From: Pristiophorus japonicus
Taxonomy: Eukaryota
DNA length: 64,000 nucleotides
Assembly: GCF_044704955.1 (NCBI RefSeq)
Contig: NC_091999.1
Location: 62,000,001-62,064,000 of the forward strand
Direction: 5' to 3'
The position numbers and the translations under genes are program-made. The notes beneath the pieces were generated by a model, which worked only from the letters and a program-made list of their open reading frames with translations, ran no database searches and was not told where the DNA came from. Of the stretch, positions 1 to 64,000 are shown one piece after another; positions within the stretch are counted from its first letter, which is position 1, and every line of letters begins with the position of its first letter.

Positions 1-712
1 TGGGGAGAATGTTCCCCGGTTTATATCCCCCCTCTCCCCGGTGTGGGGAGAATGTTCCCCGGTTTATATCCCCCCCCCGGTGTGGGGAGAATGTTCCCCG
101 GTTTATATACCCCCCCCCCGGTATTTGGAGAATGTTCCCCGGGTTATATCCCCCCGGTGTGGGGAGAATGTTCCCCGGTTTATATCACCCCCCCCCCGGT
201 GTGGGGAGAATGTTCCCCGGTTTATATCCCCCCCCGGTGTGCCGAGAATGTTCCCTGGTTTATATCCATCCCCGGTGTGGGGAGAATGTTCCCTGGTTTA
301 TATCCCCCCCTCCCCCCGGTGTGGGGAGAATGTTCCCCAGTTTATATCCCCCTCCAGTGTGGGGAGAATGTTCCCCGATTTATATCCCCCCCGGTGTGGG
401 GAGAATGTTGCCCGGTTTATATCGCCCCCCTCCCCCGGTGTGGGGAGAATGTTCCCCGGTTTATATCGCCCCCCCGGTGTGGGGATAATGTTCCCCGGCT
501 TATATCCCCCCCTCCCCCGGTGTGGGGAGAATGTTCGCCGGTTTATATCCCCCCCACCGGTGTGGGGAGAATGTTCCCCGGTTTATATCCCTCCCCCCCG
601 CCCTGGTGTGGGGAGAATGTTCCCCGGTTTATATCCCCCGGTGTGGGGAGAATGTTCCCCGGTTTATATCCCTCCCCCCGGTGTGGGGAGAATGTTCCCC
701 GGTTTATATCCT
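1..712. repeat. GC-rich minisatellite, ~18 copies of CCGGTGTGGGGAGAATGTTCCCCGGTTTATATC(C)n, unit ~35-47 bp
   Basis: Directly visible head-to-tail repeat; length varies mainly in the poly-C tract. The repetitive ORFs 9..488, 41..844 and 43..840 are by-products. Confidence 0.95.
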
Positions 713-960
713 GGCCCGGGGCTGCACTCGGTGTTGTTGCCCCCAGCGTTTCTTCAACCCGCTCCCTGGATCTCGCTCACCTCCTGCGTCAGCGTCTGCC
801 ACCGCCGCCTGCACATGCTCAGCTCACACTGTCCGGGTGATTGACGGCAGCTCCCCACCAATAAGAAGAGCGGGGCGGTGCTGGAGGACCGAATGGGCGG
901 TTGGTCCTCCAACCTATCGGAGTGTGTGAGGGGCGGGGCTTCCGGCAGGCTGTAACTCGT
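713..960 (-). promoter_or_regulatory. CpG-rich promoter-like module with a putative leftward first exon
   Basis: CCAAT (858-862), GGGGCGG boxes (872-878, ~930-936), dyad TGGAGGACC-N12-GGTCCTCCA (882-911), minus-strand donor GAG|GTGAGC at 781/780. Homologous to 6720-6845. Activity is inferred. Confidence 0.5.
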
Positions 961-971
961 GGGGTGCAGCA

Positions 972-1900
972 AGGATCAGTGAAGGGGCCTCAGCTATTTA
1001 CAATCTATATTAATGACCTAGATAATGGGACCGAGTGTAATATTTGCTGACGATACAAAGCTCGGTGAGACAGTAAGCTGTGAGCAGAACACAAGTGTGC
1101 AAAGATATATAGATAGACGATGTGACTGGGCAGTAAGGTGGCAGATTGAGTATAATGTCGGGAAATGTGAGTTTATTCACTTTGGCAGGAAGAATAGAAA
1201 AACAGAATATCTTTCAAATGGTGAGAAACTTTAAATGTTGGTGTTGAGAGAGATTTGGGTGTCCTTGTGCAAGAAACACAAAAAGCGAGATGCAGGTACA
1301 GCAAGCAGTAAGGGGGTGGAGTATAAGAGTAAGGATCTATTGCTACAATTGTACAGGGCCTTGGTGAGACCACACCTGGAGTACTGGGCAGTTTCGGTCT
1401 CCTAATCTAAGGAAAGATATACTTGCCTTGGAGATGGTGCAACGGAGGTTCACAAGATTGATTCCTGGGATGAGAGAGCTGTCTTACGATGAGAAATTGT
1501 GTAGAATGGACCGATACTCTCTGGAGTTTAGATGAATGAGAGGGGATCTCATTGAAACATATAAGATTCTGAAGGGTATTGACAGGGTAGATGCAGAGAG
1601 CTCGATTCCCCCGGGCTGGAGTGACTAGAACTCGGTCGCTCAAGATAAGGGGTAGGCCATTTAAGTCAGATGAGAAATTTCTTCACTCAGAGGGTTGTGA
1701 ATCTTTGGAATTCTCTGCCCCAGAGGGCTGTGGATGCTCAGTCTATTCAAGGCTGAGATAGAGAGAGTTTTGGACTCTCGGGGAATCAAGGGATATGGAG
1801 ATCAGGTGGGAAAGTGGAGTTGAGGGTGATGATCTTACTGAATGGCGGAGCAGGCTCGAGAGGCCGTGTGACCTACTCCTGCTCCTATCTCTGATATTCT
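972..1900 (+). mobile_element. CR1-type LINE, degraded 3' fragment (RT C-terminus and 3' UTR)
   Basis: ORF 1025..1234 has FADDTKLG and WQIEYNVGKC; HLEY-type and GLYSLEF-type CR1 motifs follow in broken frames. Confidence 0.9.
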
Positions 1901-1924
1901 AATATTGACATCTCAGGGCTCTAG

Positions 1925-3600
1925 ATTTATTAGTCCCACCCTTTATCTTAAGGGAACACACTTGCTCTGAACCCTCGCTATCTCCTCCTTGAATGCCTCC
2001 CACTGCTCTGACACTATTTTTCCTTCAAGTAGCTGTTTCCAGTCCACTTTGGTTAAATCACATCTCCGCTTAGTAAAATTAGCTTTACCCCAATTGAGAA
2101 CTTTTATTCCTGGTCCATCTTTGTCCTTTTCCATAACTACCCTAAATCTAACTGAATTATGATCACCAGCACCAAAATGCTCTCCCACTGATACCCCTTC
2201 CACCTGCCCAAGCTTCATTCATTAAACCTAAGTCCAGAACCACCCTCTCTTGTTGGGCTTGCTACGTCATGGCTAAAAAAGTTCTCCTGAATGCATTTTA
2301 AGAATTCTGCTACTTCTATATCTTTCATACTAATTCTATCCCAGTTAATATTTGGGTAGTTGAAATCCACGACTATTACTGCCCTATTATTTTGGCAAGT
2401 ATCAGAAATGTGCCGACATATTTGCTCTTCTGTCTCCCTCTGACTGTTTGGGGGTCTATAGTACATCCCCAGCAGTGTGATTGCCCCTTTTTTGTTCCTC
2501 ACTTCTCCCATGTGGCCTCATTTGATGATCCTTCGAACATATCATCCCTCCCCACAGCTGGAATTGTTTCTTGAATCAACTCTGCGATACGTCCTCCTTT
2601 TTTTTTATCCTTGTCTCTGTCTTGTCTTAAAACCCTGTAACCAGGAATGTTGAGCTGCCTTTCCTGCAGTTATTTTAGCCGTGTTTCACTAATAGTTACA
2701 ATATCATACCCCCACATGTCTGTCTGTGCCCTCAGCTTATCTGCCTCAATCCCTAGACTCCTTGTATTGGCATTGAAGTATTTCTAGATTGATTCCTGTG
2801 ATGAGAGACTTGTCTTATGATGAGAGTTTGTGTAGAATGGGCCTATACACTCGGGAGTTTAGACGAATGAGAGGTGATCTCATTGAAACACACTGGCACT
2901 GGCATTTAGCGCTGCCAAACTCCCTTGTTGTCTATTTTCTAGCCCTTGTTTCGTCTGCCTTCCAAACACTATCAAAACCCCCAGTGAGGCTATTGTCCGG
3001 TCCTGTTGAGGTGCAATCTGTCCGGCTTGTACTGGTCCCTACTCCCCCAGAAACGCTCCCAATGCCTCAGGAATCTAAAGCTTTCCCTCCTGCACCAAAC
3101 TCCAGCCATGCATTCATCTGCTCTATCCTCTTATTTCTGTACTCACCAGCACGGAGCACAGGGAGTAATCCCGACATTACTACCTTTGAGGTCCTGTTTT
3201 TTAATCTCTTTCCTAGATCCCTAAAATCTGCCTGCAGGATCTCATCCCTCTTTCTACCTATGTCATTGGTCCCGATATGGACCACAACCTCTGGATGTTC
3301 ATCCTCCCCCCTCAAAAATGTCCTGCAGCCACTCAGTGACATCCTTGACCCGTGCACCAGGGAGGCAAAACACCATCCTGGAATCATGTCTGTGCCTGCA
3401 GAAGCAATTGTTTGTTCCCCTATCAAATCCACTCCCACTATTGCTCTTCCACTCTTCTTCCTCCCCGCCCTGTGCAGCTGAGCCACCCACGGTGTCGTGG
3501 ACATGGCTCTGGCTGCTTCTCCAGAGAAATCATCGCCCTCATCAGTATCCAGATCTGAAAACCGGTTAGCGAGCGAGATGCACTCAGAGGACTCCTGTCC
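1925..3600 (-). mobile_element. CR1-type LINE 5' part (ORF1 SGNH esterase and ORF2 endonuclease), with a short + strand CR1 piece at ~2786-2891
   Basis: ORF 3067..3504 VVVHIGTNDIG and SGLLPV (esterase); ORFs 2215..2511 YYRPPNS..DFNYP and 1943..2218 GDHNSV (AP endonuclease). Confidence 0.88.
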
Positions 3601-4664
3601 TACTCTTGTCCCATAACGCTGAAAATTTGTTTAGCTCTTTCGAAAGTTACAAGTGAATTTGCTTCCACCACCCTAACAGGCAGTGCGTTCGAGGCCAGAA
3701 CATCTCGCTGCTTCATTAGTCCCCTCATGTAGCATCTGGTTCATTTGCCAATCACATTCAATCTGTGCCTGTGGTTACTCAACTTTCTGACACTGAAAAT
3801 TGTTTCTCCTTATTCAGAGGATTGGAGGGCTGGAAGAGGTTACAGAGATAGGGAGAGGTGAGGCCTTGGAGGGATTTGAACAAGAGGATGAGAATTTTAA
3901 AGCCTGAAGCCACCAGCCGTCTCCCCCAGTGCAGAATGTGACTCACTGCTAACAGAAAGGATTTTTGTTTACTTACAAAAGATGCATAATGAACGGAAAT
4001 CAATCTCTGTATTTTAACTAACAGCGACATGAGGGAAATGAATGAACTTTAAACACCTGGTTCACTTGGCACTGAAGTGTCTGAAACTCAGAATAGGAAC
4101 TCCAGGGAAACAAAATACTGACAAATGTTAAACTGTTTTGCTGACAAAGGAAATCTCGATTTAACTTTAAAAGGTGAATAGTTTAACAGGGGTTCACACA
4201 GATTCACCTGACAGGCCGACTCAGGATCCACCCCTCAAGCACCGCGAATGATTGCAGAACACGCTGCTCCCTCTCCCCTCCGGCCTCTGACCTCTCTTTC
4301 TGTTGGTTCCCAGGGCAATCAATCACCACTCGCCAACATTACAGTGACAGATTAAGTTGAGGGGCTCAGTGGGAGAAATAAAATGGGGTCGTGAATCTGA
4401 GTTCAGAAATAAAATTACAGAAGCAAAATTAAATTTATAAACAAAACTATTTAAAGTCAAATCAAATGAATTGTTGCATTTAATACATCCTTCTGGGTCA
4501 AGTGGGAAACAAGTCATGTGTGGGCTGTGCAGAATATCTGTGCCCAGTCACACAGCGTGTCCCTGGCTCCCGGCTCCAAGTGCACATGTTTCAGCTCATA
4601 TCCAACTGACTGGATAAACCTCGCCCGTCTAAACCCCATCACACAAATAGCAGCATTTGATGTT

Positions 4665-5238
4665 TAGTTATGCTCAACCTTTATAAAACACTGGTTAGGC
4701 CTCAGCTGACACATTGTGCTCAATTCTGGGCACCACACTTTCAGAAGGGTATCTACACCTTCGAGAGGGACCAGAAGAGATTTACTAGACTGGTACGAAT
4801 GCGGAGGGACTTCAGTTATGTGGAGATACTGGAGAAGCTGCGGTAATTCTCCTTGGATCAGAAAAGGTTAAGAGGAGATTTGATCGAGTGTTCAAAATCA
4901 TGAACGGTTTTCATAGAAAAATAAGAAGAAACACATTCCAGTGGCAGAATGGTCAGTAACCAGAAGACACAGAGTTCAGGTGATTGGCAAAATAAACAGA
5001 GGCGACATGAGGAACCATTGAATAAACAGCGAGTTGTTGCAATCTGGAATACACTGCCTGATAGGGTGGTCTAAGCAGATTCAATAGTGGCTTTCAAAAG
5101 TCAATTGGATATATACTAAAGGGGTAATATTTGCAGAGCCATGGGGAAGGAGCAGGGGAGTGGAACTAACTGGATAGCTCGACCATAGAGCCAGCGCAGG
5201 CACGATGGGCCGAATCGCCTCCTGCGCATTCATTCTAT
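4665..5238 (+). mobile_element. CR1 LINE 3' fragment
   Basis: Degraded LYKTLVRP..CAQFWAPH motif and 3' end GATGGGCCGAATCGCCTCCT. Confidence 0.75.
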
Positions 5239-5239
5239 G

Positions 5240-5785
5240 AAAATGGCGGATGATCTTATCCAGAATGCTGTGACCACATACCCTCAGAAAACCAAGACCA
5301 CCTATTTCCACCTGTGGAATATCGGCCATCTCCATCCCTGCCTCAGCTCACCCTCTGCTGAAACCCTCGTCCATTCCTCGGTTACCTCTAGACTTGACTA
5401 TTCCAACACACTCCTGGCTGGCTTCCCACATTCTACCCCACGTAATCTTCACCTCATCCAAAACTCGGCTCCCCTTGTCCTAACTCGAACCAAGTTACTC
5501 GTTCACCCATCACCCCCTGTGCTTACTGACCTGCATTGGCTCCCGGTTAAGCAACGCTTCGATTTCAAAATTCTCATCCTTGTTCACAAATACATCCATG
5601 GTCTCGCCCCTTCCTATCTCTGTAATCTCCTTCAGCCCCACAACCCCCAGAGATGTCTGCGCTCCTCTAATACAGCCCTCCTGAGCATCCCTGATTATAA
5701 TCACTCAACCATTGGTGGCCTTGTCTTCTGTTGCCGAGGCCCCAAGCTCCGGAACTCCCTCCCTAAACCTCCGTGCCTCCTCCCT
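5240..5785 (+). mobile_element. L2-type LINE 3' fragment
   Basis: ORF 5237..6316 N-half: TSRLDYSNTLLAG, LHWLPVKQRFDFKILILVHK, LAPSYL, typical of the L2 ORF2 C-terminus. Confidence 0.85.
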
Positions 5786-6072
5786 GAAAGCACTGACTCT
5801 GCCTTTGTTCAGTTCTACACTCACTGGTTCCTCTCCCCTGAAGGTGCGGACTCTGGCTGGGTTCAGTTCTACACTCACTGGTTCCTCTCCCCTGAAGGTA
5901 CTGACTCTGGCTGGGTTCAGTTCTACACTCACTGGTTCCTCTCCCTTGAAGGTACTGACTCTGGCTGGGTTCAGTTCTACACTCACTGGTTCCTCTCCCC
6001 TGAGGGTGCTGACTCTGGCTGGGTGCAGTTCTACACACACTGGTTCCCCTCCCCTGAAGTTACTGTCTCTGG
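5782..6072. repeat. 54-bp minisatellite, ~5 copies
   Basis: Unit TTCAGTTCTACACTCACTGGTTCCTCTCCCCTGAAGGTACTGACTCTGGCTGGG; 18-aa period in the ORF track. Confidence 0.95.
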
Positions 6073-6539
6073 GTGTCTGTGGTCTCGTCACCTCTTTGTA
6101 CACTCTGACCCTCCCTGTATATCTGTAATATCTCCCTGTTTTGGTGATGGGCTCTCCCTGATCACTCTCTCCCTGACTCTCACCATTTCAGGGAATCATA
6201 CGGCACAGAATGAGGCCATTCGGCCCATCGAGCCTGTCCGACTCACTGAAAGACTCACTCCCGGCACCTGCCCCAAAACACCAGAAAATGTTCCCTTTGA
6301 ACATTGCTGGTTTTGAAAGTTATTATTGATGTCCCAGAATTGAGGCCAACGCTCAATATCTGAGTCTAACTAGTGAGTGATAAAGGTTGACCATAACTTG
6401 CTTGTTGTACTCTGTACTGCTATTAATGCTGGAACAGATTGATCAGCGGACCCTGCCTCCTCACAGCTTTGTGTTCACCTGCAAATTGCACCATTTGCTT
6501 TAGAATGCCTCCCATTTTTCCTCCTTCCCAAATCCCAGC

Positions 6540-6900
6540 TAGTGGCCGGTGACCCCGCTGACCCCGGGCCTGTCACCGCGGGCTTGTCCCGCGGTCAGCC
6601 TCTGGTCTGTGATTGGCCCTGGGCCCTGCACCAGGTGTTTATGACGCTCACCAGCTCCACGCGCGGCTCCAATTCCTGCCCCGTGCCGACAACAGACATC
6701 ATCCGGGCTCCACCAACTGTCGCCGCCGCCGCTCGCACATGCTCAGTGCGGGAGATCCGGGCTCAGCCCCGCTCCTAGCACGCTCCGAGTGGTTGGAGGA
6801 CCCACCACCCACTCGGTCCACCAGCCCTGCCCCTGCTCTTCCCGAGAGACAACACTCTGCATTATCCGCTTCACACACACCCGCTGTGGGCCTCAGGCCC
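6540..6900. promoter_or_regulatory. CpG-rich, possibly bidirectional promoter module upstream of the zinc-finger pseudogene
   Basis: High CpG, GCACATGCTCAG motif, dyad TGGAGGACC-N12-GGTCCACCA (6794-6823), minus-strand donor CTG|GTGAGC at 6652/6651. Inverted homology to 865-940. Confidence 0.5.
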
Positions 6901-6937
6901 TGAACAACAACCTGCGGCTCCGGCCTTTCCCAGAGCG

Positions 6938-7056
6938 TGGCCCCCGGGGTGGTGGGCTCTGGGCCCGTGCGGGTCCCCCGGGGAGGTGGGCTCTGAGCCC
7001 GTGCGGGGCCCCCGGGGAGGTGGGCTCTGGGCCCCCGGGGAGGTGGGCTCTGGGGG
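6938..7056. repeat. Short GC-rich tandem repeat (CCCCGGGGAGGTGGGCTCTG core, 4 copies)
   Basis: Directly visible. Confidence 0.85.
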
Positions 7057-7781
7057 AGATTAGATTGTTAAACAGACCCTGTCCACACAATGGAAAAGTG
7101 TTTGAGGAACAAGTATTTCTGGAGAGACTTTTAATCCATTGAACATATACAGTTTTTTCAATTTGTTCCGGGCTGTGGCCGTCGCTGCCAAGGCCGGCAT
7201 TTATTGGCCATCCCTAATTACACTGGAGAAGGTGGTGGGGAGTCACCTACTTGAACCGCTGTAGTCCGTGTGGGGAAGGTACTCCCACAGTGCTGTTAGG
7301 GAGCCAGTTCCAGGATTTTGACCCAGTGACGATGAAGGAACGGGATATATGACCAAGTCCGGATGGTGTGTGTCTTGGAGGGGAACTTGCAGATGATGCT
7401 GTTCCCATTCACCTGCTGCGTTTTTCCTTCTGGGTGGTAAAAGCCGTGCTACAGGTTTGTTGGCAGGTTCCCTTCCATCAGAACATAAGAATTAGGAGCA
7501 GGAGTCAGCCATATGGTCCTTCGAGCCTTCTCCACCGGTCAATACGACCATGGCTGATCTTCGACCTCAACTTGACTCTCCCGCCCGATCCCCAGATCGC
7601 TGAAGGACATTAGTGCGCCAGTTGGGATTTTAGTGACAATCCGACAGCTTTCATGGTGACTATTTTTCTAGAGCCTGCCCCACAAATTCCCCGATTTATT
7701 AAACTCAATTTTACAACAAGCCTTTCTGTTTTTCTGGGTTCTCTCTCACTCCCTTTTATTTGTTTTATAATCATTGTACAG

Positions 7782-8770
<989 letters not shown>

Positions 8771-9582
8771 CTGCAGGGTTTGGATTCTGTTGTTATTGCT
8801 GCTGTTAATCACATCCAGGACTAAACCATGTTCATTCCACTGTGGAACTCCGCTGACCCCGCTGAAGGGTGTGAGCTCAGGGAGTGGGACCTCCAGGAGT
8901 GGAGTGTAAGAAAGCTGGGTTTCGGTATCCTGACAAATATATGGCGCGGTACCAGTGGAATCCTTACTCGTTAGGATCTGATATGCACTGCCCGAGAGGG
9001 TGGTGGAGGCAGACTTAATCGCGGTTTTCAAAAGGGAATTGTGTAGGTACCTGAAAGAAAAAGATTTGCAGAGCTACGGGGAAAGGGCGGGGGAGTGGGA
9101 CTCGCTGAAGGGCTTTTGCAAAGAACCGGCACAGACTTGATGGGCCAAATGGCCTCCTTCTGTGCTGTAACCACTCTGATTCTCTACTAAGGAACCGTCC
9201 AGCGTAGGACGAGGGGTAAATGATGTCTGATTCCCTGAACTATTTCACATTGAACCCAGTTCAGATCCAGATCAATTCAGTTTACTGAAGAATAGAGAGA
9301 AATATCACCCCCAAATGAGGGAGACAAAAGCAGCCATTAGAGAAGCTCAGAGATCTTTGGAAAAGAAGAGAGTGCTCAATTATGGTAATCATTACAAAAG
9401 ATTTTCCAGCTCCGTCAGGAGGCAGAAGACGGTTAAAGATGGTTTAGTGCAGGGGTGGGGCATTATTTGGGCTGGAGGGCCACTGAACAAGTTTTGCTGA
9501 GCTGTTGAGGGCCGCCCACCAATGTTCCCCCGAAGGTGGGCGGCCGCACGGTCACGCATCAATCGCAGGGTCGCGCGCAGGG

Positions 9583-9855
9583 TGCTCACCAGCTCCCACC
9601 GCTGGAAGAGACACTGTGCAGCAGATTTAAAGGGACCGCTCACCAGCTCCCACCACTGGAAGAGACACCGTGCAGCAGATTCAAAGGGACCGCTCATCAG
9701 CTCCCACCGCTGGAAGAGACACCGTGCAGCAGATTTAAAGGGACCGCTCACCAGCTCCCACCGCGAGAAGAGACACCGTGCAGCAGATTTAAAGGGACCG
9801 CTCACCAGCTCCCACCGCTGGAAGGGACACGGTGCAGCAGATTTAAAGGGACCGC
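9583..9855. repeat. 54-bp minisatellite, ~5 copies
   Basis: Unit GCTCACCAGCTCCCACCGCTGGAAGAGACACCGTGCAGCAGATTTAAAGGGACC. Confidence 0.95.
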
Positions 9856-10502
9856 GCACATTGGTGAGAACAAAGTGCTAAATTGGTAAATTTGAAACAG
9901 TCCCACTCTTGGGGCTCAAATTTGACCAGTAGAGATTTCTGTCGAAATGACCAGAGGTGAGCCGCTTTTCTACACCGATTAGGGCGCCATAAATCTTCAG
10001 GCCGAGTTTGGCCGCTCCCCAGCCTCGCCTCGATGGAAACGCAGCCAGGTCCCGGTGCTGAAAACAGTGCCGGGACCTCTGCACATGCGCGCTAGAGTAT
10101 GCATGCATGTGCAGTAGCTCCTCGACCCCAGAATCTCTGCGTGTGCTCTGCAGGCTGTGTGGGACGGGCCCGAAGCGCGCTGCCCCTATCCCTGGCCTAA
10201 TGGGCTCCCTCATCGGCGGCCCGCTGAAGGTGGGACTTCTATTTTTTGTGTGTCTATTCATTTATTGATTGATTGTGGTCCATTTTTCATTTCGCACTCT
10301 GGGTTGTAAGAGATCTCTTGAGACCCCAGTTTAAGTTCGCTAAAGAGATTCTGAGCTTTCTCTGAGTTTTGACTGCACATACATGCAAGTTGAGTTGCAG
10401 TCAGTAGGGGGTTGAGGGTATATCACCAGGAGCAGATCAACACTGAGAAAGAACCGATTCTCCGACCTTTTTATTTGTTATTGATTGATTGCTTATTACA
10501 TT

Positions 10503-12070
10503 GAAACATAGAAAATAGATGCAGTAGTCAGCCATTCGAGCCTGCACCACCATTCAATAAGATCATGGCTGATCATTCACCTCAGTACCCCTTTCCTGCT
10601 TTCTCTCCATACCCTTTGATCCCTTTAGCCGTAAGGGCCATATCTAACTCCCTCTTGAATGTATCCAATGAACTGTCATCAACAACTCTCTGCGGTAGAG
10701 AATTCTACAGGATAACAACTCTCTGAGTGAAGAAGTTTCTCCTCATCTCAGTCCTAAATGGCTTACCCCTTATGTCCCCTGGTTCTAGACTTCCCCAACA
10801 TCGGGAACATTCTTCCTGCATCTAACCTGTCCAGTCCCGAAATAATTTTATGTGTTTCTATGAGATCCTCTCTCATCCTTCTAAATTCCAGTGAATACAG
10901 TCCCAGTCGATCCAGTCTCTCCTCATATGTCAGTCCTGCCATCCCAGGAAACAGTCTGGTGAACCTTTGCTTCAATCCCTCAATAGCAAGAATGTCCTTC
11001 CTCAGATTAGGAGACCAAAACTGAACAAATATTCCAGGTGAGGCCTCACTCAGGCCCTGTACAACTGCAGTAAGACCTCCCTGCTCCAATACTCAAATCC
11101 CTGAGCTTTGAAGGGCAACATACCATTTGCCTTCTTCACCGCCTGCTGTGCCTGCATGCGAACTTTCAATGACTGATGTACCTTGACACCCAGGTCTCGT
11201 TGCACCTCCCTTTTTCCTAATCTGCTGCCATTCAGATAATATTCTGCCTTTGTGGTTTTTCCACTAAAGTGGATTACCTCACATTTATCCACGTTATACT
11301 GCATCTGGCATGCGTTTGCCCACTCACCTAACCTGTCCAAGTCAGCTTGCAGCCTCTTAGCCCTCCTCACAGCTCACACCGCCACTTAGCTTAGTGTCAT
11401 CTGCAAACTTGGAGATATTACACTCAATTCCTTCATCTAAATCATTAATGTATATTGTAAATAGCTGGGGTCCCAGCACTGAGCCCTGCAGCACTCCACT
11501 AGTTACTGCCTGCCATTCTGAAAAGGACCCGTTTATCCCGACTCTCTCCTTCCTGTCTGCCAACCAGTTCTCTATCCATGTCAGTACATTACCACCCAAA
11601 CAATGTGCTTTAATTTTGCACAACAATTTCTTGTGTGGGACATTGTAAAAAGCCTTTTGAAAGTCTGGATACACCACATCCACTGGTTCTCCCTTGTCCA
11701 CGCTATCAGTTACATCCTCAAAAAATTCTAGCTTTGTCAAGCATGATTTCCATTTCATAAATCCATGCTGACTTGGACCGATCCTGTCACTGCTTTCCAA
11801 ATGCATCTTTAATAATTGATTACAACATTTTCCCCACTACTGATATCAGGCTAACCGGTCTATAATTACCCGTTTTCTCTCTTCCTCCTTTTTTAAAAAG
11901 TGCTGTTACATTGGCTACCCTTCAGTCCATAGGAACTGATCCAGAGTCGATAGACTGTTGGAAAATGATCACCAATGCATCCACTATTTCTCGGGCCACT
12001 TCCTTAAATACTCTGGAATTCAGACTATCAGTCCCCGGGGATTTATTGGCCTTCAGTCCCATCAATTATT
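10503..12070 (-). mobile_element. CR1 LINE, 5'-truncated (RT to 3' tail)
   Basis: ORFs 11357..11806 ([26 protein letters not shown]), 11050..11370 and 10763..11089; GAAACATAGAAA tail at ~10503. Confidence 0.92.
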
Positions 12071-12411
12071 TTGGTCTCGGTGCTTTAGATGCAGGATTCC
12101 TTCTATTTTTTATTTGTTAATTAATTGCTCATTACTTTTTGTGCTTTGTTTCGTGCTTTGTAAATCTTGGTGCTAGGTGCAGGTCATCTCAGCTTCCTTG
12201 TATTTTTTATTTGTTGTTGAATGTTTATTTTTGTGCTTTGTTTAGTGCTCGGTGCTTTCTCAACTCCCCACAACGTTTTTCTGTGTGGCCAGATACGCTG
12301 GCCTAAGTTAGTTTGGAATAACTATTAGCTGTTCAAACTAGCTTAATGACATCACTGCAGTACCTAGCAACCAACCTCCCTGAGCCCTGCTCATTATGGG
12401 CAAGGTTTAGC

Positions 12412-12496
12412 GTTTGATGGGACATTGTAGAGGGAGCTTTACTCTATATCTAACCCTTGCTGTACCTGCCCTGGAAGTGTCTGATGAGACAGTGTC
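12412..12496 (+). repeat. About one unit of the ~67-bp satellite also found at 47968-48277
   Basis: TTTGATGGGACATTGTAGAGGGAGCTTTACTCTATATCTAACCCTTGCTGTACCTGCCCT is the reverse complement of the 48 kb unit. Confidence 0.8.
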
Positions 12497-15400
12497 GAAC
12501 ATAAGAACAAATGAACATAAGAAATAGGAGCAGGAGTAGGCCATACTGGAGCCTGCTTCATAACCCAACACGATCATGGCTGATCCGATCATGAACTCAG
12601 GACCACTTCGCTGCCCTCTCCCCATAAACCCTTATTCCCTTATTGGTTAATAAACTGTCTATCTCTGTCTTAAATTTATTCAATGACCCAGCTTCCACAG
12701 CTCTCTGAGGCAGCGAATTCCACAGATTTACAACCCTCCGAGAAGAAACTGCCACCAAAGCAAGAATATCCTTTCGTAAATATGGAAACCAAAACCGTAC
12801 GCAATATTTCAGGTGTGCCCACACCAATATCCTGTATAACTGTAGCAAGACTTCCCTGCTTTTATACTCCAACCCCTTTGCAATAAAGGCCAAGATTTAA
12901 TTGGCCTTCCTGAGCACTTGCTGTACCTGCATACAAACCTTTTGTGTTTCATGCACAAGTACCTCCAGGTCCCGCTGTACTGCAGAACTTTGCAATTTTT
13001 CTCCATTTAGTTAATAACTTGCTCTTTGAATTTTTCTGCCAAAGCACATGACCTCACACTTTCCAACATTATACTCCATCTACCAAATGTTTGCACGCTA
13101 ATTTAGTCTGTATGTCCTTTTGAAGATTTTTTGTGTCCTCCTCACAGGGGTATTCAACATTCAGGAAAATAGAATAAAAGGAAAAGGAGGCGGAGTAGCA
13201 TTGCTGGTTACGGAGCAAATTAAGGCAATAGTTCGGAAGGACATCAGCTTGGATGATGTGGAATCTATATGGGTAGAGCTGCAGAATACCAAAGGGCAAA
13301 AAACGTTAGTGCGAGTTGTGTACAGACCTCCAAACAGTAGTAGTGATGTTGGGGAGGGCATCAAACATGCAATAAAGGTGCAGCAGTTATAATGGGTGAC
13401 TTTAATTAGCACATCGATTGGGTTAACCAAACTGGAAGCAATACGGTGGAGGAGGATTTCCTGGAGTGCATAAGGGATGGTTTTTTAGACTATAATGTCG
13501 AGGAACCAACTAGCGGGGAGGCAATCTTAGACTCGGTGTTGTGTAATGAGAGAGGATTAATTAGCAATCTCGTTGTGCGAGGCCCCTTGGGGAAGAGTGA
13601 CCATAATATGGTGCAATTCTGCATTAGGATGGAGAATGAAACAGTTAATTCAGAGACCTTGGTCCAGAACTTAAAGAAGGGTAATTTTGAAGGTATGAGG
13701 AGTGAATTGGCTAGGATAGATTGACGAATGATACTAAAGGGGTTGACTGTGGATGGGCAATGGCAGACATTTAGAGACCACATGGATGAACTACAATAAT
13801 TGTACATTCCTGTCTGGCGTAAAAATTAAAAAGGGAAGGTGTCTCAACCGTGGCTATCAAGCGAAATCAGGGATAGCATTAAAGCCAAGGAAGTGGCTTA
13901 CAAATTGTCCAGAAATAGCAGCGAACCCGGGGACTGGGAGAAATTTAGAACTCAGCAGAGGAGGACAAAGGGTTTGATTAGGGCAGGGAAAATGGAATAC
14001 GAGAAGAAGCTTGCAGGGAACATTAAACGGATTGCAAAAGTTTCTATAGATATGTAAAGAGAAAAAGGTTAGTAAAGACAAATGTAGGTCCCCTGCAGTC
14101 AGAATCAGGGGAAGACATAACGGGGAACAAAGAAATGGCAGGCCAATTGAACAAGTACTTTGGTTCGGTATTCACTGAGGAGGACACAAACAACCTTCCG
14201 GATATAAAAGCGTTCGGAGGGTCTTGTAAGGATGAGGAACTGAGGGAAATCCTTATTAGTCGGGAAATTGTGTTGGGAAAATTGATGGGATTGAAGGCCG
14301 ATAAATCCCCTGGGCCTGATGGACTGCATTCCAGAGTACTTAAGGAGGTGGCCTTGGAAATAGCGGAGGCATTGACAGTCATTTTCCAACATTCCATTGA
14401 CTCTGGATCAGTTCCTATGGAGTGGAGGGTATCCAATGTAACCCCACTTTTTAAAAAAGGAGGGAGAGAGAAAACAGGGAATTATAGACCGGTCAGCCTG
14501 ACATCGGTAGTGGGTAAAATGATGGAATCAATTATTAAGGATATCATAGCAGTGCATTTGGAAAGAGGTAATATGATAGGTCCAAGTTAGCATGGATTTG
14601 TGAAAGGGAAATCATGCTTGGCAAATCATCTGGAATTTTTTGAGGATGTTTCCAGTGGAGTGGACAAGGGAGAACCAGTTGATGTGGTATATTTGGACTT
14701 TCAGAAGGCTTTCGACAAGGTCCCACACAAGAGATTAATGTGCAAAGTTAAAGCACATGGGATTGGGTGTAGTGTGCTGACATTGATTTAGAACTGGATG
14801 TCAGACAGGAAGCAAAGAGTAGGAGTAAATGGGCACTTTTCAGAAAGGCAGGCACTGACTAATGGGGTTCCGCAAGGTTCTGTGCTGGGGCCCCAGCTGT
14901 TTACACTGTACATTAATGATTTAGTTGAGGGGATTAAATGTAGTATCTCAAAATTTGCGGATGACACTAAGTTGGGTGGCAGTGTGAGCTGCGAGGAGGA
15001 TGCTATGAGGCTGCAGAGCGACTTGGATAGGTTAGGTGCCTGGGCAAATGCATGGCAGATGAAGTATAATGTGGATAAATGTGAGGTTATCCACTTTGGT
15101 GGTAAAAAACAGAGAGACAGACTATTACCTGAATGGTGACAGATTAGGAAAAGGGGAGGTGCAAAGAGACCTGGGTGTCATGGTACATCAGGCATTGAAG
15201 GTTGGCATGCAGTAACAGCAGGCGGTTAAGAAAGCTAATGACATGTTGGCCTTCATAGCGAGGGGATTTGAGTACAGGGGCAGGGAGGTGTTGCTACAAT
15301 TGTACAGGGCCTTGATGAGCCCACACCTGGAGTATTGTGTACAGTTTTGGTCTCCTAACCTCAGGAAGGACATTCTTGCTATTGAGGGAGTGCAGCGAAG

Positions 15401-18345
15401 GTTCACCAGACTGATTCCCGGAATGGCGGGACTGACCTATCAAGAAAGATTGGATCAACTGGGCTTGTATTCACTGGAGTTCAGAAGAATGAAAGGGACT
15501 TCATAGAAATGTTTAAAATTCTGACGGGGTTAGACAGTTTAGATGCAGGAAGAATGTTCCCAATGTTGGGGAAGTCCAGAACCAGGGGACACAGTCTCAG
15601 GATAAGGGGGAAGCCATTTAGGACCGAGATGAGGTGGAATTTCTTCACCCAGAGAGTGGTGAACCTGTGGAATTCTCTACCATAGAAAGTTGTTGAGGCC
15701 AATTCACTAAATATATTCAAAAAGGAGTTAGATGAAGTCCTTACTACTAGGGGAATCAAGGGGTATATTCAGAAAGCAGGAATGGGGTACTGAAGTTGCA
15801 TGTTCAGGCATGAACTCATTGCATGGGGTGCAGTCTAGAAGGGCCGAATTGCCTACTCCTCCATCTATTTTCTATGTTTCTATGTTTCTATGTTTCTATA
15901 TTGCTTTTCCTCCCATCTTTGTATCGTCAGCAAATGTGGCCATGTTACACTCGATCCTTGCTTCCACATCGTTAAAATAGATTGTAAATAGTAGGGGTCC
16001 CAGCACTGATCCCTGCGACACCCCACTAGTTACAGATTGCCAACCCGAGAATGAACTATTTATCCTGACTCTGTTTTCTGTTAGTTAGCCAATCCTCTAT
16101 CCATGCTAATATATTACCCCCAACCCCGTGATACTTTATCTTGTGCGTAACCTTTTATGTGGCATCTTGTCAAATGCCTCCTGGAAGACCAAATACATCA
16201 CATCCACTGGTTCCCCTTTATCCACCCTGTTTGTTACATCTTCCAAGAATTCCAACAAATTTGTCAAACATGACTTCCCCTTCATAAATCCATGGTGACT
16301 GCCTGACTGAATTGTGCTTTTCCAAATGTCCTGCGACTACTTCTTTAATGATAGACTCCAACATTTTCCCAAACAGAAATGTTAGGCTAACTGGTCTATA
16401 GTTTCCGGCTTTTTGTCTGCCTCCTTTTTTGAATAGAAGGGTTACATATGCAGTTTTCCAATCTGCTGCGACCTCCCCAGAATCCAGGGAATGTTGGTAA
16501 ATTACAACCAATGCATCCACTATCCCTACCATTACTTCTCTTAAGACCCTAGGATGCAAGCCATCAGGTCAGGGGATTTATCCGCCTTTAGTCCCATTAT
16601 CATAATGAACACCACCTTCTTAGTGATTGTGATTGTGTTAAGTTCCTCCCCCGCTATAGCCCCTTGACTATCCGCTGTTGGAATATTGTTTGTGTCCTCT
16701 ACCGTAAAGACCGATACAAAATATCTGTTCAGAGTTTCTGCCATCTCCATGTTCCCCATTACTAATTACACGGTCTCGTCCTCCAAGGGACCAACATTTA
16801 CTTTAGCCTTTTCCTTTTTATGTACCTTTCGAAACTCTTGCTATCTGTTTTTATATTTCGTGCTAGTTTACTTTCATAGTCTATCTTCCCTTTCTTAAAT
16901 TTGTTATACATTCTTTGCTGGCTTTTAAAAGGTTCCCAATCTTCTGTCCTCCCACTAGTTTTGGCCACTTTGTATGCCCTTTTAATTGGATACCGTCCTT
17001 TATTTCTTTAGTTAGCCGCGGATGGATATCTTTTCTTTTACACCTTTTTCTCCTCACTGGAATGTATTTTTCTTGAGAGTTGTGCAATATCTCCTTAAAT
17101 GTACGCCACTGTTCATCAAACATCCGACACTTTAATCTATTTTCCCAGCCCACTTTAGCCAACTCTGCCCTCATACCTACATAGTCTCCTTTATTTAAGA
17201 TTAGTACGCTGGTTATAGATCCAACTTTCTCACCCACCATCTGAATTTGAAATTCAGATCATGCTCTGATCACTCATTCCAAGGGATCCTTTACGAGGAG
17301 ATTGTTTATTAATCCTGTCTCATTAAACAGGACCAGATCTAAGATAGCCTGCCCCCTGGTTGGTTCCATTACACACTGCTGAAATAACCCATCTCTTATG
17401 CACTCTATGAACTCTTCCTCAAGGCTACCCTGACCAATTTGATTTGTCCAATCAATATGGAAGTTAAAATCACCCATGCTTATTGCTGTTACCTTTTTAC
17501 AAGCCCCCACTATTTCCTGGTTTATAATCCAACCAACACAGTTGCTACTGTTAGGCGACCTATAGACTACGCCCACCAGTGACCTTTTCCCTTTATTATT
17601 CCTTATCTCCACCCAAACTGTTTCAACATCCTTATCATTTGAGCCAATATTGTTTCTCATTATTCCATCCTTTATCAATAGAGCTGCCCCACCTCCGTTT
17701 CCTTTCTGTCTGTCCTTCTGGATTGTCAAGTACCCCTGAATATTTAATTCCCAGACCTGGTCACCTTGCAACCATGTCTCTGTAATAGATATTAGATCAT
17801 ACCCATTTGTATTTATTTGTGCCGTCAACCCATCTATTTTGTTGCAAATGCTCCGTGCATTTAGACAAAGTGCCTTTAAGATTGTTTTTTCCCCCTTTTT
17901 TCCCCACTTGTTTCCTCTCTCCTTCAAACTCACTTTCTTTAATTTTGCTTTCTAATTCCAGCTTTACTCCCCTCCCTACTGAATCTATTCTCAGGTTCCC
18001 ATCCCCCTGGCAGGCTAGTTTAAACTCTCCCCAACAGCACTAGCAACCCCTGCCCCCGCAAGGATATTGGTCCCGGCTCTGTTGAGATGCAACCCGTCCA
18101 GCTTGTACCGGTCCCACCTCCCCCAGAAGCTGTCCCAATGCCTCAGGAAACTAACGCCCTCCCGCCTGCACCATCTCTACAGCCACGTATTCATCTGCTC
18201 TATCCTGCCATTTCTGTACTCACTCGCTCGTGACATCGGGAGTAATCCAGAGATTACTAGCTTTGAGGTCCTGCTTTTTAATCTCTCCCCTGGCTCTGTA
18301 AACTCTGCCTGCAGGACCTCACCCCTCTTTCAACCTGTGTCATTG
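12497..18345 (-). mobile_element. Near full-length degraded CR1 (ORF1 esterase, EN, RT, 3' tail), interrupted at 13148-15899
   Basis: Tail AACATAAGAA at ~12500; RT breaks at CTCCTCACA 13146 and resumes at ATTGCTTTTCC 15900; EN in ORF 17274..17933 (NARSI, ITETWL, GDFN); esterase remnant ~18020-18345. Confidence 0.88.
13148..15899 (+). mobile_element. CR1 LINE nested antisense in another CR1
   Basis: EN (YRPPNS, SDHN), RT (KSPGPDG, NYRPVSLTS, YLDFQKAFD, FADDTK), (TTTCTATG)n tail ending at ~15899. Confidence 0.93.
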
Positions 18346-18543
18346 ATCCCAGCGGAAGGAGCACACGACAACCCAAGCACTTCAACAAACCGGCACTTCA
18401 ACCAACGTAATTTCAACCACCGTCTGTCCAACCTGCGACAGAGACTGTAGCTCCCGCATTGGACTTAACAGACATCTGAGACCTCATTTGTAATGTGGAA
18501 GCAAGTCATCCTCGACTCCAAGGGACTGCCTTTGATGATGATG
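18345..18543 (+). mobile_element. RTE-type LINE 3' end fragment
   Basis: Ends GGGACTGCCTTTGATGATGATG; same 3' end as the larger copy at 44800-45347. Confidence 0.7.
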
Positions 18544-18814
18544 GTTTATATCAGACAGGAGGGGATTGGTGTCAGTTACTGTGGGGTGGGTTTATTTCAG
18601 ACAGGAGGGGATTGGTGTCAGTGACTGTGGATTTGGTTTATTTCAGACAGGAGGGGATTGGTGTCAGTGACTGTGTGGTGGGTTTATATCAGACAGGAGG
18701 GGATTGGTGTCAGTAACTGTGGGGTGGGTTCATATCAGACAGCAGGGGATTGGTGTCAGTTACTGTGGGGTGGTTTTATTATCAGACAGGATGAAATTGG
18801 TGTCAGTGACTGTG
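18543..18814. repeat. ~46-bp minisatellite, ~6 copies
   Basis: Unit GGTTTATATCAGACAGGAGGGGATTGGTGTCAGTTACTGTGGGGTG. Confidence 0.93.
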
Positions 18815-20858
18815 TAGGAGGAGTCTCCAGCTTCAACTACTCGAGCTCCATGTTTCGGAGCATGAGCGGCGGCTGGACTCAATACGGTGCATCCGCGAGG
18901 CTGAGAGCTCCGTGGATAGCACCTTTTAGGAGATGGTCACCCCACAGATTAAAAGCGTGCAGGCAGCGGGAAAGTGGGTGACCACCAGACAGAGTAAGAA
19001 CGCTTGGCAGGTAGTGCAGGAGTGCCCCCGTGAGTCCACCTCTCTTTCAAACCGATATTCACTTCTGAGCATCGGTGAGGGCAATGGTGCCTCTGGGGTG
19101 TGCAGCTCGAGCCAATTCCAAGGCACCATGGGTGGCTCAGCTGCACAGGGGAGAAACACGAAGAATAAAAGAGCTGTCGTGATTGGGGATTCTATAGTTA
19201 GGGGAGCAGAGAGGCGTTTCTGTGGCCGCAGACGTGACTTCAGAATGGTATGGTGCCTCCGTGGTGCCAGGGTCAGGGATGTGACAGAGCAGACGCAGGG
19301 AATTCTGGGGGAGGGAAAGAGGGTAAACAGCTAGAGGTCATGGTCCATATCAGCACCAGCACCATAAGTAGAAACAGGGATGAGGTCCTACAGGCAGAAT
19401 TTGGGGAGCTAGGAAGAAAATTAATGAGTAGGACCTCAAAGGTAGTAATCTCTGGATTACTACCAGTGCCACGTGCTAATGAGCACAAGAATAGAAGGAG
19501 CGAGAGAATGAACGCGTGGCTGAAGGATTGGTGTCGGAGGGAGGGCTTTAAATTACTGAGGGATTGGGACCTTTTCTGGGGGAGATGGGACCTGTACAAA
19601 CAGGACGGGTTGCACCTCAACAGTGCCGGGACCAATATCCTCGCAGGGAGCTTTGCTAGTGCTGTTGGGGAGAGTTTAAACTAGCTTGGCAGGGGGATTG
19701 GAACCTGAGAAAACATTCAATAGGGAAGGAAGTAAAGCAGAAATTGGATAGCAAGAATTTAGAAATCGAATCTGTAAAACAGAGGAAACAAAGGTTAGTA
19801 AGTAGCAATCAAGGAGGGCTTCCTGTGCTAAATGGTATATACTTTAATGCAAGGAGTATAGCGAGTAAGGCAGATGAGCAAAGAGTACATGTAGATACTT
19901 GGGAGGATTATATTATAGCCATTACAGAGGCATGGCTGAAAGAGGGGCAGATTTGGCAGATCAATACTCCTGGTTACAGGATTTTTAGACAAGAGAGAGA
20001 GGGGGGTAAAAAGAATTTCGCGGTATCGATTAAAGAATTTATTAAAGCGGTGAGGAGGGATAGTTAAGAGAGATCATCAAATGAGGCCACATGGATCGAA
20101 TTTAAAAATAAAAAATGGGTGATCACACTGCTGACCGTGTATTATAGACCCTCAAACAGTGGGAGGGAGATAGAGGGAGATAGAGGAACAAATATATCGG
20201 CAAATTGCTGTGAAGTCCAAAAACCTTAGGGCACTAATAGTAGGGGATTTTAACTATCCTAATATTAATTGGGACAAATATAGTGCGAAGGGTATAGAGG
20301 GTACGGAATTCTTCAACTGCATTCAAGAGAACGTTTTTAGTCAGTATGTAACAAGCCCAACACGAGAGGGGGCGGTTTTGGATTTAGTTTTGGGGAATGA
20401 AGCTGGGCAGGTTGAAGGTGTATTCGTGGGAGAGCACTTGGATGCCAGTGACCATAATTCAGTCAGATTCAAGTTAGTTATGGATAAGGACAAGGATAGG
20501 CCTCGAATAAAAGTCCCAAATTGGGGAAAAGCTAAGTTGAGGAGTGATTTGGCCACAGTGGACTGGAAACTGCTACTTGTAGGTAAATCAGTGTCGGAAC
20601 AGTTGGAAACATTCAAGGAGGAGGTCTGGAAGACTCAGGCCAAACATGTGACTTTAAAGAAAAAGGGTGGAATAACAATTCTAGAACCCGCTGGATGTCT
20701 AGGGACTTACAGGCGAGGGTAAAGAAAAAACGGGAAGCTTATGTCATACACCAATGGCTAAATACTGTCGAATCTTTGGCGGAATATAGAAAATTAAGAG
20801 GTAAAATTAAAAAGGATATTAGGAATGTTAAGACAGAGCATGAAAAATACTTGGTTAG

Positions 20859-21125
20859 TGTCATGTATCTCACATTACTGTATATAGCTGTATCTTACCA
20901 TGCTATACATGACAGTAATTGGATATGACCGGTAACAAAAAGCATACCTTACAACCAGGAGTGCACTTGCAGGAGACACTCCATACCTGTCCCACTGTGG
21001 TATATAAAGGGAGGTCTCAGGCAAGTGCAGCACTGGAGAGCTGGAATTAAAGGTGCAGGTCCTGAGTGACCTTGACTTCAGCCTGTGTCTCGTGTAAGTC
21101 AGTACATTAGAGTCAGGACTTAACA
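20859..21125 (+). repeat. 5' LTR
   Basis: TG...CA termini, TATATAAA, ATTAAA; ~94% identical to the 3' LTR by manual count. Confidence 0.95.
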
Positions 21126-21160
21126 GTGGCGATGAGTTACAGGATCACAGAATCCACAGA

Positions 21161-24100
21161 ATGGCTACCAACAGCTCAAATGAGAAATACAATGCTGGAG
21201 ACAATTGGGATGACTTTATAGAAAGGCTCCAGCAAAGCTTTGTGACCAAAGACTGGTTGGGCGACGATAAGGCATACAAGAGAAGAGCCCATCTCTTGAC
21301 CAGCTGTGGCTCGAAAACATGCGCTTTAATAAAAGACCTGCACCCGAGAAACCGGCAAGCAAGTCGTTTGAGGAGTTGAACACACTGGTGAGAGACAATC
21401 TGAAGCCAGCGAGCAGCCTACACATGGCCAGACATAGGTTCTACAAATACAGACGCTGTGTGCGCCAAAGAATACCCGACTTTGTGGCGGAACTTCAGAG
21501 GCTGGCTAATTCATGTGAGTTCCCCGATAAACTAAGGAGAGAAGTACTGAGAGACTTATTTATTGAAGGAATAGGCCACGCAGGCATATTCCAAAAGTTT
21601 ATAGAGACTAATAACTTGACTCTAGAGGCAGCAGCACTGGTCGCACAGACGTTCTTGGCAGGCGAAGAAGAAAGGAGGCTGATCTATAATTCAGGTACGA
21701 CAACCAATGAAGCATCAGAACAAGGGGTTCAAATTGTGAAACAAATCGCTACCCCCACATACAGACAAAGGCAGGAGAGCAGGCTTTCAACAGCAGACAG
21801 TGGCGCCAGAAGCCATCAAAATCAAGGGCCACATGAACGGCCAATCACACCTCATCAACCCACAATGCGAGCAATCAACAACAGATTGAGAGAAGCGCAA
21901 GGGAGATCAGCCAGATGCAGCTCATCCTTCAGAAACAATGGGAACGGTCTGTGTTGGAGATGTGGGGGCAGGCACTCAACCAGGGGGTGTCGATTTCAGC
22001 ATGCCGTTTGCAGAAACTGCAACTACACAGGGCATCTGTCTCGCATGTGCAGAAAAACAGCAGCTCGGCTTGTATACGAATCGGAAAGGTCGGAAAGCGG
22101 ACCAGAAAACGGTTGGAACAGTGCACGGGACGCCGAGGTACAGGGGGTTAACATGATCAACGTCCACTGTTCTTACACCAAGACGCCTCCAATTATGATG
22201 AGGGTTCTACTCAACGGGATACCCATCAACATGGAACTGGACACGGGGGCCAGTCAATCCCTCATAAGCGTTCAACAATTTGAACAGCTGTGGCTGCACA
22301 AAAGTAACAGACCAAAACTCACAAAGATCGACACCAAACTAAGGACCTATACTAAAGAAATCGTCCCAGTCCTTGGCAGCGCCAGGCTCTCAGTCACACA
22401 CAAAGGGATGGTGCACCAACTTTCCCTGTGGATTGTCCCCGGGGATCTCCCAGACCTGTTGGGGAGAAGTTGGCTAGCAGAACTTAATTGAAAATGGGAT
22501 GATGTTCACGCCATGTCGTCAGAGGAATGGACCTCCTGCTCAACAGTTCTAAGCCGTTTTGAACATCTCTTTCAGCCAGGTGTGGGCACCTTCAAAGGGG
22601 CTAAAGTTAGATTCTACATCACACAGAATGCCAGACCGGTCCATCACAAGGCTAGAGCTGTGCCTTATGTGATGAGGGAAAAGATTGAAAAAGAACTGGA
22701 CCGGCTTCTGCGGGAAGGCATAATTTCTCCCGTGGAATTCAGTGACTGGGCAAGCCCCATCATCCCCATCATGAAGCCTGATGGATCCGTGCGAATCTGT
22801 GGGGATTACAAGTCTGCCATAAACAGAGTCTCCCTACAGGACCAATACCCGCTGCCCAGAGCGGAGGACCTATTTGCCACGTTGGCTGGAGGAAAATCTT
22901 TTTCGAAACTTGACCTCACATCTGCTTATATGACGCAAGAACTGACGGAAGAGTCTAAGCTACTCACCACCATCAACACACATCGAGGCCTTTTTGTGTG
23001 CAATCGATGCTCCTTCGACATCAGGTCGGCAGCTGCTATATTCCAGTGCAACATGGAAAGTCTGCTCAAGTCCATCCCGGGGACGGTTGTGTTTCAAGAT
23101 TACATACTCATCACGACCAGGGACACCTACCCTCACCTCCGCAATTTTGAGGAAGTACTAACTCGATTGGATCGGGTAGGCCTAAGAGTTAAGAAATCCA
23201 AGTGTCTGTTTTTCACGCCTGAGGTTGAATTTTTGGGCAGAAGGATTGCCGCTGATGGAATCTGCCCAACCGAATCCAAAACCGAAGCGATTCGCCTGGC
23301 ACCCAGGCCCCGGAATGTCTCGAAACTGCGTGCCTTTCTCGGGCTACTCAATTACTTTGGGAACTTTATGCAGAAATTGAGCACGCTGCTGGAGCCTCTC
23401 CATGTGCAACTCAGAAAGGGGTGCAATTGGTTTTGGGGAGACGCCCAAGACGCTTCAATAAGGCACGCAACTGTCTATGTTCCAAGAGTGTTTTAGCCTT
23501 TTTTGACACATGTAAAAAGTTAGTCCTTACGTGTGATGCATCAGCATATGTGATCGGGTGCGTTTTACAGCATGTCAATGATGTGGGTAAATTGCAGCGC
23601 GCTGCTTATGCCTCCAGGTCATTTTCGCGGGCGGAGCGCACGTACGGTATGGTTGAGAAGGAGGCGCCCGCGTACATGTACGGTGTCAAAAAGATGCACC
23701 AATACCTTTCCGAGGCAAAGTTTGCATTAGAAACTGACCACAAACCTCTCACGTCCCTACTATCCGAGTGCAAGGCGATCAACGGCAACACCTCGGGGCG
23801 CATTCAGCGGCTTACGACTACACGATAAGGCACAGACCAGGCACAGACAACTGTGCCGACATGGTTAGCAGGCTACCCCGGCGACCACAGAAGGGTACGA
23901 CAAACAGGACTGTGAGATGGTCATGTCAATCAATGCCTTTGAATCCACAGGTTCGCCCATTACGGCTCGCCAAATCAGAGCCTGCAGGACAGCGACCCCA
24001 CGTTATCTCTAGTTAAAAGATGCATTTTAACCGATGACTGGGCAGAGGCTCACGATGCCTGCCCCGAGGTGGTCAAACACTTCCGTAGGCGCATGCATGA

Positions 24101-26369
24101 ACTCTCACTAGAGGCAGACTGCCTGATGTGGAGCAGCCGAGTAGTTATGCCTTTATGAGGCAGGGAGGCGTTTGTCCAGGAGCTCCATCGCGAGCACCCG
24201 GGGATCGTCCTTATGAAGGCCAAAGCCAGATCTCATGTCTGGTGGCCTGGCATTGATGCGGACTTGGAGCTCTGCGTCCGTCGGTGCTCCATTTGTGCCC
24301 AACTTAGTAATGCTCCCAGGAAGGCCCCCCTAAGCCCCTGGCCCACCAAACTGTGGTCGCGGGTACATGTAGAGTATACAGGCCCATTCATGGGCAAAAT
24401 GTTCCTTGCAGTCGTTGATACATTTTCAAAATGGATCGAGTGCACCATTTTAAAATCGAGCACCACCTCCACCACTGTGGAGAGCCTTAGAACCATGTTT
24501 GCAACGCACGGCATTCCTGATATATTGGTCAGTGATAATGGTTCGTGCTTCACTAGCGCAGAATTTCACAATTTTATAGTTGACCACGGTATAAATCACG
24601 TTACGACGGCACCTTTCACGACGGCACCTTTCAAGCCGGCCTCCAATGGCCAGGCAGAGCGTGCAGTGCAGATCATTAAACAAGGCATGCTCATAATCCA
24701 AGTTCCCACGCTGTAGAGCCGCCTGTCACAACTGTTGCTGGCATACAGATCTTGTCCGCATTCGTTGACTGGGGTTCCCCCCATGCAACTATTGATGAAA
24801 CGAACCTTAAAGAGCTCCCAGACATGCATGAAATTATTGAGGCTATGCGGCAAAAGGTAACTGAGTACCATGACCGAAATTCGAAGGGGAGGTGGAATGA
24901 AATAGGGGACAAAGTGTTTGTGCTAAACTATGGCCGGGGTCCCAAATGGCTTGCAGGGACATAGAAACATAGAAAATAGGTGCAGGAGTGGGCCATTCAA
25001 TGAGTTCATGGCTGAACATGCAACTTCAGTACCCCATTCCTGCTTGCTCACCATACCCCTTGATTCCGCTAGTAGTAAGGACTTCGTCCAACTCCTTTTT
25101 GAATATATTTAGTGAATTGGCCTCAACAACTTTCTGTGGTAGAGAATTCCACTGGTTCACCACTATCTGGGTGAAGAAATTCCTCCTCATCTCGGTCCTA
25201 AATGGCTTCCCCCTTATCCTTAGACTGTGTCCCCTGGTTATGGATTTCCCCAACATTAGAAACATTCTTCCTGCATCTAACCTGTCTAACCCCGTCAGAA
25301 TTTTAAACGTTTCTATGATGTCCCCTATCATTCTTCTGAACTCCAGTGAATACAAGCCCAGTTGATCCAATCTTTCTTGATAGGTCAGTCCCTCCATCCC
25401 GGGAATCAGTCTGGTGAACCTTCGCTGCACTCCCTCTATAGCAAGAATGTCCTTCCTCAGGTTAGGAGACCAAAACTGTACACAATGCTCCAGGTGTGGC
25501 CTCACCAAGACCCTGTACAATTGTAGCAACACCTCCCTGCCCCTGTACTCAAATCCCCTCGCTATAAAGGCCAACATGCCATTTGCTTTCTTAACTGCCT
25601 GCTGTACCTGCATGCCAACCTTCAATGACTGATGTACCATGACACTCAGGTCTCTTTGCACCTCCCCTTTTCCTAATCTGCCACTATTCAGATAATAGTC
25701 TGTCTCTCTCTTTTTACCACCAAAGTGGATAACCTCACATTTATCCACATTATACTTCATCTGCCATGCATTTGCCCACTCACCTAACCTATCCAAGTCG
25801 CTCTGCAGCCTCATAGCATCCTCCTCGCAGCTCACACTGCCACCCAACTTAGTGTCATCCGCAAATTTGGAGATACGACATTTAATCCCCTCGTCTAAAT
25901 CATTAATGTACAGTGTAAACAGCTGGGACCCCAGCACAGAACCTTGCGGTACCCCACTAGTCACTGCCTGCCATTCTGAAAAGTGCCCATTTACTCCTAC
26001 TCTTTGCTTCCTGTCTGACAACCAGATCTCAATCCATGTCAGCACCTTAACAGTAACAGACAAAGAGGGAAACAGGCTACTGGTTGTACAAATGGACAAT
26101 GGCCAAACCTGGTGGAGGCATGTAGACCAAGTAAAAAGTAGATTCACTGATAACACGAAGAACCAGAGGCAGACTATCAAATGGAACTCACACCACACCT
26201 GGTGGACAGACAGGTGGAACAACCTGAAGAAAGGGCAGTCTCAACAGACAGCCCAGGCGAGATACCAGGAATCACACCGAACGAAAAACAGGCACCAAGG
26301 CAAACAACTGAACCACAACAAAGCCGCTCCACGAGAGAGCGCAGACCACCCGAGAGACTGAATCTATAA
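21161..26369 (+). pseudogene. Gypsy gag-pol, disrupted
   Basis: ORFs 21161..21379, 21319..22491 (CRNCNYTGHLSRMC, LDTGA), 22513..23496 (RT, catalytic motif altered to FQDY), 23421..23828 (DAS, ETDHKPL), 24213..24716 (SDNG, NGQAER); frameshifts, stops and a CR1 insertion. Confidence 0.93.
24962..26049 (-). mobile_element. 5'-truncated CR1 inserted in the Gypsy integrase C-terminus
   Basis: ORF 25026..26222 carries an open CR1 RT C-terminus; tail TAGAAACATAGAAA; host reads KWLAGT|VTDKEG across it, with ACA on both sides. Confidence 0.93.
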
Positions 26370-26396
26370 AGGCAATAAGACCTTGGGGGAGGGTGA

Positions 26397-26662
26397 TGCA
26401 TGTATCTCACATTACTGTGTATAACTATATCTTACCATGCTATACATGACTGTAACTGGATATGACCTGTAACAATAAGCATACCTTACCACCAGGGGTG
26501 CACTTGCAGGAGACATTCCATACCTGTCCCACTGAGGTATATAAAGGGAGATCTCAGGCAAGTGCAGCACTGGAGACCTGGAATTAAAGGTGCAGGTCCT
26601 GAGTGACCTTGACTTCAGCATGTGTCTTGTGTAAATCAGTACATTAGAGTCAGGACTTAACA
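26397..26662 (+). repeat. 3' LTR
   Basis: Follows the PPT, ends TTAACA, then TSD GTTAG. Confidence 0.95.
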
Positions 26663-29136
26663 GTTAGTAAACTTAAGGAAAGCCCAAAGAAATTCGATAA
26701 ATATATTAAGAGCAAGAGGATAACTAAAGAAAGGGTAGGGCCTATTAGAGACCATGAAGGTAATCTTTGTGTGGAGGCGGAAGATGTTGTTATGATTCTT
26801 AATGAATACTTTGCATCTTGTTTTCACAAAGGAAAGGGGCAATGCAGATACTGTTATCGAGGAGGAGTTTGAAATTCTGGATGAAATAAACAGTGAGAGA
26901 GGATTATTAAGGGGTTTAGCAGCTTTGGAAGTAGAAAATTCCCCAGGCCCAGATGAAATGCATCCCAGGCTGTTGAGTGAAGTAAAAGAGGAAATAGCAG
27001 ATCCCTTGACCATCATTTTCCAGTCCTATTTGGATTTGGGCATGGTGCCAGAGGACTGCTAATGTGGTACCCTTGTTTAAGAAGGGAGAAAGGAATCGGC
27101 CGAGTAATTACAAGCCTGTCAGCCTAACCTCAGTGGTGGAAAAGTATTGGAAAATTATTGGAGGATAAATCTACATTTAGAAAGGCAAGGACTAATTAGG
27201 GACAGTCAGCAGAGATTTGTAAAGGTAAGATCGTGTTTCACTAACCTGATTACCTCCTCACAAAATTCAACCAAGAGGGTCGATGAGGGTACTGCATACA
27301 ATGTAGTGTATTTGGCCTTTAGCAAAGCTTTTGATAAGATCCCACATGGTAGACCGGTCACGAAGGTTAAAGCCCATGGGATCCAGAGCAAAGTAGCAAG
27401 TTGGATCCAAAATTGCCTTTGAGGTAGGAAGCAAAGGCTAATGAATGATGGATGTTTTTTGACTGGAAGGATGTTTCCAGTGGGGTTCTGCAGGGCTCAG
27501 TCATGGGTCCCTTGCTTTTTGTGGTATATATCAATGATCTAGATTTGAATCGAGGGAGTAAGATTAAGACATTTATAGACATATAGAGAGAGAAAGACAT
27601 AAAAGAGGTGCAAAATTCCCTAAGTACTGCATTTGAGTGTCAGCCAAGATGATGCGCTCAAGTCTCAGGAGAGGGATTTACACACACGACCTTTTGAATG
27701 GAGCCACTGAAACAAAGCCGATACCAAAGATCACAACCGTATTATTTTCCACAAGTTTTTTAAAAAGTTCCAGGACATACCAAATTCTTGGTGATGATTT
27801 CCATCGACAGTTGCACATACACAGAGACATACAAAAAGATAGACATACACAGACACACACACACATAAAATAACCAAAAATATACACGCATCAACATAGA
27901 AACATAGAAACATAGAAATTAGTTGCAGGAGTAGGCCGTTGGCCCTTCGAGCCTGCACCACCATTCAATAAGATCATGGCTGATCATTCAACCTCAGTAC
28001 CTATATCCTCCTTTCTCTCCATATCCCTTGATCCCTTGAGCCGTAAGGGCCATATCTGACTCCCTCTTCAATATATCTAACGAACTGGCTTCAACAACTT
28101 ACTGCGGTAGAGAATTCCACAGGTTAACCACTCTCTGAATGAAGCTGTTTCTCCTCATCTTGGTCCTAAATGGCTTACCCCTTATTCTTAGACTGTGACC
28201 CCTGGTTCTCGAACTCCCCAGCAACAGAAACATTCTTCCTGCCTCTCACTTGTCCAATCTCGTCAGAATTTTATATGTTTCTATGAGATCCCCTCTCATT
28301 CTTCTAAACTCCAGTGGATACCAGCAGAGTTGATCCAGTCTAGCCTCATATGTTAGTCCTGCCCTCCCTGGAATCAAGCTGGTGAACCATCCCTGTGCTC
28401 CATCCATAGCAAGGACGTCCTTCCTCAGATTTGGAGACCAAAACTAACAGAATATTTAACGTGTGGCTTCACCAAGGCCCTGTACAACTGCAGGAAGACT
28501 TCCCTGCTCCTATATTCAAAGCACCTAGCTATGAAGGCGAACATGCCATTTGCCTTCTTCACCGCCTGTTGCACTTGCATGCCCACTTTCAATGACAGAT
28601 GTAGCATGACACCCAGATCAAGATATACACAGAGTGCCTTAGACAAATAGACGGATAGACAGGCAGGGTCACTGTCGCTACTTTGGCTGGCCTTTGCGTT
28701 TTTCCTTCGAGAATGCTGCCACTGAACCAAAGCCAATGCAAAAGTTCACAAACGTATTATTTTGTCCAAGTCTTTTGAAAAAGTTCCAGGACATACCAAA
28801 TTCATGGTGATGATTTCCACAGACAGTTGCACATACACAGAGACATATATACAGATAGACAGACACAGAGACACACACACACACATAACCAAAAATATAC
28901 ATGCACCAACGGACAGACACAGATGCCTTAGACATATCGAGGGATAGACAGGCTGAATCACGACTTTGGCTGATTTTTGCATTTTTCTATCCGTATGTAT
29001 CGTGAATATTGCAGACTAATAGAAATGTGAAAAAAATGTCAGTGTTGAAAGGTTTGGGACGTTATTCCATCTATCTCAGGATCAGTTTTGCCAAAACCTG
29101 GTTAAATTGTAAAATGGAATGAAAAATGTTGACAAT

Positions 29137-29218
29137 CGTAGTCGGCAGGATTCTAACCTACGCGCAGAAAACCCAAAGTGTTTCTAGTCCATCGCTTTAA
29201 CCACTCTGCCACAATTAC
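29137..29218 (-). tRNA. trnas-aga: tRNA-Ser(AGA), degenerate, probable pseudogene
   Basis: Colinear 82-nt match to vertebrate tRNA-Ser(AGA); B-box changed to GGTTAGAATCC; stem mismatches. Confidence 0.88.
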
Positions 29219-29437
29219 TGCGTCTCTGGCACATTAAATGTTACTCAGAAAAAACTCAGTCGTCCATCTCTGTGCAGCAGACGGCCACAGAATCCTGAAA
29301 AAGTCTCCGTTTGCAAAAAATCTGGAAGAGGCAGTCTCCTCTCTGCTGTATTTTTACTGTTCTATATTGCTCTGGAACATTTTAATAAAATCTATACCAA
29401 GAAACTGAAGTAAAATTCGACATTTTGAAAAAACTAC

Positions 29438-29509
29438 TGCGCCGTCGGGAAATTGAACCCTGTTCTCCCGCATAACTAGCGGGGATAATCACCACTATAC
29501 GGACGAGGG
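29438..29509 (-). tRNA. tRNA-Asp(GTC)-derived pseudogene
   Basis: 72-nt colinear match to tRNA-Asp; anticodon loop mutated (reads GTT). Confidence 0.82.
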
Positions 29510-30459
29510 TATGGGTTGCGTTAGAGCAGTAATCCAGCTGTGAACAGAAGTCGACAGAAACATTGATCGACAGAGACAAACCGACAAACAGGGATAGACA
29601 GACATCGAGAGAGAGAGACAACGCGAGACAGAAAGGGTGAGACTGAAAAGTGAGGCAGACTCAGTGAGAAAAAGACTCAAACACCTACATATACAGAGAT
29701 ATGTGTGTGTGATCTATATATAGAGAGAGGGAAAGAGTGAGAGAAAGACAGTGACAAGTAGAGAGACAGATAGAGAGAGAGCGACAGATAGAGAGAGAGA
29801 CAGATATAAACAGAAAATGATGGAAATACTCAGCAGGTTAGAGGTAGAAACTACCAGCGACAGGCAAAGAGAGACAGACAGGCAGAAACATAGAGTGACA
29901 GAGATGATGGAAAAGAGTGAGACAGTCAGACAGAGAGACTGAGTGAATCCCTTTCGATCAGAACTGGGCACCGTGAGAAAGAGACAGACACATTCAGAAC
30001 CAGAGACAAACAGGGAAACATGGAGAGACAGACAGTGAGATAGAGACAAAGAGAGACAGAAAGTTTGAGACTGAAAGGGAGGATCAGACTGAATGAGAAA
30101 AAGACTCAAACACATACATACACAGAGATGTATTTGCGTGCTCCAAAAAGAGAGGGAGGCAATTAGCGATGGAATGACAGAGAAAAGGACAGGGACAAAG
30201 ATAGAGAAAAAGAGGGAGACAGATAGAGAGAAAGACAGAAAGAGAGAGAGAGACATAGAGACAAAAACAGAAAATACTCAGTCATCCATCTCTGTGCAAC
30301 AGACGGCCACAGAATCCAGAAAAAGTCTCCGTTTGCAAAAGATCTGTAAGAGGCAATCTCCTCTTGCTGTATTTTTACTGTTCTATATTGCTGTGGAACT
30401 TTTTAATATGAATCCAAACCAAGAAACAGAAGTAAAATTCGACATTTTGAAAAAGCTGC

Positions 30460-30531
30460 TTTTCCATCGGGGAATTGAACCTGATTCTCCCGCGTAAAAG
30501 GGGGGCATAATCGGCACGAGATGGACGAGGG
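30460..30531 (-). tRNA. tRNA-Asp(GTC)-derived pseudogene, heavily decayed
   Basis: Same flanks as the other Asp copies; T-arm recognisable; D and anticodon arms degraded. Confidence 0.72.
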
Positions 30532-31417
30532 AACGGGTTGCGTCAGAGCAGTAATCGAGCTGTGAACAGAAGTCGACAGAAACATTGATCGACAGAGACA
30601 AACCGATAAACAGGGATAGGCAGACAACGAGAGAGAGACAACGAGAGACAGAAAGGGTGAGACTGAAAAGACAGTCAGAGTCAGCGAGAAAAAGACTCAA
30701 ACACCTACAGATGCGTGTGTGAAACAGGGAAACAGGGAGAGACAGACAGTGAGATAGAGACAAAGAGAGACATAAACTTTGAGTCTGAAAGGGAGGATCA
30801 GACTGAATGTGAAAAATACTCAAACACATACATACACAGAGATGTATTTGCGTGCTCCATAAAGAGAGGGTGGCAAATAGCGATGGAATGACAGAGAAAA
30901 GGACAGGGACAAAGAGAGAGACAAAGAGGGAGACAAATAGAGAGAAAGACAGAGAGAGAGAGAGGGAGAAGAGTCATAGAGACAAAAACAGAAAATAATG
31001 GAAATACTTATCAGGTTAGAGTCAGGGACTAACAGCGACAGGCAAAGACATGGACAGACAGAAATAATGGGACAGAGAGAGACAGTCAGACAGAGAGTCT
31101 GAGAAAATCCCTTTGCAACAGAACTAGACACCGTGAGAAAGAGACAGATTGAGAGACAGAGACAAACAGAGAAACAGGGACAGACAGAGTGTGTCAGAGA
31201 GAGGCAGACTGAGAGAGACAAAGACTCAAACACACAAACACAAACACAGCTCTCTAAAGAGAGAGAGCGGCAGAGACCGAGCGACACAGATACATTTCAC
31301 AATTTCATTTCATTATCGGCTCAGAGTGTCATATCGTTACAGAAAATTGGAGATTCAGCATTTGAGAATCGTGTATCACTGAGCAGGATTGGAAAAATCT
31401 ATGTTTAATTAAGGAAT

Positions 31418-31500
31418 TACCAGGACTGGGGTTCAAACCCACGCGGGTATAAACCCATTAGATCTTAAGTCCAACACATTTACCACTCGGCCATCCTGGG
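31418..31500 (-). tRNA. trnal-uaa: tRNA-Leu(TAA), degenerate, probable pseudogene
   Basis: 83-nt match to vertebrate tRNA-Leu(TAA); loop CT-TAA-GA intact; T-loop TTTGA. Confidence 0.88.
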
Positions 31501-33281
31501 TCCTGATCCTGTCAGTGGTTGGACTCTGCCTCTGTGAGAATCTGAGCTTCAGCTCCACGCCCACAGCGACACATAGACACATAGGATTTCAGGGAGCATT
31601 TATGAACATTTTTCGTCATATTGACACGGGCGCAACTCTCCTATTCTTTTTCGACTAAGGCTCTGGGAACTTTCACATCCACCCGATGGTGCAGATGGAT
31701 CTTCAATTTAAAATTTCAGCCGATGGTCAACAGCTTCAACAATGCAACATTCCCCAAGTACTGCATTTGAGTGTCAGCCAAGATGATGTGTTCAAGTCTC
31801 AGAAGTGGGACTTACACACACAACCTCCTGATTCAGTCGAGAATGGAGCCACTGAACCAAAACCGATATCAGAGATCACAACCGTATTATTTTCCGCAAG
31901 TTTTTTTAAAAGTTCCAGGACGTACTAAATTCATGGTGATGATTTCCACAAAGAGTTGCACGTACACAGAGACATACATACAGATAGACATACACAGACA
32001 CATACAAACACAATAACCAAAGATATACACGCATCAACATAGAAACATAGAAATTAGGTGCAGGAATATGCCATTCGGCCCTTCGAGCCTGCACCACCAT
32101 TCAATAAGATCATGGCTCATCATTCAACCTCAGTACCCCATTCCTACTTTCTCTCCATACCCCTTGATCCCTTTAGCCGTAAGGGCCCTTTTGAATATAT
32201 CTAACGAACTGGCCTCAACGTCATTCTGCGGTGGAAAATTTCACAGGTTAACCACGCTCTGAATGAAAAAGTTTCTCCTCATCTCGGTCCTAAATTGCTT
32301 ACACCTTATTCTTAGACTGTCATCCTTGGTCTTGAACACCCCAGCAACGAGAACATTCTTCCAGCCTCGAAGCTGTCCAATCTCGTCAGAATTTTATATG
32401 TTTCTATGAGATCCCCACTCATTCTTCTAAACTCCAGTGGATACCAGCCCAGTTGATCCAGTCTCTCCTCATATGTCAGCCCTGCCATTCCGGGAATCAT
32501 GCTGGTGAACCTTCGCTGTGTTCCCTCAATAGCAAGGACGTCCTTCCTCAGATTTGGAGACCAAAACTGAACGCAGTATTTAACGTGTGGCCTCACCAAG
32601 GCCCTGTACAATTGCAGTAAGACCTCCCTGCACCTATACTCAAATCCCCTCGCTATGAAGGCGAACATGCCATTTTGCTTCTTTACCGCCTTCTGCACCT
32701 GCATACCAACAATCAATGACTGATGTACCATGACACCCAGATCAAGATATACATAGGTTGCCTTAGACAAATAGATGGATAGACAGGCAGCGTCACTGTC
32801 GCTACTTTGGCTGGCTTTTGCGTTTTTCAGTCAAGGATGCTGCCACTGAACGAAAGCCAATACCAAAGTTCACAACCGTATTATTTTCCCCAAGTCTTTT
32901 TTAAAAGTTCCAGAACATACCAAATTCATGGTGATGATTTCCACAGACAGTTGCACATACACAGAGACATAGATACAGATAGACAGACACAGAGACACAC
33001 ACACACACACACATAAACAAAAATATACATGCACCAACGGACATGCACAGATGCCTTATACATATAGAGGGATAGACAGGCTGAATCACTTTCGCTACTT
33101 TGGCTGATTTTTGCGTTTTTCTATCTGTATGCATCCTGAATATTGCAGATATTGAGATATTGCATAACAATGAGAAATAGATTTCAGTGTTGAAAGGTGT
33201 GGGACGTTCTTCCGCCTATCTTAGGAACGGTTTTGCAAAAACCTGGTTAAATTATAAAATGGAATGAAAAATGCTGAGAAT

Positions 33282-33363
33282 CAGAGCCAGCAGGATTCGT
33301 TCCTGCGCGGGGTAAACGCAAAGGATTTCTAGAAAATCGCGTTAACCACTCAGCCACAACTAC
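33282..33363 (-). tRNA. tRNA-Ser(AGA) pseudogene
   Basis: 82-nt paralogue of 29137-29218; T-loop and anticodon stem disrupted. Confidence 0.82.
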
Positions 33364-33582
33364 TGCGTCTCTGGCACTTTAAACGTTACTCAGAAAAAAC
33401 TCAGTCATCCATCTCTGTGCAGCAGACGGCCACAAAATCCTGAAAAAGTCTCCGTTTGCATAAAATCTGGAAGAGTCAATCTCCTCTTGCTATATCTTTA
33501 CTGTTCCATATTGCTCTGAAACTTTTTAATACGAATCTTTTCCAAGAAACAGAAGTAAAATTCGACATTTTGAAAAAGCTGC

Positions 33583-33654
33583 TTTTTCATTGGGGAATTG
33601 AACCCGGTTCTTCAACGTAACAGGCGGGGATACTCAACACTATGCGGACGAGAA
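33583..33654 (-). tRNA. tRNA-Asp(GTC)-derived pseudogene
   Basis: 72-nt colinear match with many substitutions. Confidence 0.8.
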
Positions 33655-34838
33655 TACGGGTTGTGGCAAAGCAGTTATCGAGCTGTGAACAGAAGTCGAC
33701 AGACACTTTGAGAGACAGAGACAAACCGACAAACAGGGAGAGACAAATAGCGAGAGAGAGACAACGAGAGACAGAAAGGGTGAGACTGAAAAGTCAAGCA
33801 GACTCTGAGAAAAAGACTCAAACACCTACAGAAAAAGAGATGTGTGTGTGTGATCAATAAAGAGAGAGAGGGAAAACGTGAAAGAAAGACAATGATAAAG
33901 AGAGTGACAATGAGAGAGACAGATAGAGAGACAGCGACAGATTGGGAGAGAGGCAAAGATATAAACAGAAAATGATGGAAATACTCAGCAGGTTAGAGAC
34001 AGGAACTACCAGCGACAGGCAAAGAGAGACAGATAGGCAGAAAAGATAGACAGACAGAGATGATGGGAAAGAGTGAGACAGTCAGACAGAGAGACTGAGA
34101 GAATCTCATTCGAACAGAACTGGACACCGTGAGAAAGTGACAGACACATTGAGAACCAGAGACAAACAGGGAAACGAGGAGAGACAGATAGCGAGGTAGA
34201 GACAAAGAGAGAAATAAAGTTTGAGACTGAAAGGGAGGATCAGACTGAATGAGAAAAAGACTCAAACACAGACGTGCACAGAGATGTATTTGCATGCTCC
34301 ATAAAGAGAGGGAGGCAGATAGTTATGGAATGACAGAGAAAAAGAGGGACAAAAAGAGAGACAAAGAGGGCGACAGATCGAGGGAAAGACAGATAGAGAG
34401 AGAGAGACATAGAGATAAAAACAGAAAATAATGGAAATACTTATCAGGTTAGAGACAGGGACTAACAGAGACAGGCAAAGACATGGACAGACAGAGATAA
34501 CGGGACAGAAAGAGACAGTCAGACATAGAGTCTGAGAGAATCCCATGGCAACAGAACTAGACACCGTGAGAAAGAGACAGATTGAGAGACAGAGACAAAC
34601 AGAGAAACAGGGACAAACAGAGTGGGTCAGAGAGAGGTAGACAGAGAGAGAGACAAAGACTCAAACACGAAAACACAAACACAGCTCTCTAAAGAGAGAG
34701 AGTGACACAGATACATTTCAAAATTTCATTTCTTTTTCGGCTCAGAGTGTCACATAGTTACAGAAAATTGGAGATTCAGCAGATGAAAATCGGGTATCAC
34801 TGAGCAGGATGGGAAAAATCTCTGTTTAATTAAGGGAT

Positions 34839-34921
34839 TACCAGAAGGCGGGGTTGAACCCACGTGGGTATAAACCCATTACATCTTAAGTCTAACGCCT
34901 TTACCCCTCGGCCATCCTGGT
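34839..34921 (-). tRNA. tRNA-Leu(TAA) pseudogene
   Basis: Paralogue of 31418-31500; T-loop damaged. Confidence 0.83.
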
Positions 34922-36386
34922 CGTGATCATGTCAGTGGTTGGTCTCTACCTCGGTGAGAATCTGGGCTTCAGCTCCACCCCCACAGTGACACACAGACAC
35001 ATTGGATTTCAGGGAGCATTTACGAACATTTTTCGTAATATTGACACGGGTGCAGCTCTCCGATTCTTTTTCGACTAAGGCTCTGGGAACTTTCACATAC
35101 ACCCGAGGGGGCAGATGGAGCTTCAATTTAAAATTTCAGCCGATGGTCAACAGCTTCAACAATGCAACATTCCCCAAATACTGCATTTGACTGTCATCCA
35201 AGATGATGTTTTCAAGTCTCAGCAGTGGGACTTACACACACAACCTCCTGCTTCAGTCGAGAATGGAGCCACTGAACCAAAGTTCACAACCGTATTATTT
35301 CCCCAAGTTTTTTTAAAAGTTCCAGGACGTACCAAATTCATGGTGATGATTTCCACAGACATTTGCACATACACAGATACATACATACAGATAGACATAC
35401 ACAGATACACGCACACACAATAAGCAAAAATATACACGCATCAACATAGAAACATAGAAATTAGGTGCAGGAATATGACATTCGGCCCTTCGAACCTGCA
35501 CCACCATTCAATAAGATCATGGCTCATCATTCAACCTCTGTACCCATTTCCTGCTTTCTCTCCATGCCCCTTGATCTCTTTAGCCATAAGGGCCATATCT
35601 AACTCCCTTTTGATTATATCTAACGAACTGGCCTCAACGACTTTCTGCGGTAGAAAATTTCACAGGTTAACCACTCTCTGAGTGAAGAAGTTTCTCCTCA
35701 TCTCGGTCATAAATGGCTTACCCCTTATTTTTAGAATTTAATCCTTGGTCTCAAACACCCCAGCAACGAGAACATTCTTCCAGTCTCTAAGTTGTCCAAT
35801 CTCGTCAGAATTTTATATGTTTCTGTGTGATCCCCTCTCATTCTTCTAAACTCCAGTGGATACCAGTCCAGTTGATCCAGTCTCTCCTCAGATGTCAATC
35901 CTGCCATCCCGGGAATCATGCTGGTGAACCTTCGCTGTAATCCCTCAATAGCAAGTACGTCCTTTCTCAGATTCGGGGACCAAAACTGAACACAACATTC
36001 CAGGTATGGCCTCACCAAGGCCCTGTACAACTGCAGTAAGACATCCCTGCTCCTATACTCAAATCACCCAGCTATGAAGGCGAACATGCCATATATAGAG
36101 ATAGAGAGACACAGAGACACACACACACATAACCAAAAATTTGCACGCACCAACGGGCATGCACAGATGCCTTAGACATCTCGAGGGATATACAGGCTGA
36201 ATCACTGTCGCAACTTTGACTGATGTTTGCGATTTTTGAAACGGATGTATCGTGAATATTGCAGATTAATAAAAATGAGAATAAACTGTCAGTGTTGAAA
36301 GGTGTGGGACGTTATTCCATTTATCTCAGGATCAGTTTGCCAGAGAACCGGTTAAATTGTGAAATGGAATGAAAAATGCTGAGAAT

Positions 36387-36466
36387 CGTTGTCGGCAGGA
36401 TTCGAACCTGGCGGAATAACCCAATGGATTTCTCTTCCGTCGCGTTAACCACTCGGCCACGAGTAC
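36387..36466 (-). tRNA. tRNA-Ser(AGA) pseudogene
   Basis: A-box TGGCCGAGTGG and B-box GGTTCGAATCC intact; anticodon arm mutated; 2 nt shorter than canonical. Confidence 0.85.
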
Positions 36467-36707
36467 TGTGTCTTTCATGGACAGACAGAGTGAGTCAGAC
36501 TGAGAGAGACAAAGACTCAAACATCCCAACGCATGCACAGTTCTCTGAAGAGAGAGATGCAGAGACCGAGCGACACAAATGCATTTCATAATTTAATTTC
36601 ATTATCGGTTCAGAGTGTCACATTGTTACAGAAAATTGCTGATTCAACCGATGAAAATTCGGTTTTATTGATCAGAATGGGAGGAAATCCGTGTCAAATT
36701 GAAGAGA

Positions 36708-36790
36708 TACCAGGAGTAGGGCACGAACCCACGCGGGAAAAGCCCCATTCAATTTTAAGGACAACGCCTTAACCACTCGGCTACCCTAGC
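36708..36790 (-). tRNA. tRNA-Leu(TAA) pseudogene
   Basis: 83-nt match; T-loop and stems mutated. Confidence 0.82.
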
Positions 36791-36824
36791 CTGTGAAAAC
36801 CTTGTGAGTACAAGGTAGAGATTC

Positions 36825-37802
36825 ATAGAAACATAGAAACATAGAAACAAAGAAAATAGGTGCAGGAGCAGGCCATTCAGCCCTTCTAGCCTGCACCGCC
36901 ATTCAATGAGTTCATGGCTGAACATGAAACTTCAGTACCCCCTTCCTGCATTCTCATCATAACCCTTGATCCCCCGAGTAGTAAGGACTTCATCTAACTC
37001 TCTTTTGTATATATTTAGTGAATTGGCCTCAACTACTTTCACCACTCTCTGGGTGAAGAAGTTTCTCCTCATCTCGATCCTAAATGGCTTACCCCTTATC
37101 CTCAGACTGTGACCCCTGGTTCTGGACTTCCCCAACATTTGGAACATTCTTTCTGCATCTAACCTGTCTAAACCCGTCAGAATTTTAAACGTTTCCATGA
37201 GGTCCCCTCTCATTCTTCTGAACTCCAGTGAATACAAGCCCAGTTGATCCAGTCTTTCTTGATAGGTCAATCCCGCCATCCCGGGAATCAGTCTGGTGAA
37301 TCTTCGCTGCACTCCCTCAATAGCAAGAATGTCCTTGCTCAAGTTAGGAGACCAAAACTGTACACAATACTCCAGGTGTGGCCTCACCAAGGCCCTGTAC
37401 AACTGTAGCAACACCTCCCTGCCCCTGTATTAAAATCCCCTCGCTACAAAGGCCAACATGCCATTTGCTTTCTTAACCGCCTGCTGTACCTGCATGCTAA
37501 CCTTCAATGACTGATGTACCATGACACCCAGGTCTCGTTGCACCTTCCTTTTCCTAATCTGTCACCATTCAGATAATAGTCTGTCTCTCTGTTTTTACCA
37601 CCAAAGTGGATAACCTCACATTTACCCACATTATACTTCATCTGCCATGCATTTGCCCACTCACCTAACCTATCCAAGTCACTCTGCAGCCTCATAGCAT
37701 CCTCCTCGCAGCTCACACTGCCACCCATCTTAGTGTCATCCACAAATTTGGAGATACTGCATTTAATCCCCTCGTCTAAATCATTAATGTACAATGTAAA
37801 CA
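36825..37802 (-). mobile_element. 5'-truncated CR1 inside the tRNA array
   Basis: ORFs 36932..37414 and 37504..37806; (CATAGAAA)n tail at ~36825-36848. Confidence 0.93.
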
Positions 37803-37999
37803 ACACTCAGAAAAAACTCAGTCATCCATCTCTGTGCAGCAGACGGCCAAAGAATCGTGAAAAAGTCTCCGTTTGCTAAAAATCTGGAAGAGGCTCTATC
37901 TTCTACATGTACCTTTACAGTTCTTTCTTGCTCTGGAACTTTTTAATATGAATCTCTACCAAGAAACAGAAGTAAAATTCTATATTTTGAAACAACTGC

Positions 38000-38071
38000 C
38001 TCTCCGTCGGGGAATTGAACGCCGGTCTCTCGCGTGACAGGCGGGGTTACTCACCACTATACAAACGAGGA
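38000..38071 (-). tRNA. trnad-guc: tRNA-Asp(GTC), best-preserved copy, possibly a pseudogene
   Basis: About 6 differences from canonical vertebrate tRNA-Asp(GTC); anticodon intact; mismatches in D, anticodon and T stems. Confidence 0.9.
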
Positions 38072-38796
38072 ACTGTCGAGTGCCAGTTTTGTCAGAGCAG
38101 GAATCGAGCCAGTGTGAACAGAATTGGACACCATGAGAAGTCGACAGACACATTGAGAGACAGAGACAAACCGACAAACAGGGAGAGACGGACAGCGAGA
38201 TAGAGACAACGAGAGACAGAAAGTGTGAGACTGAGAAGGAGAGGCAGACTGAGTGAGAAAAAGACTCAAACATATACATATACAGAGATGTGTGTGTGTG
38301 ATCTATTAAGAGAGAGAGGGAAAGAATGAGAGAAAGACAATGATAAAGACAGTGACAAGGAGAGAGACAGATTGAGAGAGAGCGATAGAGACTAAAACAG
38401 AAAATGATGGAAATACTTCTCAGCTTACAGGCAGGGACTAACAGAGACAGCCAAAGACATGGACAGACCGAAATGATGGGAAAGAGAGAGCCAGTCAGGC
38501 AAAGAGTCTGAGAGAATCCCATTGGAACAGACGTGGCACCGTGAGAAAGAGACAGATTGAGAGACAGAGATAAACAGAGAAACAGGGACAGACAGAGAGA
38601 GACAAAGACTCAAACATATGCACAACACTCTGAAGAGAGAGAGAGAGGCAGAGACCGAGCGACACAGATACATTTCACAATTTCATTTCATTATCGGTTC
38701 AGAGTGTCACATTGTTACAGAAATTTGCTGATTCAACCGATGAAAATCCGGTCTCACTGATCAGAATGGGAGGAAATCCGTGTTAAATTAAAGAGA

Positions 38797-38878
38797 TACC
38801 AGGAGTCGGGTACGAACCCACGCGGGAAAAACCCATTGAATTTTAAGGCCAACGCCTCAACCACTCGGCTATCCTGGT
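38797..38878 (-). tRNA. tRNA-Leu(TAA) pseudogene
   Basis: 82-nt match; TAA anticodon retained; T-loop TTCGTA. Confidence 0.85.
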
Positions 38879-39461
38879 CCTGTGAGAGTCTGGATTCTGT
38901 CTCGTTGAGAATCTGGGCTTCAACCCCAACCCCACATACAAACGCATACAATTCGGCTTTCAGTGAGCATTTCCGAACATTTTTAGTAATATTGACACGG
39001 GTGCAATATCCAGATATTTTTGTTTTTGTATCCCCTCAAAACAATACTATTTAGATGATACTGCCTCTCCATGTTCCACCCAAAGTGCACCGCTTCTCAA
39101 TTATCCGCATTAAATTGCACCTGCCATGTCCCTGCCCATTTCACTCGTCTCTCTGATTCCTCTTCAAGTCTGTTACTATCATGCTCACTATTGGCTACGT
39201 AGCCATGTTTTGCTTCATCTTCGGACTTCAAGATGGAATCTCTATAACCAAGTCCAGGTCATTGTTATATAACAAGTACTACAAAGGGAATTGAAATGGG
39301 CCGTTTTAAGGAGAAACTTCCAATTAACCGGATTTTGGAATGGTATTTAATTCGAATCATTTATTGAGTGGGAGGAAGGAGGAAACTCAAGAAACGTCCA
39401 TTCAATAGAATGGAATAGAGCCCAGATCACAGTGCGCTGAGTAGGGAGAAACTGCTTCCGC

Positions 39462-39643
39462 TGTTTGGCGATGGACTACTAACCAAAAATCACCAGTTTT
39501 TCCTGAAAGAAAGATAAAATCATCAGCCTTTCCTGGAAGAACGAAAAAGAGCCGGTTAACCATCACCGAGTCAGAGGTGTGCAGCAGCACAATCTACTGC
39601 GAGGTTTGACGTGGTGTGTCGTTCTAGGCCATCACAATGCTAG
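39462..39643 (+). pseudogene. ighm: IgM CH1 exon remnant
   Basis: CLAMDY*PKITSFS*KKDK, duplicated IISLSWKNEKEP, internal deletion, LTITESEVCSSTIYCEV*RGVSF*AITML, donor G|GTTAGT at 39643; 5' end replaced by CR1-like sequence. Confidence 0.88.
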
Positions 39644-39722
39644 GTTAGTGATGTGGGATACAGGGCAAACTGTGATAAGATGAGAAGGTATGTTCAACTT
39701 GGACAGAAATTTGGTTAGACGA

Positions 39723-40129
39723 CACTTAGAGTGCTGTGTACAGTTCTGGTCTCCATATTACACTTGGAATGCTGTGTACAGTTCTGTTCTCCATATCACA
39801 CTTAGAGTACTGTGTATAGTTCTGGTCTCCCTATCGCACTTATAATACTGTGCACCGTTCTGGTCTCCCATATCACAATTAAAATACTGTGTATAGTTCT
39901 GGTCTCCCTATCATACTTTAAATATTATGCACAGTTATGGTTTCCATATCACATTTAGAATACTGTCCACAGTTCAGGTCTCCATATCATACTAAGAATA
40001 TTGTTTACAGTTTTGGTCTCCTAATCACTCTTGGAATACCGTGTAACGTTCTGGTCTCCAGATCATACTAAGAATATTATGCACAGTTCCGGTCTTCAGA
40101 TCACACTGAGAAGACTATGCACAGTTCTG
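39723..40129. repeat. 38-bp minisatellite (~10.5 copies) derived from CR1 ORF2 sequence
   Basis: Unit CACTTAGAGTACTGTGTACAGTTCTGGTCTCCATATCA matches the CR1 HLEYCVQFWSP coding motif. Confidence 0.9.
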
Positions 40130-40252
40130 CTCTCTGTAAATGCCAGGTTAGTGTTAGTCTGACAGCGAAGAACCTGTTAAAATATAAGGACACTTTGCAT
40201 TTCTTAATGATTGATTTTGCAAGCATTGTCAATAATTTGTCTTCTCTTGAAG

Positions 40253-40570
40253 ATCCTGAACGCGACATCATCCCTCCAACTGTTCTCCTCACGCTGAGTT
40301 CTACTGAACAAATCACCAGCAGCAGATATGCAAGCGCCGTGTGTTCAATCATCGATTTCCGGCCAAAGTCACTGACCGTGAATTGGTTGGAGAGTGGACA
40401 ACTCCTAGATTCGGGCTCCGTCACCTCTCCCGTATTTGAGGTGAACGGGAACTTCTCGGCGGCCAGTCGGCTGACAGTCCCCGCCGAGAAATGGTTCACC
40501 GGCTCGGTCTACACCTGCCAGGTCACTCATGAAGGGGTCACGCAAAGCCGTAACTTCATCAGATCTCCGG
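40253..40570 (+). CDS. ighm: IgM CH2 exon (open frame, part of the pseudogene)
   Basis: Acceptor TTGAAG|, donor G|GTAAG; PPTVLLT..VCSIIDF..VNWL..SRLTVP..WF..YTCQVTH Ig C1-set domain. Confidence 0.95.
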
Positions 40571-40759
40571 GTAAGAGGTACAATCCCAGGAGGTTACAGA
40601 CCATTCTGAGCGTTGATCTCAGTCAGGACTTTTATTGAAATTAGTAAAAAGCACCGAACTGTTCCTAATTTCCAATCATGCAGTTTGTGTATTATTGTGA
40701 TTACAAACTTGCCTAGAAACAGCGCCTTCAGCTACCTTAGTCTGAACCAAATCGCTTGC

Positions 40760-41130
40760 CAGCCAATGAATTAATTTGTGAAATGTGATCACAGTTGTAA
40801 TGTACAACGTGCAGCAATCATTTAGTGCACAGCAATCTCCCACAAACAGCAGTGTGATAATGACCAGATTATATTTTGCTTAGTGGTGTTTTTTGAGCTA
40901 TAAATATTCCCAGGCCACCAGGGAGAACTCCTCGGCTTTTCATTGAAATAATTCCAGGGGAACGTTTACGTCCACCTGAGGCCAGACGGATCCTCGGTTT
41001 AACACGTGATCCGAAAGACGGCACCTCCGATAGTGCACCACGCCCCCAGTACTGCACTGGGAATCTCAGCTTACATTTTGTGATCAAGTATCTGGAGTGG
41101 GACTTCAACCCACGATCTTCTGGTTCAGGA
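40760..41130 (-). mobile_element. DeuSINE-like (SacSINE1/AmnSINE1 family) SINE in the CH2-CH3 intron
   Basis: CTCGGTTTAAC..ATCCGAAAGACGGCACCTCCGA..CAGTACTGCACTGG..GGAGTGGGACTTCAACCCAC matches the remembered family consensus; fragments also at ~31640-31850, ~35070-35270 and ~54265-54352. Confidence 0.7.
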
Positions 41131-42536
41131 TTCCTCATTGTTCAGGATTTAATAAACTCGCCAACGAAGCTTTCCCCCTGCTCTGATTTCAGGCAGTGAG
41201 TAACGTGCCCTTATTCTCAGGTTTATCCTGAGTTGGCTGATCATATACGGAGTGGCAGTCGGAGTCTGGAACCCTTTACTGCTAACTGTCCAGGAACCCA
41301 CTGTTGGAATGGGCATCTACCCTATTCAGAGCGCTGAGTCCAATTCTGGGCTCCGCACCTCAGGAAGGATATACTGGTCATGGAGGCGATAAAGTTCAGG
41401 TTTACCCGAATTATACCGGGACTAATAAAATAAAATGATGAGGAGACGAGTAGAGAATATTAAGAGGTGATACAATTGAGGTGTTCAAGTAGATAAATAC
41501 AATTAATCAAGTAGATGTAGAACAATTATTTCCTTTGTTGGAAAAGTCCAGTACAAATAGCAGAATCTTAAAGTTAGAGCTGGATCGTGCAGAAGTGATG
41601 TCAGGAAGGATTTCTTCACAGAAAGTCTGGATTTCCCTCCCCAAAAGCTGCTGAAGCTTGGTTTCAATTGAAAAGTTGAAAAGTGAGATTGATAGATTTT
41701 TGTTAGGCAAGATTATCAAGGGTTACAGAACCAAGGCGTGAAGATGGTGTTGAGTGTAGATCAGCCCTGATATAACTGGATGGCGGGAGAGGATAGATGG
41801 GATGAATGGCCTCCTCCTGTTCCTATGTTGCTATTAATGCCCTGAGGTCATATTTAACTCTGACTCTCTCTCACCAGACATGATAAATGTTCAGTAATGA
41901 CAGAAATTAACAAACTACCTCACATCATTAAAAATGATGCCCCACCACAAAAGACCCTTTGGAACTCCATTCTCCGGACCTTGCACTTCTCCTCTGACGG
42001 GGGCTGTGACTGGTTCCTGCACATTTTCACCGCAATAAAGATCACAGCAAGTGACCAGAAACTTAGCTTTGTTTCCTGTTGTCCCATAAATCCTGAAATT
42101 AAATTGACACTTGTTTCGAACGAGAGTAATGCTGGTGTAGACCTCTTGACCTTCGGGCTATTTGGGCTTCACTATTACAACCAGCGGAGATGCGTTTGGA
42201 TGCAAGGATCTATAGATGGGTATAAAGGAGCAAGGGATTTCAGGAAGAGCGCTATTCAGTGCCTAACACAATTGCACCACAATGTATTCCCGTTTTACGC
42301 TGGTTATTTGCTTCACAGCCAATTACAGGTGACTCTGGCAGCAAATACACAGGAAATGTTACAGATCTCCCCGAATCGTTGCCAATTCATTGTCCTTCCA
42401 ATAACGTCGGTGTTAAAGCAACAGCGAGAGGTTGCTATCTCAAAAGTGATTTAGCCCCCTTGAACGAGTTAAGGCTAAATATTGTGTCCTGATTCTGAAG
42501 ATGCAGCTTTTCCTGACTTTCATTCCTGTTTTGCAG

Positions 42537-42834
42537 TGGATGTCCCATGCAGCGATTCAAAAATCACAGTCACTGGCACAGGACTTACGGGAGGCGACGG
42601 TGACCTTAACCTGCGTCGTGTCTGACGCTCCTTATGGGCTCACCGTTACCTGGACCAGACAAAAGGAGGCTTTGAAATCAGAGATTGCCGTCCAACCCGG
42701 TGAGGATCCCAACATAGTGATCAGCAACTTAAACATCTCGACACAAGACTCGCTGAGTGGGGATAAGTTCTGCTGCGTGGTGAGCCAGCAGGATATGCCG
42801 ACTCCTATCAGAGATTCTATCCACAAGGAAAAGG
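42537..42834 (+). pseudogene. ighm: IgM CH3 exon, frameshifted
   Basis: Acceptor TTGCAG|, donor G|GTGAG, length 298 nt (3n+1). [12 protein letters not shown] is out of frame with [28 protein letters not shown]; spliced frame stops at 42623-42625. Confidence 0.93.
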
Positions 42835-43714
42835 GTGAGCGGGGAGACTGTTGCAATAAGTCAGACACTGTGAATATTTCCGGTGCATGTTCAAGGGCCA
42901 ATTCATTACATAAAGTGCTTAATGGCTACTCTGATCATTCAGTTTGGTAATCCCACTCTTTGACCTGAGGTTATGTATTTTAGGGAAACTGGATAAGTCC
43001 ATGAGCGATAAAGGAATAGAAGGGTATGTTATTAGCGTTAGATGAACTGAGTCAGGTTGAGGCTTGTATGGAGCATAAACACAGGCATAGACCGGTTGGC
43101 CAAATCGCCTTGATCTGTGCAGTAAATTCAAGTCTAACCCTTCAAGATTTCAGAGAGAAAGATTATGTTCACTCTGCTGCGGGATGGTAAACCAGAGAGG
43201 CCCCAGAGGGGAAATAATAAAGCGTTAAATGTCAACGAAGAGCATATTTCTCTGACGTGTAACTACGGGACATTGGCGAATTTAAACGGAGAAGGCGAGT
43301 TGGTGGTGGTGGTCTCACAGGCCACCCGGGAGAAGAGGAGGATTGAAATCCGAGTGAGGAGCTCTCGGATCGCGGGGGGTGGGTTAGGCAGGGACCCTGG
43401 ATCCAGGAGGGAGGTGTAAGGGCAATAACCACCTGGGTGCAGCTGTAACTGCTGGGATTTACACAGTATGTCAAGCCGGACCAGCTACAGTTAAAAACCG
43501 AATAGAGGTTAAAATAGAGGATTCCAGCCTCCTATAAATATATTATTCAAATAAAATATTGCAACCAGGAGTGGTCGCGTTGATGTCGGGATCCCGATTT
43601 TTACCAATTTAATCACCCTCACAACCTCAACACGCCTGTTTTATTAGATTAAAACTCCCACCATTTTCTCTGGAACTGTCCAGTTCATTGGCCTTTATTG
43701 TAACTGTTCTACAG

Positions 43715-44097
43715 CGAAAGATCCATGGGAAGCAGCCGTGTCTGTCCTCCTGCCCTCGGCAGAAGAAGTCTCTGCTCAGAGGTTGGTCAGCCTCACCTGC
43801 TTAGTGAGAGGTTTCTCCCCCCGAGAGATCTTCGTCAAATGGACCGTCAAGGACAAGCCGGTCAACTACAAGAACACTGAGGTGATGGCGGAGAATGGCA
43901 GCAGATCATTCTTTGTGTACAGCCTGCTATCCATTGCAGCCAACGAGTGGGCCAGCGGCGCCTCTTACTCCTGTGTGGTTGGACATGAAGCGATCTCCTT
44001 GAAGATCACCAACAGAACCGTCAATAAATCCAGAGGTAAACCCAGTTTTGTGAATATTTCCCTTGTTCTGATGGACAACATCAATTCTTATCAATGA
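43715..44097 (+). CDS. ighm: IgM CH4 exon plus secretory tailpiece (open frame, part of the pseudogene)
   Basis: Acceptor CTACAG|; [47 protein letters not shown]; internal membrane-form donor G|GTAAA after 44035. Confidence 0.96.
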
Positions 44098-44125
44098 GAA
44101 TCTCTCGATTGCCTTTCAGTTCTTA

Positions 44126-44141
44126 AATAAAAAACAATAAA
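44126..44141 (+). terminator. Secretory-form polyadenylation signals (two AATAAA)
   Basis: AATAAA at 44126-44131 and 44136-44141, ~30 nt after the tailpiece stop. Confidence 0.75.
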
Positions 44142-44534
44142 GGCCTTTTCTTCCAATCGTGAGTTACACACACAGCCGCTCAATTAATATTGTTTCCTAT
44201 TTTAGCCAAGCGGCGGGCTGTTAATCTGAAGCAGAATATTTGTCGGACTTGTGGCCAAAGCTGGTACATTCAGCGCTCTCAGCTCATATATAGGTTGGAG
44301 ACAAAGAGAAGCTCTTTAATGACAGGATACCTCAAAGTCATTTCAGCAACTTTCGTCCCACTGGGAGAATCTGCATAGTTCTATTTCCCGATAAACAAAT
44401 GCTGTACATTTATATCTCGGTGCCCTTGTTTCTCGTGTTGTCCATCCCTTCAGATTTGGGGCCAGTTTTATTTGGCAGCATCGCACACTCTGGGATCTGA
44501 AATGAGGTCCACACACGAACACGAACTGTATCTC

Positions 44535-45530
44535 CCATCGCCCCACCAGAGAGAGATGAAATCGCAATTGTTATACCCCTGTACCTCCCACTACCCCACC
44601 AGAGAGGTGAAAGGGCAATTCTGAACCAACTGTACCTCCCACTGCACTACCAGAGAGAGATGAAAGGGCAATTATTCACCCACTGTAACGCCATTGCCGT
44701 ACCAAAGAGTGGTGAAATGGCAATTCTGAACCCACTGTACTTCCCACTGCCCCACCAGAGTGAGGGGAAACGGCAATTGTTAATCCACTGTAACCTCACT
44801 CCGTCTCTGCAAGATTCTACAAGTTCCCTGGCAGGACAGACGCGCCAACATTAGCGTCCTTGTCCAGGCCAACATCCCAGCAGCGAAGCACTGACCACAC
44901 TTGATCAGCTGCTCTGGGCCGGCCACATTGTCTGCACACCAGACACTAGACTCCCAAAGCAAGCGCTCTACTCGGAACTCGTCCATGGCAAATGAGCCAA
45001 AGGTGGGCAGGGGAAACGTTACAAGCGACCTCAAAGCCTCCTGATAAAGTGCGACATACCCACTGACACTTGAGAGTCCCTGGCCAAAGACCGCCCTAAA
45101 TGGAGGAAGTACATCCGGGAGGGCGCTGAGCCCCTCGTCTCTCGTCGCCAAGAGCATTCAGACATCAAGCGCAGGCAGTGGAAGGAACGTGCGGCAAACC
45201 TGTAAAATCTTCCCCTTCCCGCAACCACGGTCTTTCCCACCTGTGACAGAGACTGTGGTTCCCTATTGGACTGAACAGCCACCTAAGAAATCATGCTAAG
45301 AGTGGAAGTAGTCTTCCTTGATTGCGAGGGACTGCCTATGATGATGTAAACCCTCTTCCCCACCAGAGAGAGGGGAAAGGGCAATTGTTAACTTACTGTC
45401 CCGCCCACTACCCCAGCATAGTGAGGGGAATCTGCAATTGTTAACCCAATGTATCCGACTTCCGCACAAGCGAGAGGGCAAAGGGCAATTGTTAACTCAT
45501 TGTACCCCTCAATGCCACCAGAGAGAGATG
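44535..45530. repeat. ~55-60-bp minisatellite (CCCCACCAGAGAG..GAAAGGGCAATT..) interrupted by an RTE fragment
   Basis: Units on both sides of 44800-45347. Confidence 0.85.
44800..45347 (+). mobile_element. RTE-type LINE, 5'-truncated
   Basis: Degraded WQD..QL.WAGH..PKQ.LYSEL RTE-like motifs; 3' end GGGACTGCCTATGATGATG. Confidence 0.8.
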
Positions 45531-45654
45531 CTCATCGATTGAGTTGTTGTATTCCGTCGGCTGATGTCACATTGTGTCTCACACTGAACACATTTACACA
45601 GAGCGAGGAAGAATGCGTGTAAACGTTAGTAGTGTATGTTTTTGTGGAAGTTCA

Positions 45655-46280
45655 CACTTACACATAAACACAACACGGACTTACACATAAACACACAGCG
45701 ACTTACACATAAACACACACATTGACACACTGACACAAGATATTACGCATACCCAGAATATAATACACACTGTCATTGTCAGAACCACAGCACCATTAAT
45801 ATGACAGCAAAAATAAACACACCCTTTAATAAAACAGAAGCATGAACACACACACACACACACACAAACACACACACTTAAACTCGCATAAACACATATT
45901 CAACACAAACTAACTAACGGATAACACACACACACATTTACATGCGAACATACACAGTTACACATAAATGCACACATTCTTACCCATAAACATACACAAC
46001 ACTTACACATATCCATACACAAACACATTAAAACACATACATGAACGTACTTACAAAGAACACACATATTTAAGCATAACCACAAAAAATTGCATATATA
46101 CACACAAAGGCTTACATGTAAACATACACAAACTTACAAAAAATCACAAACACTTACACATAAATATACATATATGGAATGACACATTAAAACATTCAAA
46201 CTTACATATCAATACACATCAACGCACAAACACAGACAACACCAAAAGAAGAGATCGTCATACACACATACACAAACACT
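45655..46280. repeat. Degenerate (CA)-rich low-complexity tract
   Basis: Directly visible, in the CH4-TM1 intron. Confidence 0.9.
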
Positions 46281-46920
46281 AAAGTGCAAAAAATACGTCA
46301 GGTAACAGACGAACATAGAATTAAAATAAATTCTTTGAACAGACAGTCTGCAACGATTGTATTAAATAAATCATTTCTGATACCATAATATCTTACATTC
46401 CTATATTCTGGTCCTGCACACAAACTGAATCAAAGTTCTTAGTTGGAAACTCATGCAAATTAATTATGTTCAGAACCTTGACTACCACAAATTAATCCAG
46501 ATTATAACTCACATCTGATGTCTTACCCTGTCCCTTTGACAGCCTCCGAATAATTAGCTATCTGAAGCTATTGTTAAATTAATCGATATCATTCAGTATA
46601 GTTCCCTCGATATTACATCATACTATTCCCGAATGGTAAATCCTATGGAATTGATGCAAAATCAATTAGCCTGTAACATTGAAGGAAAACTGTCATATTT
46701 TCCAAAACCGACTATAGAAGGATCATAAAGAAGGAACGACTGTGGAATTAGGAACACAGATAGATTAGTGAGCGTGATTAACTTAACACAGGGCATACAT
46801 TGAACATTAAAATAGAGAACAAACTAACACCTTAAAGAAAGAAAATAGAATACGTAATAATAAGATGAGATCTTGGATTAACAAACGATCTGAATATATT
46901 TCCTTCCCTACATCCCGTAG

Positions 46921-47048
46921 ATTCCTCAGACCACATCTGGAGTGAAGAGTGTGAGGACGAGAGCAGCAACATCTGGACAACCGCTTCCACATTCATCATC
47001 TTGTTCTTCCTGAGCATTTCTTACAGCGCTGCCATCACTCTGGTGAAG
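46921..47048 (+). CDS. ighm: IgM transmembrane exon TM1
   Basis: Acceptor CCGTAG|, DSSDHIWSEECEDESSNIWTTASTFIILFFLSISYSAAITLVK, donor |GTGAG; conserved antigen-receptor TM motif. Confidence 0.95.
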
Positions 47049-47186
47049 GTGAGAAGATTCAATGCACTCAGTTCGAGTTGATTGAAGAGGTTTGACAAAT
47101 CTCTAAATGTTTCATTGATAACAACCCTGAAATTAATGCGCCAAATCACTAAAACGCTGCTTCAAACTTTTATCCCTCTTTAACAG

Positions 47187-47195
47187 GTCAAGTGA
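47187..47195 (+). CDS. ighm: IgM TM2 exon (VK*)
   Basis: TTTAACAG|GTCAAGTGA gives the KVK tail; AATAAA at 47254-47259 and 47605-47610. Confidence 0.9.
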   Translation, partial: VK

Positions 47196-47777
47196 TTGAC
47201 TGAATTTCGGCCGCTGTGGATTTTTCTCCTCTGGTTGTTAACTGTGTCTTGAAAATAAATTATGTCCTCTTGGTGATTCCCGGAGTCAATTGCCTTCAAC
47301 TTTTTCATTTCTCTGTTTGAAATGTGTGAGATAACCGTGGCTATAATGTAAATGTATCTCGGAGTTAAACAATTGTTTGAATATCTCATGTGTACATAAG
47401 TCATTTTGTCATTCATGATTCACAATTATTCCCTTCCCTTGGTGTTGAACATCTGTTTCTCTCCCTGATGTCTGTTAGAGTTGTACAGATAGCTGGCAGC
47501 TCAGACCGACTGTGTTCTGGTATTAATGTGACGCTCATTTGTTATATTCAATTTGTGTGAACTTTTGAAAACCTTCTCTGTAAATTGTTCTCTGTGAAAT
47601 TGTTAATAAAACTGCAATGGCAAATGGAATAAATTGGACTTTGCTGAACTCCTTACTCCAAGGCTCCTTCACATGTTCTATTTCCCTATCACATGTTGTT
47701 TTATTTCCATGAAATTTATTCTTCCCGCGTCCTATCCTGTTTGTGTTTGAATCCAAGTCCCTTCGGTTAAGGAGCCA

Positions 47778-47793
47778 CTGCGCCACCTAGTGT
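47778..47793 (-). promoter_or_regulatory. CTCF-like binding motif 3' of the IgM gene
   Basis: Minus strand ACACTAGGTGGCGCAG matches 13 of 14 positions of CCASYAGRKGGCRS. Confidence 0.65.
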
Positions 47794-47967
47794 CCCATCA
47801 GAGTGAAGGCACATTTTCCCCTGTCTTGTTGCATCATGCACCAGAGGCGGAATGACTGCACAGCGACCAGGCGGTCTCCTCTAATATTATGGTCTTTCAC
47901 GTGCCAGGTTATATTAAAGAGCAGGCCTCTGATGCACCAAAGTCCGATACAGTATAGTATGCGTCAG

Positions 47968-48277
47968 AGCAAATCTCCCTCTACTGTCCGAACAAACACT
48001 CTCAGGGCAGGTACAACACGGGTTAGATACAGAGTAAAGCTCCCTCTGCACTGTCCCATCAGAACTCCCAGGGCAGGTGCAGTACGGGTTAGATACAGAG
48101 AACAGCTCCATCTACACTTGCACTCCATACCCTCCCAGGGCAGGTACAGCACGGGTTTAATATAGAATAAATCTCCCTCTACACCGTCCCATCAAACACA
48201 CCCAGGGCAGGAGCAGCACGGGTTAAATACAGATTAAAGCTCACTCGATACTGTCCCATCAAACACTTCCAGACACA
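47968..48277 (-). repeat. ~67-bp satellite, ~4.5 copies
   Basis: CAGGGCAGG recurs at 48003, 48069, 48136 and 48203. Confidence 0.92.
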
Positions 48278-48711
48278 CTAGGGAGCACAAACTCTTGGAA
48301 TGATTCCCAAAGACTGGGGCCTAACTGACACACAGACAGGCGCTCCAATGTTTCTGTTATATACATACAGAAAGCCAAGAAAGAGACGACAGGTGGAGAG
48401 ACTTTTTTTGACAGAGAGGAGATGAGGGTTCACGCTGCATCTGCAGGTACATTTGGAGCTTTGTGCCCGTTGGGCACCTACATACAGAATGTGTGATGCA
48501 CGGGCAATATCAATTTCTGATGTAAAATCATTGTCGTTTTGTTCTGCCCAAATATACGATTGACATCCTCCTCTCTGGGAGGGCATTCGTAGAATGTAAG
48601 TTTTGTTTTCGATTCAACTCTTTAAAGGTGACCTGAATGCATATGGTCCACACAGACAGAAATGAGTACGGTAATCACTGCCAGCCGTTCTCCTTTATGA
48701 GGAACATACAT

Positions 48712-49520
48712 AAAAACATAAGAATATAAGAAATTGGAACAGGAGTAGGCCATACTGCATCTCGAGCCTGCTCCGCCATTCAATAATATCATGGCTGATA
48801 TGATAATGTCCTGAGCTCCACTTCCCTGCATGCTCCCCATAGCCCCTTATCGTTTAAAAAACTGTCTATTTCTATCATATGGTTATTCAATGTCCCAGCT
48901 TCCACGGCTCTCTGAGGCAGCGAAGTCCACAGATTTACAACCCTCTTAGAGAGGAAATTTCTCCTCATCTCTTTTTTAATTGGGCAGCCCCATATTTTAA
49001 GATCATGCCCTCTAATTCTAATCTCCCCCATCAGTGCAAACATCCTCTCTGCATCCACCTTGTCAAGCCCCCTCATAATCTGATACATTTCGATAAGATC
49101 ACATCTCATTGATCTGAATTCCAATGAGTCGAGGCCCAAACTACTCAACCTTTCCTCATAAGTCAACCCCCTCATCTCCGGAATCATCCGAGTGAACCTT
49201 CTCTGAACTGCCTCCAAAGCAAGTATATCCTTTCATAAATATGTAAACCAAAACCGCACACAGTTCCAGCTGTGGCCTCCCCAATATCCTGTATAACTGT
49301 AGCAAGACTTCCCTGCTTTTATACTCCATCCCCTTCACAATAATGGCCAAGATACCAATGGCCTTCCTGATCACTCGCTGTACCTGCATATCATCCTTTT
49401 CTGTTTCATGCACAAGTACCCCCAGGTCCCGCTGAACTGTGGCACTTTGCAATCTTTTTCCATTTAAATAATAACTGGCTCTTTGATTTTTTTCTGCCAA
49501 AGTGCATGATCTCAAATTAA
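48712..49520 (-). mobile_element. CR1 LINE 3' fragment
   Basis: ORFs 48789..49217 and 49156..49524; AACATAAGAA tail. Confidence 0.9.
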
Positions 49521-49554
49521 ACACGACCCGCTGTCACTTCTTCCCCGGACTGCC

Positions 49555-49825
49555 TTTCTGTCTGCTCTGCACTATTCCCTCTGATACCATCTCACTTAAC
49601 TCACTGAACATCAACCACGGATTTGTTCTCACTGCTCTGCTCCATTCCTTCTGATACCATCTCCCTGAACTCACTGAACATCTTCCTAGGGATCCTGCCT
49701 CCCTGCTCTGCTTCATTCCCTTTGATACCATTCGCTGAACTCACTGAACATCACCCTGGAGATCCTGTCTTCCTGCTCTGCGCCATTCCTTCTGATACTA
49801 TCAACGTGAAATCAGTGAACAAATC
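49555..49825. repeat. ~70-bp minisatellite, ~4 copies
   Basis: CTGCTCTGC recurs at 49562, 49632, 49703 and 49773. Confidence 0.9.
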
Positions 49826-50500
49826 CTACGGATACGGCAGTAACCTTCGAAGAAACAGCCAATCACTGTGCTATGATGTATGCGAGGAATTATGGCGTCA
49901 TCCACGGAATCCAGGTACGCAACTCAGTTGAAGTTAGTACCAGGGACACATATATTTCCTGATGTTTGATTTCTGATTTAAGCAAATTGGAAAAGGAGCC
50001 TGAGGTGAAAAGGGCCGAATTTATTGATGCAGTTATGATCAGGAATATACTACGTGAAAGAGTGGGGGGAAAGACTTAATATTAACTTTCAAAAGGGAAT
50101 TAGTTAAATATCTAAAGGGAGAAAATTGCAGGGCTTTCAGAAAAGATTGGGACTAATACAATAGCTCTTTCAAAGTGCCAGCACAGGCTTAATATTCTGA
50201 TTCTAGATCCGAGGTGATGCCAGCGAATGTTGTCATGCTGTTCTCACAATTAACTTTAGCTGCAACCAGTTGGCATCTGCTTCGTGTATGTCGCTAAGAT
50301 ACTCAACCTGCCCAATTGATTGGCTCTGCAGGACATTTCCCCGAGTATCAAGAAATCAGTTTATTGTGAGCCCTTCATACAGGAGACTGTCCTTTGGGTC
50401 CATCTCAGTGTGTGTCGGCTCACAGGAACCAATGTGGCAGGATCTGCCCGCCGTTATATACGACTTCAGCAGTCGGAGCCAAGATCTACAAAGTGGCGGG

Positions 50501-50539
50501 AGGTTCTGTACGAGGGTTGAACTGAGTTCCATCACTGTG
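50501..50539 (-). promoter_or_regulatory. Recombination signal sequence with 23-bp spacer
   Basis: Minus strand CACAGTG (50539-50533), 23 nt (50532-50510), ACAGAACCT (50509-50501; 6/9 to ACAAAAACC), abutting a V-like coding end. Confidence 0.85.
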
Positions 50540-50765
50540 AGCCCCAGGGCACGTTAAAAAAATTGCAGGTTCGGTCATCTGCAGCCCAGAGATGGTTAAA
50601 CTGGTAAACTTTGTCACAATTTAGAGATCTGCAGAGAAACGTCTCTGGCAAAATATATTACTTTCATAATAGCCGATGTATTTCACCAGAATAATCTCGG
50701 TAGCAGGTAGGTTGTGGTAAGTGTTCCCTGCGCTGGTTTAAATTATGCTAATTAAGAAGGACATT
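50540..50765 (-). pseudogene. TCR alpha/delta-type variable (V) segment pseudogene, inverted relative to IgM
   Basis: Minus strand: CYRDYSGE (degraded WYRQ motif), FAR/RFSADL*IVTKFTSLTISGLQMTEPAIF, then CGT GCC CTG GGG CT and the heptamer; reconstructs to ISGLQMTDSAIYYCALG. FR1 and leader not securely identified. Confidence 0.8.
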
Positions 50766-52767
50766 AAATGATGATTTAAATAAGTTTTACAGGTAAAATC
50801 CAATGGAGTTCGGTAATGCAGCCTCAATATGAGATTACGGTATATGAAGGAGATAAAGCTGAAATAAATGTACTTACAACACCAGTTCCGAAGATCCAGA
50901 TCGTTACTAGTACGCCTGCACCTGATCCCGGCAACGCAGTTTACCTTATACCGCAATAACACCAGGGAAATTGGTGCCGATTTTGCAAGAGGAAAATTCG
51001 ATGCTCGTCATTTAAATGAATATTAATTTTTCCTTTGTCAATTTTTGTAGCAGAAAATGAATACAGCGCCGTCTATTTCTGTTGACTGAGAATCACGGTG
51101 CTTCAAACTGATCGACTATGTAAAAAATTCCAGGGAAACCACAGACCAAACCAAGAAGATATCTGTCATCGAGCGATTCGATAAAGCAATATCTGTAATT
51201 GAGGGAACTTTTAAAACAACATGTTGAATTTTTTTTCATAACAGGGATGAGGGGATTCTGTGCAGGGACTGGAGAAGCTGGCATTGATCTCATTAAAACA
51301 GAGAAGGTTAAGAAGAGATTTAATAGAGTTGTTCAAAATTATGAAGAGTTTTGAGAGATTAAATTAGGGAAACTGTTTCCACTAGCAGAAGGGTCGGTAA
51401 CCAAAGGACAAAGATTTAAAGTAATTGGGAAAGGAACCACAGATGACACGAGGAAATATTATTTTACCAGGCGAGTTGCTTTGATCCGCAATGCAGAGCC
51501 TGAAAAGGGGGAGGAAGCAGAGTCAGTAGCAACGTTCAAAATTGAATTGTGTAAACACTTGAACGAATAAACGAACAGTTCTATGGCGGAATGCAAAGGT
51601 GTGGGACTAATTGAACAGCTCTTGCAAAGAGGAGGCACAAAGGATCGTAACGGCGTCCTTAGGTGTTGTATCATTCTACGTACGGGACCGTTGTCCCGCA
51701 GCAATGCTCCAATTCCCCTTGAATCATGCTGCAAGTCTCTTTACAGCAAATCATAAGAAGAAGCGTATTCGTGTCGACCAAAACACAGCGGGGTTAATGG
51801 AAGGAGTAGTTTGGAGAAGGTTCTTTCACAGAGCGAGCACAGACAAGATTGGTCAGACGACCTCCTTCAATGCTGTATTATTGTGTGATTCTATATGTCA
51901 AGCACCATCCGGAATTTTCATTTATCGTTGTTACTTTATTGTCCATGGGTTGAAATACTGGAACTTCCTACGTGACATCACATTCACCACATGGACTGCA
52001 GCGGTGCAAGGAGAAAGCCCACCAACACTTTTTCAAGGGCAGCCAGTAATGCACAATAAATTCCGGCCTTGCCATCTACGCCCATATCTCGAGAATAGAT
52101 ACAAACATCTAAGAGAAACAGCGGGTATAGAAGGACAATCACCAAGTTAAACATTTCTTGGTTTCTGTCATTTTTGCTTTCTTTTACTATTACCTTATTT
52201 TGTTCTCTTACGCTTCTTGTTCTTTCTCCATTTCAATCTTTCTCTCCTCTCTCACACTTTCTCTCGTTCACTCTATTTACTGATTCCAATTTCTTCTTTT
52301 GCAATATTCATAACGTTGAATGGTTAAATTGCATCCCCGAATATTTTCTTATTTTGAACAAGTGAGGTGCAGTTGGGAGGGAGGCTTGAATTACCATTCA
52401 GAAATACTACCCAGAGCAATGCTCCTCCAAAATCTGTGTAACTCCTCCTTTATTGTTACTGAGTGGCATTCTGAGTGATGCGCCAAATTCACATGAGAGG
52501 GAGGAGAGTAACTACATCGTGGCGATTCGTCAATCCTATTCAAATGCTGTTACCCAATTAAAGAATTTGGTGCCTTTTACCAGGAAAGGAATTGCATGCA
52601 ATGCTTCTTTACTTTCTGTTATACCTCCCTGCCAAACAGTTGCTCACTTTACTGAGTATAGCAGCTTGCAATGGGAAATAGAATTTCAATTTTAAGGTGT
52701 TGTTGGTGACGTTGTAAGTGCGCCCATATCGTACCATCATATCATTATATTGTGGCTGGTGCAGGAT

Positions 52768-54100
52768 CATAGAATCATAGATTGGGTTACAGCATAAATG
52801 GATACATTTCGGCCTGTGGAGCCCCTGTCCGCACTCTGCAAGAGCACCTCAGCTATTCCCACTCCCCACCTTTTCCCCATAGCCCTGCATTTTTCCGCTT
52901 TAGATAGCTATCCAACATCCTTTTGAAAACCACCATTGAACTTGCCACCACCATCCTTTCAGGCAGTGCTTTCCAGATCATAACCACTCGCTGCATATAA
53001 AAGTTATTCCTCAAGTCGCCTTTGGTTCTTTTGCCAGTCCACTTAAATCTGTGTCCTCTTGTTCTCGAACCTTCCGCCAATGAGAAGAGTTTCACCCTGT
53101 CTTTTCTGTCCAGAACCCTCATGATTTTGAATACCTCTATCAAATGTCCTCTCAAGGTTCACTGCTCCAGAGAACAATTCCAGCTTCTCCAGTCTATGCA
53201 CGTAGATGAAATCCCTCATCCCTGGAACCATTCTTCTAATTTTTCTGCACTCTCTCGAAGGCCTTCACATCCTTCCTAAAGTGTGATGCACAGCATTGGA
53301 TACAACACTCCAGTTGAGCACGAACGAGCGTTTTATAGAGGATTATCTTAACTTCCATGCTTTGGTACGCTATGCCTCTATTTATGAAGTCCAGGATGGC
53401 GATTGTTATTTTAACTGCTTTCTCAACCTGCCACTCTCAACGATTTGTGAACGTGTATCCCAGGTCTCTCTGTTCATGCACGCCCTTTAGGATTGTACCC
53501 TTTAATTTATACTGCTTCTCCTCGTTCTTCCTACCAAAATGTTACACTTCACACTTTTCTGCATTGGATTTCATCTGCCACGGGTCCGCTAATTCCGCCA
53601 GCCTGCGGTCCCCTTTTGAAGTCTATCACTGTCCGCGTCAATGTTCATCATACTTCTAAGTTTTGTGTCGTCTGTAAATTTTGCAATTGAGACATGTACA
53701 CCCAAGTCCAATTCGTCAATATATATCAAGAAAAGCAACGTTCCTGATAAAGACCCCTGGGTAACACTGATACCTGAAAAACAGCTTCCAGCCAGAAACA
53801 CATACCATTCATCACTAATCCCTCTTTCCTGTCATTCAGCATATTTGGTACCCATGCTGTCACTTTCCCTTTTACTCTATGGGCTTCTACTTTGCAGGCA
53901 AACGTACTAGCTGGCACTTCGACAAATGCCTTTTGTAAGTCCATGTATACCACATCAACCGCATTGTCCTCATCTACCCTCTCTGTTACCAATGTAAAAA
54001 TACTCAATCAAGTTATTTAAACACCATTTACCTTTAACAACTGCATACTGGCTTCCTTTAATTAATCCATACTTGTCCAAGTGACTGTTAATTTTGTCTC
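52768..54100 (-). mobile_element. CR1 LINE fragment (RT to 3' end), degraded
   Basis: ORFs 53726..54007 (YMDLQKAF), 53589..53801 (FTDDTKL) and 52853..53155. Confidence 0.88.
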
Positions 54101-54706
54101 TATTTTTCGCAGGATCACAGAGACTGCTGCCATGATCCACCACTCGCAATATTCCTGAGAGTTATGAATCAAGGATATTCAGAGCGGTCTCTACAGGATA
54201 ACAACTGGTTGTCACATAGTCGCATAATCCTGACTCTAACAAGGAAATAAAGAAAGTACTGGATTTATATAGCACCTTTCACAACGCGTGAACGTCTCAA
54301 AGCGCTTTACAGCCAGTGAAATACTTTTTGAAAGTGTAGTCACTGTTGTAATGCAGTGAGCCGATGGTGATTCATGAGAGCTCAATAGAATGGAAAAGTA
54401 TTTGCTAGCATTCGTATGATAATACTACTCTGAGGAAACAAACCGCCGGCAGTACTGAAATAAGGCCCTCTGATTAAAATATAATCTTAATTACACGCAA
54501 ATCAGTTGTACGATTTCTCACACATGGATGTCAAGATATACGATATCGCGCATGTGGATGTCGAGATATTCGATTTCTCAGACTTGGATGTCGAGATGGG
54601 CCATGTTATTTGGGCTGATGGAGCTGGACAAAGCTGGTTCAGAACTGACAGGACAGGATGGCCCACTGGGTGTGATATTATGCAGAATTAACACGAAAAT
54701 ACATTT

Positions 54707-55616
54707 TTATAATTTGATTAATTTTATAAAGAGATTCATTGGATATTTCAGCGCATCCATTAACTCCTCTCTGAATTTACTCTGGATCACTGCATAAATA
54801 CACGTGTTTGTGCAGGAACTCAAAAGCTGAAGACTATTTCCGGTTTCTTGGAGAATACATTTTGGGTCTTTGAAATTGGAACCTGAGAAATAATTATTCT
54901 TTGTAATTCGGACATACAAGAAATTTACAACGTACACTGTCCATAATAGGATGAAACTGCCTGAGATGGTAAAGAGTAAAACGATGGACTTTCTCCGTCT
55001 CTCCATCTCTGGGTCGCTTTGATTCTCTCCACTGCTATGGGCCCGGAGCCTCCTGCGGGCTCTGCTGGTCGCTAGAATATGTCTGACGGTCAGAGCATTG
55101 AGCAGCAATATCAGGAGAAAGGGGAGTCATGGCGTTAAAATTCTGTCAAGCCAGTCATATACTATCCATAGAGGAGAAGTATAAAATATTACTTTGATGT
55201 TACATAACCACGGGACATTGTCAGTTATGAACATAGGTCCATATGTGAGATAAGAAGGAATGTTTTTTAAACAGCTCAGGGAACCGACCATGACTATAAT
55301 CAGAGCCGCATTTTTCTCAGTGCAATATTTTGTTTCAATTTCTGGCATCATATGGCCACAAATCGATCGAAGGTGAAAGCGACCGTTAACCAGACGGAAC
55401 TATCCGTGGCGACATAAATTAGGATAGATGTTATAGTACAGCCTGGAGTGGTGGACAGCAGACTAAATTGAAGATAAATTCCACTGATCCGGTTTAATAT
55501 CACAGCGGTGATAATGACCAGGAGATCTGCCACTGCCATGGACAGCAGGTACCAAGTGATACATCTGGAAAGACCGCACTTTCCTCGGGACAGGTTCACA
55601 ATTGTCACCAAGTTAG
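54707..55616 (-). pseudogene. GPR139/GPR142-like class A GPCR, main exon, pseudogenised
   Basis: Acceptor TTCTTGCAG| at 55616; NLVTIVNLSRGKCGLS, MAVADLL, TVAFTFDRFVAI, RRKSIVLLF, NTCIY; stops at 55348-55350 and 55127-55129 plus a 1-nt frameshift; first exon not found. Confidence 0.9.
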
Positions 55617-56024
55617 CTGCAAGAAAGAGACAGAAAAGAAATCAGTAACATTATGTATCACTCCTCCTAGATGTTTATTTATTTTGATCATATTTCAGTC
55701 TTAGATACTTCACCTCGCAATGGGAATTATTCAGTTACCTGTCGGCAGAGATTGATCTGTTAAGATTTGAATAGTGTTTGAGGAAGGGAAGCGGGAACAG
55801 CGAATGTGAAGGAGCGAGGGCGGACTGAAGCAATGAATGAGGAGCAGGACACTGAGAACAGGCCATGGAGTTTTAGGTGCAGCTTCGTGACTAAAACTGT
55901 TTATCGTTCACTGATTGTCAACCATTTACTGACGCAGAATATCCCTTCATTAAATGCATGGCTAAAATCACACGTCAATCATGCAATCATTAAATCAGTT
56001 CAGAAATTCGATCATATAGACTAA

Positions 56025-56683
56025 TAGAGTCATAGAAGTTTACAGCACGGAAGGAGGCCATTTAAGGCCCTCGACCAACAAGAGGCTATCCAGCTTAATC
56101 ACACGTTCCAGCTCTAGGTCTGTAATCCTGCAGGTTATGGCACATATGTTGCATATCCAAGTACTTTTTAAATGTGGTGAGGGGTTCTGCCTCCACCATC
56201 CTTTCAGGCAGTGAGTTCCAGACCACCACAACACTGCATGAAGAAATTCCCCTCAAATCCCCTTTAAAACTTTTAATAATTATTTTAAATTGATGTATCC
56301 TAGTTGTTGATCCCTCTGCTAATGGCAATAGACCCTTTCTATCCACTATATCTCGGCCCGTCATAACTTTATACACCTCAATGAAGTTTCCCCTCTGTTC
56401 CAAGAAAAACAAATCCAGACTATCCAATCTGTCCTCGTGGCTAATATTCCCCACTACCGGCAACATGCTCGTAAATCTCCAGTTCAATCATCTCCTTCCT
56501 GCAATGCGGTGACCAGAACTGCACGCAATACTTCAGCTGTGGCCAAACCAGTGTTTTATACAGTTGAAGCATAAGCCCCCCCTGCTCTTGTATTTTATGC
56601 CGCGGCTAATAAATGCAAGCTTTAATTATGCCTTATTAATCACCTTATCCACCTGGCCTGTTACTTTCAGGGAATCTGTGGAC
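56025..56683 (-). mobile_element. CR1 3' fragment that hosts the Tx1 insertion (continues at 63860-64000)
   Basis: ORF 56095..56487; CR1 sequence resumes after the TSD. Confidence 0.82.
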
Positions 56684-57625
56684 CAATGGTGGAGCTTTGG
56701 AGGCGTGGCCTAATCAGTTGGAGCATTGCTGCTGTGAGAGAAGGAATTCCCTGCTGAAGCTCCTGTCTGGAAGGCCGAGAGTGAACCCTGAGTCCAGCCC
56801 AGGAAGAGGAGGAGAGGGCTGGCTTACTACAATTCAAGGTCCAGAGGGAGAGGAGGAGAGCAGAAAATGTATCATTTATTGCTACTACAGAGAGTTGGAG
56901 AGAGGGGGAAAAGAACATCCTGAGAAAACACCATCCAGTGTGGAAGGAGGGAGAGCCATTTCGACAATCTTCGACAGGTGAGTGTGTTTTGGTGCATTCC
57001 CCGAAAGACTTTGTTGTATCGGTGGGGGGAGGAAAGAAAACATTTCGAGGGCCGGAACATCGCGGCGGGTGTGTGTGTGTGGAAGTGTGTGTGGGGGTCT
57101 AGCTTACAGCTAGGCCCCACACACCACTGAATCACACCTCCCTCATTGCCTAGCCTGGGATAGCTGGAGCTACCTGGCTGAAGTAGTACTAATTACCCTA
57201 TTAAACATCGTTGGGAGTGTGTGCCTGGGTGGCTCCAGCTAACCCAGGTGAAGACATCTTCTCCCCCCACCCGAAGACCATTCTACAAAGACTGTGTTTT
57301 TTGCCATCTGGGGAGTGTACCCCAAGAAACACCCACCCATCACTGTGAGGGGAGACCTGCCCTCGCAGCTACCCTCTTTCATACCCCCCTCGCTCTTTCT
57401 CTCTCTCTCTCTGTCTCTCCCCTCTCTCTGTGAGAGCCCTTTGCTCCTAATTATAAAACAATTAAGACAACTGAGCAGAGAGAGCAAGGCCCCTCCCCAT
57501 TCGGGAACTAGGGGAGAGGTGTGACTCTTTTAGAGCTCCCTCTGCTCAAAACACCAACGAGACCAATTAAAGACTATTAAGGCCTGTGACTTTGGGGTGG
57601 GTGTAGCCCTTAAAGGGACCCCGTG

Positions 57626-59697
57626 ATGGCGACCCCATCCACGCTGGTGGCAGGGCCAGCTAGGACATATGCGCAGGCGGCGTCCACATCCACGGTGCCT
57701 CCTGCGCCTCCTGCGCCTGCTGCTGCCCTGCCACCATTCATTCTGATAACAAAAAAACACGGGGTCAAGAGCTACACTCACCCCACAATGAGCATTGAAG
57801 AGTGCGTGCGGGCGATGGCTGGGGTAGTCGGCCCCTCGGCCATTGTCACAGCCTCCAAGATGTCTGGGAAGGCCGTGTTCTTCATGGGGTCAGAGCGGGC
57901 GGTGTCCCTGGCCCTCGAAAAGGGGCTCACGGTGGGCGGGACGTTCCTGCCGGTGGACCCTCTCGAGGCCACCGCGCAGAGGGTCATCATATCAAAAGTC
58001 CCGCCCTTTGTTCTCGCTGAGCTCCTCCTCCCTCACCTACACAAACTAGGGGAGGTAAGGTCGGGGATCAACCCCATACCGCTCGGCCTCAGGGAGAGCA
58101 GCCTGCGCCACGTTTTCTCCTTCCGCCGCCAGCTCTTTGTCCGGCTGGCGCGGGAGGAGACGACGGAGGGCAATTTTAATGTGGTGCATGAGGGGTCAGC
58201 CTACCGCGTCTTTTGGACGTCGGACGGCGTGCGGTGCCATGCCTGCAGCGAGGTGGGGCACGTTCGCAAGAACTGTTCCGCCTCCAAAGCCGCCAAACCA
58301 CCGAAGGCGGCCAAGGCTGGCGCCGCCGCCACCACTCCCCCTAGTAGCGTCCGCGTGCCGGGAGCTGTGGGTGCGCGATCATCGTCGGGGGCCTTTGTTT
58401 TCAATGCCTCCAGCGGGGGGAGAGGGAGAGCGTCCGATCGGAAAGAAGGTGCGGAGGAAGGCAAAACATCTCGAGGCGGGTCCCCTCAGTGCGCCAGACA
58501 GCTTGAACACCGCGCTCAGCCCAACCCTGACATCGGCGAGCGCGGGGTGCCCTGAGCCCATGCCCAAGCCCTTCACCAGTATCACAGAGGGGCTCGGGCG
58601 CGGGCAAGAAAAGAAAAAGGAGTGGGGTGGAGCGGGAGGCCTCGGCAGACATGGAGGTCTCCCTGCCTCCGCGCTCACCCAGGAACAAAAGGAGGCGCCG
58701 CTCCAATGAGGCGGAGGGGGAACAACATCCCTCCGTGGAGGAGTCGGTGCCTGCCGCGTGTCCCGCGTCCCCCACGAGCGCCTCCAAACTGCGCCGTAGG
58801 CAGGAGGAATCTGTCCCCGGGGAGGGTGAGACAGTCGAGGCTGCCCAGCATCTGCCTCCCGGGGATGGCGTGGAAGATCTGCCTGTCGTGGGGGGCGTGG
58901 GGCCAGCGGTGGATTTCATTGCCGCCGGGTCGAGCGTCCCGGGGACTGAGGTGGGCGGGGCCGAAAATGCCGAACCTGAGCCCGCCCAGCCAATATCCAA
59001 CTTCCCCCGGGACTTGCTCGACTCGGCGGAAATACACAGTATCAACAATTTTTATGAATCTGTACACGCTGGGCCGGGGGGTGGCGGCGGGGAGGGGGAA
59101 GAACAACAACCCTCGCCCCCGACTTTGAAGCTGGGGTACTTGGAGGACCTGGAACATTACTTTGGCCAGGTCTCTCCGTGTTCCCCGGTTCCTGGGGAGG
59201 GGGAGGATCCCCTTCCGCTGTCACTTCCTGACCCAGCACCACTTTTAACAGAGCCCAGTGGAGACTCCTCTGCCGACGATCCTGGGGGTGGGATCGGAGC
59301 AGAGCCAGGGCCGGATGGAGCGGCCGGGCCGTTTGCCGTACCTCGTGCGGTCCACGGGCCGGCTGCTAGCGGCGACCACCCGGAGGGGGACGGGGACTCG
59401 GTGGAGGACGCGGGTGTAGATCTCGAGTCCATCGCCAGTGAGGCGGTGGATCTCCTCGTGCCCGCCGCTGAGTCCCCCCTCATTCCCGTAGAGGAACTCC
59501 GGGACTTTTTGGCCCAGAGCCAGGGTCGCCGCGACCAAGCCCATCTGGCCCGGGAAAGATGGTCCGAGCCGGGATTGCTCATCGCTTCCGTCCGCATCGC
59601 CACTAAAACCATGGCCGCGTGCGTGCCCTTATCAAAGGCGCAAGGCCTTGAGCTGCGCCGGCTCAAAAAGTTCCTCGCTGGGCTGCTGAAGGAGTAA
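57626..59697 (+). pseudogene. Tx1 ORF1 (CCHC knuckle, acidic C-terminal half), frameshifted
   Basis: RTYAQAA, IVTASKM, VIISKVPPF, VFSFRRQ, CHACSEVGHVRKNC; continues through ORFs 58137..58709 and 58627..59697. Confidence 0.88.
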
Positions 59698-59766
59698 AGG
59701 TCACCAAAGGACTCCACTCCCCCCCCCCCACAATAGGTTAGGTAGAGGTTGCATTATGCTTTTGTC

Positions 59767-62700
59767 ATGAAGATAACCATAGCCAGCCTCAACATCAATG
59801 GCAGCAGAGGGGCACACCGTTGATTTAACAATTTTTCGCTCCTGCGTGAGGGGAAATATGCGGTGTGCTTCCTGCAAGAAACACACACCGTTCCAGGAGA
59901 CGAAGCCACGTGGCTCCTGGAATGGCAAGGAGAGGTCCGCATGAGCCACCTCACTACCACTTCTTGTCGGGTGGCCATCTTGTTGGCCCCGCATTTTCAG
60001 CCGGAGATCTTGGTGGTCGAGGAGCCCGTGTCAGGCCGCTTGCTGCACGTCACGGTTCGCCTGGGGGACGTGCCGCTCTATCTCGTGAACGTGTACGCCC
60101 CTCAGCCCGGACCGCAGCAGACGCGCTTCTTCGAAGAGGTGTCCGCTCTTCTTGGCTCCGTCGACGTCAGTGACTGCATTGTCCTCGGGGGGGATTTTAA
60201 CTGCACCCTCTCGGCGAGGGACCACTCCGGTGCCCCGCAGAGCATGACGGCGATGGAGAAGTTGTGGGACCTGGTCGGGTCCTTCGACTTGGTGGACGTC
60301 TGGCGAAATCTCCATCCCGACTCCAGCGCCTTTACTTGGGTGAGGCCTGGAGTGGGATGGTCCAGAGTCGACCGCCTTTACGTGTCTCGGGCGTACGTTT
60401 CCTGCGTCCCGGCGGCCTCCATGCGACCGGTGCTGTGTTCGGACCACCACTTGGTGTGGGCGGAGCTCGCTTCGCTCCGTGCGAGGACGGGGTCCACGTA
60501 CTGGCATTTTAACAACCAGCTGCTGGAGGACGTGCGGTTCCAGGACTCGTTCCGTCGTTTCTGGGCCGACTGTAGGAGGAAGCAGGGGGGCTTCCCCTCC
60601 TTGAGGCTGTGGTGGGACGTGGGCAAGGCTCATATACGCGTCTTCTGTCAAGAGTACGCAAGGGGGTCGACCTAGAGGCGGGCGGCCAGGGTCGGGCGCC
60701 TAGAAAAAAAGGTGCTCGACCTGGAGTCCCGTGTCGGTCAAGTCGTCGAGGACCCGGACTGCCGATGGTGTACGAAGTGAAGAAGGCCGCGCTGAAGGAC
60801 GTGCAGCTCGTCGGGTCCCGAGGCGCGTTCGTGAGGTCGCGGATCCGGTTCCTGCGGGATCTGGACCGTGGCTCCCCCTTCTTCTACTCTCTGGAAAAAA
60901 AGCAGAGTGTCCGTCAGCAGCTCTTGACGCTGCTGGCCGACGACGGCTCTCTCGTCTCGGATCCGGAGGGCGTCAACAACACGGCCCGTGAATATTATGG
61001 GGCTCTGCTTTCTCCGGATCCGTCCAGCGATGAAGCGCGTAGAGTTTTGTGGGAGGACCTGCCGAAGGTCAGCCCGGAGGGCGCCGAAAATCTGGAAGCT
61101 CCGCTAAGCTTGGCGGAGCTGACCGGCGCCCTCGCCCGTCTCTCGAGGAGAAAAGCCCCGGGGCTGGACGGGCTGACCGTGGAGTTCCACAGGGCATTCT
61201 GGGACGTCCTGGGGGGCGACTATGCGCGGGTCCTGGGGGAAAGTCTGGCGACCGGGGAGATGCCCCTCTCTTGGCGCAGGGCAGTCATCGTCTTGCTGCC
61301 GAAGAAGGGCGATCTCCGCCTCCTTAAGAACTGGCGCCCAGTCTCCCTCCTCAGCACGGACTACAAAATCTTCGCCAGGGCGATGTCTGCTCGCCTTGGT
61401 GCCGTGCTGGACCTCATGATCCACCCCGACCAGTCCTACACGGTATCTGGCCGGACAATTCACGATAATATCCATCTGGTCCGGGACCTCATCCATCATT
61501 CCCAGGAGGCTGGTCTGTCGGTCGCCTTCCTATCTCTCGACCAAGATAAGGCGTTCGACAGGGTGGATCACGACTACCTGTTCGGGACTCTGCGAGCTTT
61601 CGGGTTTGGCACGCATTTCGTCGCCCGGATCCGACTTTTGCACGCCGCTGCAGAGTGTCTGATAAAGGTAAACGGGTTCTTGACGGCGCCCCTTGGCTTT
61701 GGGAGAGGGATGCGCCAGGGATGCCCCATGTCCTGCCATTTATATGCCATCAGCGTGGAGCCTTTCCTGCGCCTCCTGCGGACGAGGTTGACGGGACTGG
61801 CTCTGCAAGGGCCGGGCGTGGAGGTCGTCCTCTCGGCTTACGCCGATGACGTGCTCCTCGCGGTAGAGGATCCCGCTGACCTGCGGAGGATGCGTGAGTG
61901 CCGGGAGATTTACTCGGCCGCATCCTCCGCCAGCATCAACTGGGGGAAATGTTCCGGACTCCTGGTTGGTCAGTGGCGGGTGGACTCCCTGCCGGAGGAG
62001 CTCAGGCCTTTTGCCTGGAGCACGACCCATCTCCTCTATCTGGGAGTCTACCTTAGCCCCGACGAGAAATCCTGGCCAGCGAACTGGCAAGAGCTGGAGG
62101 CCAAATTCGCCGCTCGCCTAGGGTGCTGGACAGTACTGCTCCGAGTGCTGTCCTACAGGGGTCGAGCGCTAGTCATGTTGTGGTACCGGCTGGCCACTTT
62201 GACCCCTCCCCCTGCGTTTGTCACCAAGATACAGAAGAAGCTGGTGGATTTCTTCTGGAACAACAGGAAGCACTGGGTCTCTGCCGCGGTCTTGAGTCTC
62301 CTGCTTGGGGAGGGCGGTCAGTCGTTGGTGTGCGTCAGCACCCAGCTCGCGACTTTCCGTCTTCAGACCCTGCAGAGATACCTTTACGTTGAGCCCCCTC
62401 CTAGGTGGTGTGCTCTGGCGACGTATTTCTTCCGCCAGCAGCACGGCCTCAACTACGACATGCAGCTCCTGTTTGTGAGCTTGGGGGGCGTCAGGACCGC
62501 CTTCCAGGAGCTGCCTGTCTTTTACAAGGAACTCACCACGGTCTGGAACAAAGTCTCCACCAAGCGCAGCTCTCCACCGGCTGGAGTGGCGGCCGTCCTG
62601 CAGGAGCCGCTGCTCGGGAATCCGTATCTCCACGACCGAGGTTTTAGGTGGCGGTCGGACGAGAGGGCTGTGGCTGGTGAGGTGACCAGGGTTAGGAACC

Positions 62701-63644
62701 TGCTCGATGGCGAAGGAGCGGGCTGGATGGCGCCAGACATGCTGGCGTGGCGCCTAAATTCCACCAACGTCCGCCACGCGGCCAATGCCATTGAGTCGCT
62801 AAAAACAGCTCTGGACCTTGACTCCATTAGATGCATCGAGGAGGCTCAAGCACGTGGGGAGATCCCGTCCGAACTGACCCACGTCCGGACGGAATTCCTC
62901 ATCGGCGCCAAACCCTGGAACCTCCCTCGGGAGCCGGCGCCTCACAACTTGAGCCGCCTCGAGGAAATCCCCTCCGAGCCTTTCAGTTCCGTGCGGAGCG
63001 GTTTCCTGTACGGGCTGCTCCTGCACACTCTCAACTTTGCCATCCTCGTCTGCCATCCGGACACGCCATGGCGTACCATCTTGCCGTCCGGAGGAGGCGG
63101 GGGTCACCAATAGAGGGCACTCGACGCGGGAGTCCTTCCAGTATTTATCGGGGATTTGGCATGGAGGGTGGTGCACGGAGCAGTCCCGTGCAATAAATTT
63201 TTAAACCAGTTCACGGGCTCGCAGTCCGCCTGCAATTTCTGCGGTCTGGAAGAGTCCGTGTTCCATGTTTTTATGGAATGCGCGAGGTTGCAGCCCCTTT
63301 TTTATTATTTAAAGGGGCTGCTCCTGAAATTCTGGCTGCACTTCAGTCCCACACTCCTGATCCTTGGACACCCTGTGCGGAGGGGAGCGGGTAGGTCCGA
63401 GGGCCTCCTCGTAGGACTGCTCCTGGGCACGGCCAAGGGTGCCATCAGCCGGTCCAGGCAGTGGGCGGTCGAGGGGGTCGTACAACCTGACTGCCTGCCT
63501 CTCTTCCGCGCATACATCCGTGCCAGGGTGTCCTTGGAGATGGAGCATGCGATGTCCACCGGTACGCTCGTGGCCTTCCGCGAGAGGTGGGCGCCGGAGG
63601 GACTGGAGTGCATCGTCACGCCCGGCAACCAAATTTTAATTTGA
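59767..63644 (+). pseudogene. Tx1 ORF2 (AP endonuclease, RT, C-terminal zinc finger), disrupted
   Basis: MKITIASLNING, FLQETH, GGDFN, SDH; KAPGLDG, NWRPVSLL, DQDKAFDRV, YADD (61839-61850); CNFC..H..C; stops at 59821, 60673 and 63111; frameshift near 60760. Confidence 0.93.
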
Positions 63645-64000
63645 TTTTATATTTTAAAGTTTAATTTGTTTCAATTGCCGGTGTTTTTAGTGACCCCCTC
63701 CCCTTTTATAGGGGGCACTTGGAGAAAAAAAAATAAGATTTTAGTGCCCAAAAAAAAACTTACGAAAAAAAAAGGGCCTTGGAAATGTTGGTGCGCCCCC
63801 CAGATCGGGGGGACACGATTTACTGATTTCATGTGTTAATTTTCTCCCAAAAAAAGAGTTCTGTGGACATCCACTCCAACGTCTCTTTGTCCCTCTACAC
63901 TTCTCAGTGTACCATTTAATGTGTATTCCCTTTCCTTGTCAGCCTTCCCCAAATGCATTACCTCACAAACCTCTGGATTAAATTCAATTTGCCACTGTTC

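What the first reader, a model, noticed from the sequence alone, without database searches (positions are those of the whole stretch)
39462..50765. Inverted TCR alpha/delta-type V segment with a 23-RSS only 3.3 kb behind an IgM constant gene
Seen: a decayed V framework 3 on the minus strand (RFSADL*IVTKFTSLTISGLQMT.., reconstructing to DSAIYYCAL) ends at CACAGTG-N23-ACAGAACCT, 3306 bp after the IgM TM2 stop and facing the IgM gene. The ORF track misses it. Established: YYCAL endings are typical of TCR alpha/delta V rather than VH; sharks make IgH-V/TCR-delta chimeric rearrangements; inverted V segments 3' of a C gene rearrange by inversion in mammals (TRDV3, TRBV30). Inference: either an IgM cluster embedded antisense in a TCR alpha/delta V array, or a duplicated cassette in which a TCR V could have joined IgH D-J by inversion, giving a reverse chimera (TCR V on IgM C). 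Both parts are dead here, so a working version would have to be in paralogous copies.
Basis: partly seen in the sequence, partly recalled or inferred. Interest (0 to 1): 0.9.

Follow-up and report, generated by a model that had tools for sequence, protein, structure and literature searches.

The report
Dead TCR-type V behind dead IgM gene
A long-dead T-cell-receptor-type V gene segment, still carrying its recombination signal, lies tail-to-tail 3.3 kb behind a broken shark IgM constant gene; this mixing of antibody clusters with TCR V segments in sharks was published in 2025, so the finding is real but ordinary.

Summary
IgM TM2 ends at 47195. On the minus strand a V pseudogene (V exon about 50858-50540) ends in CACAGTG, a 23-base spacer and ACAGAACCT (50539-50501), exactly 3306 bp away and pointing at the IgM 3' end.

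The RSS alone is no better than chance (1 match, 0.69 expected). The RSS directly after an RFSA...Cys framework-3 reading is not chance (1 found, 0.007 per shuffle).

The V has at least four stops, at least two frame changes and a roughly 39-base duplication in CDR1. The IgM gene has no V, D or J in the 39 kb upstream, and its CH1 is shattered. No J, D, second V or TCR constant exon lies in the 64 kb.

I could not prove the TCR alpha/delta class. The 23-RSS, the FR2 reading (YR.YSGE..RLL, no GLEW) and the FR3 length argue against IgL and VH, so TCR-type is likely (about 0.65).

Flajnik et al. 2025 (PMC12227049) already report TCR alpha/delta-type V exons between elasmobranch IgH clusters. Other unchecked first-reader notes describe the same adjacency elsewhere on this scaffold. 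Nothing supports the "reverse chimera" idea. Low interest.

The parts
39462..39609 (+). Remnant of IgM CH1 (CLAMDY*PKITSFS*KKD..., then RLTITESEVCSSTIYCEV* in another frame). It has stops and a frameshift, and its 5' third is missing.
   Evidence: Three-frame translation. No stop-free segment of 60 aa or more here. The comparison with the shark C-mu-1 motifs is from memory.
40253..40570 (+). IgM CH2 exon, open, 318 nt, with AG/GT borders
   Evidence: Pfam C1-set E 4.2e-17; borders read
42553..42834 (+). IgM CH3 exon, open. The acceptor may instead be at 42537.
   Evidence: Pfam C1-set E 4.9e-06; 48% identity to P0005; borders read
43715..44097 (+). IgM CH4 exon with secretory tail [20 protein letters not shown]. 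Tyr stands where, from memory, the mu tail has its penultimate Cys.
   Evidence: Pfam C1-set E 1.1e-19; 72-79% identity to shark C-mu-4 proteins
46921..47048 (+). IgM TM1 exon, open (…NIWTTASTFIILFFLSISYSAAITLVK)
   Evidence: 71% identity to the TM part of P0011
47187..47195 (+). IgM TM2 (Val-Lys-stop); AATAAA follows at 47254-47259
48708..49518 (-). LINE (reverse-transcriptase 3' part) fragment in the spacer between IgM and the V
   Evidence: 65-86% identical copies at seven or more other places in the window; RT-tail ORFs
50075..50215 (.). Very high-copy interspersed repeat fragment, 286 bp beyond the nonamer. It bounds the V block on one side.
   Evidence: Summed contig depth 10,000-50,000 against about 75-150 beside it
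50501..50539 (-). 23-RSS: heptamer CACAGTG (50539-50533), 23-base spacer, nonamer ACAGAACCT (50509-50501; 6/9 to ACAAAAACC)
50540..50858 (-). V-exon pseudogene. Cys23 is at 50790-50788. CDR1 carries a roughly 39-nt AT-rich duplication with a stop (TAA 50740-50738). FR2 (YRDYSGEIHRLL) is frame-shifted and W41 is lost. Further stops are TGA 50666-50664, TAA 50660-50658 and TAA 50623-50621. A T7 run lies at 50562-50556 just before the second Cys.
   Evidence: Joint motif test. Contigs from the DNA runs show 6-, 7- and 8-T forms, and no listed variant removes a stop, though 40 variant rows were not shown.
50859..51011 (-). Possible leader intron (acceptor ...TTTATTTCAG, 50868-50859) and a decayed leader (ATG at 51011; donor candidates 50951 and 50945). 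No convincing signal peptide is left.
   Evidence: read by eye only

Best explanation
This is a solitary, long-dead V gene segment of the T-cell-receptor type, most likely alpha/delta-type. It keeps a recognisable 23-RSS and lies tail-to-tail 3.3 kb behind an IgM constant pseudogene that has no V, D or J and a broken CH1.

It does nothing now. It is debris from the interleaving of IgH miniclusters with TCR alpha/delta-type V exons along the elasmobranch antigen-receptor chromosome, produced by duplication and reshuffling and since broken up by LINE and other repeat insertions.

Shown here: the V anatomy, the RSS, the defects, the dead CH1, and the absence of any partner segment.

Inferred: the TCR class (from the RSS type and framework hallmarks) and the origin (from the published locus picture).
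For: - V relic and RSS. The joint FR3-Cys-heptamer signature occurs once against 0.007 per shuffle.
- Defects: at least four in-frame stops, at least two frame changes and a CDR1 duplication.
- Neutral drift: the homopolymer next to the second Cys occurs as 6, 7 and 8 T in contigs of DNA runs of the same species, and none of the listed variants removes a stop.
- IgM gene: C1-set exons, mu tail and TM exons. CH1 is shattered.
- No partner: no VH, JH, second V or J motif in the 64 kb.
- Against IgL: a 23-RSS on a V is the lambda type only (PMC5985310), and shark lambda is germline joined (PMC12227049).
- Against VH: FR2 reads YR.YSGE..RLL without GLEW.
- Unchecked first-reader notes report the same adjacency at many other places on this scaffold.
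Against: - No homology search could place the V among TRAV/TRDV.
- Pfam V-set does not score the pieces.
- PDB phmmer of the FR3 piece gives only weak lambda light-chain hits (best E 0.16) and no TCR hit at E up to 10. The FR2 and middle pieces hit nothing relevant.
- The exhaustive HMMER search returned only unrelated repeat proteins.
- The 'DSA' and 'YYCAL' hallmarks are reconstructed, not present.
- Beta and gamma V segments share the 23-RSS and the RFSA/DSA motifs.
Confidence: 0.65

Rival explanations
1. The V is an IgH-type or 'intermediate' V, either TAILV-like or the VH of a lost neighbouring cluster in the opposite orientation, rather than a TCR alpha/delta-type V.
For: IgH V segments also carry a 23-RSS. 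The RF-to-Cys length of FR3 (30-31 residues) fits VH as well as TRAV. [quoted passage not shown] The element sits next to an IgM gene.
Against: FR2 reads YR.YSGE..RLL, not W-V/I-R-Q-x-P-G-K-G-L-E-W. FR3 starts RFSA-L, not RFT-SKD, and ends E-P-A, not E-D-T-A. No D or J RSS lies within the 3.3 kb downstream of it on its own strand.
Confidence: 0.12
2. The V is an orphan light-chain (lambda-type) V relic.
For: The only database hits of the FR3 piece are lambda light chains, through SLTISGLQ (E 0.16-1.7). Lambda V segments carry a 23-RSS. Some IgL genes are linked to this chromosome region in elasmobranchs.
Against: The hits are not significant and rest on one 8-residue motif. From memory, the RF-to-SL spacing is two residues longer than in kappa or lambda, and the G-I/V-P-x-RFSGS motif is absent (RFSADL instead). 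Shark lambda genes are V-J joined in the germline (PMC12227049), whereas this V has a free RSS. No J or C lies downstream on its strand.
Confidence: 0.08
3. The IgM gene plus inverted TCR-type V is a cassette that works, or recently worked, by inversional joining of the V to IgH D-J. That would give TCR-V/IgM-C chains; this copy is a dead paralogue.
For: The geometry mirrors TRDV3 and TRBV30, which lie inverted 3' of their C genes. Unchecked first-reader notes describe a 'TCR V with 23-RSS facing a V-less IgM constant gene' at three or more other places. Ig-V to TCR D-J-C chimeras exist in nurse shark (PMC5931798, citing Criscitiello 2010).
Against: Nothing here is functional. The V has stops and frameshifts, CH1 is broken, and there is no D, J or 12-RSS. 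The V block is low copy at 80% likeness or more, so it is not an amplified young cassette. No TCR-V/C-mu transcript turned up in the papers I read, and no RNA run was available.
Confidence: 0.03
4. Chance resemblance: a random heptamer/nonamer next to a random reading frame.
For: The RSS pattern alone is expected 0.69 times per window. No profile or database search recognises the pieces as V-set.
Against: The joint signature occurs 0.007 times per shuffle. In addition, an acceptor site, the first Cys 23 codons after it, and the FR2-like and FR3-like strings all lie in the right order and at the right spacing. The nearest Atlas clusters are V-set fragments, a weak lead at 0.81.
Confidence: 0.03

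Closest known systems
TCR alpha/delta-type V exons lying between IgH miniclusters in the elasmobranch antigen-receptor complex (Flajnik et al., Sci Adv 2025, PMC12227049)
   Same: A V exon of apparent TCR type sits next to an IgM cluster on a chromosome that, by other unchecked scan notes, also carries TCR alpha/delta and NAR-TCR elements. [quoted passage not shown]
   Different: Here both neighbours are pseudogenes, and the IgM unit lacks V, D and J. The species of the window is not known to me, and the paper's coordinate table was not available as text.
Inverted V segments 3' of a constant gene: human TRDV3 / mouse Trdv5 and human TRBV30 / mouse Trbv31 (from memory; the arrangement is mentioned in PMC12227049)
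   Same: The V is in the opposite orientation downstream of a C gene, with a 23-RSS pointing back at it.
   Different: Those V segments are intact and join by inversion to the D-J of their own locus. This one is dead, of a different receptor class from the C gene, and has no D-J partner.
TAILV / VH-delta: IgH-like V segments inside TCR delta loci, and Ig-V to TCR D-J-C trans-rearrangements in nurse shark (Criscitiello 2010, as cited in PMC5931798 and PMC12227049)
   Same: Ig and TCR gene segments are mixed in one neighbourhood.
   Different: The direction is the opposite (TCR-type V beside an Ig constant gene), and there is no evidence that it is used.

Membership tests
Rearranging V gene segment (V-set exon plus RSS) | Leader, short intron, then a V exon entered through a splice acceptor | tested here: inconclusive
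   A good acceptor, TTTATTTCAG, lies at 50868-50859, 23 codons before the first Cys. The leader itself is not convincing (ATG 51011, no hydrophobic core).
Rearranging V gene segment (V-set exon plus RSS) | Conserved Cys23, Trp41 and Cys104 at the right spacing | tested here: inconclusive
   Cys23 is present (50790-50788). Trp41 is lost (TGC where TGG is expected, with a 1-nt deletion). The second Cys is present in one frame (TGC) or is CGT in the 'RALG' frame. The spacing is right only after discounting a roughly 39-nt duplication.
Rearranging V gene segment (V-set exon plus RSS) | RSS directly after the coding end | tested here: met
   CACAGTG, 23 bases, then ACAGAACCT begins 3 codons after the Cys. 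The joint signature occurs 0.007 times per shuffle.
Rearranging V gene segment (V-set exon plus RSS) | Significant match to the V-set profile or to known V domains | tested here: not met
   Pfam gave no hit for any stop-free piece. The best PDB E-value was 0.16. The tools do not accept a read-through of the stops, so the whole domain could not be scored.
TCR alpha/delta V (TRAV/TRDV) | Groups with TRAV/TRDV rather than IGHV, IGLV, TRBV or TRGV in a search or a tree | not testable with these tools
The exhaustive HMMER search returned only unrelated proteins.
TCR alpha/delta V (TRAV/TRDV) | 23-bp spacer RSS on the V | tested here: met
   IGHV, TRBV, TRGV and lambda V segments share this feature.
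TCR alpha/delta V (TRAV/TRDV) | Framework hallmarks: WYRQ-type FR2 without GLEW, and FR3 RF[ST]A-L-K...SL-I...LQ..DSA-Y-C-A-L | tested here: inconclusive
   Present: YR.YSGE..RLL, and RFSADL(*)IVTKFTSLTISGLQ. Not present as written: DSA (it reads EPA) and YYCAL (it reads IFLTC, or FF*RALG). The hallmarks are recalled from memory. The CAL ending also occurs in nurse shark gamma V1.
TCR alpha/delta V (TRAV/TRDV) | Lies in a TRA/TRD locus, upstream of D-delta/J/C | tested here: not met
   No other V, J or TCR C exon lies in the 64 kb. By unchecked notes, the TCR-like constant exons are about 56 Mb away.
Functional inverted V 3' of C (TRDV3 / TRBV30 type) | Open V exon, a D/J partner with a 12-RSS upstream of the C gene, and a working C gene | tested here: not met
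   The V has at least 4 stops and at least 2 frame changes. There is no D or J. CH1 is broken.
Shark IgM minicluster (VH-D1-D2-JH-Cmu1-4-TM1-2) | Cmu2-4, secretory tail, TM1 and TM2 | tested here: met
Shark IgM minicluster (VH-D1-D2-JH-Cmu1-4-TM1-2) | VH, D and JH upstream, and an intact Cmu1 | tested here: not met
   No VH or JH motif or RSS set lies in the 39 kb upstream. Cmu1 has stops and a frameshift.

The most novel reading that the evidence does not exclude
The unit 'IgM constant gene plus an inverted TCR-type V with a 23-RSS behind it' may be a recurring architecture of this chromosome rather than an accident. It could be an old V-(D)-J-C-inverted-V ground plan shared with the TCR beta and delta loci, or a duplicated cassette whose intact copies join a TCR-type V to IgH D-J by inversion and make TCR-V/C-mu chains. 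My data do not exclude this, because I could not read the other copies. Several unchecked first-reader notes describe similar pairs elsewhere in the genome.
Probability: 0.04. Interest if true: 0.8.

Novelty: already known. Interest (0 to 1): 0.18.

Why it matters
On its own it matters little. It is one more dead example of a published pattern: elasmobranch IgH clusters interleaved with TCR alpha/delta-type V exons. That pattern is used to argue that Ig and TCR loci arose in one antigen-receptor complex, and to explain Ig-TCR trans-rearrangements.

The only open point with some value is whether 'inverted V behind the constant gene' recurs systematically at IgM clusters. A whole-assembly comparison would answer that cheaply.

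Tried and rejected
1. Pfam on four stop-free pieces of the V gave no family.

2. PDB phmmer on three pieces. The FR3 piece gave only weak lambda light-chain hits and spurious Fab heavy-chain hits. The other two pieces gave nothing relevant.

3. Exhaustive HMMER search of 1.84 billion proteins with the 44-aa stop-free FR3 stretch. The two hits were a bacterial DUF7507 repeat protein and an acorn-worm hemicentin, both irrelevant.

4. ESM Atlas look-alikes. The nearest clusters were short V-set fragments at 0.80-0.81, below the level that means anything.

5. CH4 homologue search, meant to reach paralogous or orthologous IgM clusters and read what lies behind them.

7. Read laying. All four runs are short contigs (150-700 nt over this stretch) from one DNA sample, so they cannot bridge 47195-50540. 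No RNA run held the stretch, so expression and chimeric transcripts could not be tested.

8. No supplementary table of PMC12227049 is held as text.

9. I did not build or search a joined CH2-CH3-CH4-TM model. Of the constant exons, only CH4 went to the large homologue search. CH2, CH3 and CH4 were each scanned against Pfam.

10. I sent no read-through of the V (with or without X).

11. Rejected: a VH of an inverted neighbouring cluster (no D or J behind it, and the wrong FR2).

12. Rejected: the 12-RSS-like site at 47246-47219 as a joining partner. It has the same orientation as the V's RSS, an imperfect heptamer, and is of a kind expected by chance.
Full report
**What is there**

The window is elasmobranch DNA rich in LINE and LTR debris. 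It contains no N and no lower-case masking.

On the + strand lies one IgM constant gene, and only one (tblastn with shark C-mu fragments). Its parts are:
- CH2, 40253-40570.
- CH3, about 42553-42834.
- CH4 with the mu secretory tail, 43715-44097.
- TM1, 46921-47048.
- TM2 (GTCAAGTGA), 47187-47195.
- AATAAA at 47254.

CH4 is 72-79% identical to C-mu-4 of Chiloscyllium and sandbar shark.

CH1 survives only as a shattered remnant from 39462. It reads CLAMDY*PKITSFS*..., then RLTITESEVCSSTIYCEV* in another frame.

Nothing resembling VH, D or JH lies in the 39 kb upstream. That stretch is LTR and LINE elements plus roughly 4-kb tandem units. The secretory tail has Tyr where, from memory, the penultimate Cys should be. 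So the IgM unit is a headless pseudogene, as another first-reader note also says.

**The V**

On the minus strand, 3306 bp beyond the TM2 stop, a 23-RSS is present. The heptamer CACAGTG is at 50539-50533, the spacer is 23 bases, and the nonamer ACAGAACCT is at 50509-50501.

Directly 5' of it the frame reads RRFSADL*IVTKFTSLTISGLQMTEPAIFLTCPGA. Further 5', in order and at roughly the right spacing, come:
- An FR2-like YRDYSGEIHRLL in a shifted frame. The expected Trp codon reads TGC, next to a 1-nt deletion.
- A CDR1 region bloated by a roughly 39-nt AT-rich duplication that carries a stop.
- A first Cys in PLDFTCKTY (TGT 50790-50788).
- A strong acceptor, TTTATTTCAG (50868-50859), 23 codons before that Cys.
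- A poor candidate leader (ATG 51011).

I count at least four stops (TAA 50740-38, TGA 50666-64, TAA 50660-58, TAA 50623-21) and at least two frame changes.

**Is it more than chance?**

The bare RSS is not. At up to 3 mismatches to the consensus there is 1 match against 0.69 expected. It is, though, the only site in the window with a perfect heptamer and a 6/9 nonamer.

The RSS abutting an RF[ST][AGV]...Cys reading is beyond chance: 1 observed against 0.007 per Markov shuffle (the test was designed after seeing the site). Together with the acceptor, the first Cys and FR2 in register, I take the V relic as real, with about 0.9 confidence.

No profile method confirms it. The pieces between stops are 27-38 aa, and the tools do not take a read-through. 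Pfam gave nothing. PDB gave at best E 0.16. The Atlas gave V-set fragment clusters at 0.81, a lead only.

**Which class of V?**

I could not bring in any shark TCR or Ig V references.
- The exhaustive HMMER search with the 44-aa FR3 stretch found only a bacterial repeat protein and a hemicentin.
- The weak PDB hits are lambda light chains, through the motif SLTISGLQ. I report this as evidence against the TCR reading, though it is not significant.

Three arguments favour a TCR-type V.
1. Among light chains only the lambda type has a 23-RSS on V. Kappa-type loci are 12/23 (PMC5985310), and shark lambda is germline V-J joined (PMC12227049). This V has a free RSS and no J or C behind it.
2. FR2 lacks the VH 'GLEW' core, and FR3 begins RFSA-L rather than RFT-SKD.
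3. From memory of reference sequences, the RF-to-SL spacing is that of TRAV/TRDV and VH, two residues longer than in kappa or lambda.

The CAL-type ending is not specific to alpha/delta. The nurse shark primer table lists delta-V ends AVYHCAL, ALYYCAF and AIYYCA, but also gamma-V1 TATYYCAL (PMC5931798).

My odds are: TCR-type about 0.75, with alpha/delta taking most of that because of the published context; IgH-type or intermediate about 0.12; lambda-type about 0.08.

**Surroundings**

The V sits in a low-copy block of about 1 kb (50216-51241). On one side is a very high-copy repeat fragment (50075-50215; summed contig depth 10,000-50,000 against about 75-150). On the other is another interspersed repeat, from 51242.

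Between IgM and the V lie two short tandem arrays (47965-48272 and 49556-49833) and a LINE fragment (48708-49518).

No J motif, no FR2 or FR3 motif and no second RSS of quality occurs anywhere else in the 64 kb. At this scale the V is solitary and is not part of an array.

**Reads**

The four holders are contig sets from one DNA sample of the same species, and no RNA run held the stretch.

Over the V they give two to four contigs per run at 80% likeness or more. One form is nearly identical to the window and one is about 5-6% different. A few low-depth contigs are 82-85% alike.
- The T run next to the second Cys occurs as 6, 7 and 8 T.
- None of the listed variants removes a stop, though 40 variant rows were not shown.

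This fits neutral drift of an old pseudogene in a small V family, not a young amplified cassette. The contigs are too short to test the 47195-50540 join.

**How it works**

It does not. The V is dead, its neighbour is dead, and there is no 12-RSS partner. The RSS may still be a cryptic RAG target, but that is speculation.

The most economical origin is the one already in print. [quoted passage not shown]

First-reader notes from this scan, none of which I checked, report IgM relics beside TCR alpha/delta-type V segments at many other places on this scaffold. Three or more of them describe a 'V with 23-RSS facing a V-less IgM constant gene'. So this scan has met the same pattern before, on other DNA of this genome.

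**Comparison and verdict**

The geometry resembles TRDV3 and TRBV30, which lie inverted behind their C genes. However, every defining feature of a working inverted V fails here: no open frame, no D-J partner, no working C gene.

The known shark chimeras run the other way, from an Ig V to TCR D-J-C. I found no report of TCR-V/C-mu chains and have no data for them.

The kind of thing is already known, so interest is low.

What remains worth a cheap check is whether an inverted V behind the constant gene recurs in register at other IgM clusters.

**Limits**

Noticed in passing
window 54710-55641 (-): Rhodopsin-family GPCR (Pfam 7tm_1, E 1.4e-08 and 5.3e-06 on two pieces) broken by one in-frame stop (55127-55129) and one frameshift (around 55351-55399). 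It is probably a single-exon GPCR pseudogene, 4 kb beyond the V.
   Followed up: partly
window 27600-39000: About three tandem copies of a roughly 4.1-kb unit (for example, matching sites at 27820/31965, 28836/32960 and 31129/34562/38537). The units carry LINE RT tails and long Ser/Leu/Cys-rich simple-sequence ORFs, and they fill the space where the J-to-Cmu1 intron and the VDJ of the IgM cluster would be.
   Followed up: no
window 43715-44097 (+): The IgM secretory tail reads ...[11 protein letters not shown], with Tyr in place of the penultimate Cys that, from memory, mu tails use for polymerisation. CH2-CH4 and TM1/TM2 are otherwise open although CH1 is destroyed.
   Followed up: partly
window 50556-50562: The homopolymer (T7 on the minus strand) just before the V's second Cys is length-polymorphic (6, 7 or 8) in contigs of DNA runs of the same species. 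One form over 50481-50642 differs from the window at about 6% of positions.
   Followed up: partly
window 21271-25000 (+): Long open pol-like frames (406 aa and 334 aa, then an integrase-like HVWWPGIDADL... segment) of an LTR retrotransposon. There is also a GC-rich (about 63%) LINE-like element with an 845-aa open frame at 60576-63110.
   Followed up: no
window 47778-47793: Another first-reader note calls this a strong CTCF-like site between the IgM 3' end and the V. I did not test it.
   Followed up: no
window 47965-48272 and 49556-49833: Two short tandem arrays (units of about 65-70 bp, 77-83% alike) in the spacer between IgM TM2 and the V.
   Followed up: no
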